Shown: positions 1-64,000 of the stretch, piece after piece
Numbering within the stretch: position 1 is the stretch's first letter
Layout: every line of letters begins with the position of its first letter
Notes under the pieces: generated by a model
Seen by the model: the letters and a program-made list of their open reading frames with translations, nothing else
Database searches by the model: none
Told to the model about the DNA's origin: nothing
Assembly: GCA_963741935.1 (NCBI GenBank)
Contig: CAVUJY010000017.1
Location: 14,264-78,263 of the forward strand
Direction of reading: 5' to 3'
From: an uncultured Bacteroidales bacterium
Lineage (GTDB): Bacteria > Bacteroidota > Bacteroidia > Bacteroidales > VadinHA17
Length of the DNA stretch: 64,000 bases
Translations under genes and position numbers: made by a program

Positions 1-688
1 AATACATCATCAGAATTAAACTGGAATCCAAGTCGTTTACCTGTAATTACTCTTGAATGCTGAATTTTTGCTTCAGCCTGACCGACCGTTGCTATTTTAA
101 CAGTATCATAAGGAGGAACAAGCAAGATCAAATTCCAAAGCGTATTGAATTGCTGTTGAGATAATTAATTGTATAGATTGTTTACTTATTTCTTCATTTC
201 CATAATTTGTAAACAGCATTCCCATCTGTCTTTTTCCTTCAACAAAGTATTGTTTTTCATGATTTATAAAGATTCTTGCAATCAGGTAACCCAGATCATC
301 CAGACGTGAATATCTGAATGAATCTGCCAGAAAGTTATAAATATTAATTATTCCGGAATAGGCATTGAATTTATTCTTCTGAATATAGGTAGTCTTCCAT
401 GCAGGATGTTCCCTGTCGAACTGAAATATATTTGAATGCATACTGAAAAGCAATATATCTCCGGCAACTTTTATCTGGGCATCAAAATTACTTCTGTCTG
501 TATACTCCAGTCTTTATCCTTGAATCCACTCCTGCGAGATTTGCATTAACTTCTTTTGTAAAACTTTTCAAAACCTCCTTTAAAATACAGAACGATTCAA
601 GTGTATTATCAAACACTTTTTGTTTCAGAACGGATTTCTCTTTAAGAGTTCCAATTATTTCAGTCTTCTTATCAATCGGATCAGGCAT
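1..688 (-). pseudogene. Conserved hypothetical protein. The 3' end runs off the window and the frame is broken at least twice as assembled.
   Basis: Fragments 488..688 and 106..453 join through an adjacent frame (..SRIK / LEYTDRSNFDAQIKVAGDILLFSMHSNIF..). A third frame stays open from about nt 120 to nt 1 (LLVPPYDTVKIATVGQAEAKIQHSRVITGKRLGFQFNSDD). No family recognised. Confidence 0.4.
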
Positions 689-796
689 GATTGCATTTTT
701 TTATAAGTCGATTCAGGAATTTAAAATTATAATTAATAAAGATAAATTAAAATGCAGACATATAATGAAATGTGATGCATGATTGTAAATAGCTGA

Positions 797-2299
<1,503 letters not shown>

Positions 2300-2376
2300 T
2301 TACTTTTAATGAAATAGATTGCGTAAAAATAAATAAAAAGTTCAGTTATTATTCAAAAAAGAAAGAGAGGTTCATC

Positions 2377-3477
2377 ATGAAAGCAAAATACTTACATCGG
2401 AATCCTGTCCCTGATAATGCTTTCCGCTTCATCTGCAAAGGCTCAGGCAGGGATGGAATGATTACCGGAATGATGATGCCAGGGTAGTCGTAAATAATTA
2501 TTATGATGATTATGACTATCTACTACTCTTCACGTATTAACAGGTTTCACCGGTCATATGCAGCTTTTGACTATTATGCACCGGTCTTTACTGATACATA
2601 CTGGTATAATTACCAGCCTTATTCCTGGGGGATAAGTATATATGGTGGTGGTGGTTTCGGATTCAATTATGGATATAGTTATCCGGTCTTTAATTACGGT
2701 TATTCATATTACAATGGTTATGATCCATATTACGGAAGTACCTATTATTGGGGCTATGATCCATTCTATTACAGCGGATGGTATTCTCCTGTAATCATCA
2801 ACCTGAATTTTCGCAACCGATGGTATAATAGAAATTACTACAGCTGGGGTGGTCATTATAACCATGGCTATAATAACTACTATAATCATAATACATACAA
2901 TAATAACTATTATTCCTCTAACAGGTATTCATCGTCTTCAAGCCCTTCAAGGAGAAGTACCGGTAATGTCTCTGAATCACCACGAAACAGTTCAAGGCGG
3001 GATGTTTCAAGTGTAAATCCGTCGCGTAACACTTCAGGTTCAGGCAGATCAGTAACCGTTCCGGCAGGTGAAACAAGAAGGAGTAATCCGGCTGTTACTA
3101 CAGGTACCACTGTTCGAAGAGCTTCGAATAACCAGGCCTCTGCAGGCAGAAGTATTCAAAGGTCTTCTTCAGCAAGAAGTACATCAGTTTCAGCCGCACG
3201 CGGAACCAGTACTTCAAGAGCTGCTAATACAAGAGGGAGTTCACCAGCTTCCAGATCTGTTTCTTCTGCACCACAGCGAAGAAGTTCATCTGCAGCATCA
3301 GCCCCACGATCAGGTTCGTCAAGATCTTCGTCTGTTTCAAGAAGTACCTCTTCATCAAGGTCATCAGCTTCCAGAGGTGGAAACAGTTCTGCCAGAAGCC
3401 AGTCATCATCTTCAAAATCTTCATCTTCCGGTCAGGATCAGGGAGAAGGAGATAATTCTGAATACTCGCAATTTTAA
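2377..3477 (+). pseudogene. Secreted low-complexity protein with a Tyr/Gly/Asn-rich N-terminal half and a Ser/Arg-rich C-terminal half. The N-terminal ~130 nt need frame corrections.
   Basis: ATG at 2377 gives MKAKYL. The adjacent frame reads a textbook signal peptide, IGILSLIMLSASSAKAQA. The main ORF 2503..3477 follows: YYSSRINRFH..GGGGFGFNYGYSYPVFNYGYSYYNGYDPYYGSTYYWGYDPFYY.., then ..SSSSSPSRRSTGNVSESPRNSSRRD..SRSSSVSRSTSSSRSSASRGG.. A purine-rich GAGAGG lies 8 nt upstream of the ATG. Confidence 0.6.
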
Positions 3478-3603
3478 TACTGATTCTAATAGAAAATAAG
3501 TGTCAGAGCTCAAAATTTATATAATAATCGAAAGTTGTTTCAGAAAATTGTTTCTTTGGTATAATATTTGTTTGATAATTAGAAATCAAAAGGAGGAAAT
3601 AAA

Positions 3604-5075
3604 ATGAAAGCATTATCTTACATATCAGTCATTGTACTCTTGTTAATGGGATCCTGTTCATCCCGGCTTTACACAGGAGCAGAGTACGATGATTTGTACT
3701 ATACTCCATCGGATAACCCAGTTGTATCCGCTGCAACTGCTGATAATGAACGGTATTGCCGATAGTCCTGCAGGAAGGGAAGACTATTATGATAATGTAT
3801 ATGCTTCGGATACACTTGTAGCCGATGATTATGCTGATGCCGTTGATTTAAACAGTTCTATTGTAGATAACAATTATGACAACGGAGGATATGACTATTA
3901 TGATAATTTCTCCTATACAGGCAGACTGAATAGTTTTTATGGTAACTCTTTTTATCCTTACTGGAGAGATCCTTACTATTTTGGAGGTGGTTACTCATCA
4001 TTCGGATATGGATTTGGATTATGGCGGTTTCCCATATTCATATGGTTTTTATAATCCCTATACCTGGAACAATTATTATGCTTATAACGGATTTGGTGGT
4101 TATTACGGCGATTATTACGGCGGGTTCTATCCCGGTTATTATGGGGCTATGGAGGTTATTATGGTGGATATTATGGTGGTTTCGGCTCTTACTATTCTCC
4201 GTATGATTACAACGCATGGGGCGGTTATTCTCATAGCGGTATAAGAGATTATTCTGTTCCTTATGGAAGACGGGATCGACCAAGCACTCTTTCATCGAGC
4301 TGGAACAGGAGTACAACTCCTATGGGTTCTGCAAGGAGAGATTCATATAGCACTTCAGGAGGCACCAGTACCTCAAACAGACGGGTGGCTTCAGGCAGTA
4401 CAGAAAATAGGGCAATAGCAACAGATCAGAGAAGAACTAATACTTCTCCTGTAAACTCAAGACAGGCCGTTTCTTCATCCAGAACCTACGGACAAACGTC
4501 TTCATCGAGAAATGCAACGGTAAATTCATGCTTCAAATCAAAGAGAAGCAGTAAATACGCGTCCGGCATATAACAGTGCAAACAGAAGCTATACTCCAAG
4601 TTATAGTAACCCCAGGATGAGTACACGTCCTTCTTACAATAACAGCAGAGCCACTGAAGGTGTGAGCACAAACCGAAATAATGGTTCTGTCACAAACAGC
4701 AGGTCATTTTCAAATCCTGGTGCAAGAACTCCCGCTACCCCGAGGACATACCAGAATTCCAACTCAAGAAGTAATGCCGGCAGTAATACAGGAACAGGAC
4801 GAAGATTTGAACCTTCATCATCAAGATATTCTCCTCCGGCAAGTTCGAACAGGTCCTATACACCACGAAGTACACAAAGTTACTCAGCACCTTCCAGAAG
4901 CAGCTTCAGTAACAGCAGATCTTCATCATCGTCAGGTGCATTTTCCGGATCACGATCATCATCTTTTGGTGGAGGAGCTTCTTCTTCAGGAAGATCAATA
5001 TCCACTGGTTCTTCATCATCAGGTAGTTCTTCTTCAGGTGGCAGATCTTCTTCAGGAGGCGGTACCAGAAGATAA
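3604..5075 (+). pseudogene. Lipoprotein paralog of the preceding gene with the same Tyr/Gly-rich then Ser/Arg/Thr/Asn-rich layout. Four frame breaks as assembled.
   Basis: ATG 3604 gives MKALSYISVIVLLLMGSCSS, a signal peptide with a lipobox Cys. Fragments 3689..4054, 3939..4244, 4322..4573 and 4617..5075 continue it. It shares the motif Y(S/T)xR(I/L)NxF with gene A (FSYTGRLNSFYG versus YYSSRINRFH), GYYGG repeats, and an SR-rich tail ending ..SSSGGRSSSGGGTRR*. AAGGAGG at 3590..3596 lies 7 nt upstream of the ATG. Confidence 0.6.
4089..4198 (+). repeat. Imperfect in-frame coding micro-repeat encoding G-Y-Y-G-G units.
   Basis: ggttattacggcgattattacggcgggttctatcccggttattatgggg..ggttattatggtggatattatggtggtttcggc translates, after one frame correction in the G-run near 4145, to GFGGYYGDYYGGFYPGYYGGYGGYYGGYYGGFGSYY. 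Confidence 0.5.
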
Positions 5076-5162
5076 ACTTAAAGAATACAATATTTGTTTT
5101 GAAATTATAGTTTCATTCTAAAATAAGAGTGCAGGGATAGATTTACCAAATAGAGATATAAT

Positions 5163-6650
5163 ATGAAAAAGCTAGGATTGATATTATTTGTATGTTTTGT
5201 GATGCTTTCAACCCTTAATTCGCAAAACGTCGACGATGCATTAAGGTATTCTCAGATATTTTATGGAGGAACTGCCCGATTTATGTCAATGGGTGGTGCA
5301 TTTACCGCTTTGGGTGGAGATATGTCTTCATTAAGCCAGAACCCGGCTGGAATAGGGGTATTCAGATCGTCAGAGTTGACATTGTCTCCACAGCTATTTA
5401 AAATTAAAACAACTGCAGGTTTTAATGGTAATACTTCCGATTTCCTGTATAATTTTAATCTTAGCCAGGCAGGTATTGTGAGTAACCTTATCTCGAACAA
5501 TAGAGAATCAGGATTAATCAGCCTTAATATGGGGTACTCTTTTAATAAGACTAATAATCTGAATCAGAGTATGCGGATACAGGGTATAAGTAATTCAAGC
5601 TCAATGGCAGATTATTGGGCCGGTGCTAGTGATGGTACATACTATAGTGATCTTCAGGGTGCTCCCGGAATCGCGTATGATGCCTGGGTAATGGATACAA
5701 TTACTGGTTCAGGGGGAATACGTTATGGAACTGCATTCTCAAATTATGGCGACAACCCACCATCAGTTTATGGTCAGACAATCAGACGTCTGGTATCTTA
5801 CGAAGGTTATACAGGTGAACATGCAATTTCAATAGGTGGTAATTATTCAAATAAGATATACTTCGGTGCAACACTGGGCATAAGCAAACTAAAATATACA
5901 AGCCACTACGAACACCTTGAATCAACTGATATTTCAATGCCTTCAAATTTTCAGAATTTCACATATACCGATCATTATGAGAATAACGGAACAGGATATT
6001 CACTTAAGCTGGGTGCAATAATCAAACCAATAGAAGCTCTTCGCATAGGTCTTGCTTTCCACACTCCAACCATATACCACATAAATGAATATTTCTATGA
6101 GGATATAACATCAAATTTTACCGATGGAGGTCATTATGATATCTCTGATACTCCAATGAGGTACTCATATGCATTGACAACACCGTTCAGGGCCCTGGCA
6201 GGGGTTGCTGTTCAGATCAGAAAGATAGCTCTTCTGAGTGCTGATTATGAATATGTTGATTATAGTTCTGCCAAGTTCTCTGAAACCGGTGATGGTTATG
6301 ATTACAGTGAAAAGAACATGGATATTAAGAACACTCTCCAGTCAACAGGTAATCTTCGCCTGGGTGGCGAACTAAGATTAAACAGACTGTACCTTAGAAC
6401 AGGATATGGTTATTATGGAAAGGCATTCAAACCAGGTGAGGATAATCAGAACCTTGATTACAATACTTTATCATTTGGAGCTGGATTCAGAGAACAGAAT
6501 GTCTCTATCGACTTCGCATATACCAATTATATGTATAAAGAGAAATATATACTGTATCCTCTCGACAACAATTTTGATCCCGCTATAGCCAGTCTTACTA
6601 CAAATAAAAACATGTTTACTGTTTCTCTTGCTTATAAGTTTGGTTATTAA
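5163..6650 (+). CDS. Outer-membrane beta-barrel protein, FadL/PorV-like. This is a family-level guess.
   Basis: Intact 495-aa ORF. Signal peptide MKKLGLILFVCFVMLSTLNSQ. Conserved N-terminal plug-like motif DALRYSQ..GGTARFMSMGGAFTALGGDMSSLSQNPAGIG. Alternating beta-strand pattern and aromatic C-terminus ..FTVSLAYKFGY. Confidence 0.6.
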   Translation: MKKLGLILFVCFVMLSTLNSQNVDDALRYSQIFYGGTARFMSMGGAFTALGGDMSSLSQNPAGIGVFRSSELTLSPQLFKIKTTAGFNGNTSDFLYNFNLSQAGIVSNLISNNRESGLISLNMGYSFNKTNNLNQSMRIQGISNSSSMADYWAGASDGTYYSDLQGAPGIAYDAWVMDTITGSGGIRYGTAFSNYGDNPPSVYGQTIRRLVSYEGYTGEHAISIGGNYSNKIYFGATLGISKLKYTSHYEHLESTDISMPSNFQNFTYTDHYENNGTGYSLKLGAIIKPIEALRIGLAFHTPTIYHINEYFYEDITSNFTDGGHYDISDTPMRYSYALTTPFRALAGVAVQIRKIALLSADYEYVDYSSAKFSETGDGYDYSEKNMDIKNTLQSTGNLRLGGELRLNRLYLRTGYGYYGKAFKPGEDNQNLDYNTLSFGAGFREQNVSIDFAYTNYMYKEKYILYPLDNNFDPAIASLTTNKNMFTVSLAYKFGY

Positions 6651-6673
6651 TACTTTGTTAACTTGTTTGACAT

Positions 6674-6705
6674 AAGGCTGACCCGGTAAGGTCAGCCTTT
6701 TTTTA
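6674..6705 (+). terminator. Rho-independent terminator after the barrel gene.
   Basis: aaggctgac-ccggtaag-gtcagcctt hairpin followed by a T-run (tttttt), 24 nt after the stop codon. Confidence 0.6.
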
Positions 6706-6722
6706 ACTGTCTTATATTCCAA

Positions 6723-7332
6723 TTAATCAAGGTAGTGTGCAGCTTCAGGACCCATATTAAAAAGAAGATCGAGAATGCTCATGCGCGGAACGAAGACTCC
6801 GGGCCGGGTAAAAACCTGTGTATATTCTTTTGACATCAAAAGATGACTTTGATTTCGGTGAGATGGAATATCTGTAGTCGTCTTCCCCATTTAATACAGG
6901 CTCAAAATAAGTCGTGTAAGATATTTTTTTCTTATACTGAAGGATACTTAAAACGGATACCATTAGATCTATATTAAGGTCAAGGAGATATGGATAACAT
7001 TTTGATATAATCTTCTCAAATGACTCAAAATAAAATTCAAAAAATGGTGAAGAGTTATATGCAGCTATTAATGCCCTGAGGTGAACTTGTATCCAGCGTT
7101 TGGAATAGTCAATTTTTATGTCCTTTACCGGAGTTTTATGAATACTTCCGAGTAAAACCGGTACAGAAAGTATCTGAGGTCCGTGAGCTGTCAGAATATA
7201 GCATCTGTTACGATATGTTTGTTTAAGATAATTCTCCTCTCTTTCAATGAATACTTCGTCTGCATTTGCGATCAGACTAAAGTATTCAACAGGAGCCAGG
7301 TAAGCAGTTGAAACGAGTATCTTCCCTGCCAT
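6723..7332 (-). pseudogene. WbqC-family protein (function unknown), with one frame break near the C-terminus.
   Basis: MAGKILVSTAYLAPVEYFSLI..EREENYLKQTYRNRCYILTAHGPQILSVPV..DYSKRWIQVHLRALIAAYNSSPFFEFY. The family-typical C-terminus ..YTQVFTRPGVFVPRMSILDLLFNMGPEAAHYLD* is recovered in another frame, with its stop at 6723..6725. The start lies 11 nt after the larB stop. Confidence 0.7.
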
Positions 7333-7343
7333 TTCTCAGTATT

Positions 7344-8093
7344 TCAGGCAAGTTTGTTAATCATACTTGCAGAGAAACCTGCCCCAAAACCGTTGTCAAT
7401 ATTAACAACAGTAACACCTGTTGAGCAACTGGTCAGCATAGCAAGTAAGGCTGATATTCCTCCAAAACTTGCTCCATATCCCACACTGGTGGGAACAGCA
7501 ATTACCGGTTTGTCAACAAGGCCGCCTACAACACTTGCAAGTGCTCCTTCCATTCCGGCAATGACAATTATTACCCTGCATTTTCTTATTTCCGGCAACT
7601 TATCCACAAGTCTGTGAATACCGGCAACACCGGCATCATAAATTCTTAAAACATTATTGCCGAGTAATTCAGCAGTAATAGCCGCTTCCTCGGCTACCGG
7701 TACATCTGATGTCCCTGCTGTTATAACTGCGATCATACTTTCAGGAGGGACTGTTTTTTTCTTTTGCATTGATATGATTCTGGCCTCCTTAAAGTAAACT
7801 GCGTCAGGTAAAACCTCTTTTACGGCATCAAACATTTCCTGATTTGCCCGGGTTCCAAAAACATTATTCTCGCTGGTGGCCATGACCCTGAAGATCTCTC
7901 TGACCTGTTCAACCGATTTACCTGCACAGTATATAATTTCGGGATATCCGGTGCGTAATTCCCGGTGGTTATCAATTTTTGCAAACCCAAGATCGGTGTA
8001 TGGGAAATTTTTCAGAATATTCAGGGCTTCATCAATACTTTTATCACCTGTTTTTACATCCTTAAGCAGTTTTTCAACTTCTTTAATATTCAT
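7344..8093 (-). CDS. larB: Nickel-pincer cofactor biosynthesis protein LarB (NaAD carboxylase/hydrolase, PurE-like).
   Basis: Intact 249 aa. ..FAKIDNHRELRTGYPEIIYCAGK.., ..ITAGTSDVPVAEEA.., ..VIAGMEGALASVVGGLVDKPVIAVPTSVGYGASFGG.. Confidence 0.85.
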   Translation of the reverse strand: MNIKEVEKLLKDVKTGDKSIDEALNILKNFPYTDLGFAKIDNHRELRTGYPEIIYCAGKSVEQVREIFRVMATSENNVFGTRANQEMFDAVKEVLPDAVYFKEARIISMQKKKTVPPESMIAVITAGTSDVPVAEEAAITAELLGNNVLRIYDAGVAGIHRLVDKLPEIRKCRVIIVIAGMEGALASVVGGLVDKPVIAVPTSVGYGASFGGISALLAMLTSCSTGVTVVNIDNGFGAGFSASMINKLA

Positions 8094-8197
8094 ATCAGGA
8101 AATTAAGTTGTTCTTTCTGTTCTTTAAATTAACAGGTCAACAATAACGTAATTAGTCCATAATCAGGACATAGGTTATTATGTTTGTTCGTGCCGGC

Positions 8198-9001
8198 TCA
8201 TATACTCCGTATTTCAGGGTTAGAGCTTCCGGTCCTGTAACCTTCAAGGTCCAAAGATACATATCGGAATCCTATTTTTTTCATATTGTATATAATATGT
8301 TCTCTGTCAGGAGTATGAATTATCTTCTCAAGATATCCCGGAAGACATTCAATTCTGGCAACATCTCCATGAATCCTGACTCTTGTTCCTGGATAACCTT
8401 TCTCAAAGAGCATGTTTTCTGCCTGTTCTACCATGGCAATCATTTCTCCTTTTACCTCTGTATCATAAGGTATTCTGGTAAGGAGACATGCCATGGCAGG
8501 TTTATCCCATATATACAACCCTTCTTCTCTTGCCAGAAGTCTGATCTCTTTTTTCGTCAGACCCGATTCGAGCAGAGGACTTCTTATATCCATCTCCTTT
8601 AATGCTCTCATACCTGGTCTGAAATCACCCTGGTCGTCATTATTGGTGCCGTCAATAATATATTTATATTTATTTTCCCTGGCAAAATTCACCAGTTCGC
8701 TAAATAGTGTTTTCTTGCACTGGTAGCATCTGTCGATAGGATTATTTCTGATTATCTCAGGGAAAGGAATGTCCAGAATTTTATGCCTGATACCAAATGA
8801 TTCTGTGAATTCGATGGCGTCCTCTATTTCATGTCCGGGTATATATGGTGTTCTGATAGTAACGGCTATAATACCGCTATTTCGTACAGTAGCCGCCCTG
8901 TGCAGGAGAAAGGCGCTGTCAACTCCTCCCGAGAATGCGACAACAAAGGAGTTCAGCTCCTTTAGTATATTATTTAGTTTAAGTGATTTATTTTCTGTCA
9001 T
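8198..9001 (-). CDS. larE: ATP-dependent sacrificial sulfur transferase LarE (PP-loop ATP pyrophosphatase family).
   Basis: Intact 267 aa. PP-loop VVAFSGGVDSAFLL. Conserved Cys-containing segment DKPAMACLLTRIPY. Sits between larC and larB. Confidence 0.85.
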   Translation of the reverse strand: MTENKSLKLNNILKELNSFVVAFSGGVDSAFLLHRAATVRNSGIIAVTIRTPYIPGHEIEDAIEFTESFGIRHKILDIPFPEIIRNNPIDRCYQCKKTLFSELVNFARENKYKYIIDGTNNDDQGDFRPGMRALKEMDIRSPLLESGLTKKEIRLLAREEGLYIWDKPAMACLLTRIPYDTEVKGEMIAMVEQAENMLFEKGYPGTRVRIHGDVARIECLPGYLEKIIHTPDREHIIYNMKKIGFRYVSLDLEGYRTGSSNPEIRSI

Positions 9002-9165
9002 TTTCTGGTGTTTTAATTATGAATTCAACCTTTGATTATATTCGTCCTCCTTATTTTTCTTTCTGTATATACAATCAATCCCTGCCGGCATTATTCCGGC
9101 AAAATCATTAGATATGTTAATTTATTCACAGTTGATCCGGTACAACTTCTCCGGTTTGGTATGTC

Positions 9166-10344
9166 TTAATTTTTATTTTGAACTAACAGAGACATTACGT
9201 AGTTATAGATCTCTTTTACAGGAATGCTTTTTTCCGAAGCAATCTGCCTGCAATCCTCATATTCAGGTTTGAATGAGACTTCCGTCCCATTATAAAATGA
9301 TCTTTTAACGGTTATATCGCCATATTTAGTCTGAAGTTTCTCAATTTTCCTTACAAGTGTATCCTTCCTGAAAGGCAATGTCCTTATACCCAGTGAAGTT
9401 GATTCAGTAAAAATTATACTCTTTAGTACATCAGCTGATTCATTTTCACATATTACGTTGAGTACGATTCCCGGACGCCCTTTTTTCATAATAATATTTG
9501 AAAAGTAAACATCTGAGGCTCCTGCACTGAAGAGCTTCTCGGAAATGTACTGGAAAAATTCAGGGTTCATATCATCAATATTGCATTCGAGCAGAACCGC
9601 ATCATGTCCACTTACGGTATCAGACAGGGTTTCTCCAAGATATACTCTCAATAAATTAGGTATATCCTGTGGATCTTTTTGTCCGATACCATAGCCTGTT
9701 TTTTCAATTTTCATTGTCAGGTCAGGGGTAAAATCAGTTCCCAAGGCTGCAATTATTGCTGCTCCGGTAGGTGTTGTTGCTTCGAAATCAACTCCCCCTT
9801 TTTTAACCGGTAGTCCTTTAATAATTTCAGCTGTTGCAGGTGCCGGAACAGGAAGTTTTCCGTGATCGCACAGAACAAAACCACTTCCCAGTTCAACCGG
9901 TGAAACATGTACTCCATCAACCTTTAAAAAATTATAGCATATAGCTGCTCCAACTACATCAATAATTGAATCAACAGCACCAACTTCATGAAAATGAACC
10001 TTTTCTATTGATATGCCATGAACCATAGCTTCTGCTTCAGCTATCTTCATGAAAATTCTTGCACTCAGTTTTTTTGTTTTGTCATCCAGCTCTGAGTCAT
10101 TTATTATCTTCTCAATATCAGAAAGATGCCTGTGAGCATGTTCATGCCTTGTTTGTTTAACAGTGACTTTTGTTCCTGTAATACCATGTCTCTGGTCCTC
10201 CTGAACCATAAGTTCCCAGCCAGGGAGCTTCAATTTATTCAATTCATTAATTAAAAATGACTTGTCAACACCCAGGTCCAACATCGCCCCCAGATTCATA
10301 TCTCCGCTGATGCCTGAAAAGCAATCGTAACTTATAATTTTCAT
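9166..10344 (-). CDS. larC: Nickel insertion protein LarC (DUF111 family), a single uninterrupted ORF.
   Basis: Intact 392 aa. N-terminus MKIISYDCFSGISGDMNLGAMLDLGVD. His-rich segment TRHEHAHRHLSDI. Typical length. Confidence 0.85.
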   Translation of the reverse strand: MKIISYDCFSGISGDMNLGAMLDLGVDKSFLINELNKLKLPGWELMVQEDQRHGITGTKVTVKQTRHEHAHRHLSDIEKIINDSELDDKTKKLSARIFMKIAEAEAMVHGISIEKVHFHEVGAVDSIIDVVGAAICYNFLKVDGVHVSPVELGSGFVLCDHGKLPVPAPATAEIIKGLPVKKGGVDFEATTPTGAAIIAALGTDFTPDLTMKIEKTGYGIGQKDPQDIPNLLRVYLGETLSDTVSGHDAVLLECNIDDMNPEFFQYISEKLFSAGASDVYFSNIIMKKGRPGIVLNVICENESADVLKSIIFTESTSLGIRTLPFRKDTLVRKIEKLQTKYGDITVKRSFYNGTEVSFKPEYEDCRQIASEKSIPVKEIYNYVMSLLVQNKN

Positions 10345-10554
10345 ATTTTCAAGTCTCTGATATGTTAATAATTTAAAACAATTAAATTTAAGGAATGTTA
10401 ATATATCCCTTAAAATCTTATATTCCGATTCAACCGCTAATATACTACTTACAATCTGTACGAAATAATAAAAAAAAATTGTATTTTCGGCACTTATCTT
10501 CTTTACTGTAAAAGCACTTTTACCACAATAAGAATTAATTAGAATTATAAGATT

Positions 10555-11478
10555 ATGAGAAGAAGAGACTTTCTTAAATCATCGGTTGGAGCTGGTCTGG
10601 CAGCTGGTGCTGCTTTGAGCTTTGGAGGATATGAAAAACTATGGGCTTCATCACCTGCTGCTGCTAAATATGACATGGTTGCTATAATGGGTGGAAACCC
10701 TGATGCTATGTTTGATCTTGGCTATACAGGAGTTTGGAGGAATGGGAACCTTTGTTCAGAAGGGCCAGAAGGTTCTTGATTAAACCGAATATTGGATGGG
10801 ATGTGATTCCTGAGCTCGCTGCTAATACTAATCCTTTGCTCGTTAAACGGATTATTGAGCATTGCTTTAAGGCCGGAGCCAAAGAGGTTTATGTGTTTGA
10901 TCATACATGCGATAACTGGGTTAACTGCTATAAAAATTCAGGAATAGAAAAAGCTGCAAAATCTGCCGGAGCAAAAGTTGTTTCAGGAAATTCGGAAAGT
11001 TATTATCAGCAGATAGAAATTCCGGGAGGCAAAAGACTTCAAAGTGCTAAGGTTCATGAGTTACTTCTTGAAACAGATGTATTTATAAATGTACCTATTC
11101 TTAAGGATCATAGTTCTACAAAAATGACATGTTGTCTGAAAAACAATATGGGACTAGTCTGGGACAGGGGATACTGGCACTCAAATGACCTGAATCAGTG
11201 TATTGCTGATTTTGCCTTGTATGAAAAGAAGCCGGCCTTAAATGTTATTGACTGTTATAACGTTATGGTTAACACATGGTCCTCAGGGTGTTTCAAAAGA
11301 GGATGTGGTTACAATGAAGTCACAGATATTAACCACTGACTGGGTTGCCGGCGATGCAGCTGCTGCTAAAATGCTGAACAGGCCAATTGAGAATGTTGAA
11401 TATATTCCAATTGCTCATAAAATGGGGTTAGGAAACATGAACCTCGAATCTCTGAATATTAAAAGAATAAAAATGTAA
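10555..11478 (+). pseudogene. Tat-signal DUF362 domain protein, with two frame breaks as assembled.
   Basis: MRRRDFLKSSVGAGLAAGAALS is a twin-arginine signal. Fragments 10555..10779, 10734..11339 and 11242..11478 join as ..KVLIKPNIGWDV..NPLLVKRIIEHCFKAGAKEVYVFDHTCDNW..TDVFINVPILKDHSSTKMTCCLKNNMGLVWDRGYWH..VIDCYNVMV..GPQGVSKEDVVTMKSQILTTDWVAGDAAAAKML.. Confidence 0.75.
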
Positions 11479-11484
11479 TTTCTG

Positions 11485-13044
11485 ATGAAATCACCATTAT
11501 TGAGAAGATTCCGAATTATATTTTCAACAATCATATTCATCTGTTTTTTTCTGGTTTTTATTGATTTCAGATCCTATATACCTACCGGCGATATCAATAT
11601 TCTTTTGTATTTACAGTTTATTCCCTCTGTCATAAAGTTCGCTGATCTAAGAACAATTGCCGCAGCAGGCTTTTTATTTGTATTGGTACTTACTTTGCTT
11701 ACCGGACGTACCTATTGCTCTTTTTTATGTCCACTCGGTATCGGGCAGGACATTTTTAGCCGGATTGGCGGACGATTTAAGAAAAAATTCAGAAGGTATG
11801 GCTATAAAAAACCTTTCACCATATTAAGGTATTCAATTTTAGCTATAACCCTTATTGTTACAATGCTATGGGGTATGTATATGGTCATATTACTTGATCC
11901 GTATAGTATTTTTGGAAGGTTCATGACCTATTTTGCCAAGCCTTCAGTATTATACCTGAATAATTTTCTTTCAGGTATTCTTGGAAAGTTTGATATTTAT
12001 ACTCTTAGTAATGTTCCGATTAAAGGTTATCCTCTGATTGCCTATTCCATTCCGGCAGCATTCTTTGTACTTGTTGGTGTTCTTTCTTTTACCAGAGGGC
12101 GTCTGTATTGTAATACTGTATGCCCTGTCGGAACCTTTTTCGGACTCCTCTCGAAAGTATCTCTCCTCAGAATAAAATTTGATGAAACAAAATGTACGCG
12201 TTGTGGCAGATGTTCAATGAAATGTAAGTCCTCCTGCATCGATTTTCTGAATCACGATGTAGATGTCACCCGATGTGTGGATTGTTTTAACTGCATTTCT
12301 ACATGCCAGGATAAGGCACTGTCATATGGTCTTGTTAAGATTAAGAAGAAAGGTCATGAGACTGATGAAAGCAGACGGAGAATTGTTGCAGGGTCTCTGT
12401 TACTGATGTTCGGATTATCACGGACAGCAAATGCCCAGAACACAACAGCCCCAAAACCTAAAAAAGATTCCACAGTAAAAGAGACAAAGACTTCTCCTGT
12501 ATGCCCGCCGGGAGGAAACTCAATTGCTGATTTTAATAAAAACTGTACTTCCTGTTCATTATGCATTAATGCCTGCCCGAATGGCGTACTTCAGCCTGCC
12601 TTTAAACAATATGGCCTTATTGGAATGATGCAACCGGTTATGGATTATCATAAAAGCTTTTGCACATATAATTGTACTATATGTACTGAGATATGCCCCA
12701 CAAATGCATTACATCCGCTGGTACTGGAAGCCAAGAAACTGACCCAGATAGGTAAAGCAAAGTTTATCAAGGATAACTGCATTGTAAAAACAGAAAAAAC
12801 AGCGTGTGGTGCATGTTCGGAGAGTTGTCCTACAAAAGCGGTACATATGGTACCATATGAAGGAAACCTTGTTATTCCTGAAACTAAAGACGATATATGT
12901 ATCGGATGCGGCCATTGTGAATATGCCTGTCCGACAGTTCCCTATAAAGCAATTTATGTTGATGGCAATCCTGTTCATCTGGCAGCAAAAAAGCCTGAGA
13001 ATGAACAATCTGATGTAAAAAGGCCTGTGGAATTCCCATTCTAG
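11485..13044 (+). CDS. Integral-membrane polyferredoxin (NapH/MauN-like N-terminal half plus multiple 4Fe-4S ferredoxin motifs).
   Basis: Intact 519 aa, starting 6 nt after the DUF362 stop. Several TM segments carry CxxxCP motifs (YCSFLCPLG, YCNTVCPVG). Six CxxCxxC(xxx)C(P)-type motifs follow: [64 protein letters not shown]. Confidence 0.75.
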   Translation: MKSPLLRRFRIIFSTIIFICFFLVFIDFRSYIPTGDINILLYLQFIPSVIKFADLRTIAAAGFLFVLVLTLLTGRTYCSFLCPLGIGQDIFSRIGGRFKKKFRRYGYKKPFTILRYSILAITLIVTMLWGMYMVILLDPYSIFGRFMTYFAKPSVLYLNNFLSGILGKFDIYTLSNVPIKGYPLIAYSIPAAFFVLVGVLSFTRGRLYCNTVCPVGTFFGLLSKVSLLRIKFDETKCTRCGRCSMKCKSSCIDFLNHDVDVTRCVDCFNCISTCQDKALSYGLVKIKKKGHETDESRRRIVAGSLLLMFGLSRTANAQNTTAPKPKKDSTVKETKTSPVCPPGGNSIADFNKNCTSCSLCINACPNGVLQPAFKQYGLIGMMQPVMDYHKSFCTYNCTICTEICPTNALHPLVLEAKKLTQIGKAKFIKDNCIVKTEKTACGACSESCPTKAVHMVPYEGNLVIPETKDDICIGCGHCEYACPTVPYKAIYVDGNPVHLAAKKPENEQSDVKRPVEFPF

Positions 13045-13127
13045 AAGTATCTTATTTCAATATTTTTATTCAGGATAAAAATTTCTGAAAACATGATAAT
13101 TATCGCTTCATGATCCTGCCAATAAGC

Positions 13128-13135
13128 TAATTTTG
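13128..13135 (+). promoter_or_regulatory. Candidate Bacteroidota -7 promoter element (TAnnTTTG) ahead of the mce-mmd array.
   Basis: taattttg matches TAnnTTTG and ends 23 nt upstream of the mce ATG. No clear -33 TTTG was seen, so this is a weak motif-only call. Confidence 0.3.
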
Positions 13136-13158
13136 TTGACTGAAACTAACTTATTGGA

Positions 13159-13581
13159 ATGAAACCATCACATATTGAACACATTGGAATAGCAGTAAAT
13201 AACCTTGAAAAAGCCATCAGTTTTTATGAGAAGGTGCTTGGTCTTACATGCTATAATATTGAAGAAGTACCTGAACAAAAAGTAAGGACTGCCTTTTTTC
13301 TGGTAGGACAGACAAAGATTGAGTTACTCGAATCAACCGATCCGGAAGGTCCGATTGGAAAATTTATTTCAAAAAGAGGAGAGGGGATACATCATATTGC
13401 TTTTGCTGTTGAAGAGATTGAAGATAAGCTGGCTCATGCTGAAAAAGAAGGGGTGAAACTTATTGATCGTGTTCCCAGGAAAGGTGCTGAGGGTCTTGAT
13501 ATTGCTTTTCTTCACCCTGCTACAACATCAGGTGTGCTTATTGAGCTATGCGAAAATAAAAAAGGTAATTCTGAAAAGTAA
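13159..13581 (+). CDS. mce: Methylmalonyl-CoA epimerase (VOC/glyoxalase fold).
   Basis: Intact 140 aa. [58 protein letters not shown]. Lies directly upstream of the carboxyltransferase. Confidence 0.85.
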
Positions 13582-13585
13582 GTTT

Positions 13586-15146
13586 ATGGAAAGTCAGGAA
13601 AAGGTCCGAAAGTTAATTGATCTTCGCGAAAAAGCCCGGCAGGGCGGTGGAGAAAAACGGACAGATGATCAGCATGCAAAAGGAAAAATGACTGCAAGGG
13701 AAAGAATTATCATTCTCCTTGACGAAGGCAGTTTTGAAGAGTTTGATATGTTTGTAACTCATCGTACAGATGACTTCGGACTTAAAGACAAAAAGTATCT
13801 GTCAGATGGTGTTGTGACCGGACATGGTACAATAGATGGGAGAGTTGTTTATGTTTTTGCCCAGGACTTTACAATTTTTGGTGGCTCACTGTCTGAGACA
13901 TTTGCACTTAAGATATGTAAAGTGATGGATCAGGCAATGAAGGTCGGAGCTCCGGTTATTGGAATTAATGACAGCGGTGGGGCCCGTATCCAGGAAGGTG
14001 TAAGAAGTCTTGCCGGCTATGCTGAGATATTTGAGCGCAATATTCTTGCGTCGGGTGTCATACCTCAGATATCAGCAATTTTCGGTCCCTGTGCCGGAGG
14101 AGCTGTTTATTCACCAGCTCTCACTGACTTTATTATAATGAGTGAGAAAAGCAGTTATATGTTTGTAACAGGGCCCAAGGTTACAAAAACGGTAACAGGA
14201 GAAGAGATATCTACAGAAAATCTTGGTGGATCGGAGGTTCATGGAACTAAATCGGGCGTTGCTCATTTCATAGCTGAAGATGAGGAAGAGGGATTGATGC
14301 TTATAAGAAAATTATTAAGCTATCTGCCTCAGAACAACCTTGAGGAGCCACCTCTGATCGATTGCAGTGATCCAATTGAACGTAAAGCTGAAGAACTGAA
14401 TTCCATTATCCCTGAAAATACTAATCAGCCTTATGATATAAAAGATGTTATCTATCATATCGTAGACAATAGTGAATTTCTTGAGATTCATTCTGCCTAT
14501 GCGAGAAATATAGTAGTCGGTTTTGCCCGGATGGGGGGTATGCCAGTAGGCATTGTAGCAAACCAGCCTATATTTCTTGCCGGCGTACTTGATATTGACG
14601 CTTCCAGAAAAGCTGCCAGATTTATCAGGTTCTGTGATGCCTTTAATATCCCAATAGTTACTCTGGTTGATGTTCCTGGATTTCTTCCGGGCAGCAGACA
14701 GGAGTATGGTGGCATAATTGTGCATGGTGCAAAACTTATGTTTGCTTATGGTGAAGCAACAGTTCCAAAGATAACAGTCACATTACGAAAATCTTACGGG
14801 GGAGCTCATTGTGTTATGTCCTCGAAGCAGCTTCATGGTGATGTTAATTATGCATGGCCATCCGCAGAAATCGCTGTTATGGGGCCATCGGGAGCGGTTG
14901 AAATTCTTGAGGGTAAGATATATCGGGGATATTTCAGACCCTGATGAAAAGGCTAAATTCATTTCAGAGAAAGAGTCGGAATATCGTGAAAAATTTGCAA
15001 ATCCTTATGAGGCAGCACGATATGGCTACATTGATGACATAATTGAACCACAGAATACGCGATTCAGGGTAATACGGGCACTGCGTACAATTGCTACAAA
15101 AAAGGATCCTGGCCCAATGAAAAAGCATTCCAATATTCCTCTTTAA
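13586..15146 (+). pseudogene. mmdA: Methylmalonyl-CoA decarboxylase alpha subunit / acyl-CoA carboxyltransferase, with one frame break near 14930.
   Basis: ATG 13586: [76 protein letters not shown]... It continues in fragment 14811..15146 (..EKFANPYEAARYGYIDDIIEPQNTR..). Confidence 0.85.
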
Positions 15147-15158
15147 TATCTGATTATT

Positions 15159-15521
15159 ATGTCTCCGACATTTTCAATTATTGACTTTTCAGCTGTAGAT
15201 AAATCGGCAGTGACTATAGTGTTTGTAGGACTGACGATTGTTTTCTCCGTATTAATTACAATATATCTGTTTTTCAGGTATTTATTGCCTGTTTTTCTTA
15301 GGATGACTTTAAAGAGAAAAGCTAAAAAACAAGGATTTCCCGAACCTTCTGAAAACCTGCTTAATGTTCCGGGCGATGTTAGTGCAGCAATTGGAATGGC
15401 ATTATATCTTCATTTTAATGAAGCACATGATGAGGAAAGTAATATAATAACAATAAAAAGAGTATCAAGAACATACTCTCCATGGAGTTCTAAACTATAC
15501 AGCATGAGAAATCTGAAATAA
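15159..15521 (+). CDS. OadG/MmdD-type small membrane subunit of the sodium-pumping decarboxylase.
   Basis: 120 aa with a single N-terminal TM (VTIVFVGLTIVFSVLITIYLFF). The call rests on its position between the carboxyltransferase and the biotin carrier. Confidence 0.55.
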   Translation: MSPTFSIIDFSAVDKSAVTIVFVGLTIVFSVLITIYLFFRYLLPVFLRMTLKRKAKKQGFPEPSENLLNVPGDVSAAIGMALYLHFNEAHDEESNIITIKRVSRTYSPWSSKLYSMRNLK

Positions 15522-15574
15522 ATCACTGAAAGTTTCAGTTGCAGCGAAATTTGGATAACCGGATATTTTAAGAA

Positions 15575-15994
15575 ATGAAAAACTATAAGTTTACAATTCA
15601 CGGTACTCAGTATGAGGTCGATATTCTTTCTATAGAGAGCAATGTCGCTCAAATTGAAGTTAATGGTACTCCTTATACTGTTGAGATACAAAGAGAAGTA
15701 AAACAAATTAAAACCCCGACTATCGTGCGGTCAGCTGTAAAGGATCCCCATCAGGAGATTGAGAAAAAATCAGGAGGACCAAAAACTGAGATCAAGTCAC
15801 CACTGCCAGGTGTTATTCTTACTATCCATGTTAAGCCCGGCGATAGTGTAAAGAAGAATCAGAAACTGTTCATTCTTGAAGCAATGAAGATGGAGAATGA
15901 AATTAAAGCTGATCGTGACGGGATAATAGCAAAAATTAGTGTCATTCCCGGGCAGTCTGTACTGCAGGAGGAAGTGGTAATGGAAATGAACTAG
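15575..15994 (+). CDS. Biotin carboxyl carrier subunit (MmdC-like).
   Basis: 139 aa with a biotinyl-lysine motif, LEAMKMENEI, inside a biotin/lipoyl-attachment-type C-terminal domain. Confidence 0.8.
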   Translation: MKNYKFTIHGTQYEVDILSIESNVAQIEVNGTPYTVEIQREVKQIKTPTIVRSAVKDPHQEIEKKSGGPKTEIKSPLPGVILTIHVKPGDSVKKNQKLFILEAMKMENEIKADRDGIIAKISVIPGQSVLQEEVVMEMN

Positions 15995-15996
15995 TT

Positions 15997-17350
15997 ATGG
16001 AGACCAGGAAACTTTTCACTGTTTTAGGAATATTGATAGTATTATCAATAACCTGGACAGCTTTTGTTAAGCCTGAGAAAGAACGGGCTGCCCAATTCAG
16101 TAATATGGTTACAACCATCACGGCAAGCCAGGGAAAACAAATAGATCAAAACATTGAAAAGCCTGATGCAATGACAGGAATCAGACAATTCTGGTCCTAC
16201 ACAGGCTTCAGAAACTTAACAACCGGTCATATTGCAATGTTGGTGATAGGTCTTGTATTTATATTTCTTGCAATAAAATATGAATATGAACCCTTGCTGC
16301 TGGTCCCGATTGGTACCGGTATTCTTATAGGAAATATTCCTTTTTTTCAGGATGGAGATGTGAATCTTCAGATTGGAGTATATCAACAGGGAAGTGTACT
16401 TAATTACCTGTATTTTGGTGTGCTGAAGGGAGTTTATCCGCCATCTGATCTTCCTGGGTCTGGGCGCAATGACTGATTTTTCATCACTGATATCAAACCC
16501 AAGGCTGATGCTGCTTGGTGCAGCTGCCCAGATAGGAATATTTATTACTTTTATAGGGGCCCTGATACTTGGATTTTATCCCCAGGAAGCTGCAGCCATC
16601 GGTATTATTGGAGGAGCAGATGGTCCAACTGCCATATTTCTCTCATCAAAGCTTGCGAATGGAATAAATATTCTTCCCGATGGTAATACTGTGAAAAACC
16701 TGATCGGTCCCATCGCTATCGCTGCCTATTCTTATATGGCTCTTGTACCTGTTATTCAGCCACCGGTAATGAGACTTCTTACAACAATGGATGAGAGAAA
16801 AATAAGAATGAAACCTCCAAGAGCTGTTTCAAAAGTGGAAAAAATGCTGTTCCCGATAATAGGATTATTAATCACTCTATTTATAACTCCAAGCGCCCTT
16901 CCTTTACTTGGGATGTTGTTTTTTGGGAACCTTCTTCGGGAATCAGGAGTGACCAGGCGTCTTGCTGAGACTGCCAGAACTTCCCTGATTGATATAGTTA
17001 CAATACTTATAGGGCTAACAGTAGGAGCTTCCACCCAGGCTGATGTGTTTCTTACACCCAGTTCGATACTTATTTTTGCACTCGGAGCATTCTCATTTGT
17101 TTTCGCTACTGCCGGAGGCATAATGTTTGCCAAATTCATGAACCTGTTCCTTAGTTCTGAAAATAAAATTAACCCTCTTATAGGTTCTGCCGGAGTCTCG
17201 GCGGTGCCTGACAGCGCAAGGGTATCGCAGATTGAAGGATTAAAAGCTGATCCTACAAATCACTTGCTGATGCATGCCATGACTCCAAATATTTCAGGGG
17301 TTATAGGATCTGCAGTAGCTGCAGGAATACTTTTGGGTTTTCTTGGATAA
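15997..17350 (+). pseudogene. mmdB: Sodium-translocating decarboxylase beta subunit (OadB/MmdB family), with one frame break near 16445-16470.
   Basis: Fragments 15997..16476 and 16469..17350. ..LLLVPIGTGILIGNIP.. then [56 protein letters not shown].. Confidence 0.85.
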
Positions 17351-17391
17351 AAATCTGTAATTTTGTTATTATTTATTAATTGGAAGCAAAA

Positions 17392-18623
17392 ATGAAACCA
17401 ACAGTAGCAGCTTCAGGAAACTCCGGACCTAAGGTAAGATCAGATTGCGAAGTTGCTCTTGAACTAAGTGGCGCAGGGAGGATTATCTATAGATCTTGTC
17501 TCTAAAGTGAAGGTACTATATGGTGAATCTATAAAAACTCTTGTTTCAGAGGTGCTTGGCCATTTCGGCGTTAAGAATGCAATTGTAAAGATTAACGACA
17601 GCGGGGCACTTCCTTTTGTAATTGCAGCAAGGACAGAGGCTGCTGTTAAGCAACTTATAAAGACAGATATTGAATATTTGCCTGATTTTCTGCCTGAAAA
17701 TGGTTATGCGACAGCACGTTCCCGTTTCCGTTTTTCGCGCTTATATCTGCCGGGTAACAATCCTTCGCTAATGATAAATGCCGGACTGCATTCCGCTGAT
17801 GGTATAATTCTCGATCTTGAAGACTCAGTTGCACCTGAAAAGAAGGATGAAGCACGTATTCTTGTCAGGAATGCTCTCCGCCAGATAGATTTCTTTGGAG
17901 CTGAGAGAATGGTCAGGATAAACCAGGGAGACAGAGGCATAGAGGATTTGCGTTTTCTGCTTCCACACAATGTAAATCTGATTCTTTTGCCCAAATGCGA
18001 AAGTGCAGCTATATATAAACCAGGTAGATAAAGAGATTAAAATTCTCAGAGAGAAATTTAATCTTAAAAACCCGGTTTACCTTATGCCCATAATAGAATC
18101 AGCACTGGGAGTTGAAAACTCATTTGAGATTGCCCGATCCTCAGAAAATATTGTTGCTATTGCTATTGGTCTTGAGGATTACACTTCTGATCTTGGTGTA
18201 CCACGTACAACTGAAGGAAAAGAATCATTTTATGCGCGTACCAGACTTGTTGTAGCCGCTAAAGCAGCAGGCATTCAACCTATTGATTCTGTTTTTTCGG
18301 ATGTCGGAGATATGGAAGGCCTGAAGAAAAATGTTCTTGACTCCAAAGCATTAGGGTTTGAAGGTATGGGTTGCATACATCCCCGGCAGATCAGAATAAT
18401 TCAGGATGGTTACGCCCCTGATGAACAGGAAATAGAAAAATCAAAAACGATAGTACATGCTTTTAAGTCTGCAAAGCTTTCAGGCCTGGGTGTAGTAGCT
18501 ATAGGATCAAAGATGATTGATCCTCCTGTTGTGGCCAGGGCGCAGAAAACAATCGATCTTGCAATCAGCCTGGGACTACTGAACGATAATTGGGCCGGGG
18601 AGGAAATATCAGATATTAAATAG
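17392..18623 (+). pseudogene. citE: Citrate lyase acyl-carrier (CitD-like) domain fused to the citryl-CoA lyase beta subunit (CitE), with two frame breaks as assembled.
   Basis: ATG 17392 gives MKPTVAASGNSGPKVRSDCEVALE.., a CitD-like N-terminus with candidate prosthetic-group Ser. It continues in 17468..18031 (..VKINDSGALPFVIAARTEAAV.. then ..SRLYLPGNNPSLMINAGLHSADGIILDLEDSVAP..) and 18003..18623 (..IIESALGVEN..AIGLEDYTSDLG..GMGCIHPRQI..). Confidence 0.75.
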
Positions 18624-18641
18624 GTATTAAAAAAGAGTAAT

Positions 18642-20207
18642 ATGGCCGTCAAGACTATAATAAATGCTGCAGGCAGAGCAATACCAGCAGAGATAAACGG
18701 GCAGCAGGTAATACCTTTTAAGGGAGTTGGCAGGCACAGGCCCATAGGAAGGAAATATGCTCCTCCTATTCCCACATGCGCTGATTATCCTGATGACGGC
18801 AATAAGGTGGTCAGCTCACTTGAGGAGGCTCTCAGGCTTTGCGGCCTGAAAGACGGGATGACCATTTCAACACATCATCATCTTAGAGACGGCGATCTTA
18901 TCAGCAATAAAGTCTTTGAACTGGCTTCCGGTATGGGAGTGAAGGATCTTGTGTGGTTTCCTTCAGCATCATTTCCCTGTAATGATATCTTAATAAAATA
19001 CCTGGAAGATGGTACCATAAATCGCATAGAAGGAAGCATGAACGGTCCTCTCGGACGGTTTGTATCTGAAGGAAGAATGAAGGGTACAGCTGTTCTGAGA
19101 TCGCATGGAGGCCGTGTTCAGGCTATGCAGGACGGCGAAGTAAAGATCGATATAGCCATTCTGGCTGCGCCGACAGCTGATTCATTTGGAAATGCAAAGG
19201 GAACAGGAGGTACATCAGCCTGTGGAGTAATTGGTTACGGAAAAGCTGATTCAATGTTTGCCCATAAGGTTATTATTATTACCGATAATCTTGTGGATAT
19301 GCCTTGCTTCCCGATGGAGATAGAGGGGAATTATGTCGACTATGTTGTTGTAACTGATAAAATAGGGATTCCGGAAAAGATAGTCTCCGGGACAACTCAG
19401 ATAACTAAAAGCCCTGACAGACTGTTGATTGCAGACCTGACAGCAAGATTCCTTGAAAAATCAGGCATACTTAAAGATAATGTTACCATGCAGGCTGGTG
19501 CCGGCGGGACTTCACTTGCAATAGCGGTATTTGTTCAGGAGATTCTCCGCAATAAAGGCTGGAAATCAAAATTTGGTTTTGGAGGAAGCACAAGATATAT
19601 GGTTGACATGCTTGAGAAAGGTCAGATGGGATATATTCTTGATGCCCAGGCATTCGATCTGGATGCAGTGGCTTCTGTCGAGAACAATCCCAATCATATA
19701 CCATATCCTGTTTATAATGCCTATAACTATCATTCAAAAGGTAACCTCACCAGTTTGATGGACATTATGATACTTGGAGCCACTGAAGTAGATCTCAACT
19801 TTAACGGGAATGTTGTTACTCATTCCGACGGATATCTCCTTCATGGAATAGGTGGATGGCAGAACTGCCTTCATGCCCGTAATGTTATTTTGCCGATCCC
19901 TTTGTTCCGCGATCGTATTCCTGTTATTGTTGATGAAGTGACAACACTTTGCGGACCGGGAGAATTAATAGATGTAATAATAACCGAAAGAGGTATTGCA
20001 ATAAATCCGTTGCGACAGGATCTGATCGACAGTCTGGAGGGTAGTGGACTTCCTCTTCGCACAATTAAAGAACTTAAGGAAGAAGCTGAGAAGATATGTG
20101 GAAAACCACAGAAAGCAAAATTCGATGAAGATATTGTTGCAGCTGTTAAGTGGGTCGATGGTACAGTGATTGATGTAATCAGGAAAATAAAAATGGAAAA
20201 AAAGTAA
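18642..20207 (+). CDS. citF: Citrate lyase alpha subunit (citrate CoA-transferase).
   Basis: Intact 521 aa. ..[17 protein letters not shown].., ..[11 protein letters not shown].., ..[17 protein letters not shown].. Follows citDE by 18 nt. Confidence 0.85.
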
Positions 20208-20208
20208 T

Positions 20209-20370
20209 ATGGAAAGTTATAAATGTACAGTATGTGGTTATCTCTACATCCCTGAAGACGGAGACCCTCTGGGTGGAATCGAACCTGGAACTCCTTTTAG
20301 TGATTTGCCTGACGACTATATATGTCCCGTTTGCGGAGCCGGAAAGAATGAGTTTGAGATTTATGATTAA
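20209..20370 (+). CDS. Rubredoxin (53 aa). It is absent from the supplied ORF track because it is shorter than 60 aa.
   Basis: [53 protein letters not shown] has two CxxCG knuckles at canonical spacing. The ATG lies 1 nt after the citF stop. Confidence 0.8.
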
Positions 20371-20374
20371 CAGT

Positions 20375-21841
20375 TCAGTCTTTTAAAGGTATATTAATTA
20401 CAACATCAATCAGAAGATCCCAGAACATCTGTGCAGTTTTGATTTCAATCTTTTCTTCGGGAGTATGTGCACCTCTTATTGTAGGTCCGAATGATATCAT
20501 GTCAATACCCTTTATCTTTTCATAAACAAGACCACATTCAAGTCCGGCATGAATTGCCCTTACCAGCGGATCTTTCCCAAAAAGTTTTTTGTATGACCGG
20601 TGGGTTATGTTGAGAATTTCCGATGTAAGGTTAGGTTTCCATCCGGGATAACCGTCAGAGTGAATTACTTTAGCCCCTGCCAGCCTCATACATGATTCAA
20701 CCATTGCTGCTGCATCGATATTTTGATGATTCAACAGAACTACGTTGCGTGGTAACAATTTTTATAGTATTGTTTTCTCCGAATTTGGCTGATGCAAGAT
20801 TTGTTGAAGTTTCCACCAGATCCTCCATCTCTTTCGACCATGCAATTACTCCATGAGGACAGCAAGTTAGTGCATTCAGAAGTTTTACCTGACTTTCTTT
20901 ATCCATTGTCAACGGCAGGCAGATCGGCATCTTTATATGTTATCGTGCAGCTCTTTCTCAAGTGTCCCAAACTCATCTTTAAGAATTACTGCGAAATCAT
21001 CGATCCACTGAGTAATATTTTCCTTCTCGGTTTTCTTAAAGACAATAGTTGAAAATGCTTCCCTTGGAATTGCATTTCTGAGATTTCCCCCATCAAAATA
21101 TGCAACAGAAATATTATATTTGTTTGAGAGGTTCCAGAGTAACCTGTTCATCAGTTTAACTGCATTTCCATACCCTTTATGTATCTCATCTCCCGAATGA
21201 CCTCCATGAAGCCCAAGCACGGAAATGGAAAGAGATGCTGAATCCTTTTCAACAGGTACAGCATTATAGTTCATGATACCTTCAGTATCCATGCCTCCTG
21301 CACATCCAATAAAAAGTATTCCTTCGTCTTCTGAATCAAGGTTAATTAATATTCTGCCGGTGAAAAAATCGGAATGAAGATTAATAGCACCAGTCATACC
21401 AGATTCTTCATCTACTGTAAAAAGACATTCAATTTTACCTGCCTTAAGATCTTTATCTGTAAGTATTGCAAGCTGAGCTGCTATACCAATACCATCATCT
21501 GCTCCCAGTGTTGTGCCTTTTGCAGTAACCCATTCACCTTCCAGAACAGGTAAAATCGGATCGGTATTCCAGTCATGGGGATAATCGGCATTTTTTTCAC
21601 CAACCATATCCATATGACTCTGAAGAACAATTGTTTTACGATTCTCCATACCTGCACTTGCCGGCTTGATTATGATAATATTTCCAACCTCATCTTCACG
21701 ATATTCGAGATTTTTTTTCTTTGCAAAATTTATAAGATATTGTCTGATCTGTCCCTCATTCTTTGACAAACGTGGAATTTTACAAATTTCTTCAAAATAG
21801 ATCCAGAGTGCTTCCGGATTTAAGTGACCTAATATGCTCAT
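20375..21841 (-). pseudogene. pepD: Aminoacyl-histidine dipeptidase (PepD, M20C), with two frame breaks.
   Basis: Fragments 20933..21841, 20697..20930 and 20375..20758. ..IPRLSKNEGQIRQYL..LQSHMDMVGEKN..TTLGADDGIGIAAQLAIL..FTVDEESGMTGA.. and C-terminus ..AIHAGLECGL..SFGPTIRGAHTPEE.. Confidence 0.8.
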
Positions 21842-21982
21842 GCCAGGAATAATGTATCGCTAATAAGCCACAAAATTACTATTTATTTTCTACTTTGAGT
21901 CCCATTTTTAAATATATGTAGTGCCCATGTGATGAGGAAATTTCACTATTTTTACAAATAACTTTTGAAAAATTAAAAGAAT

Positions 21983-23188
21983 ATGAGCATATCAAAACCC
22001 ACAATAGTAGTTTTACCCGGCGATGGGATAGGAGAAATAGTCCTTCAGGAGTCTTTAAGAGTACTTGATGCGGCAGGATTTGATGCCAATTATGTGCATG
22101 GAGATATTGGATGGGAATTCTGGTGCATAGAAGGTAATCCTTTACCACAGAGGACTATAGATCTTATTGCAAAGCATAAAATTGCTCTTTTTGGCGCTAT
22201 CACCTCCAAACCAAATGATGAAGCCAAAGCTGAACTTAATCCTGATTTACAGGGCAAAGGATTTACTTACTCAAGTCCCATTGTAGGATTGAGACAACAT
22301 TTTGATCTTGATATTTGTGTTCGTCCATGTAAGTCCTATAAAGGAAATCCCCTGAATTTTGTGAGAAGAGGGAAGGGGAATACAATAGACGAACCTCTGA
22401 TTGATGTGGTAATATTCCGTCAGAATACTGAAGGTTTATATTCAGGTGTTGAATGGACAAATCCTCCGGAGCAGGTTTATAAGGCACTTATGACCCATCC
22501 GAAATTCGGCGCTAATTTTGGAAAGGTACCTGTTGATGAGTTATCTGTATCAACAAGGATATTTACAAGGAAAGCCACCATTCGCATCCTGAATGCAGCC
22601 TTTGAACATGCCCGAAAATTCGGCTATAAATCAGTTACTGTTTGCGAAAAGCCTAACGTGATAAGGGAGACATCAGGATTGATGTGGAAGCTGGCAAAAG
22701 AGATACATAAAAACTCATATCCTGAGATTAAGCTTCTCAATACCAATATTGATGCCCAGATGATGTGGCTTACCAAAAATCCTGAGGAATATGGGGTTAT
22801 AGTAGCTGGAAATATGTTTGGAGATATAGCCTCAGATGCTTTTGCAGGTTTGATTGGGGGACTCGGGTTTGCCTGTAGTGCACAGTTCTCATCCGATGGT
22901 ATTGCAGTTTTTGAGCCAACTCACGGTTCAGCTCCCAAGTATGCCGGCTATGAAGTTCCGATTGTAAATCCGATAGCTATGATTGAGTCTGCTTGTATGA
23001 TGCTTGACTATATTGGTGAGAAAAACATTTCAGAAAGGATAAGAAAAGCTGTTGCATCTGTTATTGAGGAAGGAAATGTGCGCACTTATGATATGATGAA
23101 GATGTCGGGCAGACCTGAAGTTATTCAGAATGGTGCAGCTTCAACTTCTATGATGACCGATGCAATAATAGCTAAATTAAAGCAATAA
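21983..23188 (+). CDS. Isocitrate/isopropylmalate dehydrogenase family protein, probably isocitrate dehydrogenase.
   Basis: Intact 401 aa. N-terminus ..IVVLPGDGIGEIV.., ..GLRQHFDLDICVRPCK.., ..IFRQNTEGLYSG.., ..GNMFGDIASDAFAGLIGGLGF.. The substrate assignment is not secure from sequence alone. Confidence 0.7.
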   Translation: MSISKPTIVVLPGDGIGEIVLQESLRVLDAAGFDANYVHGDIGWEFWCIEGNPLPQRTIDLIAKHKIALFGAITSKPNDEAKAELNPDLQGKGFTYSSPIVGLRQHFDLDICVRPCKSYKGNPLNFVRRGKGNTIDEPLIDVVIFRQNTEGLYSGVEWTNPPEQVYKALMTHPKFGANFGKVPVDELSVSTRIFTRKATIRILNAAFEHARKFGYKSVTVCEKPNVIRETSGLMWKLAKEIHKNSYPEIKLLNTNIDAQMMWLTKNPEEYGVIVAGNMFGDIASDAFAGLIGGLGFACSAQFSSDGIAVFEPTHGSAPKYAGYEVPIVNPIAMIESACMMLDYIGEKNISERIRKAVASVIEEGNVRTYDMMKMSGRPEVIQNGAASTSMMTDAIIAKLKQ

Positions 23189-23200
23189 TATAATCAGATT

Positions 23201-23753
23201 ATGAATGAACAGATTTATAAATTATGGCCGGAACTGGAATGGATCAGTGACAAATCGCTCAGGGATAAAACTGCCAGGACATGGGAACTTGCTTTTTCGA
23301 AAAGCGTACTTAAGCCGGAAGACCTGGAAAAAATCCCGTTCACACTTCTCTGCGGACCTGATCTGAAGGTCAGTTTCATGGCACATAAAAGATGTGTTGT
23401 CCATATTGCCCGGGAAAGCGGGGAGAAGATGAATGAATTCTTTAAGGATGATCTTCCCGTTAACATGGATACCCTTATTTCAGGTGCAATTCTTGCTGAT
23501 GTAGGAAAACTGCTTGAATATGAGCTTGATGAAGATGGGACGGGCTGTTCAGGGGAAATACGGACAGTATCTCAGACATCCTTTCTCCGGTGTTTCTCTG
23601 GCTGAAGAATGCGGTGTTCCACCTGAGGTTTGCCATATTATTGCGGCACACGCTCATGAAGGAGATCTGGTTAAAAGGACTACAGAAGCCTATATTGTTC
23701 ATCATGCTGACTTCATGACATTCCTGCCTTTTAAGAGCAGGCTGATCGTGTAA
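23201..23753 (+). pseudogene. HD-domain phosphohydrolase-like protein, with one frame break.
   Basis: Fragments 23201..23605 and 23514..23753. ..HKRCVVHIARE..ISGAILADVGK.. and ..IIAAHAHEGDL..IVHHADFM.. Confidence 0.55.
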
Positions 23754-23822
23754 TCTTCATTGTAAGCTTAAATGAGCTCTGATATATATACCTGCTGCTA
23801 TTTTAATTAGTCGGAGTTGCTG

Positions 23823-26291
23823 TTAATGGTAGAGCCAGTCTGCTGGTACAATTGATTTCATTTGCCCGGGTGCTTCAACCAGAAACTCAAGTCCTGAACC
23901 GCCTTCACCCTGAAAATACTCTATCTCTATCCTGTGAGATCCTTTTTCCAAAGGATAATATCTGCCTTCTTCCTTCATACCATGAATACCATCATTCATA
24001 ACCGCATCGAGGTTGTCAATTGTCATTTTACTCCCATCGTCGGAATTAATAAAGAAACCGTAAACACCATCAGCGGGAATTTGTATATAACCTTTAAAAA
24101 CAATACCATAGAATGAATTCTTGCCTGCGGCAGCATTGCTTACACTGGTCACTGTTTTTCTCTGAACTGGCTTTAAGGTTGAAAAATCAGGAAGCATAGT
24201 AAATCTGCCATCATAAATAGCAGCCTGCAGCCCGGGTTTTAGTTGTGAGGAAGCAACAGCCGGGATAAGATTCTTTTTCTCAATATCATATGATATAACC
24301 CGGCTACTGACGTTTTCCCACTTTGTAAACGCTTTTATTGTAGCAGAGGATAAAATATAAAAGGGACCCTGGTATCTTAAGGAGTTATCATCCGGTTCGG
24401 TGCCATCGAATGTATAAAATATTGTTCCTCCCGGCCTTGAAGAAACAAGCTCTGCCGTAAAGACTCCTGTAAAAATACCTTGAGACGGTTTCAGTGCAGG
24501 AGGAATGAAATTTTTATTGGCTCTGAGGACGTTCTCAACACCCATTTTATTTATTTTTCTATCATAAGTCATGAGTCCGTTAGTCTCTGTTTCAACATCT
24601 GTAGTTTGTGTATAGATTGTTGCACTAAGTCCATTTTCTTTTACAAACCTGTAAACATCATTATAGTACTGTTCATACTTTGTGAGAAGCTGGAGTGAAT
24701 CCTCCATATTACGGTAACCCCAGTTTCTTTTTTCCCATGTGTGATTCTGAACGGGGAGTCCCAGTCCACCGAACTCACCGAGTACAATTGCTCTTTTTTC
24801 TTCAGCAGGCTGGCATACCGGGTCGGGATAATGGTGAATGTCACTGATATCTCCTGTCCCCCTGTCGGTCCATCCTGAAGCACTGTTAACTAATCTTGTT
24901 GTATCATAATCTGCAATAAGCTGAGTAATTCTTCCGGTTTCAAATTGTCCCCAACCTTCATTAAAAGGAACCCACATTATGATTGAAGGATGATTGTACT
25001 TTGTTTCAATCATTCGTTTTAATTCATATTCAAATTGTTGGGTTGCTTCCTGAGATTTCTCAATATCCGGCTGGTCTCCGCTTATATGTTTATCCCCGCT
25101 TGGCATATCCTGCCATACAAGAATTCCCATTTTATCGCACAGGTAATAGAATATTCTGTTTTCGACTTTAACATGTTTGCGCAGCATATTAAATCCCATG
25201 GCTTTAGTCATCTTCAGGTCATATAACATTGCTTCCTCAGTTGGTGGGGTATAAATTCCATCAGGCCAGAAACCCTGATCAAGCGGACCATTCTGATATA
25301 CAAATTTATTATTTAACAGAATCCTGGTAAATCCATCAGAAGTTTTTCCAAGAGCGACTTTTCTGATCCCGGTATATGAATTTACCTTATCAATAGTTTT
25401 GTTTCCATTTTTAAGTTCTATTATTATATCGTAAAGGTCAGGCTTTTCGGGACTCCAGAGTAAAGGATTTTCTATATGTAATGAAATTGCCTTGTTACTT
25501 TCACCGCTTTCTGTTGCTATCTTTTTCCCGTCCTTTTTTACTGTTATTTTAAGTGTGTTTGCATCCTCATTCTCAACTAAGGTTTTTATAGATATTATAC
25601 CATTGTCAGCATCAGTGACAGTACGAAAAGATGCAATATGAGTTTTATTCACTGGTTCAATCCATATAGTCTGCCAGATTCCTGTAGTGGGAGTATACCA
25701 GATTCCACCCGGGGAAGAAACCTGTTTGCCACGAGGCTGTGTGCCTTTGTCGGTTGGATCCCAGACACATACTAGAAGCTCATGAAGCTTATTGTCACCC
25801 AGTAAGTTAGTAATATCGAATGAAAAAGGATCATATCCTCCCGAGTGTTTTCCAACCTCTTTACCGTCAACCCAAACAGTTGTTTCCCAGTCGGACGCCT
25901 CAAGATTCAATAACAGGTTCCTGTTTTTCCATCTGTTAGGCACCTTAAATGATCTTCTGTACCACAAACTTTCTGTTTCGGAAATTCTTTTCTTTACTCC
26001 CGACAATGCTGATTCAACAGGATAAGGAACTAGAATGGATCCATCCCATTTATCAGGTTTTATATCTTTTGGTGTTATTGCGTAATCCCACAAGCCGTTC
26101 AGACTGATCCATTCATTTCTGACCATATCGGGACGCGGGTAACTTAACCATGGTTTTAGAGGATCAACATCGGATGACCATTTTGTAAGAATCGGATTTT
26201 CAGTGATTTTCCACTGGGTTTGCTTATTAAGTGTACATGATACACTTAATAAACAAAGTATTACAATCACAGGTAGTCTGAAAGTTTTCAT
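23823..26291 (-). CDS. Glycoside hydrolase family 2 lipoprotein with C-terminal chitobiase-like and PA14 domains.
   Basis: Intact 822 aa. Signal and lipobox ..ILCLLSVSC. GH2 sugar-binding, Ig-like and TIM regions (..WYRRSF..NLEASDWETTVWVDGKEVG..; ..NHPSIIMWVPFNEGWGQ..). C-terminus ..TIFYTFDGTEPD..YQGPF.., then PA14-like ..FKGYIQIPADGVYGFFINSDDGSKMTIDN.. Confidence 0.8.
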   Translation of the reverse strand: MKTFRLPVIVILCLLSVSCTLNKQTQWKITENPILTKWSSDVDPLKPWLSYPRPDMVRNEWISLNGLWDYAITPKDIKPDKWDGSILVPYPVESALSGVKKRISETESLWYRRSFKVPNRWKNRNLLLNLEASDWETTVWVDGKEVGKHSGGYDPFSFDITNLLGDNKLHELLVCVWDPTDKGTQPRGKQVSSPGGIWYTPTTGIWQTIWIEPVNKTHIASFRTVTDADNGIISIKTLVENEDANTLKITVKKDGKKIATESGESNKAISLHIENPLLWSPEKPDLYDIIIELKNGNKTIDKVNSYTGIRKVALGKTSDGFTRILLNNKFVYQNGPLDQGFWPDGIYTPPTEEAMLYDLKMTKAMGFNMLRKHVKVENRIFYYLCDKMGILVWQDMPSGDKHISGDQPDIEKSQEATQQFEYELKRMIETKYNHPSIIMWVPFNEGWGQFETGRITQLIADYDTTRLVNSASGWTDRGTGDISDIHHYPDPVCQPAEEKRAIVLGEFGGLGLPVQNHTWEKRNWGYRNMEDSLQLLTKYEQYYNDVYRFVKENGLSATIYTQTTDVETETNGLMTYDRKINKMGVENVLRANKNFIPPALKPSQGIFTGVFTAELVSSRPGGTIFYTFDGTEPDDNSLRYQGPFYILSSATIKAFTKWENVSSRVISYDIEKKNLIPAVASSQLKPGLQAAIYDGRFTMLPDFSTLKPVQRKTVTSVSNAAAGKNSFYGIVFKGYIQIPADGVYGFFINSDDGSKMTIDNLDAVMNDGIHGMKEEGRYYPLEKGSHRIEIEYFQGEGGSGLEFLVEAPGQMKSIVPADWLYH

Positions 26292-26425
26292 ATTATAAAT
26301 TTTGGAGGTTATTTCATATTAGTCGAATGCAGATGTTATGGCAGAAAATGAAATTATAAGAATATTTTTTTTATAGGAAAGCATCAGTCACCTGTTTAAA
26401 CATAAATCAGCTGTCCGTAATAATT

Positions 26426-28339
26426 TTATCCCAGTTTCATCTTTTCTACCTCTTCAATATTTCTTTCGTTTGTCACAGCCTTGGCATCAGGAGTATATAA
26501 GTAGTCAATAAGATTCTGATATTTTTCCATGATCTTTCCCCTTACAATTTTCATTGTTGAGTTCATCAGGCCATTATCCTCAGTAAAGCTTTCTTCAAGA
26601 ATGCCAATTGCTACAGGAAGCCATCTCTGAGGAAACATATTGCCGTATTTACCATTTGTCCGGTATTCGAATACTTCATTTTCAATTAGCATAATCACTG
26701 CCCTTTTTCCTTCATCTGAATCAGCAGTAAGGTTTTTCTCTTCAAGATATAACTTGAGCGCATGCTGATTTGGAACTACAATAGCCACAGTATAAGGTTT
26801 CTGATTATTGTACAGCATGCACTGATCAATATATTTTGACTGTTCGGAAATAGCTTCTTCAATGCCTTCAGGACTGAATTTTTCACCATCATCGGCGATA
26901 AGCAGACTTTTAAACCTACCCAGCACATACAGGAAATCATCATCTGACACGTAACCCATATCTCCTGTGTAAAGCCATCCGTCTTTGATACTTTCCTTTG
27001 TGGCAGCTTCATTTTTCCAGTAGCCATACATTACATTACCTCCGCGTATAACTATTTCTCCTTTTTCTCCCTTTGGAAGTTCTTTACCATCATCGTCACA
27101 TATCTTAAGATCCATGTTATTTACTATTACCCCTGAGGATCCAAGTTTGTGTTTGCCTGTAGAATTTGATGAGATCACCGGAGATGCTTCACTTAATCCA
27201 TAACCCTGGTACATCGGGATTCCCAGCGCATAAAAGAATCGTTGTAATTCAATATCCAGTAATGCTCCTCCTCCGATAAAATAATCAAGTTCGCCACCAT
27301 ATCCTTCTCTGATCTTACTGAAGAGTATCTTGTCATATAGCCTCAGGAGAGGTTTATTTATTCTGGATAGGCCAGTTCCTTTATTCCATCCCTCTTTGTT
27401 ATATGAATACGAAATCTTAAGTGCATGATTGAAAAGCATTTCAATCATTGTTCCCTTTTCTTTTATTCCTTTCTCAATATTCTTTCTGAAATTTTTAGCA
27501 ATTGCAGGAACGCTCATAAGCAGGTTTGGCTTTATCTCTTTAAGGCAAACCGGAAGATTTCTTAAAGTTTCCATTGGAGTTTTTCCTGTTTTTACCGATG
27601 CTATGCTGGCGCCACTTCCCATGAAAGCAAATATTCCGCATGTGTGCCCAAAAGAGTGATCCCATGGAAGAATCAGAAGTGTTTTATAAAATGAAGGAAT
27701 GTCCATCAGACTGTATGCCTGGTATACATTGGTAACATAGTTGCCGTGAGTAAGAATGATACCTTTGGGATCAGCAGTAGTTCCGGATGTATAACAAATA
27801 TTTGCGAAATCAGAAGGAGTAATGCTCTTGCTTAACTCTTCAAATTTCGTCGTATTACCGGGCAGATCTAGCCATTCCCTTCCAATTTTTCTGACTTCAT
27901 TGAAATGGATCTCATTTTCGCCATATTCCTCCTGAGTATCGAAATGAATGATTTTTTCTATTGAAGGACATTCACTCAGTACATCATTTAATTTCATTGC
28001 CTGTATTGAAGAGACAAGAATCATCCGTGATCCTGAATGGTTTATCCTGAATTTAATTTCTTCCGGATTGAGTTTTACCGAAAGAGGTACATTCACAGCC
28101 CCGGTATAAAGAATTCCCAGTTCTCCGATTACCCAGCTGTTTCTGCCTTCAGAAATCAGACTTAGTCTGTCGCCTTTATTGATGCCAAGCTGTATCAGGC
28201 CTGCTGCGAATTCATAAACCTGTTTCCTGGTTTCTCCATAGGTTGTACCCTCATATTTGTCATTGGGTTTTTCCCACAGGTAAACATTATTACTGAACTT
28301 TTCAACACTTTCTTCAAAGAATTGTATAATGGATTTCAT
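26426..28339 (-). CDS. Long-chain fatty-acid-CoA ligase (AMP-binding superfamily).
   Basis: Intact 637 aa. AMP-binding motif ..ICYTSGTTADPKGIILTHGN.., ..YGLSEASPV.., ..TGDMGYVSDDDFLYVLGRFK.. Confidence 0.8.
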   Translation of the reverse strand: MKSIIQFFEESVEKFSNNVYLWEKPNDKYEGTTYGETRKQVYEFAAGLIQLGINKGDRLSLISEGRNSWVIGELGILYTGAVNVPLSVKLNPEEIKFRINHSGSRMILVSSIQAMKLNDVLSECPSIEKIIHFDTQEEYGENEIHFNEVRKIGREWLDLPGNTTKFEELSKSITPSDFANICYTSGTTADPKGIILTHGNYVTNVYQAYSLMDIPSFYKTLLILPWDHSFGHTCGIFAFMGSGASIASVKTGKTPMETLRNLPVCLKEIKPNLLMSVPAIAKNFRKNIEKGIKEKGTMIEMLFNHALKISYSYNKEGWNKGTGLSRINKPLLRLYDKILFSKIREGYGGELDYFIGGGALLDIELQRFFYALGIPMYQGYGLSEASPVISSNSTGKHKLGSSGVIVNNMDLKICDDDGKELPKGEKGEIVIRGGNVMYGYWKNEAATKESIKDGWLYTGDMGYVSDDDFLYVLGRFKSLLIADDGEKFSPEGIEEAISEQSKYIDQCMLYNNQKPYTVAIVVPNQHALKLYLEEKNLTADSDEGKRAVIMLIENEVFEYRTNGKYGNMFPQRWLPVAIGILEESFTEDNGLMNSTMKIVRGKIMEKYQNLIDYLYTPDAKAVTNERNIEEVEKMKLG

Positions 28340-28520
28340 TTACAGAGGTTTTAGGTTAGTCTACATTTTGATAAGCCGAATATACAAAATTCAGAGTATT
28401 TTAGCTCATCATGGCTATTATTAATATCCTGTGATTTTGTTTTATAATATTTTGTATCTTTGATTATTGTCTTTCAAAATGGCATAACAGAAAGTTATAT
28501 AAAATTAAAATTATTTTATT

Positions 28521-28979
28521 ATGAGACATTTCTCTGCAATTATTTTCATCCTGCTTCTTGTAGTAGTCACTCCATCCTGTAAATATTTTAATCGTGGAAA
28601 AAAGGAGAAAGCAGCTGCAGCGCTTCGGGCGCATCAGGATAGTGTCCGGGTTGCTGACTCTCTTAAGAAAGTTCAGGACAGGTTAATGGCGGAAGAACTT
28701 GCCAGGATAGATTCTGTTAATCAGGCTGAAGCTGAGCGATTAGCCCAGCAGTCAAAGTATAATATTGTAGTTGGCAGTTTTATAACTCCTGAATATGCAA
28801 GAAACTTTTCTGAGGAGTATAAAGCACAGGGCTATCAACCCAAAATAATAAAGATGGATGGCAGCAGGTTTGAACTGGTAGTAGCTGAGTCTCATAAGAA
28901 TTTCAGGAACGCTCTGTCGCGTCTGAAACAATTTCAGGATACCACCACCATTGATGCATGGATGTATATCAGAAAGTAA
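28521..28979 (+). CDS. SPOR-domain lipoprotein.
   Basis: 152 aa. Signal and lipobox ..LLVVVTPSC. C-terminal SPOR-like ..YNIVVGSFITPEYARNFSEEYKAQGYQPKIIKMDGSRFELVVAESH.. Confidence 0.7.
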   Translation: MRHFSAIIFILLLVVVTPSCKYFNRGKKEKAAAALRAHQDSVRVADSLKKVQDRLMAEELARIDSVNQAEAERLAQQSKYNIVVGSFITPEYARNFSEEYKAQGYQPKIIKMDGSRFELVVAESHKNFRNALSRLKQFQDTTTIDAWMYIRK

Positions 28980-29008
28980 AATTTAGTATACTAAAATATA
29001 TTTTTTGT

Positions 29009-29047
29009 AAAAGCCTGATGTATTCAATTTGAATATATCAGGCTTTT
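29009..29047. terminator. Bidirectional rho-independent terminator between the convergent SPOR gene and purA.
   Basis: aaaagcctgat...atcaggctttt forms an 11-bp stem flanked by an A-run on one side and a T-run on the other. Confidence 0.6.
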
Positions 29048-29061
29048 AAAATTCTGTATGC

Positions 29062-30330
29062 TTATAACTTTCTGAATATGGTCTCTTCCCGATCGGGTCC
29101 AACCGAGACCATGGTTACAGGAATTCCTGTTTGTTCCTCAATAAACAGAATGAAATTTTTCAGAGCAGATGGAAGCTTGTCAAATTCCTTTGTTTCGGAG
29201 ATATTTTCGCGCCATCCTGGAAAAGTGGTATACACTGGTTCGATACCCGACTCATTAATAAAAGGTATTTCATCGCATTCTTTTCCATCCACTTTGTAGG
29301 AGGTACATATTTTAATATTTTCAAAACCCGACATTACATCAGCTTTGGTCATGAATAGTTGTGTAATACCGTTGATCATTATTGAATATTTTAAAGCTGG
29401 AAGGTCGAGCCATCCGCATCTGCGAGGTCTTCCGGTAGTTGAACCGAATTCCTTTCCAATGTCTCGTAAGGTGTTGCCTGTCTCATCACTCAGTTCAGTA
29501 GGAAACGGACCGCTTCCTACCCTGGTACAATAAGCTTTAAAAATTCCGAATATTTCACCAATGCGTCTTGGTGATACTCCAAGCCCGATACAGGCGCCGG
29601 CACTTATTGTATTTGAAGAAGTTACAAATGGATACGATCCGAAATCAACATCCAGCATCGTTCCCTGAGCTCCTTCGGCAAGAATTTTCCTGCCTTTTCC
29701 TGAAAGATCATTTACAAGGTATTCAGTATTAGCAATACTGAATTTTTTTAAAAGGTCGATTCCTTCAAACCAGCCTTGCTCATACTCTTTAAGATCAAAC
29801 TTAAAGTCATAGTTTTTGAGAATTGAAAGATGCCTGGCTGTATGATAATCGTATAATTCCCTGAAGTTTTTTCTGAGAATATCACCAACTCTCAAGCCGT
29901 TACGGCTTGTTTTATCAGTATAAGCCGGACCAATCCCTTTTAGAGTTGATCCTATTTTGGTAGAACCTTTGTGGCACTCATAAGCAGCATCAAGTATCCT
30001 GTGGCTTGGAAGAATAAGATTTGCACGCGTGGAAATAATAAGTCTTTTTGCAAGCTCCTCAGGAGAGGGTCCCAGTTCTTCAATTTCCCTTTTAAAAACC
30101 GCAGGGTCAATAACAACACCGTTACCTATAATATTGATCTTATCCGGATGAAAAATACCTGATGGTATCAGATGTAAAACATGTTTAATATTATTAAACT
30201 CAAGTGAATGCCCGGCATTCGGTCCGCCCTGAAAACGGGCAATAATATCGTATTGAGGACTTAATGCATCTACAATTTTTCCTTTTCCTTCATCACCCCA
30301 TTGCAGTCCTAACAGTATGTCAATGTTCAT
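29062..30330 (-). CDS. purA: Adenylosuccinate synthetase.
   Basis: MNIDILLGLQWGDEGKGKIVD..FQGGPNAGH..GTTGRPRRCGWLD.. I place the start at the internal ATG (30330), which gives the canonical N-terminus. The track ORF extends to 30438. Confidence 0.9.
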   Translation of the reverse strand: MNIDILLGLQWGDEGKGKIVDALSPQYDIIARFQGGPNAGHSLEFNNIKHVLHLIPSGIFHPDKINIIGNGVVIDPAVFKREIEELGPSPEELAKRLIISTRANLILPSHRILDAAYECHKGSTKIGSTLKGIGPAYTDKTSRNGLRVGDILRKNFRELYDYHTARHLSILKNYDFKFDLKEYEQGWFEGIDLLKKFSIANTEYLVNDLSGKGRKILAEGAQGTMLDVDFGSYPFVTSSNTISAGACIGLGVSPRRIGEIFGIFKAYCTRVGSGPFPTELSDETGNTLRDIGKEFGSTTGRPRRCGWLDLPALKYSIMINGITQLFMTKADVMSGFENIKICTSYKVDGKECDEIPFINESGIEPVYTTFPGWRENISETKEFDKLPSALKNFILFIEEQTGIPVTMVSVGPDREETIFRKL

Positions 30331-30613
30331 ATTATAAAATATGTAAATATTAAAAAATGCTCTACAAGGTACGAAATTATTCAACTTAATTTCAGCCTGA
30401 TTATAGATTGTTAATAAATCATGGGATATATCCGGCAAATGGATTCAGACTGTGAGGTGAAATGATATAATGTCATATGGCAAGATTATTTCTCAATTTT
30501 ATATCAAGAGTTTCTGTATTTGCGTATTGTTATTTTGATCATGGTCATTATATTTGTATATAACCTGACACCTGCGTAGCTTTTGTTATAATTGTGTCTT
30601 TAAATCATTTTAT

Positions 30614-31163
30614 ATGAAAAAACTTTTTACTCTTTCTATTGCATTAATTCTTACTATTTCTTCATTTGCTCAGGATAAACCAGCTGTGTCAACTGAGAAA
30701 AATGTACTGAAAATTAATACCTTAAGCTTGTTTTTAGGAACAGGATCCATTTTTTATGAACATAAAATAAGTGATTTAACCTCCGGACAATTAGGCTTAG
30801 CCTATATGAATTTTAAACTGGGCGATACAAAATTTTCCGGATTAATTCTTACACCTGAATTCAGAATCTATCCTAAGAAAAATGCCATTGATGGATTTTA
30901 TGTTGCTCCTTATCTGCGATATCAGAATTTTTCTGTCGAAAATAAGGAGACTTCATCCAAAGGTTCTCTTACTTCAATGGGAGGGGGGCTTCTTTTCGGG
31001 CAGGCAATGGATAACAGATTCAGGGTTTACAATGGACCTGTTTTTTGGAGGACATTACGGAAATGCCAGTGTATCAGTAAGTTCAGGACAGGATACTTTT
31101 GATTCAAATTTCTTTAACGGATTCAGAATGCGGGTGGGCTTTGCCCTTGGTTTTGCATTCTAA
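30614..31163 (+). pseudogene. DUF3575-type outer-membrane beta-barrel protein, with one frame break.
   Basis: Fragments 30614..31102 and 30882..31163. Signal MKKLFTLSIALILTISSFAQ, ..NTLSLFLGTGSIFYEHKIS..LTPEFRIYP..GFYVAPYLRYQNF.., C-terminus ..GFRMRVGFALGFAF*. Confidence 0.6.
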
Positions 31164-31175
31164 AAAACAGAATAT

Positions 31176-31202
31176 AAAAAGGGGCCGAAAAGGCCCCTTT
31201 TT
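31176..31202. terminator. Bidirectional rho-independent terminator between the DUF3575 gene and the Fur-family gene.
   Basis: aaaaa-ggggcc-gaaaa-ggcccc-ttttt: a GC-rich 6-bp stem with flanking A and T runs. Confidence 0.65.
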
Positions 31203-31286
31203 AATGATATCTGAAGTCGGTTTTCTGATATATGTTACTTTATTCAGTATTACCCAAAACTTTAATCCTGAATTTTTCAGAAGTTT

Positions 31287-31736
31287 CTATTCTTTTTCAC
31301 TATTTGAAATGTTACCGTAAATATATAATGAATGATAGTGAGGTGTAAATCCATGTAATTCACTGGCCGTATTGATTATCTCATGTATTCGCGGATCGCA
31401 GAATTCAATTACTTTGCCTGTCTCAATATCAATAAGATGGTCGTGCTGTCCGCACTGGTAGGCTTTTTCAAACTGGGCAATATTCTTACCGAACTGGTGT
31501 TTTATTACCAGATTGCAGTCAAGTAACAGTTCTATTGTATTATATAATGTTGCCCTGCTTACCCTGTAATTTTTATTCTTCATAAAAATATAAAGCGACT
31601 CAATATCGAAATGACCACTTCGCGTATATATCTCATCAAGAATTGCATATCTCTCAGGTGTTTTTCTATGCCCTTTTTTCTCCAGATAGTCAGTGAAAAT
31701 CTTCTTGACTGTCATTTTTGTATCATCACTAAGCAT
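31287..31736 (-). CDS. Fur-family metalloregulator. It cannot be resolved to Fur, PerR or Zur.
   Basis: Intact 149 aa. ..[49 protein letters not shown].. Confidence 0.8.
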
Positions 31737-31810
31737 ATTTGATCTAATTTAAAATAATAAACAAAAATATGCAATTTTCCGGATATATTGGAAGAGACTC
31801 CAACTTTAAT

Positions 31811-34094
31811 TTATTTAGAGAAATCTTCAACCCTCTTTACATTTTCAATTCCCTTAATATTAGAAATTTTCAATATCAGGTTATTCAGGTCTTTTGTATG
31901 ATGTACAAACAGATCTATTGTACCTTCAAATATACCATCTCTGACTGAAATATTTATTCTGGTCATATTTACCTTAAGTTCCGATGAAATAATATTTGTG
32001 ATATCATTCACAAGTCCAATCCTGTCGATTCCTGTCATACTTATTCTGGCAAGAAAAGATACAAGCTTATGCATTGCCCATTTCACGGCTATTATCCTGT
32101 TGCCCTCATTCGACATAATTCGTATTGCAACCGGGCATTTTGGCTTATGTATTATAATTGCACCTTCAGGGGAGTGATAGCCAATAACTTCATCACCTGG
32201 TATCGGATTGCAGCATTTAGCAATTTCATATGACTGTTCAGCAGTATCAACGCTCTCTCTAAGTAAAAAAGGGACACTGTTGTCGATTTTATCCTGTGAA
32301 ACTTCCGGCTCTTTTTTTTCTTTTTTTGAACCTATAAGCTTTAATTCCCAATACTTAATAACGCTTTTGGAAGGATTGTTCTTTAAAATCTTCTTCAGGT
32401 TATCCAGGTTTATCCTTCCACGCCCGATGCCTGATAAGAGCTCGTCTTTATTTAAAACATCATAAGCCGGTAGCAGCTTTTTCAGTATTTCATTATTTAT
32501 TGTCATTCCCAATTCCTTAAGCCGGAATTCAAGAATATCCATCCCCTTCTGTATTGAGTCTTTTGATTCAGTCTTGAGTGCACTTTTAATAGCTTCCTTG
32601 GCTTTTGAAGTCCTTACAAATGCAAGCCATTCCTTCTCCGGTTTGGCAATATCTGAGGTTATGATTTCTACCTGATCTCCACTCATCAGTATTGCGTTGA
32701 TCGGATTTAGCTTGTAGTTTATTTTTGCACCTATAGCTTTGTTCCCGACCTCAGTATGTATTTCATATGCAAAATCAAGTGCAGAAGCACCTTTGGGCAG
32801 ACTTACCAGAAATCCTTTTGGTGTGAAAACTATTATCTCGGAAGAGAAGAGATTCATTTTAAATTCATCGAGAAACTCAATGGGATCCTCCAGTGGATTC
32901 TCAAGCATAATCCTGATTTTTTTAATCCACTTATCCAATTCACTTTCAGGAGATTCATCGCCTTTGTATTTCCAGTGTGCAGCATAACCTCTTTCAGCAA
33001 TCTCATCCATTCTCTTGCTTCTGATCTGCACCTCGACCCATTTCCCTTCAGGTCCCATAACAGTAACATGAAGGGCTTCGTAACCGTTTGGTTTGGGTCT
33101 GCTGACCCAGTCGCGGAGTCTGTCAGGTTTTGGCAGATATGAATCAGTGATGATTGAATAGATATTCCAGCATTGTGTTTTTTCAGGGATCCCCGCGTAC
33201 AGGTTCAAAAACGATCCTTACAGCAAGAACATCGTATATTTCCTCAAATGGAACGTTCTTTGCCTGCATTTTATTCCATATTGAAAATACTGATTTAGGT
33301 CTTCCGCTGATATCAAACTTTATTCCTGTATCTCCAAGTTTTTCAATTATAGGCAGTGAAAATTTATTTATGAGTGATACATACTTTCTTTCACTGTGCT
33401 TCAGTTTGGCCGTTATCTCATCATAAATCTGAGGTTGCCTGAATTTAAAACTAAGGTCTTCGAGTTCACTCTTAATGGCATACAATCCAAGCCTGTTTGC
33501 AAGTGGAGCGTAAAGAAAAATTGTTTCTCCGGCAACTTTTAACTTCTTATGCTCGGGCATCGAATCCAGCGTCCTCATATTATGCAGACGGTCAGCAATT
33601 TTTATGAGAATTACCCTGAGGTCGTCAGAAAGTGTCATTAACATCTTTCTGAAGTTCTCTGCCTGCAATGAGGATGAATTTTCTTTATTATATGTGCCGG
33701 ATATTTTAGTAAGACCATCAATCAGCGATGCTATTTTGGGGCCAAAATCTCTGTCAACATCTTCGAGTGAATAATCAGTATCTTCTACCACATCATGCAG
33801 AAGTGCAACTGCAATAGACTTTGCCCCAAGTCCGATCTCCTGGTTTACAACCTTTGCTACCGAAATAGGATGAATAATATACGGTTCTCCTGATTTCCTC
33901 CGCATGTTCCAATGAGCCTCATTGGCAACATTAAAAGCCTTGTCAATTAATTCCCTGTCACCAGGTTTATTACATCTCAGAAGATTATTTACCAGAGTTT
34001 CATATTCGGCCTGAATACGGTTCTTATCCTCTTCATCAAAAATATCCTTGTTCCCCATAAAAAAACTTGCAGCACCTTTTTGTGCAATATACAA
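31811..34094 (-). pseudogene. RelA/SpoT-family bifunctional (p)ppGpp synthetase/hydrolase, with one frame break near 33190.
   Basis: Fragments 33183..34094 (HD hydrolase: ..EPYIIHPISVA..LLHDVVEDTDY..; synthetase ..GRPKSVFSIWNKM..) and 31811..33208 (..GYEALHVTVMGP..VEVQIRSKRMDEIAERG.., TGS and ACT-like C-terminus). The true start may be the internal ATG at 34058. Confidence 0.85.
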
Positions 34095-34319
34095 AGATAA
34101 CTTTTCCCCAAATAAAATGTTAGCTAAAACTTAGTTTGTGAAAAATGATTTGTAATAATATCGCTAAAATTCCTCCTTTATTATTTCCCCGGATTTTGAT
34201 TTTTGAATATCTGGCTTTATAATAATCATAGTATCAGTATTATATCTGAGACAAGATCAGATATGGTACATCGATTAAGATTTGTATAAACGCTATATAA
34301 TGAAAGATAAATATTCAGG

Positions 34320-35825
34320 TTATCTGTTATGGATTATAGTAATTGTACCTGTTTTGGTAATAATCTCTCCTGATGGAGTTGTTACTTTTAAGAACCAGAG
34401 ACAGACACCCTGTGCCTGTTGATTGCCATTTTGTGTTCCATCCCAGGATTCGTTGAAATCTCTTGACTCAAACAACCTCTTGCCCTGCCTGTCGGTAATT
34501 ATAAGATAATAATCAACAGGAGAGAAGGATAATACAGGTCGGAATAATGAGTTAACGGTACCTCTGCCAGGGGTGAAAACATTTGGAACTGTGATAAGTT
34601 CTGTTGGTGAAATGCATTTTCGGGAAGAACTGCTTATTCCGGTAATTCCATATGGATTAAGCGATTCAGAAGCGGTTACATAAAAGCAGACTTCATCACC
34701 TGACACATCGTACATTAAATTCTTGTAATCGATTAGAAATGTTGTGTCGTTTGATGGTAACAATGCTCTTTCCTCAAATCCTGAACCAGTATTTATGTAT
34801 ACTTTGTAGGATGCCAGTTCTCCCTTCCACATTTTATACGAATTCCACGTCAGCTTAAGATCATTATCACTTTTCTCCAGGTCAAGTGTAATATTTGAAC
34901 AAATATTTGATACTGTAACAGGATTGCTACAGTTATTTATTGCAGAAAGCCTGTAATAATTAATAACATTGATATCAGCATTATTATCTGTGTACAGGAT
35001 TGATCCGCTATGTGATTCTACCTGAGATATCGTAGTGAAATCACTTGCCGGACTGCTGCTTTTTTCAATAATGAAATGTGTGACTTCAGAAGAGGAATCA
35101 TATGTAAACGATAACGAAATTTTATTGTCGGACGTTACAGTTGCATAGTCTGCATTGATCCATTCCGGTGGACGTTGCATACTTGTAAAAAGACATGCTT
35201 TGTTGGAGGTGGAAAAGGCTCCTCCCTCCAGATTTGCCCTTATTACGAAACAATAATTGGCATCTGTTGAAAAATCGTCCATTGTGAAACTGTTTGTCAC
35301 AGCAGATACTTTGCTGATTTCTTTCAGGTCTTCTCCGTTAAGAGAGCCCATAATAGAATAATCAGTCACTTTTTGGGGAGTTGAGAGATAACTGTTCCAT
35401 GACACAACTAATTTTTTATTACATGTATCAATCTCCGCCTTTGTGAAAATGGTATTTAATTCATTCGAAAGCTGACTTGGACATCCCGGCATTCCTGAAA
35501 TTACAGCTTCCCTATATGCTGCAACAACATATGATACGGAAAAGTATTTGGTTGAAGTACTTGAGAATGAAAAGCTTGTAGCAGACGGATTCCATATCGT
35601 ATCAAAGGCCATCCCATCACCATCCTTAAATGTATACAAAATATAGGCTGCAATTTTATCCGATGGACTTAGGGTCCATTCAAGATTTGTGATCCCGGTT
35701 TCCGGTTCAACACTTACAAGTCTCAAAACAGGGGGAGCCGGCACTTCACAATTTACTTGAGAGTAGACATTTCCATGATATAAAATAAGAATTGCAATAA
35801 TAATATACTGGAATTTTATCTTCAT
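34320..35825 (-). CDS. Secreted multi-Ig/Fn3-like protein with a T9SS type-B C-terminal sorting domain (gliding-motility-associated CTD).
   Basis: Intact 501 aa. Signal ..ILILYHGNVYSQ. C-terminus ..VPNVFTPGRGTVNSLFRPV..YYLIITDRQGKRLFES..WDGTQNG..GVCLWFLKV..GTITIIHNR matches the TIGR04131-type CTD pattern. Confidence 0.75.
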   Translation of the reverse strand: MKIKFQYIIIAILILYHGNVYSQVNCEVPAPPVLRLVSVEPETGITNLEWTLSPSDKIAAYILYTFKDGDGMAFDTIWNPSATSFSFSSTSTKYFSVSYVVAAYREAVISGMPGCPSQLSNELNTIFTKAEIDTCNKKLVVSWNSYLSTPQKVTDYSIMGSLNGEDLKEISKVSAVTNSFTMDDFSTDANYCFVIRANLEGGAFSTSNKACLFTSMQRPPEWINADYATVTSDNKISLSFTYDSSSEVTHFIIEKSSSPASDFTTISQVESHSGSILYTDNNADINVINYYRLSAINNCSNPVTVSNICSNITLDLEKSDNDLKLTWNSYKMWKGELASYKVYINTGSGFEERALLPSNDTTFLIDYKNLMYDVSGDEVCFYVTASESLNPYGITGISSSSRKCISPTELITVPNVFTPGRGTVNSLFRPVLSFSPVDYYLIITDRQGKRLFESRDFNESWDGTQNGNQQAQGVCLWFLKVTTPSGEIITKTGTITIIHNR

Positions 35826-37108
35826 CTTATTCCTGCTGTTATCTCATACAGATCTTCAATATTATAATACGTTCTGGCCAGTGTAATTATTTCATCAGCA
35901 TCAATTGTTCTTATTTTTTCTGCCAGTCTGTGATAATAGCTGTTATCCAATCCTAACTCCCATACTGATCTGAAACTTTCTGCGAGTGCAAATGGGCCAT
36001 CGAACATTCGTACCATTTCGCCCGACATAAAGTTACGCACAACAGACAACTCTGATTTGTTAACCGGAATGTTATGAAGCTTTCTTATCTCCTTATATAT
36101 TTCATCAATAGTACTATTAACATTTTTATGATTGACTTCAGTTGATATTATTTTATAACCTGAAAGATTGAGAGATGATACTGATGAATGAATACCATAT
36201 GTATAGCCTTTTTCTTCTCTGATGTTTTTCATAAGTCTTGATCCGAAATATCCTCCCAGAAGGGAATCAAGGAACTTGAGACCCGTATAATCGGGATGTC
36301 TCTTATTTATTGTCGTTGAACCGATACGGACAGAGGTTTGTACGGTATCGGTTTTAGGAATATGGACCTTTTTAAGTTTTTCTCCCTTAGGCAGGGGGTA
36401 AGAACCTGAAGTACCTTCCTGTTTTAAGCCGGAGTCAACATCTCCGAAGAATTGATTCAAAAGTTCTGATGTTCTCACGTGAAGCCTGCCGGATATTATA
36501 ACAGTCATATTATCAGTAGTATAGTACTTTGAGTGAAAATCATAAAGAAGTGATGGTGTGATCTTTTCAAAGTCACTTTCTGCCAGATGACGACCATACT
36601 GGTGATTCTTTCCGAAGACAGATTCAAAAAACTGCTCATTTGCAATATACTGGACCTTTTCCCTGTTAACCAAATACCTGCTCAGACGTTTTTTCATCAA
36701 AGCATTTAGTTCATTATCAGGAAATAATGGGCTAAACAGAATCTCTCTGCATAGTTCAAGCACTTTGCCGATATGTTTATTGAGAAAATATACCACAATT
36801 CCGGCCTGGTCTTTTTCAGAGTATAGGTGATAGAATGCCCCGTAGAAATCCATTAGGTTATTGAACTCTTCTGAAGTATAATTATGGGATCCCTCTGTTA
36901 ACATTAAATTAGTTGTTGAAGCAAGAAGCGGCATGGATTCTTTAATCTGACCTGCTTTGAAGGTGAATTCAAGACGCATCACATCCTGGGTACCCGCTTC
37001 AATCAGATAAACAGGAACCCCATTGTTAAGGGAAAATGAAGATGCTTCCGGTATTACAACCTTTTCAACAGGTAAAACCTTCGGCTGGGTTATGTGAATT
37101 ATGCTCAT
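35822..37108 (-). CDS. M16-family peptidase-like protein that lacks the HxxEH motif (non-catalytic partner subunit).
   Basis: The ORF 35822..37150 has a likely ATG at 37108, overlapping the upstream stop (ATGA). It has insulinase-like length and C-terminal domain pattern, but no HxxEH was seen. Confidence 0.7.
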   Translation of the reverse strand: MSIIHITQPKVLPVEKVVIPEASSFSLNNGVPVYLIEAGTQDVMRLEFTFKAGQIKESMPLLASTTNLMLTEGSHNYTSEEFNNLMDFYGAFYHLYSEKDQAGIVVYFLNKHIGKVLELCREILFSPLFPDNELNALMKKRLSRYLVNREKVQYIANEQFFESVFGKNHQYGRHLAESDFEKITPSLLYDFHSKYYTTDNMTVIISGRLHVRTSELLNQFFGDVDSGLKQEGTSGSYPLPKGEKLKKVHIPKTDTVQTSVRIGSTTINKRHPDYTGLKFLDSLLGGYFGSRLMKNIREEKGYTYGIHSSVSSLNLSGYKIISTEVNHKNVNSTIDEIYKEIRKLHNIPVNKSELSVVRNFMSGEMVRMFDGPFALAESFRSVWELGLDNSYYHRLAEKIRTIDADEIITLARTYYNIEDLYEITAGIR

Positions 37109-38355
37109 GATGACTCCTTTCGTGTTGATCTGTATATTAAAGTACTGCAATTAGATTGGTTAAGATACCTCAATGCTGTATCCATAACCATGTCCGGTGT
37201 TATTTTTCTGTATTCATTGACTTCGAGGTTAATCATTTCAGGGTCACCAAGGAGTTCGAAAAATGCAAGGTTCATGGATTTGTTTAAAACTGATGTATAG
37301 GAAAAAACAGTTGATGATTCAAATTTGTTTTTTACTTTTTCCATTTCTCTGTCGCTGCAGGAAATATTTTTTATCCCTGAAATAACTTCATTAATGGCAT
37401 CTTCAGCTTCCTGTATATCAATGCCTTTCATTAGCTTCCCATGAATAAATAACAGGCCGGGATCAATATCAGATGTCAGATAGGCATTTATTTCACTGAA
37501 CATTTTCTTTTCTCTTACAAGTATTGTATTTAGTCTTCCTGATTCGCCTCCGGCAAGAAGATCGGTTATAAGATCCAGTGTTTTAAAATCCGGGCCGTTT
37601 CTTGGTCCTATATGCCAGACTTTATATAATGCAGTTGATGGAACATCCTTTTCCAGAATCAGCCTTCTTTCTTCTGTCTGAACCGGTTCAGCAGGCAGGT
37701 TCCTTATTTTAACCTTTCTCTTTTCAATAGGGCCAAACCATTTTTGGCACAGCCTGAAAGCATCATTGTATTCAATATTTCCTGAAAGTGCTACAATTGC
37801 ATTATTAGGTGCATAATGAGAAAAGAAGAATTCCTTAATAGTCTTAAGATCAGTGTTTTCAATATGTGAGATATCCATGCCAATAGTTGGCCACCTGTAT
37901 GGATGAACTTTGTATGCAAGCGGCCTGATCTTCAGGATGGCATCTCCATATGGCTGATTAAGATATCTCTGGTTAAATTCTTCAATAACCACATTTTTTT
38001 GAGTGTCAAGATTTTTCTGGGAAAAATCAAGCTCCAGCATCCTGTCTGATTCAAGCCAGAAGGCTGTTTCGATATTCTCTGAAGGGATTGTAAGGTAATA
38101 GTTTGTTATATCGTTATTAGTAAATGCATTATTTTCTCCGCCAACCATCTGAAGAGGTATGTCATAATCAGGGATATTTACTGAACCTCCGAACATAAGA
38201 TGTTCAAAAAGATGTGCCAGACCTGTATTATCCGGATCTTCATCTCTCGAACCTACATCGTATAAAATATTCATGGCCACCAATGGGGTGGATTTATCTT
38301 CATGTACAAGTACCCTTAATCCGTTATCAAGAGTGAATCTGCTGAATTTTATCAT
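37105..38355 (-). CDS. M16-family zinc metallopeptidase (insulinase/pitrilysin-like).
   Basis: Intact 416 aa. The zinc motif HLFEHLMF (HxxEH) is near the N-terminus (..GLAHLFEHLMFGGS..). Confidence 0.8.
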   Translation of the reverse strand: MIKFSRFTLDNGLRVLVHEDKSTPLVAMNILYDVGSRDEDPDNTGLAHLFEHLMFGGSVNIPDYDIPLQMVGGENNAFTNNDITNYYLTIPSENIETAFWLESDRMLELDFSQKNLDTQKNVVIEEFNQRYLNQPYGDAILKIRPLAYKVHPYRWPTIGMDISHIENTDLKTIKEFFFSHYAPNNAIVALSGNIEYNDAFRLCQKWFGPIEKRKVKIRNLPAEPVQTEERRLILEKDVPSTALYKVWHIGPRNGPDFKTLDLITDLLAGGESGRLNTILVREKKMFSEINAYLTSDIDPGLLFIHGKLMKGIDIQEAEDAINEVISGIKNISCSDREMEKVKNKFESSTVFSYTSVLNKSMNLAFFELLGDPEMINLEVNEYRKITPDMVMDTALRYLNQSNCSTLIYRSTRKESS

Positions 38356-38436
38356 TCAATGAGGTATGAAAAATTTGTCTTATAGTTAAAAATTATCTGA
38401 TGACAAACTTAGATAAAAAACAGTGAACGTTTAGTA

Positions 38437-40227
38437 TTGTTTTTATATTTGCATAATTATGTTCAGAAATCATTTTTTCAGAAAATTTTTCATACGCGTC
38501 TATTTGAGATCGATCAGGTTAAGCTGGTTTATTTTCTTAGTCTGGTTGTGGGTTTACTAAGTGCACTGGCGGCTGCATTGCTTAAAAATGCAATTCATTA
38601 TACCCAGCGGATACTTACCCAGGGTATAACACGTGAATCAGGCAGACTTCTCTTTCTTGCATATCCGCTAATTGGAATGTTCCTTACACTAATATTTGTA
38701 AAGTATGTGGTTAAGGATAAGATCGGTCATGGTATAAGCAGGATTCTATACGCAATATCAAGAAGAAAGAGCATCTGAGAGTTCATAATACATGGACTTC
38801 AATTGTAGCCAGTACTCTGACTATAGGTTTTGGCGGTTCTGTAGGAGCTGAAGCTCCTATAGTATTAACAGGTTCATCAATTGGTTCAGTATCGGAAGAT
38901 TTTTTAAGCTGAATTATAAAAACATCACTTTTCTTATCGGATGCGGAGCTGCCGGTGCTATATCAGGGATTTTTAAAGCTCCGATAGCCGGAATTGTATT
39001 TACTCTTGAAATTCTGATGCTTGACCTGACAATATCATCAATTGTTCCGCTTCTTATATCTTCAGTAACTGCGGCAACTGTTGCATATTTTCTTATGGGC
39101 GATAAAGTTTTGTTTACTTTTAACATTATAGAGTCATTCAATATTTCCAATATTCCATGGTATATATTGCTTGGTGTTATTTCCGGACTCATTTCACTTT
39201 ATTTTTCAAAAATGACATTATTTCTGGAAGGGAATTATGAAAAAATAAAGAATATTTATATAAGGCTTATTCTGGGTGGTATAGTTCTTGGTGGACTGAT
39301 TTATTTCTTTCCTCCTTTTTACGGTGAGGGTTATGACTACAATTATGTTACTTCTTCAGGGAATTCAAATATGGTATTTGACAACGAGTATTTTTAGTCA
39401 TATTCAGAAATTTTATTGTAATAATTCTCTTTATGTCTGGCATTGTATTGTTTAAGGTTGTAGCAAGCAGTTCAACAAATGGGGCAGGAGGTGTTGGAGG
39501 AATATTTGCACCTACAATGTTTATAGGTGGTATAAATGGATTTTTTGTTGCAAGTCTTCTAAGAAATTTTTTGACTTTGATCTTCCCGACAACAGGTTTG
39601 TTCTTGTTGGAATGGCAGGTACGATGGCAGGTGTAATGCATGCACCTCTTACGGCAATTTTTCTGATTGCTGAAATAACAGGAGGATATAATCTGCTGAT
39701 GCCTCTTATTATTACATCAACAGTTGCATATATAACAACAAGAAGCTTTGAAAAGCATTCAATATATCATGTTCAGCTGGCGAAAGAGGTGAATTGATAA
39801 CACATGATAAAGATAAAGCTGTATTGACTTTTATGGACTGGAGAAAGGAGATTGAAACAGATCTTTTGCTTGTCAAACCAATGATACCTTCGGTGATCTG
39901 GTAAAAGTTATATCAAAATCAAAAAGGAATCTTTTTCCTGTAGTTGATGAATATAATATTCTTGAAGGAGTAGTATCGCTCGATGATGTAAGGGAGATAA
40001 TGTTCCAGCATGATCTATATAAGACTACACTTGTGAGGGATCTAATGTCAATTCCTCCGTCATATATTGATAAGAAGGAAAATATTGAAACTGTAATGGA
40101 AACATTCAGAAAGACAGGGGCATGGAACCTGCCTGTTCTTGATAATGGATATTACGTTGGATTTATTTCCAAATCAAGGATATTTGCAACATACCGTGAG
40201 TTACTAATCGAATTTTCAGAAGAATGA
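38437..40227 (+). pseudogene. ClC-family voltage-gated chloride channel / H+-Cl- antiporter with a C-terminal CBS pair. At least 5 frame breaks.
   Basis: Fragments 38437..38778, an unlisted piece about 38790..38910 (..GFGGSVGAEAPIVLTGSSIGS..), 39017..39397, 39433..39636 (..GAGGVGGIFAPTMFIGG..), 39612..39797 (..MAGVMHAPLTAIFLIAEITGGY..) and 40000..40227 (CBS: ..AWNLPVLDNGYYVGFISKSRI..). Confidence 0.8.
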
Positions 40228-40245
40228 AAATTTAAATTATATAAT

Positions 40246-41524
40246 ATGAAAAGAGATACCTGATTTTTGACCTTATTGAAAAGGAGCGTCAGCGTCAGAT
40301 AAACGGAATCGAGTTAATAGCTTCTGAAAATTTTGTCAGTCCCCAGGTACTTGAAGCAATGGGTTCGGTAATGACAAACAAATATGCTGAAGGATATCCG
40401 GGAAATCGTTATTATGGTGGATGTGAGATCGTTGATCAGTCGAACAGATAGCTATTGACCGGTTAAAGAAATTTTTGATGCAGAATATGCAAATGTTCAA
40501 CCTCATTCCGGAGCACAGGCAAATATGGCTGTATTCATGACAGTTCTAAAGCCCGGAGATACTTTCATGGGACTTAACCTTGCTCATGGAGGGCATCTTT
40601 CTCATGGATCACCGGTTAATTCATCCGGATTGTTTTATAAACCAGTTGCTTACAGTGTTAAAGAAGAGACTGGTCTTGTTGATTATGATATGATGGAAAG
40701 AACTGCCCTTAGAGGAGAAACCAAAAATGATAATAGGTGGGGCATCAGCTTATTCACGTGAGTGGGATTATGAAAGAATGAGAAAGATAGCTGATATGAT
40801 CGGTGCAATATTTATGGTTGATATGGCGCATCCGGCAGGACTGATAGCAGCCGGACTTTTAAAGAATCCTCTGAAATATGCTCATATTGTTACATCAACA
40901 ACTCATAAGACTCTTCGAGGTCCAAGAGGTGGAATAATTCTTATGGGCAAGGATTTTGTAAATCCATGGGGAATAACAACTAACAAAGGTGAAGTAAGAA
41001 TGATGTCATCACTTTTGAATTCAGCTGTTTTTCCGGGTATACAGGGCGGCCCGCTTGAGCATGTTATAGCATCAAAAGCAGTTTCATTCGGTGAAGCTCT
41101 TGATCCACCATTCATAGAATATCAGAAGAGGGTAAAAAAAAATGCTGTTGTAATGGCGAATGCATTCATGAAAAAAGGTTATAAAGTTATTTCTGATGGA
41201 ACTGATAACCATCTTATGCTTATTGACCTCAGGACAAAATTTCCTGATATATCTGGTAAAAAGGTTGAGAATACACTTGTCCGTGCGCATATAACTGTTA
41301 ATAAAAATATGGTTCCATTTGACAGCCGTTCACCATTTCTTACATCGGGATTGAGAGTGGGTACTCCGGCCATAACTACAAGAGGACTGAATGAGGAGCA
41401 TATGGGATTGATTGTAGAAATGATTGATGAGGTTATTTCAAATATTGAAAATGAATCTGTGATCGGCAATGTAGGGAAAAGAGTAGTTGAAATGATGAAA
41501 TCTTTTCCTTTGTTTTCTGAATAA
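40246..41524 (+). pseudogene. glyA: Serine hydroxymethyltransferase, with at least 3 frame breaks.
   Basis: ATG 40246. ..[55 protein letters not shown].. read across frames. Fragments 40525..40761 (..[12 protein letters not shown]..) and 40727..41524 (..[15 protein letters not shown]..). Confidence 0.9.
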
Positions 41525-41616
41525 AATCATGTCAGTGATTTCTAAATTATTATAATTTAACTGAATAAAATTTTTATTTTAACTTTATCTAAGACCTTAT
41601 CAATTTTATTCAATCA

Positions 41617-42039
41617 ATGAGAAAAAGCTTATTTTTATTGTAGATGATGATCCGTTTATTAACACGCTGGTAGAGACGATTTACTCTGAAGGCTATCAGC
41701 TTGAGTCATTTGATTATGGAGAAGATTGTCTTAATGCAATAAATAGGAATCCTGATCTCATGATTCTTGATTACTTTTTTGTAAATAACGAAACAAAGGT
41801 GATGAATGGAATGGAGGTTTTTGAAAAGATCAAAGATTTAAGCCTGACCTGTAATTATGTTGTCAGGACAGGAAAAGGGAGAAATTGTACTTGAACTTGC
41901 CAGAAAAGGTATTGATGATTATATTATAAAGGATAATAATCTCATTGATAATCTTAATACTGCAATAAACGAACTATTTGAAGGAATTAATGAAAAGACC
42001 GGGTTTCCGCGGTTAATTTATTTCAGAATAAAATTATAG
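41617..42039 (+). pseudogene. Stand-alone response-regulator receiver (CheY-like) protein, with frame breaks near the start and near 41850.
   Basis: ..KKLIFIVDDDPFINTLVE..NPDLMILDYFF..MNGMEVFEKIK.. then 41857..42039 MLSGQEKGEIVLELARKGIDDYIIK.. No output domain. Confidence 0.6.
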
Positions 42040-42878
42040 GTTATTGTACCTTTTTGAATTACAGGTGCATCGGGTTTTGATTCAAAATGGGCCTCTAATG
42101 CAGCTTCTTTGGCTACTTTAAGAAGATATTCATCGAGAGTAGTTGATCCTTTTATTCCCGGAATAGCCTGAATAACCTTTCCTGATCTGTCAACACTTAC
42201 TTCCACAACAACTTTTCCTTCTCCCTGATAATCGTAATCTGGGCAAGGCAGTTTCTGAACACCTCGTCCTGCAAGATCATAGAAATCCCTTTATCTCCAA
42301 GTCCGTTGCCTTCACCTCTTACTTTTGAATCTACTGACCTGTTGAGGAACCCTGGTTCCCTTTCCTCCGGTTATTCCTTCGCTGTTAGAAGTTCCGGCAT
42401 TTTTTGAGTTTGCCAGTGCATTTTTGGTCCGGTTCATTATATCGGTCTGACTTTGCTGTTCTGCTTCGATTCTTTTTCTTTCAGTCTTCTTCCTCAGCTT
42501 TCTTTACTCTTTCAGCTTCAAGTTGTTCTCTTCGTTCCTGTCTGCTTCAATTTTTTCAAATTTCTTCTTTTCAGCTTCAGGATCAACTTTTTTACCTCGG
42601 GAGCTTCTTCATCATTTTGTGTAAGCAGGGGATCTTCTTCACTTTTAACCGTATTTTCAGCAGATGGAGGAGAAGCAATTTCCTGATGGCAGGAGGTGAA
42701 GGTTCAATCATTCCCGATCCGGTTTCATCTGTTCCGAAATTAACAATTATTCCTTCTTCTATTTCAGGAGGTGGGGGTACTGAAAAACTAACAAGAAGAG
42801 CAACAGGAAAAAATCAGATGTATTATAATGTTCCGGCAATGCCTTTCCCTTTTTCTGAAGGAAACTTGTGAAGATCAT
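42018..42878 (-). pseudogene. tonB: Energy transducer TonB, with several frame breaks inside a Lys/Glu-rich linker.
   Basis: The ATG at 42878 overlaps the exbD stop. N-terminal ..VPPPPEIEEGIIVNFGTDETGSG.. Charged K/E-rich linker between about 42430 and 42650. C-terminal TonB domain in fragment 42018..42206 (VSVDRSGKVIQAIPGIKGSTT..AKEAALEAHFE..GTITYNF). Confidence 0.7.
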
Positions 42879-43267
42879 TATTTGGGCGAGGTTGCAATTA
42901 TCAGTTTATAATTATTTGCTTGTGCAATATTCAAAACTTTTACAACATTTTCAAAAGGAACACTTTTATCTGCATGCAGAGCAATATAGGTATCTGGATT
43001 GTCTCCAAGCTTTTCCTTCAGAACACTTCCAGATCATCAAATGCACCGGTTGTTCTTCAACATAATAATTTAGATCACGGGTTATCGAAACTGTTGTCAG
43101 TGGTTTCGCAGATGTCTGGGAACTACCTTTAGGCAGCAGAAGTTTCAGTGCAGTCGGATGAACCAGTGTTGATGTCAACATGAAGAAGATGAGAAGGTTA
43201 AAAACAACATCAGTCATTCCCACCGAACTGAAGTTTATACTTATTTTATTTCTTTGAGAATTGCCAT
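42878..43267 (-). pseudogene. exbD: Biopolymer transport protein ExbD, with two frame breaks.
   Basis: MAILKE.. / ..KISINFSSVGMTDVVFNLLIFFMLTSTLV..LLLPKG..ITRDLNYYVEEQPV.. / ..DNPDTYIALHADKSVPFENVVKVLNIAQANNYKLIIATSPK* with stop 42878..42880. Confidence 0.75.
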
Positions 43268-43268
43268 T

Positions 43269-43960
43269 TTAACTTTCTGTTTTTACAGGTTCATTTAAAA
43301 TATCCATAAATTCTGTAAGTGTTGCTTCAAGGTTAAATACAACTTTTTCAACTCTTACAACAAGTGTATTATATGCAAAATATCCGATAATACCTACGAT
43401 CAGACCGGCAACTGTAGTAATAAGTGCTGTATAAATACCATCTGACATCATTGAAACTTCAATATTATTTCCTGCCTGCGACATCGCATAAAAGATCTTA
43501 CCATACCGATTACAGTTCCCAGAAAGCCAAGCATAGGTTCTGCTCCGGTTATTGTTGCCAGTGTCGGAAACCCTTTTTCAAGCTTGGAAATTTCCAGTTT
43601 TCCAACATTTTCAATTGCAGTACTGATATCCTGCAAAGGTCTTCCTAGCCTGGTAATTCCTTTCTCAACCATTCTGGCAGAAGGACTATCGGTTGACCTG
43701 CATAAGGCCAGGGCAGCATCAATCTTCCCATCATGAATATAATCTTTAATCCTGTTCATAAAGTTCATATCTTCCTTTGTAGCCTTTCTGATGACATAAT
43801 ATCTTTCAATAAAAATATAAGCAGCGACAAATGATAATAGTATAATTGGAATCATCACCCATCCTCCTTTAATAGCCAGATCAAAAAGTGTAAGTTTCAT
43901 TGCACCCGCATTTTCAACAGGCACGGATCCGCCCTGCATAAGAAGTTGTATAAATGCCAT
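43269..43960 (-). pseudogene. exbB: MotA/TolQ/ExbB proton-channel protein, with one frame break.
   Basis: Fragments 43448..43960 and 43269..43484. ..GGWVMIPIILLSFVAAYIFIERY..LATITGAEPMLGFLGTVIGMV.. / ..MSDGIYTALITTVAGLIVGI.. Confidence 0.8.
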
Positions 43961-44138
43961 ATTCTCTGGTTATTAGTTTAGTTTCTGATTAACATTTAAA
44001 ATTATTCATGCTGTTAAATTCTTGTGCGAAGGTATTAAAAAACATAATTTTAAAATTTCCTGTAATGCTGGTTTAATAACAATGGCCGGATACTTATTAA
44101 CTATATTAATAATCTTATATTTTGTTTTTATTTAAAAT

Positions 44139-47100
44139 TTACTTTTTCTCAGGAGATGGTTCATCCTCTTTCTTCATATCTGATTTGTTCTTCTTCTTGA
44201 ACAAATCAGAAAATTTATTAAAATCCTGCTTGTACATAATACCTATTCCCTGTGTATAAGGGCCTTTTCCATAATTTATATCGTTAAAACGGTTAAAAAC
44301 TTTGAAACGTATTTTCTCTGTAAGTTTTATTTCAGCATCAAAGTCACCTGTAATCTGATCGGTATTAGTAACGGCGTTGGTGTTAGTGCCACTGGCCCCT
44401 CTGACTTCAAAATTACCGTTTATCGATACTTTATTATTCAGTAACTGTGTTGACATGGCTACCTGCAACTCCTGTGGATTAATTTCCTTATTTCCACTTC
44501 CCGGCCTGTATACAAAACCAAGGTCAAAATCATTGCTTATCTGTGATATCCAGTTACTTAGCTGATTTGAAATCATCTCAGTGGTAGTAACTGCCATTGC
44601 AGATGTTCCTGCAGCTGTTGCATTGCTTGTATAGATAAAACTATTCATCACCAGAAGATAAAAAAACTGCCTGTTAATCTCTTCTTCTGATGTAAGAGCA
44701 TTTTTAAGGTATGCTTTTGTGTCCTCACTTGCGTTAGGAAGATCTATGTCAAATTTAACATTAGGGTTAAATAATTTTCCTGATAGATTAAGTATTGGTT
44801 CGACAGCAATTCGTTCATTACCGTATTCCGGACCAAGTATGGGTTCAAGAGAAGTTCGAAGGTTTTTATAGATGGCTTTGATATCGATTTCAGCATTTTC
44901 AAGGTCGCCATTAAACATAATTTTACCCCCATTTTCAATATAAAATCTTTTATTTATAATATTGCCAAGAGTAAATAAATATTCCCCGTCTTCAATTACA
45001 TAATCACCTGTTATTTTAAAGTTCCCCTGTCTGTTAAGATTTAAATTAAGATTACCGGAGCCATGCCCTGTCATCTTATCCCCAACAGTAGCATCAAAAA
45101 TAATTTGTGCCTCAGCATCAGGAGTCACCTCAAGATCGATATTCAGATCAAGACCGCTGGTGTTGGGAGCAAGAGGTTCGTTTTCAGCATATCTTACCCC
45201 TTTTACCATCCTTGAAGTATCCTTCTTGGTTAATAAATGTGATGAATGAATTTTCAGATACTGACAGACTCTTAGTTAATGGAATAAATAATTTGGTATT
45301 TTTTTCTGTTTTAGCTGAAATATCAAACGAAAGTAAATTTTGTCCGCTTTTTATTGTAGTAACCCCAGTGGCATAAGCTGTGCCAAAGAATAGTGGATTA
45401 TCTTTGGGTTTGGTATTAAGAACAAGGCAATTATTTGTATTAATTATCAGATCAGCCTTGTATTCCTTGAAATTTTTATGATACACAACACCGGAAAGAG
45501 TTGCTGTGTTGCCGAATTCATCTGTCAGTGCGATATTATTGAATCTGATTCCACTGCGATCAAACCTTACAGAATCGTTGAGTTTGTAAGTAGTCTGAAG
45601 GTAATCTATTTTCATGGAAGCATTCTTCAGCTTTTACTCCGCCAAGCAATAAAATTTTGCCCGGTTCTGCAATGAAATTTACTTTTCCTGATACAGTTCC
45701 TGTTATACCTGATGCAAACATTTTAAGTAACGGGTTAAGAGCATCTATCGATAATTTGGAGGCAATGCCGGTGAGATCAAGTTTTCTCTTTACCGGATCA
45801 TAATACCCGTCAATTTTGAGCGAATTAGTGCCATTGATGTTATTGCTGGCTTTGATTAATGCCGCTTTTTTATTTATGTCGTAAGCTGAATTAATTGAAA
45901 TGTCACCGAAATCACTCCCTAATAGTGAAAAACTTTTAATAACCACATTACTCTCAAGTAATAAGTTCTTGTAGACATTTGTAAGAACGATATTTCCGTC
46001 AAGAAATCCTTTAAAGTCGAGCTGCAATGGATTATCATCAGCTGATTTGTTTTTATTAACCAACAAATTTAAGGGTGATATATCTATGCCGTTAAACTTC
46101 AGATATAGTGTGTCGTTCAGGTTTTCAGATACTGAGCCGTGGATCAGGTAGTAATTGTTCTTGCTGCTGATATTCAGTTTATTGATTTTTATCGCATTTG
46201 AATCGACCCGGATAGTTGACTTGCTTATACTCCACTGATCGCCATTAAGAAATACATCTGTGGGTTCAATATCAACAGTAAGAATAGGATTATTATTACC
46301 CGTACTATCTTTGGTTATTGCACCTCGTGCAGTAATAATACCTCTGGTAATACTTGTATCACGGTTATCCCAGCCGACTGTGAAAATAAATTTGTCAGGA
46401 ATGGTCTTAAGTTTAATTTTAAAATCTTTTATGATCCGATTGACCAAGTATCGACAGGGCTGAACTTGAGACATTTAGAGAAAGATCTGAACCGGAGATA
46501 TTTGAGTTAAAGGCAAGGTCTCTGAAAACTGTATTTTTAAGAGTGAATGATTTTGCTCCTCCATCAATAATAATAACACTATCAGGAGATACTACTCCTT
46601 TAACAAAGCTATTATCAGCAATCAAGAAACCTGTTTTGAAAAATTCATTAAGCTGATCGGTTTTCTTTAGTCTTATATCAAACGTAAAATTGTTCCGACC
46701 AAGGTCATTTCGCTTTGCAACAACAGGAAAACGGGAAGGCATAAGAGCAGATAACGTGGATTTGAAAATGCTTCCGATAGTGGCAAAATTATAATAACCC
46801 CTTATGTCGGCATCAACAAAATCCGTTCGAAGACTTAAAATGGGTTTACTGTCTTCCGTAAATGTCCGTATCGAGAAATCATAAACCTCAAGTGTTTTGT
46901 TATATTTCTTAAAACTGGAGTTCAGAAGTTTTATTTCACCATCAAGATTATCAATACTATTTCCTTTGAAGTTTGACGTAAGCAACAGGTTCAGGGAAGA
47001 AGTTGTGTCAAGTTTGTCAATATTCAGTTTAAACAGATTTGCATTCGCAACATTAAGGGTAAAGTCAAATTCAGGTAATTTGTTTGTGAAATTCAACAGA

Positions 47101-48623
47101 CCCTGAAGATCAAGTTTAAGATTTTCATCATTAATTTTAATACTTCCGTCCCAGGTCTTTTCAGTGAAATAACCATTCAGTGCAATATTTCTGTAGATAT
47201 AGTTGTTTATTTCAATACTGTCAATTTTTCCTGTCAGGTTTGCAGCGATCTTATTCAAGGTTAGATGCATATCCGTCTACATTCGCCTGCATGCTCAGAT
47301 TTCCAAATAATTCAGTGTTTCCTGTCAGTTCACCCAGATTTATGTTTTTTCCGGTAAGCAGACCTTTTATTCTGTACTTTTTATTTCCTTCAGGTCTGAG
47401 TGATATATCGGTACGGATTGAACCCAGCCGGGTTCTTATCTCACCATAGGTTACAAAATCTGTTGTAAAGCCGGTGAAACTGCCATCAAATGCGATATTT
47501 CCCAGAGTACGTATCACTTCAGGAATCAGGAGAGTGTCCTTCCTGCGCAACTTTAATTTTTCAAAATCTTTTGCATTGGTATTAAGACTATTAACCCCTA
47601 TATAAATAAAAGTATTATCAATGTTTGGCAGTCCGGAAAAATCAAAATCACATGCAATCCTTGTGTTTATCGCCATATGCTAATTCAATGTTTCTTCCCC
47701 GTAAGTTCAGCTATGGTTCCGGAAATCTTTCCTGAGAACCATGCTGATTCATTTATTCCTTCCGGTATCTTGACAAAGTATCGCAGGTCGGATGCTGAAA
47801 TCAGCGATTTCTCAAAGAGTATGTCCAGCCTGACTTTTTCAATAAAGTTCTTAAATGAGGAAGAGTCACCTTTTATTCCTAATCGCGATATATTTAATGT
47901 GCTGCTGTCGCAGGTTATACTTGCTGATTTAAACAGAAAATCATTTTTAGCCAACACTACAGAACTACTCATCTTCTGTATTTGAAAACCACCCGATTCC
48001 AGAAAACCAAGGTTGTAGATATTAAATGCTGTGGTATCATTCTCAATCTTAAAATCTTCAATAATACCGTTTATGTTATTTAAATTCAGATTATTAAAAT
48101 TAATTCCATACTTTGGTTCAGCTGCATTCTCATTTATCAGGGCAAATCTGGCATTACTTATATCAATCTGATCGATTAGAAATTTAATTTTGTTTTTATT
48201 AATTGAATCCGATGAGCCTTTAAGAAGATCAAGATACCAGTTAAGATTCATCACACCTGTAGAATCAGTGATTAATGCTACAACAGGTTTGACCACAGTA
48301 ACTCTTCCCAGTCTGAAGGACTTTCTCTTAAAACTGGCCTTCTTTAAACGAACGGTAAGTGTTTGAGCATATAAAAGGGTATCATTGTTTTTATCTTTGA
48401 TAAGAATATCTTTGGCAGTGAGCCTGTTAAAAAATTTAAATTCAAAATGACCAACCGATATCGTTGAATTTATTTCTTCTGAAAAGTGACCTGATATCCT
48501 CTTAACAAGAAATGTCTGTACCTCAGGAATCTGTAATGTAAGATACAGTGCAGTCGGGGTCATGATTATGACCCCGATAAAAATTATAAAATACTTTAGC
48601 GATTTTTTAATATTTTTGACCAT
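44139..48623 (-). pseudogene. tamB: Translocation and assembly module protein TamB (about 1490 aa), with at least 5 frame breaks.
   Basis: Six consecutive fragments (47685..48644, 47251..47676, 46419..47270, 45560..46474, 45184..45615, 44139..45209) form one long beta-rich protein. It has an N-terminal TM anchor (MVKNIKKSLKYFIIFIGVIIM) and a DUF490-like C-terminus. It is divergent from tsaD. Confidence 0.75.
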
Positions 48624-48685
48624 TGAAAAGAGTAAAAAAATCAATTGTCAAAATAACCTAAAATATACCGAAAAACAAAGTATTA

Positions 48686-49700
48686 ATGACAGTTACAATC
48701 CTTGCAATAGAATCATCCTGCGATGATACTTCTGTCGCAGTAATAAGGGATGGATATGTCCTTTCAAACCTTATTGCCAATCAGGATATTCATATGTCAT
48801 ACGGAGGTGTTGTTCCGGAACTTGCCTCCAGAGCTCATCAGGCAAATATTGTACCAGTTACTCATGAAGCAATTCTCAAGTCAGGTATTAATGCTGATGA
48901 AGTCAACGCTGTTGCTTTTACACGAGGGCCTGGTTTACTTGGTTCATTGCTTGTGGGAACATCATTTGCCAAAGGTTTTGCCCTTGCAAAAGATATTCCC
49001 CTGATTGAAGTCAATCATCTTCAGGCTCATGTTCTGGCACATTTCATTCTTGAAAAAGAAAAGGAAAAAAAGCTGCCATCATTTCCTTTTCTGTGTCTTC
49101 TTGTATCCGGAGGACATACACGTATTATTGTGATGAAGAGCCATCTCGAAATGGAGGTAATTGGAAATACTATTGATGATGCAGCCGGGGAAGCATTTGA
49201 TAAATGCGGAAAAGTTATGGGACTATCTTATCCGGCAGGACCGTTGATTGATAAATTAGCAAAACAGGGTAACCCATTGGCATTTAGTTTTGCAAAACCG
49301 GTAGTAAAAGGTCTGGATTTCAGTTTCAGTGGCCTGAAGACAAGTTTTCTTTACTTTCTTCGGGATAAACTAAAAGATGACTCAGCCTTTATTGAGAAAA
49401 ATTTAGCTGATCTGTGTGCCTCCCTTCAACATGTAATTGTTGATATTTTAATAGACAAACTTATAAAAGCATCACTGCAGACTGGAATTCATGGATGTAG
49501 GAATAGCAGGTGGTGTTTCCGCTAATTCAGGACTAAGGGAAGCTATGCAGACGGAAGCATTGAAAAGAAACTGGAACCTGTTCCTTCCGGAGTTAAGATT
49601 TACTACCGATAATGCAGCAATGATTGGTATTACTGCATATTATAAATATCTTCGGGGTGAATTTTCTGGTCATGATGTAATTCCTATGGCCAGATTTTAG
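48686..49700 (+). pseudogene. tsaD: tRNA N6-adenosine threonylcarbamoyltransferase TsaD, with one frame break near 49490.
   Basis: MTVTILAIESSCDDTSVAV..GGVVPELASRAHQ..GPGLLGSLLVG..LLVSGGHT.. continues in 49491..49700 (..IAGGVSANSGLR..TDNAAMIG..). Confidence 0.9.
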
Positions 49701-49712
49701 TTAATATCCTAT

Positions 49713-50747
49713 ATGAACGATACCGGACTCACATTTCTTGTAATTGGCGCTGGTGCAATAGGTGGAATTACTGCTGCTCTCCTGAGGAAAGATGGAGTAA
49801 ATGTTGAAATTGTTTGCAAATATGACGAGTATGCCTCCCTGATTTCAAACAAAGGAATAAATGTTGAAGGGGTATGCGGCAAACACAATGTCAAAATTCC
49901 TGCCTATGCTTCAATCTCTGAAATAACTGAAACTAAAGATATTATTCTGCTGGCTACAAAAGCCACCGAAATGATGGAAGCAGCAGAGGAAATAAAAAGG
50001 GTATTAAAAAAGGATGGTTTTCTTATTTCGCTTCAGAACGGGTTTTGTGAAGATGATCTTGCAGCAGTTGTTGGTAAAGAAAGGATTATAGGCTGTGTTA
50101 CCGGTTGGGGTGCGACAATGTATTCTCCCGGAAATTTATCTATGACCTCTGTTGGTGATTTTATTCTCGGCTATACCGACAGAGAGCCGGATAAATTTCT
50201 TTTAAGCATTGCAGCAATTCTTTCATCGGTAGTTCCTGCAATTACAACCGGAAATATCAAGGGACATCTGTATTCCAAACTTATTATCAATTCCTGTATT
50301 ACTTCCTTAGGAGCTATATGTGGTCTTTATCTTGGCAAGATGCTATCATTCAGGAAAATACGCAATATTTTCATTGAAATAATAAGAGAATCTGTAAGTG
50401 TTGCAGACAAGATGAATATCAAAATCGAAATTTTTGGAGGAAAGCTTGATTTCAGAAAATTTATCTCAGGAGACAGCAGAATATCAGATATACGCAGGCA
50501 TATATTAATAAGAATAATAGGTCTTAAGTACAGAAAGCTCAAATCGTCCAGCCTTCAGTCACTCGAAAGAGGCAAAAAAACTGAAATTGACTTTTTAAAC
50601 GGATATATTGTAAGGAACGGAGGTCTGTTAGGTATATCTGTGCCTGTTAATACTCAAATCGTCAAAATGATACATGAGATAGAGCTTAAGCAGAGGGATA
50701 TATCGTTTTCAAATTTTAATGACCCATTTTTCGAGAGATTCGGTTAA
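49713..50747 (+). CDS. Ketopantoate reductase (PanE/ApbA) family oxidoreductase.
   Basis: Intact 344 aa. Rossmann motif LVIGAGAIGG. ..LLATKA.., ..SLQNG.., ..KSSSLQSLERGKKTEIDFLNGYIV.. Confidence 0.75.
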   Translation: MNDTGLTFLVIGAGAIGGITAALLRKDGVNVEIVCKYDEYASLISNKGINVEGVCGKHNVKIPAYASISEITETKDIILLATKATEMMEAAEEIKRVLKKDGFLISLQNGFCEDDLAAVVGKERIIGCVTGWGATMYSPGNLSMTSVGDFILGYTDREPDKFLLSIAAILSSVVPAITTGNIKGHLYSKLIINSCITSLGAICGLYLGKMLSFRKIRNIFIEIIRESVSVADKMNIKIEIFGGKLDFRKFISGDSRISDIRRHILIRIIGLKYRKLKSSSLQSLERGKKTEIDFLNGYIVRNGGLLGISVPVNTQIVKMIHEIELKQRDISFSNFNDPFFERFG

Positions 50748-50794
50748 GTGGAGTATTTATTGTTATAAAATTATTAAATTGTGACAAAATATTT

Positions 50795-51172
50795 GTGATG
50801 GAGGAGTTAAGGATATCACCGACAAAGAATACGCCGGAGGTCATTTTAAATCCAGAGGGGATAATAAAGATCAGGGGAAGATCAATTCATGAGAATGTAA
50901 CTGATTTTTTTTCACCGGTGGAAGACTGGGTGAGTGGGTATATTGAAGTACCTGCCGACCTTACATGTGTTGATGTCAATCTGGAATATTTCAATAGTGC
51001 CAGTGCAAAGGTATTCATACATATTTTGCAGAAAATAACTTATGTAACCTTAAAACATAAGAAGTTCATTTTTAACTGGTATTATGAGGATGGAGATGAA
51101 GATATACTTGAACGTGGGGAGTATTTTGCCTCAGTTCTGGATGTCCCTATTACTTTCATAAAAATCAGCTGA
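50795..51172 (+). CDS. DUF1987 (SiaC-like) domain protein.
   Basis: Intact, about 124 aa. ..ISPTKNTPEVILNPEGIIKIRGRSIHENVTDFFSPV..W..L..VNLEYFNSASAKVF..ILQ..F.WYYEDGDEDILE.GE.. The ATG at 50798 may be the true start. Confidence 0.65.
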   Translation: MMEELRISPTKNTPEVILNPEGIIKIRGRSIHENVTDFFSPVEDWVSGYIEVPADLTCVDVNLEYFNSASAKVFIHILQKITYVTLKHKKFIFNWYYEDGDEDILERGEYFASVLDVPITFIKIS

Positions 51173-52326
51173 TTTTTCCAAAAGCCTGATCCAGATCACG
51201 AATCAATGTATCAGGATCATCAAGACCGATATAAAATCTGATAAGATTGCTTGTATAGCCCTCCTTCTTTCTATTGTCTTCAAATGAGAGAGCTGGAAAT
51301 ACAAGAGATTCATGGCCTCCCCATGAGACCCCTATAATGAATTGTTTCAGGCTGTTGACAAATAGTTCTACTTTATTTTTATCTGTTATTGTTAAGCGTA
51401 CTGAAAACAATCCGGTTGGTTTAAGCATTTGTTTAACAGCCAGATCGTATTGAGGATGACGGCGTGATAAAGGGTGAAGTACCTCGCTGACAAGCGGATG
51501 ATTTTCGAGATACTCCAGAACTATGGTAGTAGTATTGGAAATACGATCGATCCTGGCAGGAAGTGTTCTTAATCCTCTGAGCATCAGCCATGCATTAAAT
51601 GGAGATATTATTCCTCCAAGTCCCATAAATTCATTATCGAAAATTCTACGAATGTTCACTGAAGAACCGCAAACCATACCTGCCACAATATCACTGTGTC
51701 CACCAAGGTATTTGCTTGCCGAATGCATTATTATATCTGACTCCAAGAGCTGCAGGTGACTGAGTTAAAGGTGATGAGTAGCTGTTGTCTATTAAGGTAG
51801 TAATACCGGCAGATTTGGCAATTCCGGTAATTGCTTCAATATCCTGAAGTTCAAATGTCAGAGAATTAGGACTTTCCAGATATATTATCTTTGTATTCTT
51901 CCTGATAGCCTTCCTGAAGTTTTGAGGATCACGGCCATCCACGAAAGTAGTCTCAACGCCGAACCGTGGGAGAAAAGAGGTCATTATCATATTTGCCCAG
52001 CTGTAATTATTTCTAACACTTACAATATGGTCCCCGGATTTCACAAATGAGATTATTGCTGATGAGATGGCAGCCATTCCGCTGGCAAAAGCCAGGGCTT
52101 CGTCAGTATCTTCAAGTGCTGCAACTTTTTTACATAGGATATCAACGGTTGGATTATTTCCCCTGGAGTAGATATGACTGTGTTTCTCATCAGCAATAGC
52201 TTTTTTTAATTCATCAACATTCCTGAAAGCAAAATTGCTGGTTTGAAATATAGGAGGTGTTATTGCATTGGAATAATTTTCGCGTTCCTCTCCAAGATGG
52301 TTTATTATAAAGGAAATATCTTTCAT
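51165..52326 (-). pseudogene. PLP-dependent Cys/Met-metabolism enzyme (cystathionine gamma-synthase / beta-lyase / methionine gamma-lyase family), with one frame break.
   Basis: Fragments 51691..52326 and 51165..51746. ..YSRGNNPTV..ASGMAAIS.. and the PLP-lysine segment ..IIMHSASKYLGGHSDIVAG.. Confidence 0.8.
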
Positions 52327-53668
52327 AGGTTTAAGTTTATTTTTTGTACATGTGTATTTCGTCTTTGAAAGTAAATATATACCGGGACTCCCATAAGAAG
52401 AAAAGCAAATCCAATAAGCATATGCATTGGTTTATTAACAAAAATATTTATTACAAACCATGTATTGATACCAATAAAAATAAGTGGAGTCACGGGATAC
52501 CCGAGTGTTTTGTAAGGCCTTTTAACATTCCTGAGTTTGCGCCGGAAAATAAAGATCCCTGCGGCTGCCAGAGTAAAGAATATCCATTCAACTGATACCG
52601 TGTATGTAATAAGGTCTTCAAATGTTCGCCAGAAGATCAGCAGGACAATTGCCCATATTGATTGAGCAATAATTGCATTAACAGGAGTTTTAAATGAAGG
52701 ATGTACTTTTGCCAGGCTCCTGAAGAAAAGTCCGTCTTCGGCCATAGCATAGTATATTCTTGGAGCAGAAAGGGTATAGATACCTATAGTTCCCAAGGTA
52801 CTGATTGCAATAATTGCTGCTACCAGATTCCCTCCAAATGGGATATAGGTACTTACTGCTTCTGCAGCAACTTTCTGAGATGAAATTATTCCGTTGATTG
52901 GAAGCAACAGCATATAACTTGTATTGACTAGCAGGTATATTATAATTACTATTACGGCACCGGTTATCATCGCAACAGGAACGTTTCGTGAAGGGTTTTT
53001 TGTTTCTCCGGCAAGGAACGAAGCATGTTGCCAGCCTCCGTATGAAAACAGAACTCCGACAAGGGCAACCCCGAAACTGGAAAAGCCTGATATCCCTGAT
53101 ATCCCTGAAGATACAGCAGGATTGAGCTTTAAATGATAACTCAGCATGAACCGTAGAAAAACCCTACGCTGATAATAATAAGTATTCCGAGAATTTTTAG
53201 TCCTGTAAAGATATTTGAGAACATTTCACCAAACTTTGCCCGTAACACATTAAGTGTTGTGAGTAATATTATTGCTATTATGCTTGTTATAATCTTCCGG
53301 ATCTCATTCATAGGTATAAGAACACTGAGGTAATATGAGAATGCAAGAGCAAGCACTGCAATCGAACCTGACGTTATTATGAGCAGGTAAGCCCATCCAT
53401 ACAGAAAACCAAGCCATCCTCCATATGCTTCTTTCAGAAATACGTATATGCCTCCGGCTTTTGGAAATAATGATCCTAGCTCTCCAAAAGTGAGAGCTCC
53501 GGTTAATGTTATTAATCCACCAATTGCCCATACCCCAAGAATGAGAAAGGGAGCAGGCACTAACCCTGCAATCTGGGAAGGGGTAACAAATATTCCGGAT
53601 CCTATACAGGAACCAATTGCTACCATTATCAAGCCGAACAGAGTTAGCTCTTTAGCGAGTTTTGTCAT
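52323..53668 (-). pseudogene. APC-superfamily amino-acid permease, with one frame break.
   Basis: Fragments 53141..53668 and 52323..53147 together give about 12 TM segments. ..IGSGIFVTPSQIAG..GELGSLFPKAGGIYVFLKEAYG.. Its stop overlaps the downstream PLP-enzyme start. Confidence 0.75.
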
Positions 53669-53700
53669 AATTTATTCAACCGACCCTATAGTTTTGACTA

Positions 53701-54622
53701 TCAATATGCCAGAATCTGATTTTTCTCCCTTCCAAATCCCTTGATCCATATCTTATTCTTATATACCTCAACCTCTGAAAAACTATTTGTATTTTCAGTT
53801 TCTACCATTCCTTTAAATGTTACGAAATGAATCTGATTGACATTCCCATAATTACCAGAATGGTTATGTCCGTTAAACCAGGAGATAATATTATTGTATC
53901 TCTTTAGAACTGTAAGTATATCGTTGTAATTTAGAAGATTGTGAATATTTTCCGGAATCACGGGGAAATGACAGCTTATAAATACTTTTTCCCCTTTTTC
54001 AGAGGCCAGTGTTCAATTGTTCCGAAAGCCATTCAAGTTGTTTTGAAGAGATGCCTCCGTTCCATTCTATTGCATTTATTTCACCTTTTTCCTTAAGTTC
54101 AGATATATAATCAGATGCTTTTTTAATAGTCCTTTTATTAGCAGATATATAAGTACTTATCTCATTTCCATTAAGAAAAATAAACCTGAATTTGCCATAT
54201 GAAAAGGAATAATAACCCTTCTTTTCATATACCAGGGCAGGTATTTTCTTTTTGTAATACGGCTTAACAGAATAATCGTGATTTCCGGAAACATGATAGA
54301 TTTTAAGCCCGAATGAATCAAGCATAGTCATAACTGGCTTATAAGATCTGAAATCTTTATCTATAAGATCGCCCAGATTAATAACAAAATCAACAGAGTC
54401 ATCTTTAAATACACTTAGCGCTTCATTAAGCTTTGTGAGTGACGATCTGTAGTATCGTGTTCCAATAGGTTCATTATCTGAGTATTGAACATCAGCTATT
54501 ATACCAAACTTAAACAGGGGTTTCTGATTCACTTTAACCGGATAGGTAGTTCCTGAAGTGTTTTTTAAAGGCATGCCAGATAGAATTAAAGTTGCAATAT
54601 ATGTTGCAATTAAAAGCTTCAT
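53701..54622 (-). pseudogene. Secreted calcineurin-like metallophosphoesterase, with one frame break.
   Basis: Fragments 53999..54622 (signal; ..FGIIADVQY..VINLGDLIDK..VSGNHDY..) and 53701..53961 (..WFNGHNHSGNY..). Confidence 0.65.
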
Positions 54623-54800
54623 ATTAATCCTTAATTAAGGTACTAAAAGTAGTTAAATTTTGTTTTTGTGAGTAAACGGTTGTTTTTTCAGAAACATCAT
54701 TTAAAGTAACCATTATAAGATATCCGGTGAAGCGACATATAGTTCACTTTTCAAACTTATCATAAGTCTTTTCCAGGGGCTAATCTTCAAAAGAAAATTG

Positions 54801-55187
54801 CTATTGTTTTGGGTTCTTATTTTTTTTTGATGATTCCTGAAAAGCCCTGAGATATATGAATGACACAACAAAAAATATCATTCCCAGAATAAGTAGCATC
54901 ACAAAAACAAATACCGATGGTTTTTCAAGTCCTGGAATAGGATGGTGAAGTCTGTATATATATCCATAGATAGTATAAGTCAATACCATTATGGAAATTA
55001 CAAAACTTAAGATTATAGTGGTGCCGTCAAATATTTTAGTTGTTTTATAGAATTTTGTGTTTTTGAATGTGCCGTATGATGTTCTGGCATAGGCGTTTGC
55101 CCGGCGACGTGATCTGTCCTGCCGATACTTTCTCCAGTCTTCCATTGCCTGTTCATATGATTGATTCTCATCTTTAATACTTTTCAT
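54801..55187 (-). CDS. Small membrane protein with two predicted TM helices. It is possibly the C-terminal part of the upstream J-domain protein.
   Basis: 128 aa. Basic N-terminus (..RQDRSRRRANAYAR..), then hydrophobic stretches IILSFVISIMVLTYTIYGYI and VFVFVMLLILGMIFFVVSFIYL. It overlaps the J-domain ORF by 14 nt. Confidence 0.4.
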   Translation of the reverse strand: MKSIKDENQSYEQAMEDWRKYRQDRSRRRANAYARTSYGTFKNTKFYKTTKIFDGTTIILSFVISIMVLTYTIYGYIYRLHHPIPGLEKPSVFVFVMLLILGMIFFVVSFIYLRAFQESSKKNKNPKQ

Positions 55188-55365
55188 GGTTAGCGATCAG
55201 AAACTCATATGCTTCGGTAGCCTCAATAAACATATCTTTTGCATCAGGGGAATGGTTGATATCGGGATGGTAAGCACGGGCTTTTACCCTGTACGCTTTT
55301 TTGATCTCTTCAATTGATGAGTCAACAGGGATATCCAGTATTCTGTAATAGTCTGTAAGTGTCAT
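55174..55365 (-). CDS. J-domain (DnaJ N-terminal domain) protein.
   Basis: MTLTDYYRILDIPVDSSIEEIKKAYRVKARAYHPDINHSPDAKDMFIEATEAYEFL contains the HPD tripeptide. Start chosen at the internal ATG; the track ORF extends to 55395. Confidence 0.65.
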   Translation of the reverse strand: MTLTDYYRILDIPVDSSIEEIKKAYRVKARAYHPDINHSPDAKDMFIEATEAYEFLIANHEKY

Positions 55366-55457
55366 ATTTGCATTAACAATGGAAATATTCCACAATTAAC
55401 GAATAATATTTCTCCTAATGGAAGTTGACCTGCTAAAAAATAAATATAACTCAAAAT

Positions 55458-56327
55458 TCAAAGACTGTGAATGTAGGTGGCACTTGGTTTAAAGGTGTCC
55501 ATTCCCATCTCAACGAAAATATTTTTTACTCCACCCGTTTTGATAGTAGCAAAGAAGTCAGTCCAATCTACTATACCCTGACCAACAGGGGTTTCTTTCT
55601 TAGTCTTTGAAGACCAGTCTGCGAGATGTGCCGAAATGAATCTTCCGGGGTACTTTTTAAAATAAGTTGAAGCTTTATAACCGAGGCTAATAACCGCTAC
55701 CTGAAACTGCATTTTTATGGATTCAGGATCCAACTGCTTCATTAAAGCATCATATATCAGTGTCTTATTAATTTTGGCAAATTCCATATGATGATTATGA
55801 TAGCCCATCTGAATACCTGCTTCCCTGGCCTTAACTCCCATAACATTAAGTTCATCTGCAGCCTTTAGCCAGTCGCTCATTGTTGCTTTCTCAGGCAAAC
55901 CAAAACTGGAGAGTATCATTTGAGTCTGTCCTGATTCAAGTGCAAAATGTATTCTTTCATCAAGATGATTTCTGAGTTCATCCATGACATAATGAGAACT
56001 GATGCATATCAGACCTGCGTCATTAATGATCTGTTTCAGTTCTTTTGCTTTGTACTTCATAAGAGAACCGAAACCAGATGTTGCATAACCGGGAGGAGAG
56101 CACATTTCAATGCTTTGATAACCAATGCCTGCCATCATCTTTAATGTCCCTGCAAAGTCTTTTGCGATCCTCTCCCTGATTGTCCATGATTGAAAACCAA
56201 GAGGCATGTTAATAGGAGAGGAGCTTGTACCTGCCCTGAGGTTAAGTGGCAATTGGGATGCAAGAATAGCAGATCCCACGCCTAATACACTCTTACCCAG
56301 AAATTGACGCCTTGATAATTTTTTCAT
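55458..56327 (-). CDS. Tat-signal xylose-isomerase-like TIM-barrel protein (sugar phosphate isomerase/epimerase family).
   Basis: Intact 289 aa. MKKLSRRQFLGKSVLGVGSAILAS is a twin-arginine motif. ..GYQSIEM.., ..GYHNHHMEF.. Confidence 0.7.
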   Translation of the reverse strand: MKKLSRRQFLGKSVLGVGSAILASQLPLNLRAGTSSSPINMPLGFQSWTIRERIAKDFAGTLKMMAGIGYQSIEMCSPPGYATSGFGSLMKYKAKELKQIINDAGLICISSHYVMDELRNHLDERIHFALESGQTQMILSSFGLPEKATMSDWLKAADELNVMGVKAREAGIQMGYHNHHMEFAKINKTLIYDALMKQLDPESIKMQFQVAVISLGYKASTYFKKYPGRFISAHLADWSSKTKKETPVGQGIVDWTDFFATIKTGGVKNIFVEMGMDTFKPSATYIHSL

Positions 56328-56426
56328 ACATAGTAAGTTTAAAATTTATACTGGCCTGATCAATATGAGTCAGGTGATACTAAGGCTGTTTTTGTATAAA
56401 ATAATTTACAATTAACGAAATATTTT

Positions 56427-57002
56427 TTACTTAACAATTCCTGTGAATCCCATGAAAGCCATGGCAAGTATGCCTGCAACAACCAGAGATATGGATACCC
56501 CCTTCATACCTTTAGGAATATCAGCAAGTTCGAGCTGTTCCCTGATACCGGCAAGAATTATAAGTGCAAGTCCGAATCCAATAGCTGTGGCAGCACTGTA
56601 GACAACTCCTTCAATGAGATTGTATTCCTTCTGCATAACAAGTATCGCAACGCCAAGTACAGCACAGTTAGTAGTAATTAAAGGCAGAAAGATTCCAAGG
56701 GCCTGGTATAGTGGCTGACTGACTTTTTTAAGTATTATTTCGACCATCTGAACAAGGGATGCAATAACCAGTATAAATGTTATTGTCTGCATAAAGGCTA
56801 TCCCCAGCTTATTCAGAACATATGTCTGTATTAAGTAAGTAACGATGGTTGCAAGGACCATAACAAAGGTTACAGCACCAGCCATTCCCAGTGCTGTATT
56901 AACTTTGTTTGAAACACCCAGAAAAGGGCATATTCCAAGAAACTGGGCAAGAACAACATTATTTATGAAGATCGCTGATATAACAATTAATATATATTCC
57001 AT
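56427..57002 (-). CDS. rnfA: Rnf electron-transport complex subunit A.
   Basis: Intact 191 aa. ..NNVVLAQFLGICPFLGVS.. Polytopic, and last gene of the rnf array. Confidence 0.85.
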   Translation of the reverse strand: MEYILIVISAIFINNVVLAQFLGICPFLGVSNKVNTALGMAGAVTFVMVLATIVTYLIQTYVLNKLGIAFMQTITFILVIASLVQMVEIILKKVSQPLYQALGIFLPLITTNCAVLGVAILVMQKEYNLIEGVVYSAATAIGFGLALIILAGIREQLELADIPKGMKGVSISLVVAGILAMAFMGFTGIVK

Positions 57003-57013
57003 TTTAATTCAGA

Positions 57014-57595
57014 TTAAGTTTTTCTGATCTTATTTACAATAGCGATAAGGTATCCAAGTGCTATAAATGCACCCGGAGCAAGAATGAAGATCAGGATACC
57101 TTCTCCGGGAACAAACTTATAACCGAATAGTGATCCGCTTCCGAGGATTTCACGAATAGCCCCTAGTAAACCAAGAGCCATTGTAAAACCGAGTCCCATT
57201 CCCAAGCCATCCAAAAAAGATGAGAATACACTGTTTTTACAGGCAAAGGCTTCGGCGCGTCCCAGAACAATACAGTTTACAACAATCAATGGAATGAAGA
57301 TCCCCAGTTTAATGTATAATGCAGGAACATAAGCCTGCATCAGCAGATCAACGATTGTTACAAATGATGCAATAATTACAACAAAAGCCGGAATTCTTAC
57401 CTTATCAGGGATGAGATTTGAAAGCAGACTTATAACTACATTCGACCCTATCAGTACAAATGTGGTGGCAATTCCCATCCCCATTCCGTTGAGAGATGAA
57501 GAAGTTGTTGCCAGGGTAGGGCACATTCCAAGTACCAGTACCAGTACAGGATTTTCTCTTATAAATCCCTTGGTGAAATTTTGTAGCTGATTCAT
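57014..57595 (-). CDS. rnfE: Rnf complex subunit E.
   Basis: Intact 193 aa. ..ENPVLVLVLGMCPTLATT.., paralogous to RnfA. Confidence 0.85.
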   Translation of the reverse strand: MNQLQNFTKGFIRENPVLVLVLGMCPTLATTSSSLNGMGMGIATTFVLIGSNVVISLLSNLIPDKVRIPAFVVIIASFVTIVDLLMQAYVPALYIKLGIFIPLIVVNCIVLGRAEAFACKNSVFSSFLDGLGMGLGFTMALGLLGAIREILGSGSLFGYKFVPGEGILIFILAPGAFIALGYLIAIVNKIRKT

Positions 57596-58167
57596 TTTAT
57601 TTCTCCTTTCTGAAGGGTGTTATATGCACGCTGAACTGCATCGCAAAATGCTCTTGAACTTATAGTTGCTGCTGTAATGGCATCAACCTGACCTCCGTCT
57701 TTTTTCACTTTTAAAGCAAAGCTGGAAGGATTCTTATCATTAAACTGATCTTTGAATTTTGGCTCTGTCATTTTGGTTCCAAGTCCGGGTGTCTCTTTTT
57801 GTTCAAGTACTGAAATATTAATAATTGTACCATCTGGTTTGAAGCCGGTCATTAGGTTAATATTACCGCTGAATCCTTTTTTAGAATAGGTATTGACCGC
57901 ATATCCTACGATAACACTGTCTTTCCTGGCAGGATAGATATCCAGGCTGTCACCTTCCCCTGTTGGTAACCTGAACATCTCATGATTAGGATTATTATTA
58001 AATGCGGGCACAACCATTTTTATTGCATCCAGTCTCTTATTCAGTTTTGAAAGAGCTATTGGGCCTTTAGTGTATTCATATACAAAGCCAAGGCATGTTG
58101 CTGCAGTCAGGGAGATGATAGTTAATGATAACAACATGTTTTTGAATGTTGATTCAGTCTTAGCCAT
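57592..58167 (-). CDS. rnfG: Rnf complex subunit G (FMN-binding).
   Basis: Intact 191 aa. N-terminal TM. FMN-attachment-type motif ..VDAITAATISSRA.. Confidence 0.8.
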   Translation of the reverse strand: MAKTESTFKNMLLSLTIISLTAATCLGFVYEYTKGPIALSKLNKRLDAIKMVVPAFNNNPNHEMFRLPTGEGDSLDIYPARKDSVIVGYAVNTYSKKGFSGNINLMTGFKPDGTIINISVLEQKETPGLGTKMTEPKFKDQFNDKNPSSFALKVKKDGGQVDAITAATISSRAFCDAVQRAYNTLQKGEIK

Positions 58168-59161
58168 TTTTTACCTCCTCTCCGAATCGTTTTGGTTTAA
58201 TATATGCATTCATAAGCGGAACAAATGCATTCATAATCAGAATTGCAAATGATACTCCTTCAGGATATGCGCCCCATACCCGGATGATCACAGTCAGAAT
58301 ACCTATTCCGCAACCATAGATGATCATGGCTTTGGGATTCATGGGTGAAGTAACATAATCGGTAGCCATAAAAATTGCTCCAAGCAAAACACCTCCTGCC
58401 AGCAGATGAAACATCGGATCAGCATTTGACTCAGGATTTATGATCCAAAAATTGAAGTGAAAACTGCTACCGTTGCTAATATTGAAACTGGAATATGCCA
58501 TGTAATTATTTTCCTGTAAAGCAAATAGGCAAATCCTAATAGAAGTGCAAGTGCTGCAACTTCACCCATCGATCCACCCATTTTCCCAAGAAACATATTT
58601 AATGTATCAGGAACTTTTTGCATAAGCTGGGAGACAGATTCCCCGTTTTTCAATCCTTCTTTGATAATTGCCAGAGGTGTGGCTCCGGTGATTGCATCGG
58701 TATAACCTGTGCTTATTCCTGCAGGAACAGGCCAGCTGGTCATCTGTACAGGAAATGAGATCAGCATAAATACCCGACCTACAAGAGCTGGATTGAATGG
58801 ATTATTTCCAAGCCCTCCGAATGTCATTTTTGCAACACCAATTGCCACGAGACTACCGATGACTATAATAAACACCGGAATATTAGATGGAAGGTTGAAA
58901 TGCAAGGAGAATACCTGTAACCAGTGCTGATCCATCGGTTATTGAGATTGGTTTTCTAAGTATAAATCTCTGGATCAGGTATTCAAATACTATACATGAA
59001 ATGACGGAGGTTGCCATAACAACTACAGCGCCAATTCCAAAATAAAGTATCGAAGTGAGCAGGGCAGGCATCAAAGCGATCACCACTCCATACATCAGCT
59101 TTTTGGTTGTTTCACTGCCATGCACATGAGGTGATGGCGATATGTTAAGTAGATTACCCAT
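58160..59161 (-). pseudogene. rnfD: Rnf complex subunit D, with two frame breaks.
   Basis: Fragments 58883..59161 (..SPSPHVHGSETT..), 58438..58935 and 58160..58501 (..FMATDYVTSP..). Confidence 0.8.
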
Positions 59162-59180
59162 AAATATGTAATTGTATCTT

Positions 59181-60516
59181 CTATTTTATATTTCGCTGCC
59201 TTGCCATCTTTATTACAGTACTTTTACCGAGTCGGATATAGTCGAGTAAAGGACGGCTGGCAGGGCATGTATAACTGCATGAACCACACTCCATGCAATC
59301 TGTAATGTTTTCTTTTTCTGCTTTTTCGAACAATCCTTTTTCGACAAGAGTCATCAAAAGAAAAGGTTCAAGATTCATGGCACAGGCTGCAACGCATTTT
59401 GCACACCTGATACATGGATTGATCTCCTCTCTCAGGGATTCATTTTTTGGAAAGATAATCAGACCGGAAGTCCCTTTTACAACCGGAACATCAGTATTCG
59501 TTATTGCCTTACCCATCATAGGTCCGCCATTCACAATCTTTCCCGGTATCGTCAGGCAGTCCTCCTGCAGCTTCAATCAGTCTGATGACCGGAGTACCTG
59601 TTCTGACAAAATAATTTCCTGGTTTAGTAAGCGAACTTCCGGTAATCGTAACTACTCTTTCAAAGAGTGGTTTGTTTTTCTGAATCGCTTCATACACAGC
59701 AAATGCTGTTCCTACATTGTGTACAACAGCACCGACATCCAATGGCAGATGCCCTGAGGGTACTTCTCTGTTAATAAGAGCTTTAATAAGCTGTTTTTCA
59801 GCGCCCTGAGGATACTTAACTTTCAGTGCATGTACTGTTATCCCCTGAAATCCTGTTGCCAGTCTGGTTAGGTGCTCTATTGCGTCAGGCTTATTATTTT
59901 CAATACCTATCAGTGCCCTGTCAACTTTCAGTGCTTTCATAAGGATTGTGATCCCTGTCAGAATTTCTTCTCCTCTTTCCAGCATAAGACGATGATCGGA
60001 AGTGAGAAACGGCTCACATTCCACTCCATTTATGATAAGGGTATCACACTTTTTATTTTCAGGTATGGTCAGTTTTACATGTGAGGGGAAAGTAGCACCT
60101 CCAAGGCCAACGATACCACATTCAAGACATTTTTTGGATATCTCTTCTGCCGGAATGTTTATTTCAGTAACTATTTCTTTGCTTCTGTCGATAGTCTCAA
60201 TCCATTCATCGCCTTCTACATCAATGAATATGGCAGAATGTTTATATCCTGAGGTATCAGTTATTGAATCTATCTTATTTATCTTTCCTGATACAGAAGA
60301 ATGAATATTTGAAGACACATAGCCTTTGCTTGTGGCTATAATCTGACCTGTCTTAACATAATCACCCTTGTTTACAATGGGAACAGCCGGGGCCCCGATG
60401 TGTTGGGATACAGGAATGGCAACACTTTCAGGAATAGGAAGATACCCGATTGCTATGTCAGCAGTCAGCTTGTTCTCGGGTGGATGAATACCTCCAATGG
60501 GAAATGTTTTCAGCAC
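59181..60516 (-). pseudogene. rnfC: Rnf complex subunit C, with one frame break.
   Basis: Fragments 59509..60516 (MLKTFPIGGIHPPENK..GLGGATFPSHVKL..INGVECEPFLTSDHR..) and 59181..59576 (two ferredoxin motifs CIRCAKCVAAC and CMECGSCSYTCP). Confidence 0.85.
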
Positions 60517-60550
60517 AGTATTATTATTTTAAATTTATCTATCTGTTAAA

Positions 60551-61411
60551 TCAATTTACAGTTTCAGCCTGAACTTCAGCTTTTGGTTTTCTTGGCGGAA
60601 AGTTCAGTTCAATAATTGCATTTGTCGGACATTCTGTGACACATTTTCTGCAGAATGTGCATTTTTTTGCGTCGATATATGCCAGATTATTTTCAATTGT
60701 AATAGCATCAAATGCACATACTTTAACACATTTGTTACAGGCAATACAGGCCACTTTACAGGCTCTTCTTGCCGGGCCTCCCTTATCGCAGTTGGAACAT
60801 GCGACATAAATTTTTCTGTCTTTTTTGGCTTTTTTACGTAGTTCAATCAGGTTTCTGGGACAAGCCTTAACACATGCTCCGCAGGCAACGCACTTATCAT
60901 CAATGATTACCGGCAAGCCGGTTGAAGGGTCCATATACATGGCGTCGAAGGTGCAGGCCCTTACACAATCACCATTCCCCAGACAACCAAAGCTGCAGTC
61001 AGTTTCTCCAACATAAAGACTATTGGAAATTCTGCAGTCAGCCACTCCGTCATAAACTGATGTCTGAGGTCTCGATTCAGGTGTTCCATTACACAGGAGA
61101 ACTGCAACCAGCGGATCAACAACGGGAGCCTCTTTTCCAAGAATTTTTGCCGACAGATCCATAACTGTACCGCCGCCTACAGGACAATAAAGACCTTCAA
61201 AGGTATCTGCTTTAACCAGTGCTTCTGCAAAATTACGGCATCCTGCAAATCCGCAGCCACCACAATTTGCAGCCGGAAGAAGTTCCTGTATCTGATCTAT
61301 CCTTGGATCTTCAAAAACTTTAAATTTCTGTGCAACAAAGTATAATATTATTGCTGAAATAAGGGCAAGCAGACTAAGACTGATAACTGTTATAAGAATT
61401 GTTGGACTCAT
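60551..61411 (-). CDS. rnfB: Rnf complex subunit B (polyferredoxin).
   Basis: Intact 286 aa. N-terminal TM, ..NCGGCGFAGCRNFAEA.., and several CxxCxxCxxxCP motifs. Confidence 0.85.
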   Translation of the reverse strand: MSPTILITVISLSLLALISAIILYFVAQKFKVFEDPRIDQIQELLPAANCGGCGFAGCRNFAEALVKADTFEGLYCPVGGGTVMDLSAKILGKEAPVVDPLVAVLLCNGTPESRPQTSVYDGVADCRISNSLYVGETDCSFGCLGNGDCVRACTFDAMYMDPSTGLPVIIDDKCVACGACVKACPRNLIELRKKAKKDRKIYVACSNCDKGGPARRACKVACIACNKCVKVCAFDAITIENNLAYIDAKKCTFCRKCVTECPTNAIIELNFPPRKPKAEVQAETVN

Positions 61412-61414
61412 TTA

Positions 61415-61834
61415 TTATGCTTTTAACGTAAAAGTAAACTTTTCATTTATCCGTTTTCTGAATAGATAAAGTATTAGATAGTAGGGAATTAATATTCCAA
61501 CGGATATCAGTCCGGCTGGTAATTCTGCCATCTTCAGGGAGACAAGAACAATCAGGATGGTGACAACAGTAATTAATGGAATAATATAGCCCAGGAACAG
61601 GGCAGCATAACCCATAGACTGTTTCATAAGAACTGTTACCTTATCTCCAGGTTTTACATTGTACTTACCTGTTACCTCGATTAACTTTTCCTCCTTGTCA
61701 GACATGCTGCAGGAACCTTCTGCCAGACATCCGATGCATGCTGAAGAAGCACAAATACTTACAGTGACAGAATTATCATCAGACTTCTGAACAATTCCAT
61801 CGTGATTAAATGTTTCGTTTATACCTGATTTCAT
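61415..61834 (-). CDS. RseC/MucC-family (SoxR-reducing-system) membrane protein, leading the rnf operon.
   Basis: Intact 139 aa. Cys-rich N-terminal domain ..SACIGCLAEGSC.. followed by two TM helices. It ends 3 nt before rnfB. Confidence 0.7.
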   Translation of the reverse strand: MKSGINETFNHDGIVQKSDDNSVTVSICASSACIGCLAEGSCSMSDKEEKLIEVTGKYNVKPGDKVTVLMKQSMGYAALFLGYIIPLITVVTILIVLVSLKMAELPAGLISVGILIPYYLILYLFRKRINEKFTFTLKA

Positions 61835-61862
61835 CTTCTTCGGTGCTGGAATTTTCAGTACG

Positions 61863-61870
61863 CAAATTTA
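61863..61870 (-). promoter_or_regulatory. Candidate Bacteroidota -7 promoter element (TAnnTTTG) for rseC-rnf.
   Basis: The minus strand reads taaatttg, about 29 nt upstream of the rseC ATG. This is a motif-only call. Confidence 0.3.
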
Positions 61871-61951
61871 TAATTACCGGAGAATTGGAGCATGTTTTAT
61901 ATCAGTTTTTAGAAGGTGAATATTATTTATTCTGATTATAAATAAGGACTT

Positions 61952-64000
61952 CTAACTAATATTGCTCCATGATTGTGTTTGATTGAAAATTCTTTTTAAT
62001 TCAGTTAATAATATATGGTTCTGGCTATTCTCAAGGGTTGGATCACTATCAAGAATATTTTCGGCAATATGTCTCACATATTCAATAAGTTGCCCATCTT
62101 TTCCCAGATTGGCAATTTTAAGGTCAAAAGGAATACCGCTCTGCTGTGTGCCTTCAATATCACCAGGGCCTCGTAGCTGCAGATCTGTCTCAGCTATTTC
62201 AAATCCATCATTTGTACTTACCATTACATCAATTCTTTTTGCAGCTTCCTTCGACAGTTTGTCTGCACTCATCAGAATACAGTATGACTGATCGGCACCT
62301 CTGCCCACACGTCCTCTTAACTGATGCAACTGTGAAAGACCAAACCGTTCAGCGCTTTCAATAACCATCACTGTTGCATTGGGAATATCGACGCCCACTT
62401 CTATAACTGTAGTGGCTATCAGGATTTGAGCCTGGCCATCCTTAAACAATTTCATAGATTCTTCCTTATTGGCAGGTGTCATCTTACCATGCACAATACT
62501 GATACAATATTTCGGAGGAGGAAACACTCTTGAGATGGTATCCCATCCGTCCTCAAGATCCTTATAATCCATCGATTCTGATTCCTTTATCAGCGGATAG
62601 ACAACGTATATCTGTCGATGTTCAGATATCTGGTTTCTAATAAAACCAAACACTTTATTTCTCTCTGAATCAGTGAAGTGCATAGTTTTTATAGGTACTC
62701 TTCCAGGAGGAAGTTCATCAATAACAGAAACATCAAGATCACCATAAAGAGTCATTGCAAGTGTTCTGGGTATCGGGGTGGCTGTCATTACAAGAATATG
62801 AGGAGGGTTATGGTTTTTTTGCCACAGACGTGCTCTCTGGGCTACCCCAAACCGGTGTTGCTCATCTATTATTACAAGTCCCAGATTACTGAAAAGTACA
62901 TTATCTTCAATTAACGCATGCGTTCCTATCAGGATATTAAGTGAATTGTCAAGAAGTGATTCTGCAATAGTTCTTCGTGAAGCTTTTCGTGAAGATCCGG
63001 TAAGAAGACTGATTTTGATATTAATGCCTTCAAGGAATTTTGATATAGTCTGAAAATGCTGATTTGCAAGTATTTCGGTAGGAGCCATCAGACATGCCTG
63101 GTAGCCATTATCTATTGCGATAAGCATACTCATTAAGGCAACAAGAGTTTTTCCGCTGCCAACATCACCCTGAAGAAGCCGGTTCATCTGTTTACCGGAT
63201 CCGAGGTCTCTTCGGATCTCTTTCATAACTCTTTTCTGAGCTTCGGTAAGAGTAAATTTCAGATTATTAAAATAGAAGTTGTTAAAATTGTCACCGACAC
63301 TTGAGAATTTAAAACCATTAAATTTCAGATTCCTGATAGTCTTAAATCTCAGTAGATTTAACTGTATATAAAAGAGTTCTTCGAATTTAAGTCTGTGTCT
63401 TGCTCTTTCAAGTTCAGCCGGATTTTCCGGAAAATGTATCTTAAGCAGAGAATCATGAAGATCCATTAGTTTGTATTGTCTGATAAGATAAGAAGGCAAT
63501 GTTTCAGGAATTCTTGATTTTTAATTGTTTAATAAGTGACCCGATAAGCTTGCTTATTGTTTTTGAAGAAATAAACTGGTTCTTAAGTTTTTCAGTTGTA
63601 CTGTACTGAGCCTGAAGTGCCGAATTTAGTCTTTCCTCAGGCTTGTTGGCTGCTTCAATCTCAGGATGAATAATATTTATCATTCCGTTGAAAACGCCAG
63701 GCTTGCCAAAAACAATATACTCAACTCCCGGACTAAAGGTTCCTGTTATCCATTTAATACCCTTAAACCAAACAAGTTTCAGAATGCCCGTTTCATCACG
63801 AAAATCAGCAACTAACCTTTTTCCCGGACCATTGCCTTCAGTATAATATCCGTTAATGACCCCTTTTATCTGGACAAAGGGAAGATCAGGGTCCAGTTCC
63901 GCTATCTTATAAAATTTTGTTCTGTCGATATATTTGAATGGAAAGTAATAAAGAAGATCACGGAAAGTGAATATCTTAACTTCCTTATTAAGAAGTTCAG
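61952..64000 (-). pseudogene. recG: ATP-dependent DNA helicase RecG. The 5' end lies beyond the window and there is one frame break near 63510.
   Basis: Fragment 61952..63499 carries the helicase motifs (..LLQGDVGSGKT.., ..IIDEQHRFGV.., ..MTATPIPRTLA.., ..QLHQLRGRVGRG..). An adjacent frame is open from 63516 to 64000 and encodes the wedge/OB region (..FRDLLYYFPFKYIDRT..VQIKGVI..LVWFKGIKW..). Confidence 0.9.

Follow-up and report, generated by a model that had tools for sequence, protein, structure and literature searches.

The pairing of a barrel with a lipoprotein is a distinguishing mark of the outer membrane in Bacteroidota, and to our knowledge every barrel-partner lipoprotein characterised so far is folded. 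One such pair is BamG-BamH, in which a lipoprotein gene is coupled to the gene for a 14-stranded barrel of the FadL fold. The lipidated N-terminus of BamH sits wedged in the FadL homologue BamG or is bound to it, and BamG2 and BamH2 form an operon pair, Bt1785-Bt1786 (PMC12578637, PMC12611786). The conserved, extended N-terminal tail of BamG threads the lateral opening and takes part in holding the lipidated N-terminus of BamH, and BamG associates with BamA. Other FadL-fold barrels include the transporters FadL, TodX and TbuX, and PorV (LptO) and PorQ of type IX secretion (T9SS), FadL-like Bacteroidota barrels that bind secreted proteins. The hatch of FadL reads GLGRAYSGEGA...NPA, and its NPA motif is important, as the title of PDB entry 2r4o ('delta NPA') indicates. 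In the curli (CsgA/CsgG/CsgF) and Fap (FapC/FapF) systems, the gene for an exported unfolded Gly/Asn/Tyr-rich protein lies beside that for an outer-membrane barrel, and CsgF, which forms condensates at the cell surface, is a precedent for a phase-separating envelope protein (PMC10133297). Finally, Gram-positive envelope proteins such as Bacillus subtilis RsgI and PBP1 (PMC9732909) and those of streptococci (PMC12041528) have long Ser/Thr-rich disordered regions outside the cytoplasm, which either sense the wall or work on it, or carry glycans.

The locus considered here lies beside the housekeeping gene proS in a 64-kb window (the whole stretch of DNA analysed), and contains three genes:

2377..3455, + strand: gene A, a secreted, non-lipidated protein predicted to be disordered, ~359 aa after frame correction
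3604..5075, + strand: gene B, a three-block lipoprotein predicted to be disordered, ~492 aa after frame correction
5163..6650, + strand: an outer-membrane barrel of predicted FadL/TodX fold, intact, 495 aa

The barrel starts 87 nt past the stop of B and is uninterrupted, as a preliminary description of this DNA had it. Genes A and B can be read through once eight single-base frameshifts are corrected, namely +1 frame changes near 2395, 2453, 2520 and 3429 in A and frame changes near 3750, 4016, 4145 and 4530 in B. The adjoining proS is broken too, into at least four pieces, and the frameshifts are therefore taken as indel errors of the assembly rather than as gene decay. Intact orthologues of A and B occur in dozens of genomes and supply the continuous reading frames with signal peptides on which the preliminary description had made its interpretation depend. 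Across all six frames of the window, 60-residue Tyr/Gly or Ser/Arg stretches occur in A and B only.

Judged by gene neighbourhoods, the conserved unit in many uncultured Bacteroidales is B plus the barrel. Gene B is directly upstream of the barrel in 73/73 close loci (median gap about 80 nt) and in all seven more distant loci that were looked up, with a spacing of about 50–100 nt and no terminator in between. In five of these seven, the downstream genes are wholly different and the barrel is 33–38% identical to that of the window; an adjacency kept at such divergence, with the other downstream neighbours changed, goes beyond regional inertia. However, proS too keeps a deep synteny with B, so some adjacency in this region can persist without physical interaction, which speaks against a physical module. 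With a threshold of E <= 1e-3, a profile search with B returned 1,019 cluster representatives, 316 of them reaching E <= 1e-10 and all of them unnamed, which puts the size of the family at about 1,000 clusters (50% identity). Fens, sediments and anaerobic digesters are habitats in which the host organisms abound.

Gene A, with at least 162 homologues (E-values down to 1e-87), is present in 37 of 69 close loci and absent from about 40%, as well as from 5/5 more distant ones. The barrel is therefore co-conserved with a low-complexity gene, as had been anticipated, but the proposed neighbourhood of two such genes and a barrel gives way to B plus the barrel. That A and B are adjacent, exported paralogues on the same strand, A with a Sec signal and B with a lipoprotein signal, was recognised correctly from the start, and sequence comparison identifies A as a clade-specific paralogue of B, an extra non-lipidated copy in this genome. 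The motif Y(S/T)xR(I/L)NxF, which the two had been said to have in common, reads YSSRINRF in A and YTGRLNSF in B, and is real, the two families aligning by hhalign over 56 columns with a probability of 99.5% and E = 2e-22.

The intergenic regions carry the following elements:

2279..2294, + strand: promoter-like element TTTGGTATGGTATTTG 5' of gene A, beside the divergent proS start, conserved in 38 A-bearing loci
3555..3570, + strand: promoter-like element TTTGGTATAATATTTG 5' of gene B, conserved in 71 loci
5111..5146, + strand: B-barrel spacer element GTTCATTCT-N6-AGAGTGCAGGGATAGATTTAC, conserved in 66 loci
6674..6706, + strand: intrinsic-terminator-like hairpin followed by a T-run, directly 3' of the barrel

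The motif before A is nearly the same as the one before B, where TTTGGTATAATATTTG is followed by AAAGGAGG ahead of the ATG. The spacer element, which occurs once in the window, holds an imperfect inverted repeat (CATTCT/AGAGTG) and a TAnnTTTA box; it has no match in Rfam, and its fold energy is no better than that of shuffles. The hairpin (6674–6699, 10 bp stem, 6 G-C pairs) is the sole strong one of its kind, neither the A-B gap nor the B-barrel gap having anything comparable. Thus, the terminator first reported to lie solely after the barrel is there, but the single three-gene operon read from it lacks support: a conserved upstream element of its own precedes each of the three genes, so that their joint transcription is not established.

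Gene B carries the lipobox LMGSC in the window, and 69 of 73 orthologues have LGSC, LASC or LSSC, in agreement with the signal peptidase II pattern L-(A/S/G)-(A/S/G)-C. The mature chain comprises three blocks, one acidic (about 83 aa, net charge about -12), one aromatic (about 105 aa, about 42% Tyr/Phe/Trp) and a Ser/Arg tail (about 250 aa, net charge about +24); a count on the tail, taken as 268 aa, gives 80 Ser and 37 Arg, and GYYGG repeats are also present. Over 74 sequences, the N-terminal block again has a net charge of about -12 and the aromatic block 42% Tyr/Phe/Trp, while the tail, in which Arg makes up 11% and Lys about 1%, again carries a net charge of about +24. As the other ORFs of the window have 7.2% Lys and 4.0% Arg, this Arg-rich, Lys-poor composition indicates that Arg is specifically selected. 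Short conserved motifs punctuate the chain: a candidate docking motif, LYTGAEYDDLYYxPSD, after the lipobox, the tail islands TRPxYNSxNRSYTPSYSNPRMSTRPSYNNSR and SYSAPSRSS, and a C-terminal RR. The AlphaFold2 model of a B orthologue (pLDDT 42.9) has no secondary structure past the signal peptide, B thus being predicted as fully disordered along its whole length.

The reconstruction of gene A opens with MKAKY(L/Y)IGILSLIMLSASSAKAQA..., a signal peptide ending in AKAQA, and includes a conserved block, DDARVVVNNYYDDYDYYYSSRINRFHRSY..., its two compositional parts being:

about 2503–2925, + strand: Tyr/Gly/Asn block of gene A
about 2926–3452, + strand: Ser/Arg tail of gene A, ending in RRR

The two-part composition of A and B described at the outset is real and conserved in orthologues. 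The Tyr richness of A stands as well, with up to 39 Tyr per 137-residue window on the reconstruction instead of the 37 first counted. Its 175-aa tail (66 Ser, 29 Arg) contains zero aromatic residues; the aromatic last five residues given earlier, in the printed C-terminus ...GQDQGEGDNSEYSQF, are a frameshift artefact, as both the family consensus and the alternative frame read ...SGSGRRR*, with the stop at 3453–3455. Searches of Pfam and NCBIfam found nothing for A or B, and all homologues are named 'hypothetical protein' in their sources, which places both outside any described family.

Such a Tyr/Gly block joined to an Arg-rich one, with Arg far exceeding Lys, recalls the Tyr-Arg 'sticker' grammar of eukaryotic condensate proteins, with the prion-like and RGG/RS domains of the FUS family, although the analogy is compositional only, A and B being exported and bacterial, B with a lipid anchor and an extra acidic block. 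With RsgI, PBP1 and the streptococcal proteins the likeness lies in long extracytoplasmic Ser/Thr-rich disorder, but there the disordered regions are appendages of folded membrane proteins, whereas B is, as predicted, entirely disordered and paired with a barrel. Curli and Fap show no homology to this locus and use another barrel class; no curlin or Fap family is matched by A or B in Pfam, the aromatic blocks have neither amyloid-type imperfect repeat units nor predicted beta structure, and the long Arg/Ser tail has no counterpart.

Cleavage of the barrel's signal peptide probably falls before Q21. The first 50 residues hardly vary, and neither does the N-terminal segment QNVDDALRYSQIFYGGTARFMSMGGAFTALGGD...NPAG; it is in this hatch-like region that the barrel is most conserved, with N60, P61, A62 and G63, and hence the NPA motif, invariant in 50 homologues. 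Residues 258–465 match Pfam PF03349 (Toluene_X) with 36.3 bits against a cut-off of 29.7, and the same family is precomputed on most barrel homologues. The AlphaFold2 model has a pLDDT of 75.7, falling below 50 in residues 11–66, the would-be hatch. Its top Foldseek matches are TodX, FadL and BamG (E = 1e-11 to 1e-14, probability 1.0, TM-scores 0.51–0.65), with the best E-values for the transporters TodX and FadL and the best target-normalised TM-scores (0.64–0.65) for BamG of B. thetaiotaomicron, P. gingivalis and F. johnsoniae. From the Pfam match and the predicted model, the barrel is assigned the FadL/TodX-family fold. Of the 'FadL/PorV-like' label first given to it, the FadL half is thus retained and PorV rejected: scores against the NCBIfam models PorV_fam and PorV2 (NF033709, NF052325) fall far short of the curated cut-offs, at 28.5 bits (cut-off 90) and 28.4 bits (cut-off 325), and no PorV entry is among the 50 Foldseek matches listed. 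What likeness there is to PorV and PorQ lies in the FadL-like barrel and in weak partial NCBIfam matches. For A and B, neither Pfam nor NCBIfam gives a hit to the sorting domain of T9SS cargo (Por_Secre_tail / TIGR04183; E <= 1 to 5), and at the C-terminus both proteins run out in disordered Ser/Gly/Arg tracts with a final RR.

The barrel resembles FadL, TodX and TbuX in predicted fold, in its Pfam family and in its hatch-like N-terminal segment, G-x-A-R...MGGAF...NPAG. It differs from them in being only 10–14% identical to the solved members, in having extra loops and in its invariable coupling to the gene of a disordered lipoprotein, which characterised transporters are not known to show. 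In the comparison with BamG-BamH, sequence orthology to BtBamG, PgBamG or FjBamG is not detectable: a profile of 50 barrel homologues, run against a PDB library that includes 9hiv_F, 9hjm_F and 9n2d_B, finds nothing at E <= 1, which leaves an analogy of architecture alone. The barrel is also about 90 residues longer than BamG (495 aa against 390–406 aa). BamH (Bt4306; BamH2 is Bt1786) is itself a folded crescent or CBM-like surface lipoprotein, whereas B is predicted to be fully disordered, and its N-terminal 122 residues retrieve nothing relevant from the PDB and no BamH match. BamH also carries a surface-export signal and is docked outside. In Bacteroidota this signal consists of at least two acidic residues within six after the lipid Cys (PMC12578637). 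None of 69 B orthologues and none of 10 distant B relatives has an acidic residue at +1 to +6, the acidic YDD cluster beginning at +8 to +14; by that criterion (PMC12578637), B lacks the canonical signal and may face the periplasm.

The explanation preferred here, tentatively and with chances somewhat short of even, is that B and the barrel form a BamG-BamH-like two-component outer-membrane module that displays a self-associating, polyanion- or glycan-binding disordered chain. The physical contact between B and the barrel is inferred, as are topology and ligand. B would be lipidated at Cys18, and the peptide just past the anchor, LYTGxEYDDLYYxPSD, would dock onto the N-terminal hatch or tail of the barrel, which would serve as anchor or partner rather than as a fatty-acid importer. 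Beyond this peptide, B would be a block-copolymer brush made up of an acidic part, a 'sticker' part of Tyr/Trp/Gly and a polycationic Arg/Ser tail, able to self-associate through Tyr-Arg and acid-base contacts and to bind anionic glycopolymers, for instance peptidoglycan, LPS, capsule or eDNA. In this view A would be a later, non-lipidated duplicate in one clade that probably joins the network of B. A and B may have the surface-matrix, adhesive or polyanion-binding roles suggested earlier.

It is unlikely that B and the barrel instead function independently, the barrel being an ordinary FadL/TodX importer of hydrophobic or aromatic compounds and the genes staying neighbours only through common constitutive regulation beside proS. 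The Toluene_X match, the Foldseek E-values and the retained NPA(G) hatch motif, which is compatible with a real transport role, fit such an importer, as do the missing surface-export signal of B, the separate upstream elements and the generally static region that proS synteny implies. What this leaves unexplained is a B-barrel adjacency, tight in spacing and free of terminators, that survives at 33–38% barrel identity although none of the other downstream neighbours is kept.

Rather doubtful is a third possibility, in which A and B are unfolded substrates that pass through the barrel, or leave it laterally, to build an adhesive, amyloid-like or polyanion-binding matrix at the cell surface. CsgA through CsgG and FapC through FapF are precedents, and a substrate gene beside its barrel gene is the usual layout of such systems. 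Proteins predicted to lack any folded domain would suit a narrow channel without an energy source; A has a Sec signal yet no anchor, a private route would be sensible for a B without the general surface-export signal, and the conserved RR could serve as a targeting end. However, the most conserved part of the barrel is the putative NPAG hatch segment, of the kind that plugs FadL-family lumens, the lack of amyloid-type repeats, beta structure and curlin or Fap matches counts against a matrix of this type, and a fixed housekeeping locus beside proS is unusual for matrix or adhesin genes. As to A and B being decayed or non-coding low-complexity DNA, with the barrel as the only functional gene, the eight frameshifts suggest it, but the likewise fragmented proS and the intact orthologues, present for B in 73/73 related loci and for A in 37/69, with signal peptides, motifs and C-termini conserved, make it negligible and lead, for the family, to the rejection of junk or pseudogene status, lineage-specific or otherwise.

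To return to lipoprotein B, its significance lies in a barrel partner that is predicted to be disordered throughout and nevertheless keeps short motifs, a fixed pattern of three blocks in charge and aromaticity, and an invariant C-terminal RR across deep divergence, within a large family that has no Pfam or NCBIfam model. A bolder proposal, and an improbable one at present, makes B, joined by A where there is one, an envelope organiser of a new kind, a wholly disordered, lipid-anchored block copolymer of the Tyr-Arg 'sticker' type. Held at the outer membrane by a dedicated FadL-fold barrel, it would give rise to a layer, gel or condensate, in the periplasm or at the surface, as a core component of the envelope that is expressed constitutively in a large group of uncultured Bacteroidales. 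If the barrel docks or exports B, this would be a third non-transport role of FadL-fold barrels, beside those of PorV and BamG, and the locus would offer a natural system for the study of disordered, possibly phase-separating proteins of the bacterial envelope.

The three plus-strand genes within 2377-6650 encode an exported, non-lipidated disordered protein (A), a disordered three-block lipoprotein (B) and a FadL/TodX-fold outer-membrane barrel, and lie among the following features.

Features of the A-B-barrel locus
747-2275, minus strand: proS (prolyl-tRNA synthetase), a housekeeping gene divergent from A, broken up into four or more ORFs that overlap or abut (747-1151, 1051-1344, 1301-1957 and 1958-2275)
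2279-2294: conserved motif upstream of A, TTTGGTAT(G/A)(G/A)TATTTG
2377-3455, plus strand: gene A, interrupted unless +1 frame changes are made near 2395, 2453, 2520 and 3429
3555-3570: conserved motif upstream of B, near-identical to that of A, TTTGGTAT(G/A)(G/A)TATTTG
3604-5075, plus strand: gene B, with frame changes needed near 3750, 4016, 4145 and 4530
5111-5146: non-coding element in the B-barrel spacer, GTTCATTCT-N6-AGAGTGCAGGGATAGATTTAC, conserved at 66 loci and present once in the window
5163-6650, plus strand: barrel gene, intact, 495 aa, 87 nt after B
6674-6699: terminator-like hairpin just 3' of the barrel gene, the only strong one
6757-10344, minus strand: WbqC-like gene, then genes with AIRC, NAD_synthase/ATP_bind_3 and Ni_insertion domains in their orthologues

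Since proS is broken as well, the interruptions reflect indel errors in the window, and a specific decay of A and B is not indicated; the split proS and the eight frameshifts in A and B together point to frequent single-base indel errors in the proS-A-B part of the assembly. A public protein (P0121) matches the barrel at 100% identity, and no intact A or B of this genome is present in the protein collection, which agrees with the frameshifts being already in the source assembly. Stop-free coverage is uneven along the remainder of the window. The WbqC ORF measures 191 aa as against 204-215 aa in its orthologues, and a frameshift may affect its final residues; the domains in orthologues of the genes that follow it mark these as a LarB/LarE/LarC-type set, which makes the nickel-pincer cofactor.

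When considered after frame correction, both proteins retain the signals and the divided composition ascribed to them in the preliminary description. A has a Sec signal (..ILSLIMLSASSAKAQA at the reconstructed N-terminus), up to 39 Tyr per 137 residues in its Tyr-dense stretch, and a Ser/Arg tail of 175 aa with 66 Ser, 29 Arg and zero aromatic residues. The aromatic residues formerly placed at its very end (…GQDQGEGDNSEYSQF) are a frameshift artefact, the other frame closing with …RSGSGRRR and a stop, in agreement with the family consensus. B carries the lipobox LMGSC, an acidic block at residues ~30 to 100, GYYGG repeats inside a Tyr/Gly/Phe block, and a Ser/Arg-rich tail of 268 aa (80 Ser, 37 Arg). 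Across all six frames of the whole 64-kb window, Tyr/Gly and Ser/Arg compositions of this kind are confined to A and B.

At least 162 homologues of A (best E-value 1e-87) and at least 209 of B (best E-value 1e-135) occur in MAGs of Bacteroidales, Bacteroidia or Bacteroidota; each is annotated as 'hypothetical protein' and lacks a Pfam domain, and Pfam and NCBIfam scans with the raw and reconstructed A and B likewise gave zero matches. A B profile of 51 sequences, searched against the whole library, found 1,019 cluster representatives (clustering at 50% identity) with E <= 1e-3; of these, 316 remain at E <= 1e-10 and 55 at E <= 1e-30. Nine elements keep their order in distant full-length members: the lipobox, a short linker of Ser/Thr/Gly, Y-D-D-(I/V/L)-Y-(Y/F)-x-P-x-D, an acidic stretch, VINNYY, (Y/F)-S-x-R-I-(N/H)-R-F-H-R-P-Y, a Trp/Tyr/Gly block, a Ser/Arg/Thr/Asn tail with the islands YTPSYN(K/Q)PR and SYSAPSRSS, and a C-terminal GRR. 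The architecture is also quantitatively stable among 74 close sequences, with median lengths of 83 aa for the N-block (net charge -12), 105 aa for the aromatic block (42% Tyr/Phe/Trp) and 252 aa for the tail (net charge +24; 32% Ser, 11% Arg, about 1% Lys). Since the other long ORFs of the window contain more Lys than Arg (7.2% vs 4.0%), the strong excess of Arg over Lys in this tail argues that Arg is specifically selected in B. A terminal RR is found in 66 of the 74 sequences; sortase- or exosortase-type sorting through it was ruled out, as no hydrophobic helix precedes it.

AlphaFold2, given the 51-sequence alignment, assigned B zero secondary structure past the signal peptide (mean pLDDT 42.9), on which basis B is predicted to be a fully disordered protein with conserved short linear motifs. 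Among its distant relatives, P0382 (locus L084) holds WYSPGWSMGFYSPWYSS three times as recent tandem repeats, and repeats of TTTRPAGTTTRPEG and SYRSSTPTRSSSSSS occur in P0391 and P0396, respectively; such repeats in the aromatic block or tail indicate that the blocks evolve through repeat expansion between flanking motifs that stay fixed. The short motif said to be common to A and B was recovered as the YSxR(I/L)xRF region plus the start of the aromatic block (hhalign probability 99.5%, E = 2e-22, a score that compositional bias may inflate). The exact 'RINRFHR' of A is also present in distant B relatives, which fits an origin of A as a duplicate of B minus the lipobox.

Conservation of the neighbourhood was assessed in the best 80 barrel loci from GTDB genomes, with B counted where the upstream DNA sufficed; barrel relatives in GTDB number 465. 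An intact B ends ~80 nt upstream of the barrel in 73/73 such loci, so that of the proposed arrangement of two low-complexity genes and a barrel the B-barrel part stands, whereas A is present in only 37/69, apart from a few further loci in which it has start or frame problems. The 73/73 adjacency alone was dropped as proof of coupling, since synteny in those loci extends over the entire region (proS lies upstream in 65/65 and WbqC/LarB/LarE downstream in 64/68), which makes the close-locus set on its own weak evidence. Distant relatives with different flanks were therefore looked up. In seven further places, five of which hold distant B relatives, B is directly followed by a 476-500-aa barrel (7/7), and the six barrels that are complete genes there are full-length orthologues of the window barrel with 33-46% identity and the same N-terminal motif. 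Downstream of the barrel, the genes vary: WbqC-LarBEC; WbqC, S26 peptidases and DapB; a methyltransferase with DUF4954; Zn_ribbon_9, NIF3 and LpxK; or a 768-aa gene. Thus, the B-barrel pair is conserved independently of its wider neighbourhood.

A, missing from all five more distant places, is a clade-specific addition. In the four of these that have upstream DNA (L084, L086, L087 and L088), proS is divergent from B and adjacent to it at 65-126 nt, all other neighbours being different; A was inserted between proS and B in the clade of the window (2275/2377). One locus with barrel and B, L017, comes from a Chloroflexota-labelled MAG (JBLNAO010000259.1), probably a binning contaminant, all others being Bacteroidales or Bacteroidota.

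A single three-gene operon, as previously suggested, is not established by the layout: A and B each have their own upstream motif (consensus TTTGGTA(T/C)(G/A)(G/A)TATTTG), with a strong AGGAGG box between motif and ATG, and the B-barrel spacer has a different element. Shine-Dalgarno-like boxes are unusual for Bacteroidota genes. The spacer element (consensus GTTCATTCT-N6-AGAGTGCAGGGATAG(A/T)TTTAC, unlike the A/B motif) combines an imperfect inverted repeat with a TAnnTTTA box, and could be an internal promoter, an operator or an RNA processing site. Folding of the spacer (z = 0.05) did not support a structured RNA, and an Rfam scan of 2200-6900 returned only sub-threshold snoRNA-like chance matches. 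No terminator was found between the three genes, and their co-transcription is possible.

Within a known family, the barrel forms a new subfamily. It matches Pfam PF03349 (Toluene_X/FadL) at 36.3 bits (cut-off 29.7); the likeness to PorV formerly attributed to it fails, since NCBIfam PorV_fam (cut-off 90) and PorV2 (cut-off 325) each reach only ~28 bits, and no PorV entry is among the 50 Foldseek matches listed. The AlphaFold2 model (pLDDT 75.7, pTM 0.73; residues 11-66 poorly defined) resembles TodX (3bs0), P. aeruginosa FadL (3dwo), E. coli FadL and BamG at E = 1e-11 to 1e-14. The top target-normalised TM-scores (0.64-0.65) belong to BamG, as found in the BAM complexes of B. thetaiotaomicron, P. 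gingivalis and F. johnsoniae. Orthology to BamG was ruled out on sequence, a PDB search with the barrel profile giving zero matches, and searches with the N-termini of the barrel and of B gave no meaningful ones; the barrel is a separate FadL-family branch. Its conservation peaks at the N-terminus (Q21-N22-x-x-D25-x-x-R28...G36-x-x-R39...M43-G44-x-A46-F47...N60-P61-A62-G63), which includes the FadL-type NPA motif. That the barrel is an ordinary importer of hydrophobic compounds, standing beside a periplasmic disordered tether, seems to us rather unlikely.

With respect to export, 69/73 B orthologues have a lipobox, and acidic residues at +1 to +6 after the Cys occur in 0/69 of these; by the criterion quoted in PMC12578637 (two or more acidic residues within six after the lipid Cys), B lacks the Bacteroidota lipoprotein export signal. 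B may face the periplasm or get to the surface by way of its own barrel. A and B were ruled out as T9SS cargo, the C-terminal sorting domain being absent. The acidic block of B contains an invariant D-T-L, which we take to agree with the Bacteroidota O-glycosylation sequon, and A and the barrel, as substrates of signal peptidase I, presumably obey the Bacteroidota 'Q-rule', their mature forms starting at Q23 (in at least 90% of A sequences) and at an invariant Q21. It is unlikely that the barrel works like the curli or Fap channels, as a pore dedicated to exporting the unfolded A and B. As for A and B being pseudogenes or junk, the intact orthologues and the likewise broken proS effectively refute it, leaving it next to no probability.

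Bacteroidota are already known to pair lipoproteins with FadL-fold barrels; a partner disordered end to end, with this block architecture and a C-terminal RR, is not described in Pfam, NCBIfam or the papers searched, and no described Tyr-rich or Arg-rich outer-membrane lipoprotein was found in the latter. The closest precedent is the BamG-BamH pair of the Bacteroidota BAM, in which the FadL homologue BamG holds the lipidated, conserved N-terminal tail of BamH in a groove and between strands, the tail touching the N-terminus of BamG, which is itself conserved; a putative operon encodes the paralogous pair BamH2-BamG2 (Bt1786-Bt1785) (PMC12578637; PMC12611786). By analogy, the conserved post-anchor peptide of B would dock on the barrel, and the remainder would form a multivalent brush of acidic, aromatic and Arg-rich blocks that could self-associate and bind anionic glycopolymers, with A joining the network. 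Of this, the components and their co-conservation are shown. For B docked on the barrel and displaying such a brush, where contact, topology and ligand are what we infer, we would put the chances at somewhat below even. Less probably, B, with A where present, may act as an organiser of an envelope gel or condensate.

Follow-up and report, generated by a model that had tools for sequence, protein, structure and literature searches.

An orphan larC-larE-larB operon in an uncultured Bacteroidales bacterium, with WbqC-family and DUF362 genes as neighboring candidates for cofactor use

Gene Content of the Locus

The window analyzed here, a 64-kb stretch of DNA (64,000 nucleotides) from an uncultured Bacteroidales bacterium, carries the genes for synthesis of a cofactor, nickel-pincer nucleotide (NPN), with a WbqC-family gene at their 3' end and a divergent pair encoding a DUF362 protein and a membrane polyferredoxin on their other side (table 1). 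The larC, larE, and larB genes are all co-directional on the minus strand and were read as ORFs with zero frame breaks. Their products were assigned with NCBIfam equivalog models, all scoring above cutoff, and with Pfam: LarC matched TIGR00299 (LarC1; 220 bits, cutoff 90), NF052512 (LarC2; 145 bits, cutoff 50), and PF01969 (E=4e-147), LarE matched TIGR00268 (291 bits, cutoff 150), and LarB matched NF033503 (301 bits, cutoff 175) as well as PF00731. These matches uphold an earlier sequence-only reading of the window in which the three genes were called present, intact, and co-directional, and the two motifs that it quoted were found at LarC residues 65–73 (TRHEHAHRH, a His-rich metal-binding segment) and LarE residues 24–29 (SGGVDS, the PP-loop motif). 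The conserved Cys segment that it saw in LarE is also there, but is of the CxxC...C [4Fe-4S] type and not the single-Cys type. The arrangement Cys92-x2-Cys95...Cys172 is shared with Thermotoga maritima LarE, a catalytic enzyme of the [4Fe-4S] type in which the motif was defined and Cys92, Cys95, and Cys172 are the cluster ligands (PMC9283937). By this motif, the window LarE is of the catalytic [4Fe-4S] subtype, not the sacrificial single-Cys type, and judged by its sequence the NPN pathway (LarB, LarE, and LarC) is complete and intact in the window.

Table 1. Features of the lar locus in window coordinates
Feature	Position	Strand	Description
GC-rich hairpin, 10 bp	6674-6699		Where the WbqC and outer-membrane-protein genes converge
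WbqC-family gene, fourth of operon	6723-7332	minus	PF08889 E=6e-29; ~202 aa after repairing one indel
larB	8093-7344	minus	249 aa, intact; NaAD carboxylase/hydrolase (family-based)
larE	9001-8198	minus	267 aa, intact; PP-loop ATP-dependent sulfur insertase, [4Fe-4S] CxxC...C type
larC	10344-9166	minus	392 aa, intact; fused LarC1+LarC2, CTP-dependent nickel insertase (family-based)
larC-DUF362 divergent intergenic region	10345-10554		Core of ~65 nt (~10437-10500) conserved in 71 related loci
Tat-signal DUF362 gene	10555-11478	plus	PF04015 E=1e-41; 306 aa after repairing indels at ~10723, ~10778, and ~11271
Membrane polyferredoxin gene	11485-13044	plus	Fer4 families; NapH/NapG/NapF models below cutoff; motifs and hydrophobic segments

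Frame breaks are frequent elsewhere in the window and affect essential genes (glyA, relA/spoT, proS, recG, and tamB), so they are most likely assembly indels. The sequence-only reading was right that the lar genes stand intact among broken ones, but by a rough estimate three unbroken genes are statistically unremarkable.

The locus belongs to a syntenic 12-kb block comprising genes for methylmalonyl-CoA epimerase, polyferredoxin, DUF362, larC-(E)-B, WbqC, and an outer-membrane protein. The conserved core between larC and the DUF362 gene was located by aligning 71 intergenic regions locally with MAFFT; the region has no Rfam match, and its core probably contains an operator or promoters placed back to back. 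In at least 10 related species, the LarE gene between larC and larB is deleted or truncated, through at least eight independent events and with DUF362 kept. The LarE-less species include the two closest relatives of the window (L001 and L002), and partial LarE remnants occur in L004 and L042. A monophyletic subclade (L024, L025, L032, L034, and L055) keeps larC-E-B-wbqC with no adjoining DUF362 or polyferredoxin gene. Repeated loss of LarE could mean that what survives is a relic, either decaying or put to a new use, with no NPN made or with LarB and LarC working toward a different product. We consider this very improbable: the window LarE is intact with all motifs present, LarC and LarB are full length across the clade and 57–87% identical to the window proteins, which argues for purifying selection, and the LarE-less species could draw LarE from a paralog elsewhere in their genomes.

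Search for Known NPN Client Types

Pfam scanning of ~60 ORFs of the window (all those of at least 190 aa and most of those of 110–190 aa) detected no LarA (PF09861/PF21113), aldo-keto reductase (AKR; PF00248), or ornithine cyclodeaminase (OCD). A LarA core profile (the H174-K184-H200 region, HFFAGFSGGRK), run as a six-frame hmmsearch against the window and loci of ~20 kb each from 86 relatives, gave best E-values above 1. Both searches agree with the sequence-only reading that no lactate-racemase-type LarA is encoded in the 64 kb, and its appeal to the literature for larBCE without larA is also well founded (PMC11796402; PMC13524815). The pathway occurs alone in ~15% of genomes and together with LarA in ~9% (PMC11796402), and AKR-type NPN clients are now known (PMC13524815). 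Taken by itself, the locus adds another orphan lar operon to this well-known kind.

Such figures also fit a client encoded elsewhere in the genome, whether a LarA-superfamily racemase/epimerase, an NphT-type aldo-keto reductase, an NPAD-type ornithine cyclodeaminase, or a member of another family, with the WbqC and DUF362-polyferredoxin genes being unrelated neighbors held by inherited synteny. LarA homologs and other clients often do not adjoin lar genes (PMC11796402), plainly unrelated genes in the 12-kb block are syntenic across the clade too, and outside the clade WbqC and DUF362-polyferredoxin both occur without nearby lar genes. We regard a client elsewhere as a serious possibility, although one falling short of even odds: no such gene was found in the window or the loci of the 86 relatives, and it would leave unexplained the His/Lys/His pattern of DUF362 and the independent adjacency of DUF362 to lar genes in Streptomyces, both described below.

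The WbqC-Family Gene

The WbqC ORF begins at 7332, on the strand of larB and 11 nt past its stop, exactly the spacing that had been claimed. That reading missed, however, one frameshift: the ORF as read ends at 6757, an indel lies in an A-run at ~6828–6831, and the true C-terminus (...EYTQVF...LSILDLLFNMGPEAAHYLD, followed by the stop) runs on in another frame to 6723, the coordinate from which the sequence-only reading started. Intact orthologs are 201 aa long; against PF08889 (gathering score 21.3) the shortened window ORF reaches 102 bits and the intact ortholog P0016 reaches 134 bits. The gap to larB is 4–18 nt, or the genes overlap, in all but three of ~75 related loci, and the strong hairpin 3' of WbqC is terminator-like and would mark the end of the operon. 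On the strength of this spacing and the hairpin, WbqC is almost certainly co-transcribed with larB, as the sequence-only reading had supposed.

The linkage of WbqC to lar, whose absence from related genomes that reading had named as grounds for refutation, is kept in ~80 related Bacteroidales genomes, at every related locus whose contig reaches far enough, and persists down to 46% WbqC and 57% LarC identity. WbqC also stays with larB in the LarE-less species and in the subclade without DUF362. All sampled WbqC homologs of at least 46% identity are lar-linked and none of those at or below 45% is; one of the latter lies between genes for a thioredoxin and a 7TMR-HDED protein, and another beside those for a GHMP kinase and a nucleotidyltransferase.

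Close spacing, persistent linkage, and the distinctness of the lar-linked proteins as a high-identity group all speak for the earlier idea that the WbqC protein, co-translated with LarB, either depends on NPN as an enzyme or assists in making or delivering it. We nonetheless find this idea quite unlikely. The linkage is limited to one clade, and those genomes keep the entire block in synteny, so adjacency carries little independent weight; with 5766 cluster representatives the family is a large one, and sampled members away from lar lie in sugar-nucleotide or housekeeping contexts. An AlphaFold model of a WbqC ortholog (pLDDT 94.7) found no significant solved structural relative, the best being the nucleotide-binding ligase BshC (E=0.29, TM 0.49, prob 0.72), which offers a weak hint at a shared fold. 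The model has no apparent likeness to a nicotinamide- or NPN-binding fold, and no Lys/His pair was tied to a pocket. The main text of a 2026 survey does not name WbqC among the families that co-occur with lar. The earlier suggestion that linkage marks WbqC as an NPN client is thus not supported, and with block synteny, unrelated contexts at or below 45% identity, and a model lacking a solved relative, support for that role is weak.

The DUF362 and Polyferredoxin Genes

The DUF362 gene is divergent from larC, and the polyferredoxin gene is next on the same strand; the two stand divergent to larC in ~70 of 75 related species and are paired at every locus with a long enough contig. Intact DUF362 orthologs are 306 aa long and 62–91% identical, and against PF04015 (gathering score 24) the window fragment reaches 143 bits and P0296 reaches 154 bits. 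The N-terminus (MRRRDFLKSSVGAGLAAGAAL) has an RRRDFLK Tat motif (S/T-R-R-x-F-L-K) followed by a hydrophobic stretch, and TIGR01409 matches at 17.9 bits (cutoff 16.7), with a Pfam TAT_signal match below cutoff. The protein is accordingly classed as a predicted Tat substrate.

The polyferredoxin joins a NapH-like N-terminal half, bearing two CxxxCP and two [4Fe-4S] motifs, to a NapG/NapF-like C-terminal half that bears several [4Fe-4S] motifs. Against NapH-type models it reaches 86 and 78 bits (cutoffs 213 and 234) and against NapG 52 bits (cutoff 269); the protein appears to lie outside these families and to resemble NapH and NapG in domain make-up only.

The same module is found in 80 copies of the Parabacteroides type, 47–56% identical to that of the window, and around none of these, out to as much as 10 kb, is larB, larC, larE, or WbqC found. 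The DUF362 module therefore stands alone, and its adjacency to lar is clade specific. A DUF362 gene is also located ~4 kb from larE-larB-larC in a biosynthetic cluster of Streptomyces sp. NBC_01450, with no LarA within 20 kb.

Relationship of DUF362 to LarA

DUF362 (PF04015) and LarA_N (PF09861) share one Pfam clan (PMC11770544). LarA of Vescimonas matches PF04015 (E=6e-7, 30.2 bits; gathering score 24), as does that of Lactiplantibacillus plantarum (E=8e-5), and the non-significant match of the DUF362 protein to Lar_N (E=0.29) falls exactly on the His...Lys segment. Of these families, P0296 and the protein of the window match PF04015 only, with no PF09861 match and no LarA_C domain. These comparisons place DUF362 as a distant LarA homolog that is related at the clan level only and lies outside the LarA superfamily proper.

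Both hhalign and hmmsearch set DUF362 H185, K195, and H208 on LarA H174, K184, and H200, with scores that are not significant alone (prob 0.4% for the profile–profile alignment) and a register with which the Pfam cross-matches agree. Lys184 of LarA tethers NPN and His200 is a nickel ligand. The motif K-x-H-x9-K...H is invariant in 197 DUF362 proteins, 120 from the clade and 77 of the Parabacteroides type, and the His-x9-Lys...His core is kept in homologs from Subdoligranulum (K-T-H) and Streptomyces (R-T-H), each ~25% identical. The sole exception is the most divergent ortholog (L078), where Gln and Tyr stand in place of the Lys and His. An AlphaFold model of DUF362 has a pLDDT of 46, and the proposed His/Lys/His equivalence rests on sequence. 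Neither the LarA C-terminal domain nor the substrate residues D72/R75/Q295/K298 are present. The sequence-only reading named DUF362 only in passing; it emerges as the stronger in-cis candidate and, although unproven, a better candidate client than WbqC.

A Candidate Role for DUF362

We propose, with a rough probability of 0.38, that the cofactor serves a non-LarA client, likeliest in cis the divergent Tat-signal DUF362 protein, and that synthesis proceeds from a lineage-conserved larC-larE-larB-wbqC-like operon. From family membership, LarB would carboxylate and hydrolyze NaAD to P2CMN, the [4Fe-4S]-type LarE would turn both carboxylates into thiocarboxylates, and LarC would add nickel to give NPN. 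DUF362 would receive the cofactor in the cytoplasm and then be exported folded via Tat, for which RRRDFLK is a suitable signal, fitting the export of a protein already loaded with cofactor. Once exported it may swap electrons with the quinone pool by way of the adjoining NapH/NapG-like polyferredoxin, the Tat signal and Fe-S partner suggesting redox chemistry and not racemization. The WbqC-like gene, on the lar transcript, may encode an accessory.

Several observations count against DUF362 as the client: the Parabacteroides-type modules without lar, the subclade with lar and no adjoining DUF362, and the recurrent loss of LarE from the operon in DUF362-bearing species, together with the missing C-terminal domain and D72/R75, the broken motif of L078, and the weak alignment statistics. 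The literature searched contains no experiment tying any DUF362 protein to NPN, and we know of no precedent in which one-electron Fe-S carriers are coupled to a pincer cofactor that carries hydride. A broader scheme, which we think somewhat doubtful, would make DUF362 a second, redox-type NPN-using branch of the LarA superfamily, with the Bacteroidales protein periplasmic and wired to quinone via the NapGH-like polyferredoxin and the Streptomyces larEBC-DUF362 cluster as a second example.

Two new NPN client families were reported only in 2025–2026, and what uses NPN in the ~15% of genomes with the pathway but no LarA is an active question, to which this locus contributes two cheaply testable candidates. 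DUF362 is a very large family, homologous to LarA and keeping a His/Lys/His pattern like the one that holds the cofactor in LarA; were it to bind NPN, it could explain at least some larBCE genomes without larA, and nickel-pincer chemistry would extend to exported, Fe-S-coupled redox enzymes. A negative result for WbqC would strike it off the list and turn the search toward other parts of the genome.

Comparison with Known Systems

The window shares LarB, LarE, and LarC, at equivalog level, with the lactate racemase operon of L. plantarum (larA-larB-larC1/C2-larD-larE), but lacks larA, the larD channel, and the larC1/C2 frameshift, its LarC being fused. Its LarE is of the CxxC-C [4Fe-4S] type, whereas that of L. 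plantarum is of the sacrificial Cys176 type, and its operon has the WbqC-family gene as an extra fourth member. On a plasmid copy in L. plantarum, larA and larB are adjacent.

Orphan loci described previously (PMC13524815) likewise have larB, larC, and larE without nearby larA, and we share the logic by which clients were sought there, nominating neighbors and looking for a His and Lys pair. In contrast to those loci, the window has no AKR or OCD gene, the neighbors being WbqC-family and Tat-signal DUF362 genes; the literature searched contains no report of either as an NPN enzyme. With the LarA superfamily (DUF2088: PF09861 and PF21113) the DUF362 protein shares a clan, cross-family HMM matches, and, tentatively, residues aligning with H174/K184/H200, but it lacks a PF09861 match and LarA_C, carries a Tat signal, and is partnered by an Fe-S protein.

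The polyferredoxin shares a NapH-like membrane half and a NapG/NapF-like poly-[4Fe-4S] half with the NapGH quinol dehydrogenase module of periplasmic nitrate reductase, and similarly adjoins a predicted Tat-exported catalytic candidate. It differs in that Nap scores are far below cutoff (for NapH, 86 vs. 213 bits), the halves are fused, and the partner is DUF362 and not NapA. The window WbqC protein shares an above-gathering Pfam match with the WbqC proteins of O-antigen and capsule clusters (PF08889), and distant homologs have sugar-nucleotide genes or a gene for a DegT aminotransferase as neighbors; unlike these, the window subgroup has a fixed place immediately downstream of larB, with no glycan genes nearby.

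The lar Operon and Frame Breaks in the Window

Four genes, larC, larE, larB and a WbqC-family gene, follow one another on the minus strand of the window (see table). The window LarC scored 220 bits against the NCBIfam equivalog model LarC1 (cutoff 90) and 145 bits against LarC2 (cutoff 50), LarE scored 291 bits (cutoff 150) and LarB 301 bits (cutoff 175), and all three also matched the expected Pfam families. For the nickel-pincer nucleotide (NPN) genes, the sequence-only reading had noted the motifs TRHEHAHRH in LarC and SGGVDS in LarE; both are present, at residues 65–73 and 24–29, respectively, and its observation of the operon stands as a whole with two corrections, a frameshift in the WbqC gene and an Fe-S-type LarE. 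The window LarE carries Cys92, Cys95, and Cys172, matching the CxxC...C motif that ligates the cluster in Thermotoga maritima LarE, a catalytic, [4Fe-4S]-dependent enzyme (PMC9283937). Because these cysteines are present, the window enzyme is not of the sacrificial type implied by its NCBIfam name.

Coordinates of the features discussed (window positions unless an accession is given)
Feature	Position	Strand	Product or remark
proS	747–1957		split
Low-complexity ORFs	3689–5121		overlapping
PorV/FadL-like gene	5163–6650		outer-membrane protein
Hairpin	6674–6699		10-bp, GC-rich
WbqC-family gene	7332 (start)–6723 (stop)	minus	~202 aa once repaired
larB	8093–7344	minus	249 aa
larE	9001–8198	minus	267 aa
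larC	10344–9166	minus	392 aa
Intergenic core	10437–10500		between larC and DUF362
Polyferredoxin gene	11485–13044		
Energy-metabolism flank	13159–20207		
Fur-family regulator gene	31287–31736		
relA/spoT	31811–34094		split
glyA	40727–41524		split
tamB	44139–48644		split
metC	51165–52326		split
Energy-metabolism flank	55458–61411		
L100 cluster, Streptomyces sp. NBC_01450	NZ_CP109481.1, 34000–54000		

Intergenic gaps are 164 nt (larC–larE), 104 nt (larE–larB), and 11 nt (larB–WbqC), and a hairpin separates WbqC from the converging outer-membrane-protein gene. With the last of these gaps at 4–18 nt in nearly all related loci that reach that far, WbqC is very probably cotranscribed with larB and the other lar genes, as had been proposed. 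The coordinates first assigned to the WbqC gene are right but its frame is broken, because the family-typical C-terminus resumes in another frame after a single indel in an A-run at ~6828–6831. Just upstream of the PorV/FadL-like gene are ORFs extremely rich in Ser, Gly, Tyr, Asn, and Arg, for which no Pfam match was found.

Single-base indels, at homopolymers and elsewhere, split many housekeeping genes of the window, and the essential genes glyA, relA/spoT, proS, recG, tamB, metC, and rnfD all have frame breaks. We considered whether these could be real pseudogenes among which the lar genes were selectively spared, and rejected this because the breaks hit essential genes and the broken genes are otherwise 88–91% identical to intact orthologues. 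The frame breaks are almost certainly assembly indels, and apparent pseudogenes in this error-prone assembly are therefore not to be taken literally. The intactness of the three lar genes, singled out in the sequence-only reading, is by a rough estimate unremarkable even with breaks this common across the window.

Conservation in Related Bacteroidales

A LarC scan using one genome per species recovered 80 loci, all from uncultured Bacteroidales, with LarC identities of 64–82% and the nearest species representative at 82%. No database record was identical in sequence to the window LarC or to the 191-aa WbqC ORF. Comparison of window proteins with related loci by tblastn delineated a conserved block comprising methylmalonyl-CoA epimerase, polyferredoxin, and DUF362 genes on one strand, and larC, larE, larB, and WbqC on the other, followed by the converging outer-membrane-protein gene.

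At least 10 species, the two closest relatives among them, have either no LarE or a truncated one between larC and larB, which on a LarC tree amounts to at least eight independent events. It is wholly absent from loci L001, L002, L007, L012, L016, L017, L019, L031, and L036, leaves remnants in L004 and L042, and is also deleted or truncated in L083/L084 and L087. Either these species encode a second larE at another site, or the lineage is altering the pathway. LarC, LarB, and WbqC remain full length in the LarE-less species, and it is very improbable that the lar cluster is a decaying relic or has been repurposed.

The flanking regions encode fermentative energy metabolism, including methylmalonyl-CoA epimerase, a Na+-translocating methylmalonyl-CoA decarboxylase set, citrate lyase, and an Rnf complex, which fits an anaerobic propionate-type fermenter.

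Candidate Users of the Cofactor

Pfam scans of ~60 window ORFs found no LarA (PF09861, PF21113), aldo-keto reductase, or ornithine cyclodeaminase. A profile of the LarA core (the region around H174, K184, and H200, checked against PDB entry 5HUQ) likewise had no match in six-frame translations covering the window and 86 related loci, and the reported absence of LarA from the 64 kb therefore holds. As a homologue query this 56-aa core returned only short fragments, and full-length LarA proteins were drawn from plasmid records. It is a serious possibility that an NPN client is encoded elsewhere in the genome. One monophyletic subclade keeps larC, larE, larB, and WbqC and lacks both DUF362 and polyferredoxin.

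The sequence-only reading had suggested WbqC as a possible NPN client or accessory factor, a role to which adjacency at the level of the clade is what points. Linkage of WbqC to lar genes in related genomes, whose absence would have spoken against this role, is present, since WbqC stays with larB in relatives down to 46% WbqC identity, lying directly after it in remoter representatives (46–50%) as well. No gene is more tightly co-retained with larB, but the linkage is limited to a single clade, where synteny extends equally to unrelated genes, and we consider WbqC unlikely to be the NPN user here. Representatives at or below 45% identity occur in other contexts, one between thioredoxin and a 7TMR-HDED protein and another adjoining a GHMP kinase and a nucleotidyltransferase. 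This is a large family, with 5766 cluster representatives below an E-value of 1e-3, and in the searched literature we found no characterized member, WbqC being named there solely in annotations of glycan loci. For an intact orthologue AlphaFold2 gave a confident model (pLDDT 94.7), which had no significant solved relative in Foldseek, the top match being a borderline one (E = 0.29, probability 0.72, TM 0.49) to BshC, a nucleotide-binding ligase. PDB sequence searches were empty, and neither these nor the model and Foldseek gave any indication of a nicotinamide-type cofactor site.

Our tentative preference (probability about 0.38) is that the NPN user at this locus is the LarA-related DUF362 protein (PF04015), which is predicted to be Tat-exported. 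Lying on the strand opposite larC and starting 210 nt upstream of it, its gene encodes 306 aa with a twin-arginine signal, MRRRDFLK; the window copy is broken by three indels, and copies in relatives (62–91% identical) are intact. A 519-aa membrane polyferredoxin starts 7 nt downstream, with a NapH-like N-terminal half and a NapG/NapF-like C-terminal half, every Nap model scoring below cutoff. It appears to be a NapH–NapG/F fusion, and between its halves (approximately residues 296–316) an internal Arg-Arg-Arg followed by a hydrophobic segment resembles a Tat-type or anchor signal.

A core of ~65 nt between larC and DUF362 is conserved in 71 loci, each from a different species, with variable flanks. 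On both strands it has TAnnTT-like boxes, it also includes an A/T run, and from its sequence it may represent back-to-back Bacteroidetes promoters or an operator. No Rfam riboswitch or RNA element was detected in 6400–13200, which includes the core, and a sigma-70 scan, whose scope excludes Bacteroidetes-type promoters, found sites no more numerous than in shuffled sequence. A Fur-family regulator gene lies ~21 kb from the operon.

DUF362 and the LarA N-terminal domain belong to one Pfam clan, with DUF362 serving as outgroup in LarA trees (PMC11770544); apart from this, the searched literature contained no paper tying WbqC or DUF362 to NPN. At the sequence level, Pfam cross-matches confirmed the homology: LarA of Vescimonas matches PF04015 with 30.2 bits (E = 6e-7; gathering score 24) and that of L. 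plantarum with E = 8e-5. The reciprocal match of a Subdoligranulum DUF362 to Lar_N was non-significant (E = 0.29) and spans the His...Lys segment. Between thin profiles of DUF362 and the LarA core hhalign found no match, and more diverse sets remained non-significant in a consistent register, such small-profile alignments consistently placing DUF362 H185, K195, and H208 on LarA H174 (catalytic), K184 (NPN tether), and H200 (Ni ligand), numbering having been checked on the full-length sequence. The K-x-H-x9-K...H pattern is invariant in 120 clade and 77 Parabacteroides-type DUF362 proteins, and the His-x9-Lys...His core recurs in homologues of ~25% identity from Subdoligranulum (K-T-H) and Streptomyces (R-T-H). 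One divergent orthologue, at locus L078, is without the Lys and last His. Searching solved structures by sequence with DUF362 found nothing, and its AlphaFold2 model, from a shallow alignment, was too poor for fold comparison (pLDDT 46).

Comparison with Other lar and DUF362 Loci

Only four plasmid-database records have a detectable DUF362 relative. In one, from Streptomyces sp. NBC_01450, DUF362 lies ~4 kb from larE-larB-larC, with no LarA within 20 kb. This cluster (L100) encodes a LuxR regulator, DUF362, a cyclase, a chorismate-binding enzyme, larE-larB-larC, and then a product of >2300 aa that appears to be an NRPS, an orphan lar cluster in a biosynthetic-looking, secondary-metabolism setting. 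In the Acetoanaerobium noterae record DUF362 and LarC are far apart on one replicon. In Parabacteroides distasonis the DUF362–polyferredoxin pair sits amid tgt, lptF/G, and sugar genes. Scanning metagenomes with a Parabacteroides-anchored DUF362 alignment yielded 80 such loci (55–100% identity to the P. distasonis protein), all with polyferredoxin after DUF362 and none with larB, larC, larE, WbqC, or LarA within up to 10 kb. As lar genes are not nearby, DUF362–polyferredoxin is an autonomous module whose lar adjacency is clade specific.

Orphan larBCE is already known as a general phenomenon, larBCE without larA occurring in about 15% of genomes (PMC11796402), and the logic applied here, of nominating clients from the gene neighborhood, has already uncovered clients other than LarA (PMC13524815). 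Unlike LarA, the DUF362 protein has neither the C-terminal domain nor the residues that bind the hydroxy acid. The interest of the present locus is the testable DUF362 hypothesis.

Follow-up and report, generated by a model that had tools for sequence, protein, structure and literature searches.

DUF362 (PF04015) is described by Pfam as an uncharacterised family 'found in some iron-sulphur proteins', and we know of no member whose structure has been solved or whose function has been demonstrated. Its fold kinship with the N-terminal domain of LarA (LarA_N) is already on record, the two families being placed in one Pfam clan (CL0471), and LarA specialists have used DUF362 as an outgroup (PMC11770544). 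It is the residues of this N-terminal domain that bind the nickel-pincer cofactor NPN in LarA, and LarA homologues with a single catalytic His exist (PMC12611868). All characterised enzymes of the LarA superfamily (DUF2088, PF09861 plus PF21113; structures 5HUQ, 2YJG, 9EIA and 9Q3J) are 2-hydroxyacid racemases or epimerases (PMC11770544). Approximately 15% of genomes possess larB, larC and larE without larA (PMC11796402), and what uses NPN in them is a recognised question, answered so far by two proven non-LarA clients: NphT, which has the AKR fold and was established experimentally (PMC13524815), and an NPAD-dependent ornithine cyclodeaminase, cited in the same paper. As presented there, both followed from the same discovery logic as applies here (a gene beside larBCE without larA, and a His/Lys pair for the cofactor), both catalyse cytoplasmic hydride transfer with no Fe-S partner, and their folds (TIM barrel and OCD, respectively) are unrelated to the LarA_N-like fold of DUF362; they are proven clients, whereas the DUF362 protein described below is a candidate.

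NapGH, NosGH and MauMN connect the quinone pool with a periplasmic catalytic subunit by way of a NapH-like membrane part and a NapG-like periplasmic Fe-S part. A known family of Sec/Tat polyferredoxins, in which NapH and NapG are fused, includes Q1NSB0 of the delta-proteobacterium MLMS-1, for which Sec-then-Tat insertion has been shown experimentally (Tooke et al. 2017, PMC5449189); no catalytic partner is named for it in that paper.

The window analysed here, a 64,000-nt stretch of contig CAVUJY010000017.1 from an uncultured Bacteroidales bacterium, contains a DUF362 gene and a polyferredoxin gene divergent from a lar operon. An initial annotation had proposed that the DUF362 protein is a LarA-fold, NPN-binding periplasmic redox enzyme wired through the polyferredoxin. 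That interpretation is partly supported, most of the computational checks suggested with it having come out in its favour, and the pair can be regarded as a good candidate, yet to be proven, for a new NPN user of respiratory type.

A DUF362–polyferredoxin unit divergent from larC

The DUF362 gene (10555..11478, + strand) and the polyferredoxin gene (11485..13044, +) are separated by 6 nt (stop 11478, start 11485), and a divergent intergenic region of 210 nt (10345..10554, no strand assigned), common to both units, lies between the DUF362 start and larC on the opposite strand, distances that agree with those first annotated. From larC (CTP-dependent nickel insertase/cyclometallase; 9166..10344, −; PF01969, E 3.6e-147) the order continues with larE (sulfur transferase; 8198..9001, −) and then larB (NaAD carboxylase/hydrolase; 7344..8093, −; Pfam AIRC). 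All three pass NCBIfam equivalog cut-offs: LarB scored 301 bits against a cut-off of 175 (NF033503), LarC1 220 against 90, LarC2 145 against 50, and LarE 290.7 against 150 (TIGR00268). The LarE encoded here is of the CXXC-C, [4Fe-4S]-dependent type, with SGGVDS and Cys92, Cys95 and Cys172 (motif definition from PMC9283937). No larA homologue was found by tblastn in the window or in the ortholog loci.

The need to correct the DUF362 frame was real, the gene being split over three frames by single-base insertions, which comparison with four orthologs places at approximately 10722, 10776/7 and 11273. Once corrected, the 306-aa product is a full-length, high-scoring member of PF04015 (E 5.8e-47, 160.8 bits, cut-off 24, profile positions 1–200 of 200) and shares 88% identity with intact 306-aa homologs that themselves carry PF04015. 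Its AF2 model has a pLDDT of 94.5, with a folded domain from E41 and an N-terminus of low pLDDT. Three frameshifts in 0.92 kb are more than expected at the local rate of 0.46 frameshifts/kb (Poisson P ~0.01), and the neighbouring polyferredoxin, larC, larE and larB genes are all intact, as might be seen if the DUF362 gene were a decaying pseudogene and the unit non-functional in this organism, whatever its state in the orthologs. We consider such decay quite unlikely: about 13 frameshifts are spread across the first 28 kb of the window and affect housekeeping genes too (such as those for prolyl-tRNA synthetase, 822–2275, and a citE-like protein, 17392–18602, as well as mmdA and oadB), indicating that the assembly is indel-prone, and three errors in one gene are unremarkable when approximately 25 genes are examined. 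Moreover, once the three indels are set aside, the gene contains no in-frame stops, and every conserved residue is kept.

Residues 1–39 of the product (10555..10671, +; MRRRDFLKSSVGAGLAAGAALSFGG...AAAK) form a predicted Tat signal peptide with an RRxFLK motif. The twin-arginine N-terminus MRRRDFLKSS reported earlier is borne out by the orthologs, R3 and R4 being invariant in 81/81, and among 122 distant representatives R3 is present in 114 and R4 in 101. The Tat motif is followed, after MRRRDFLK, by an Ala/Gly-rich h-region; the Pfam TAT_signal profile gave 17.6 bits, below its cut-off of 22.7. Both export by Tat and the membrane topology of the pair are predictions from these features. A cofactor made in the cytoplasm needs Tat export, so the invariant arginine pair fits an NPN-binding protein.

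The 519-aa partner carries two CX3CP motifs (Fer4_5, NapH-type) and the six [4Fe-4S]-type Cys motifs that had been annotated, and it matches Fer4_5 twice together with Fer4 families in Pfam. All 28 motif Cys are invariant across 75 orthologs. The predicted map runs from four TMDs with two CX3CP motifs, through two cytoplasmic [4Fe-4S] motifs and TMD5, to four periplasmic [4Fe-4S] motifs. An internal twin-arginine motif and the weakly hydrophobic TMD5 that follows it occupy aa 296–319 (SRRRIVAGSLLLMFGLSRTANAQ; 12370..12441, +), and among the 75 orthologs this [RK]R pair comprises R298 in 74 and, at position 297, K in 25 and R in 50. The MLMS-1 polyferredoxin shares this layout throughout: CX3CP motifs in a set of four Sec-type TMDs, [4Fe-4S] motifs on the cytoplasmic side, an RR pair ahead of a TMD5 of low hydrophobicity, and a further four [4Fe-4S] motifs at the C-terminus. 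The protein can be placed in the same Sec/Tat NapH-NapG fusion family, its Tat dependence being predicted. It differs from the MLMS-1 protein in its consistent partner, a DUF362 protein with a Tat signal, which it directly follows in 79/80 genomes. NCBIfam NapH and NapG models match the respective halves, although with scores far below the equivalog cut-offs. By analogy with NapGH, the presence of NapH-like and NapG-like halves supports the suggested link to the quinone pool; unlike in NapGH, NosGH and MauMN, the halves are fused, and the putative catalytic subunit has a LarA fold rather than being a molybdo- or copper enzyme.

Kinship with the cofactor-binding domain of LarA

The likeness of the DUF362 protein to LarA, which had been suspected from residue spacing, is real. 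With the DUF362 model as Foldseek query, the first 18 PDB hits are LarA-family structures without exception (E 1.4e-6 to 4.5e-4, probability 1.0, TM(query) 0.38–0.53), and there is sequence homology as well, the Pfam DUF362 profile matching genuine LarA over LarA residues 82–245 (E 1e-5, 25.8 bits, gathering threshold 24). In the AF2 models, the secondary-structure elements of DUF362 residues 41–272 follow those of LarA residues 39–270 one to one, and the DUF362 protein ends approximately 35 residues past the last N-domain element, where the LarA N-domain stops. It has no match to PF21113 (LarA_C, the substrate-binding domain), nor to PF09861 (Lar_N) even at E≤10; the protein is the counterpart of the cofactor-binding N-terminal domain of LarA only. 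Searches of PDB sequences, using phmmer with the protein and hmmsearch with a 109-sequence profile of the Tat subfamily, recovered neither LarA nor a solved DUF362 protein. Comparison of DUF362 with LarA by hhalign was weak by itself (E ~0.2), with the local alignment as expected, the LarA alignment being shallow, also after the addition of 2YJG and 9EID, and including best-scoring relatives only.

Four residues had been singled out for their LarA-like spacing, and their codons are as placed: CAT for His116 (10902..10904, +), CAT for His185 (11109..11111, +), AAA for Lys195 (11139..11141, +) and CAC for His208 (11178..11180, +), with intervals of 69, 10 and 13 residues. The LarA residues His108, His174, Lys184 and His200, at intervals of 66, 10 and 16, agree with the numbering of PDB 5HUQ. 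Correspondence holds for three of the four. Columns 111, 121 and 136 of the Pfam DUF362 profile equate His185 with His174 (catalytic acid/base), Lys195 with Lys184 (the covalent NPN thioamide tether) and His208 with His200 (the fourth ligand of the pincer nickel), and hhalign pairs His185 with His174 and Lys195 with Lys184. For His208 and LarA His200, both alignments end at column 136, which is reached only with the His present, and each residue is penultimate in a short helix in both AF2 models. The AF2 model of LarA is unreliable at residues 170–219 (pLDDT <50) and lends this last match little weight; mapping of Pfam fragments was used for it instead.

The match is more than coincidence: His185, Lys195 and His208 are invariant in 81/81 orthologs, and among 122 representatives of 33–55% identity conservation reaches 90% or more at three of the four positions. 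A conserved His108 equivalent is not supported. Although His116 occupies the loop that holds His108 in LarA, the position is variable, with H in 51, N in 26 and K in 4 of the 81 orthologs and His in 53/122 distant representatives. For LarA Arg75, which contacts the phosphate, no clearly conserved equivalent stands out in DUF362, and LarA Asp72 aligns with the invariant Asn78 at low confidence only.

As the characterised LarA-superfamily enzymes all are, the DUF362 protein could be an NPN-dependent racemase or epimerase, here periplasmic, with the polyferredoxin unrelated to it or acting only in maturation. The conserved His174 equivalent would suit such an enzyme, and so would the precedent of LarA homologues that work with a single catalytic His, but we hold this reading to be highly improbable. 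The domain that binds the hydroxyacid carboxylate in LarA is lacking, the model ending at the N-domain, and the polyferredoxin sits in the same unit (6-nt gap) in 79/80 genomes. So constant a pairing with an Fe-S electron-transfer protein, obligatory here and foreign to LarA, argues that electrons are transferred on balance and against redox-neutral chemistry such as racemisation.

Linkage to lar genes and candidate NPN chemistry

Association with lar genes, which had been suggested from this one locus, recurs. In a scan that took a 7-sequence alignment as query, reached orthologs of at least 53% identity and counted genomes at species level, the DUF362 gene was adjacent to lar genes in 32/73 assessable genomes, belonging to at least three DUF362 clades and showing two architectures. 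The other 41/73 had no lar gene within flanks of 5–10 kb, and no other recurrent neighbour of interest emerged in these lar-less loci; for distant representatives (33–50% identity) the contigs were mostly too short to judge. Chance would place the genes within 10 kb of each other in roughly 0.5% of cases per genome. A self-contained cluster in Ca. Competibacter consists of DUF362, polyferredoxin, larC, larE and larB and nothing else, with housekeeping genes on its flanks.

The genomes without neighbouring lar genes speak for an alternative in which the LarA-fold DUF362 protein uses its His/Lys/His residues for a different ligand (a metal ion, a nucleotide-like cofactor or a substrate) independently of NPN, the lar operon serving another client and its position here being a lineage-specific accident or a matter of co-regulation. 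Conservation of the triad does not discriminate between orthologs with and without lar neighbours, being equal in both, so that the triad could be used for some other ligand shared across the DUF362 family. Indeed, the Pfam DUF362 profile carries the His-Lys-His triad within it, and the column-136 His is a family-wide feature. In many lineages, moreover, the DUF362–polyferredoxin pair stands self-contained among unrelated housekeeping genes, and other non-LarA NPN clients, for which PMC13524815 gives aldo-keto reductases and ornithine cyclodeaminase as examples, could be what the lar operon serves. We nevertheless regard this alternative as rather unlikely, because an adjacency that recurs in at least three clades and two gene orders is hard to reconcile with the chance expectation, the Competibacter cluster comprises these five genes only, the lar-adjacent loci contain no other recurrent candidate, and the conserved residues match exactly the NPN tether and the nickel ligand of LarA.

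We lean, with modest confidence, towards a two-component, periplasm-facing oxidoreductase that uses NPN. The DUF362 protein would be its catalytic subunit, retaining the tether Lys, the nickel-coordinating His and just one His of the catalytic pair. NPN would be made in the cytoplasm by the adjacently encoded LarB, LarE and LarC and probably joined to Lys195 there, and the folded holoprotein would then be exported via Tat. In the polyferredoxin, the NapH-like half would remain in the membrane, with its CX3CP motifs and two [4Fe-4S] clusters facing the cytoplasm, while the NapG-like half and its four [4Fe-4S] clusters would be directed into the Tat pathway by the internal twin-arginine helix and so reach the periplasm. 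Following the example of NapGH quinol dehydrogenases, the polyferredoxin may link the DUF362 subunit with the menaquinone pool, and the subunit would reduce (or oxidise) a periplasmic substrate at the nickel-pincer site; that NPN is bound, which way electrons flow and that there is such a substrate are all inferred. NPN is a hydride, that is, two-electron, cofactor, and Fe-S carriers transfer single electrons. To our knowledge the coupling of the one to the other is without precedent, which counts against the proposal.

Compared with LarA, then, the DUF362 protein shares the N-domain fold, the positions of the Lys tether, the nickel-ligand His and the His174-type His, and a genomic link to larB, larC and larE, and differs in family (PF04015 rather than PF09861), in the missing LarA_C and in predicted export. 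As a candidate NPN client it is specific, simple to test and abundant, with thousands of homologs in anaerobic Bacteroidota, Ignavibacteriota, Desulfobacterota and Competibacter. Were the proposal correct, NPN chemistry would widen from redox-neutral hydride shuttling in the cytoplasm to net electron transfer outside it, through coupling with Fe-S clusters and the quinone pool. A first function would be assigned to the large DUF362 family, and a catalytic partner to the Sec/Tat polyferredoxins. Were it false, a LarA N-domain would still have been recognised in DUF362, with its triad turned to another use.

A broader extension is put forward tentatively, as possible but on balance doubtful: that the pair represents a first nickel-pincer enzyme of respiratory type, in which a periplasmic LarA half-domain loaded covalently with NPN would exchange electrons, at its Ni-pincer site, with a [4Fe-4S] wire leading to the quinone pool, and that DUF362 at large is a major missing class of NPN clients, including ferredoxin-fused cytoplasmic forms and the cyanobacterial Npun_F2552-type family. 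Within DUF362, the protein described here represents a subfamily with a Tat signal; the Fe-S partner of this subfamily is a protein of its own, the membrane polyferredoxin. If DUF362 proteins in general were NPN clients, this would help to explain the approximately 15% of genomes that make NPN without LarA.

Scans for sigma-70 promoters and terminators gave background levels only, and no known RNA family was detected in the window with Rfam. Alignment of 12 orthologous intergenic regions revealed two conserved blocks between larC and DUF362, one at 10436–10457 (GCTAATATACTACTTACAATCT) and a second at 10464–10493, composed of an A-run and TTGTATTTTCGGCAC. At its far end the lar operon closes with a WbqC-like gene (6729..7332, −; PF08889, E 5.9e-29), which has a frameshift at approximately 6846 in this assembly and adjoins larB in 22 lar-adjacent loci.

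The lar operon and the divergent DUF362–polyferredoxin unit

The region holds two divergent units, the lar operon on the minus strand and a DUF362–polyferredoxin pair on the plus strand, with 210 nt separating larC from the DUF362 gene. The operon comprises larC (9166–10344, −), larE (8198–9001, −), larB (7344–8093, −) and, as its last gene, a WbqC-like gene (6729–7332, −; PF08889); the opposing unit comprises the DUF362 gene (10555–11478, +; PF04015) and, starting 6 nt past its stop, the gene for a 519-aa polyferredoxin (11485–13044, +). The lar gene products exceed the NCBI curated equivalog cut-offs by wide margins. LarE combines SGGVDS with a CXXC-C motif (Cys92/Cys95/Cys172) of the kind found in Thermotoga maritima LarE, a catalytic enzyme dependent on [4Fe-4S] (PMC9283937). 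In this respect it is unlike the L. plantarum LarE, which is of the sacrificial single-Cys type.

As assembled, the DUF362 gene is spread over three reading frames, alignment with four orthologs placing 1-nt insertions at about 10722, 10776/7 and 11273. The frame-corrected protein has 306 aa, shares 88% identity with many Bacteroidales proteins of that length and covers the whole PF04015 profile (E 5.8e-47). Three errors in a 0.92-kb gene are somewhat above expectation (Poisson P about 0.01), as might be seen were DUF362 a pseudogene in this organism, but the window's first 28 kb contain approximately 13 frameshifts relative to close relatives. Genes are split at 3–688, 822–2275, 6729–7332, 13463–15146, 15997–17350, 17392–18602 and 23201–23750, and include those for prolyl-tRNA synthetase, a citE-like protein, mmdA and oadB. 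As housekeeping genes are among those affected, the assembly is indel-prone and its apparent pseudogenes are therefore not to be trusted; the three frameshifts are not convincing evidence of a pseudogene, which we consider quite improbable.

Between larC and DUF362, two blocks are kept across 12 Bacteroidales genomes, at 10436–10457 (GCTAATATACTACTTACAATCT) and 10464–10493 (an A-run followed by TTGTATTTTCGGCAC); no Rfam family matches them, and a promoter or operator function is possible. At the far end of the operon, the WbqC-like gene adjoins larB in 22 lar-adjacent genomes. We know of no role for WbqC-like proteins in the biosynthesis of nickel-pincer nucleotide (NPN); this one may be an accessory factor. 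Beyond it lie a plus-strand ORF at 4617–5075, whose 152-aa low-complexity product is very rich in Ser, Arg, Gly and Asn and which may not be a real gene, and, just downstream, a 495-aa ORF (5163–6650). The latter we took to be a putative outer-membrane protein from its counterpart in locus L001, which carries PF03349 (Toluene_X), and a related ORF in locus L020, which matches UPF0164 weakly.

Kinship with the N-domain of LarA

The initial annotation had proposed a LarA-like fold for the DUF362 protein, and this was borne out for the LarA N-domain by Foldseek, Pfam profile and secondary structure; the hydroxyacid substrate of LarA is bound by LarA_C (PF21113), a domain without counterpart in the DUF362 protein, which ends after the N-domain-like part. 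Using a confident AlphaFold2 model (pLDDT 94.5, pTM 0.87) of P0001, an 88%-identical homolog, the best 18 Foldseek matches in the PDB all belonged to the LarA family (2YJG, 5HUQ, 6C1W, 8EZF/H, 9EIA/D, 4NAR, 9Q3J/K, 6D6Z and 7S91; E 1.4e-6 to 4.5e-4, probability 1.0), and those that followed were generic Rossmann-type proteins (TM <0.27). Authentic LarA proteins match the Pfam DUF362 profile above its gathering score (E 1e-5, 25.8 bits, LarA residues 82–245), and the order of secondary-structure elements corresponds one to one between DUF362 41–272 and LarA 39–270. Pfam clan CL0471 holds both DUF362 and DUF2088 (LarA_N), and DUF362 sequences served as outgroup for the LarA tree of the Desguin laboratory (PMC11770544); it is the N-domain of LarA that binds NPN (PMC12611868). 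Having neither a PF09861 match nor a C-domain, the protein is a DUF362 family member and structural relative of LarA, outside the LarA superfamily. P0001 residues 57–301 also matched, weakly and at a score far below cut-off (E 2e-15), the NCBIfam entry NF052623 ‘Npun_F2552 family’, which, judging by its name, we take to be cyanobacterial. Cyanobacteria make NPN without LarA (PMC11796402).

The four codons picked out by the initial annotation proved accurate (H116, H185, K195 and H208, spaced 69, 10 and 13 residues apart), and the L. plantarum LarA residues with which they had been compared (H108, H174, K184 and H200) agree with PDB 5HUQ. To assess residue equivalence, fragments of DUF362 and of LarA were aligned to the Pfam DUF362 profile, and the columns at which each alignment began or ended were read. 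DUF362 H185 and K195 end at columns 111 and 121, and S209 at column 137, placing H208 on column 136; LarA residue 155 starts at column 92, from which the ungapped offset puts H174 on column 111 and K184 on column 121, and LarA H200 ends at column 136. For DUF362 and LarA alike, column 136 was reached only with the His in the fragment. Given the agreement at columns 111, 121 and 136, and the independent pairing of H185/H174 and K195/K184 by hhalign (E about 0.2), H185, K195 and H208 therefore correspond to LarA H174, K184 and H200, the differing Lys-to-His spacings (13 residues in DUF362, 16 in LarA) being due to small indels.

H185, K195, H208 and the twin-arginine pair are each at least 90% conserved among 122 representatives (33–55% identity), and 81 orthologs, taken from species-level genomes, show no variation in any of them. 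The first His, whose equivalence the initial annotation had called ambiguous, shares a loop with LarA His108 but is not conserved: no more than 53 of the 122 representatives have His at position 116, which is occupied by H, N or K in the 81 orthologs. LarA Asp72, which contacts ribose, is paired at low confidence with Asn78, an invariant residue within the DUF362 KPN motif; LarA Arg75 has no clear counterpart.

Linkage to lar genes across species

Scanning a single genome for each species recovered 80 loci at 53–91% identity, from Bacteroidales, Rikenellaceae, Marinilabiliales, Prolixibacteraceae, Ignavibacteriota, Desulfobacterota, Competibacteraceae, Opitutales and others. The polyferredoxin gene lies directly 3′ of DUF362 in 79/80, the contig ending at that point in the remaining one. 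Adjacent lar genes were found in 32 loci and were not present in the available flanks of 41, with seven too short to judge. In 30 loci larC is divergent, 89–740 nt upstream; in two Competibacteraceae genomes it runs in the same direction, starting 37 nt past the polyferredoxin gene. The Ca. Competibacter cluster consists only of DUF362, polyferredoxin, LarC, LarE and LarB, its neighbours being DNA polymerase I on one side and, on the other, a CBS-domain gene and then one for an H+-pyrophosphatase. Lar-adjacent DUF362 proteins fall into at least three separate clades of the DUF362 tree, and no LarA homolog or other recurrent candidate client was found in these loci.

The probability that a lar cluster falls by chance within 10 kb of any one gene is estimated at roughly 0.5% per genome; linkage that recurs in differing arrangements therefore argues strongly for a functional connection. 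It does not prove NPN dependence for every ortholog. The pair has only unrelated genes around it in lar-less lineages. The main alternative, in which the His/Lys/His site holds another ligand and the lar linkage is incidental, is possible, if rather doubtful. The initial annotation’s reading of the protein as a client of NPN is supported in part, agreeing with all computational aspects tested apart from the first His, and it is the one to which we incline, if only slightly.

Two features of individual loci may be recorded here. In L001, L004, L005, L008, L015, L023, L034 and L081, no larE can be recognised between larC and larB; its place in L001 is taken by a 452-aa ORF (7141–8499) that matches no Pfam family. 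A 3.9-kb contig binned as Chloroflexota (JBLNAO010000422.1) encodes a DUF362 protein 84% identical to those of Bacteroidales and nested in their clade, and its assignment is probably a binning error.

The polyferredoxin and a possible electron path

Modules of the NapGH type act as quinol dehydrogenases, supplying electrons to periplasmic reductases. The polyferredoxin has four strongly hydrophobic helices, with one CX3CP motif at residue 78 and a second at 209; a CxxCxxCxxxC motif follows at residue 237 and another at 264. Residues 296–319 (window 12370–12441; SRRRIVAGSLLLMFGLSRTANAQ) form an internal twin-arginine motif, absent from the initial annotation, and a weakly hydrophobic helix, after which come four more [4Fe-4S] motifs. 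All 28 motif cysteines are conserved in 75 orthologs, as is the internal [RK]R, with the twin-arginine motif itself in 74/75, and NCBIfam gives sub-threshold NapH and NapG matches, one per half. This architecture matches that of a NapH–NapG fusion in which, by experiment, Sec inserts the first four helices and the fifth, weakly hydrophobic and preceded by twin arginines, is passed to Tat, bringing the four-cluster domain into the periplasm (Tooke et al. 2017, PMC5449189). The internal motif and weak helix thus mark the polyferredoxin as a fusion of this dual-targeted, Sec-then-Tat kind, as predicted here from sequence, and a periplasmic location is thus predicted for the DUF362 protein as well as for the NapG-like domain.

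We infer the following scheme. NPN would be made in the cytoplasm by LarB, LarE and LarC and attached to Lys195, with His208 completing nickel coordination. The folded holoprotein would leave via Tat, the only route for a cytoplasm-made cofactor, and the covalent tether would keep NPN from being lost outside the cell. In the periplasm, DUF362 could dock on the NapG-like domain, plausibly by the face that the C-domain covers in LarA. Electrons would move between menaquinol, the NapH-like half, the Fe-S chain and the pincer site, where His185 might serve as proton relay for a periplasmic substrate. What the analysis demonstrates of this is the LarA homology, the residue equivalences, the pairing of the two genes and the lar linkage; predictions of export and topology are backed by the experiments on a family member.

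DUF362–LarA fold kinship and the polyferredoxin family are already known; a full-text literature search found no paper linking DUF362 to NPN, and the idea of an NPN enzyme made up of a LarA half-domain, exported by Tat, and an Fe-S wire appears to be new. Such an enzyme would speak to a recognised gap, that of larBCE-positive, larA-negative genomes (PMC11796402). Neighbourhood logic has recently yielded non-LarA NPN clients, the AKR-fold NphT and an ornithine cyclodeaminase (PMC13524815; LarA-homologous proteins were deliberately excluded in that study), and DUF362 becomes a candidate by the same logic. In metagenomic contig L090, an aldo-keto reductase gene (189–1247) lies approximately 1 kb upstream of a 49%-identical DUF362–polyferredoxin pair; enzymes of the AKR fold are the other NPN clients to have come to light recently, and this single case may be coincidence.
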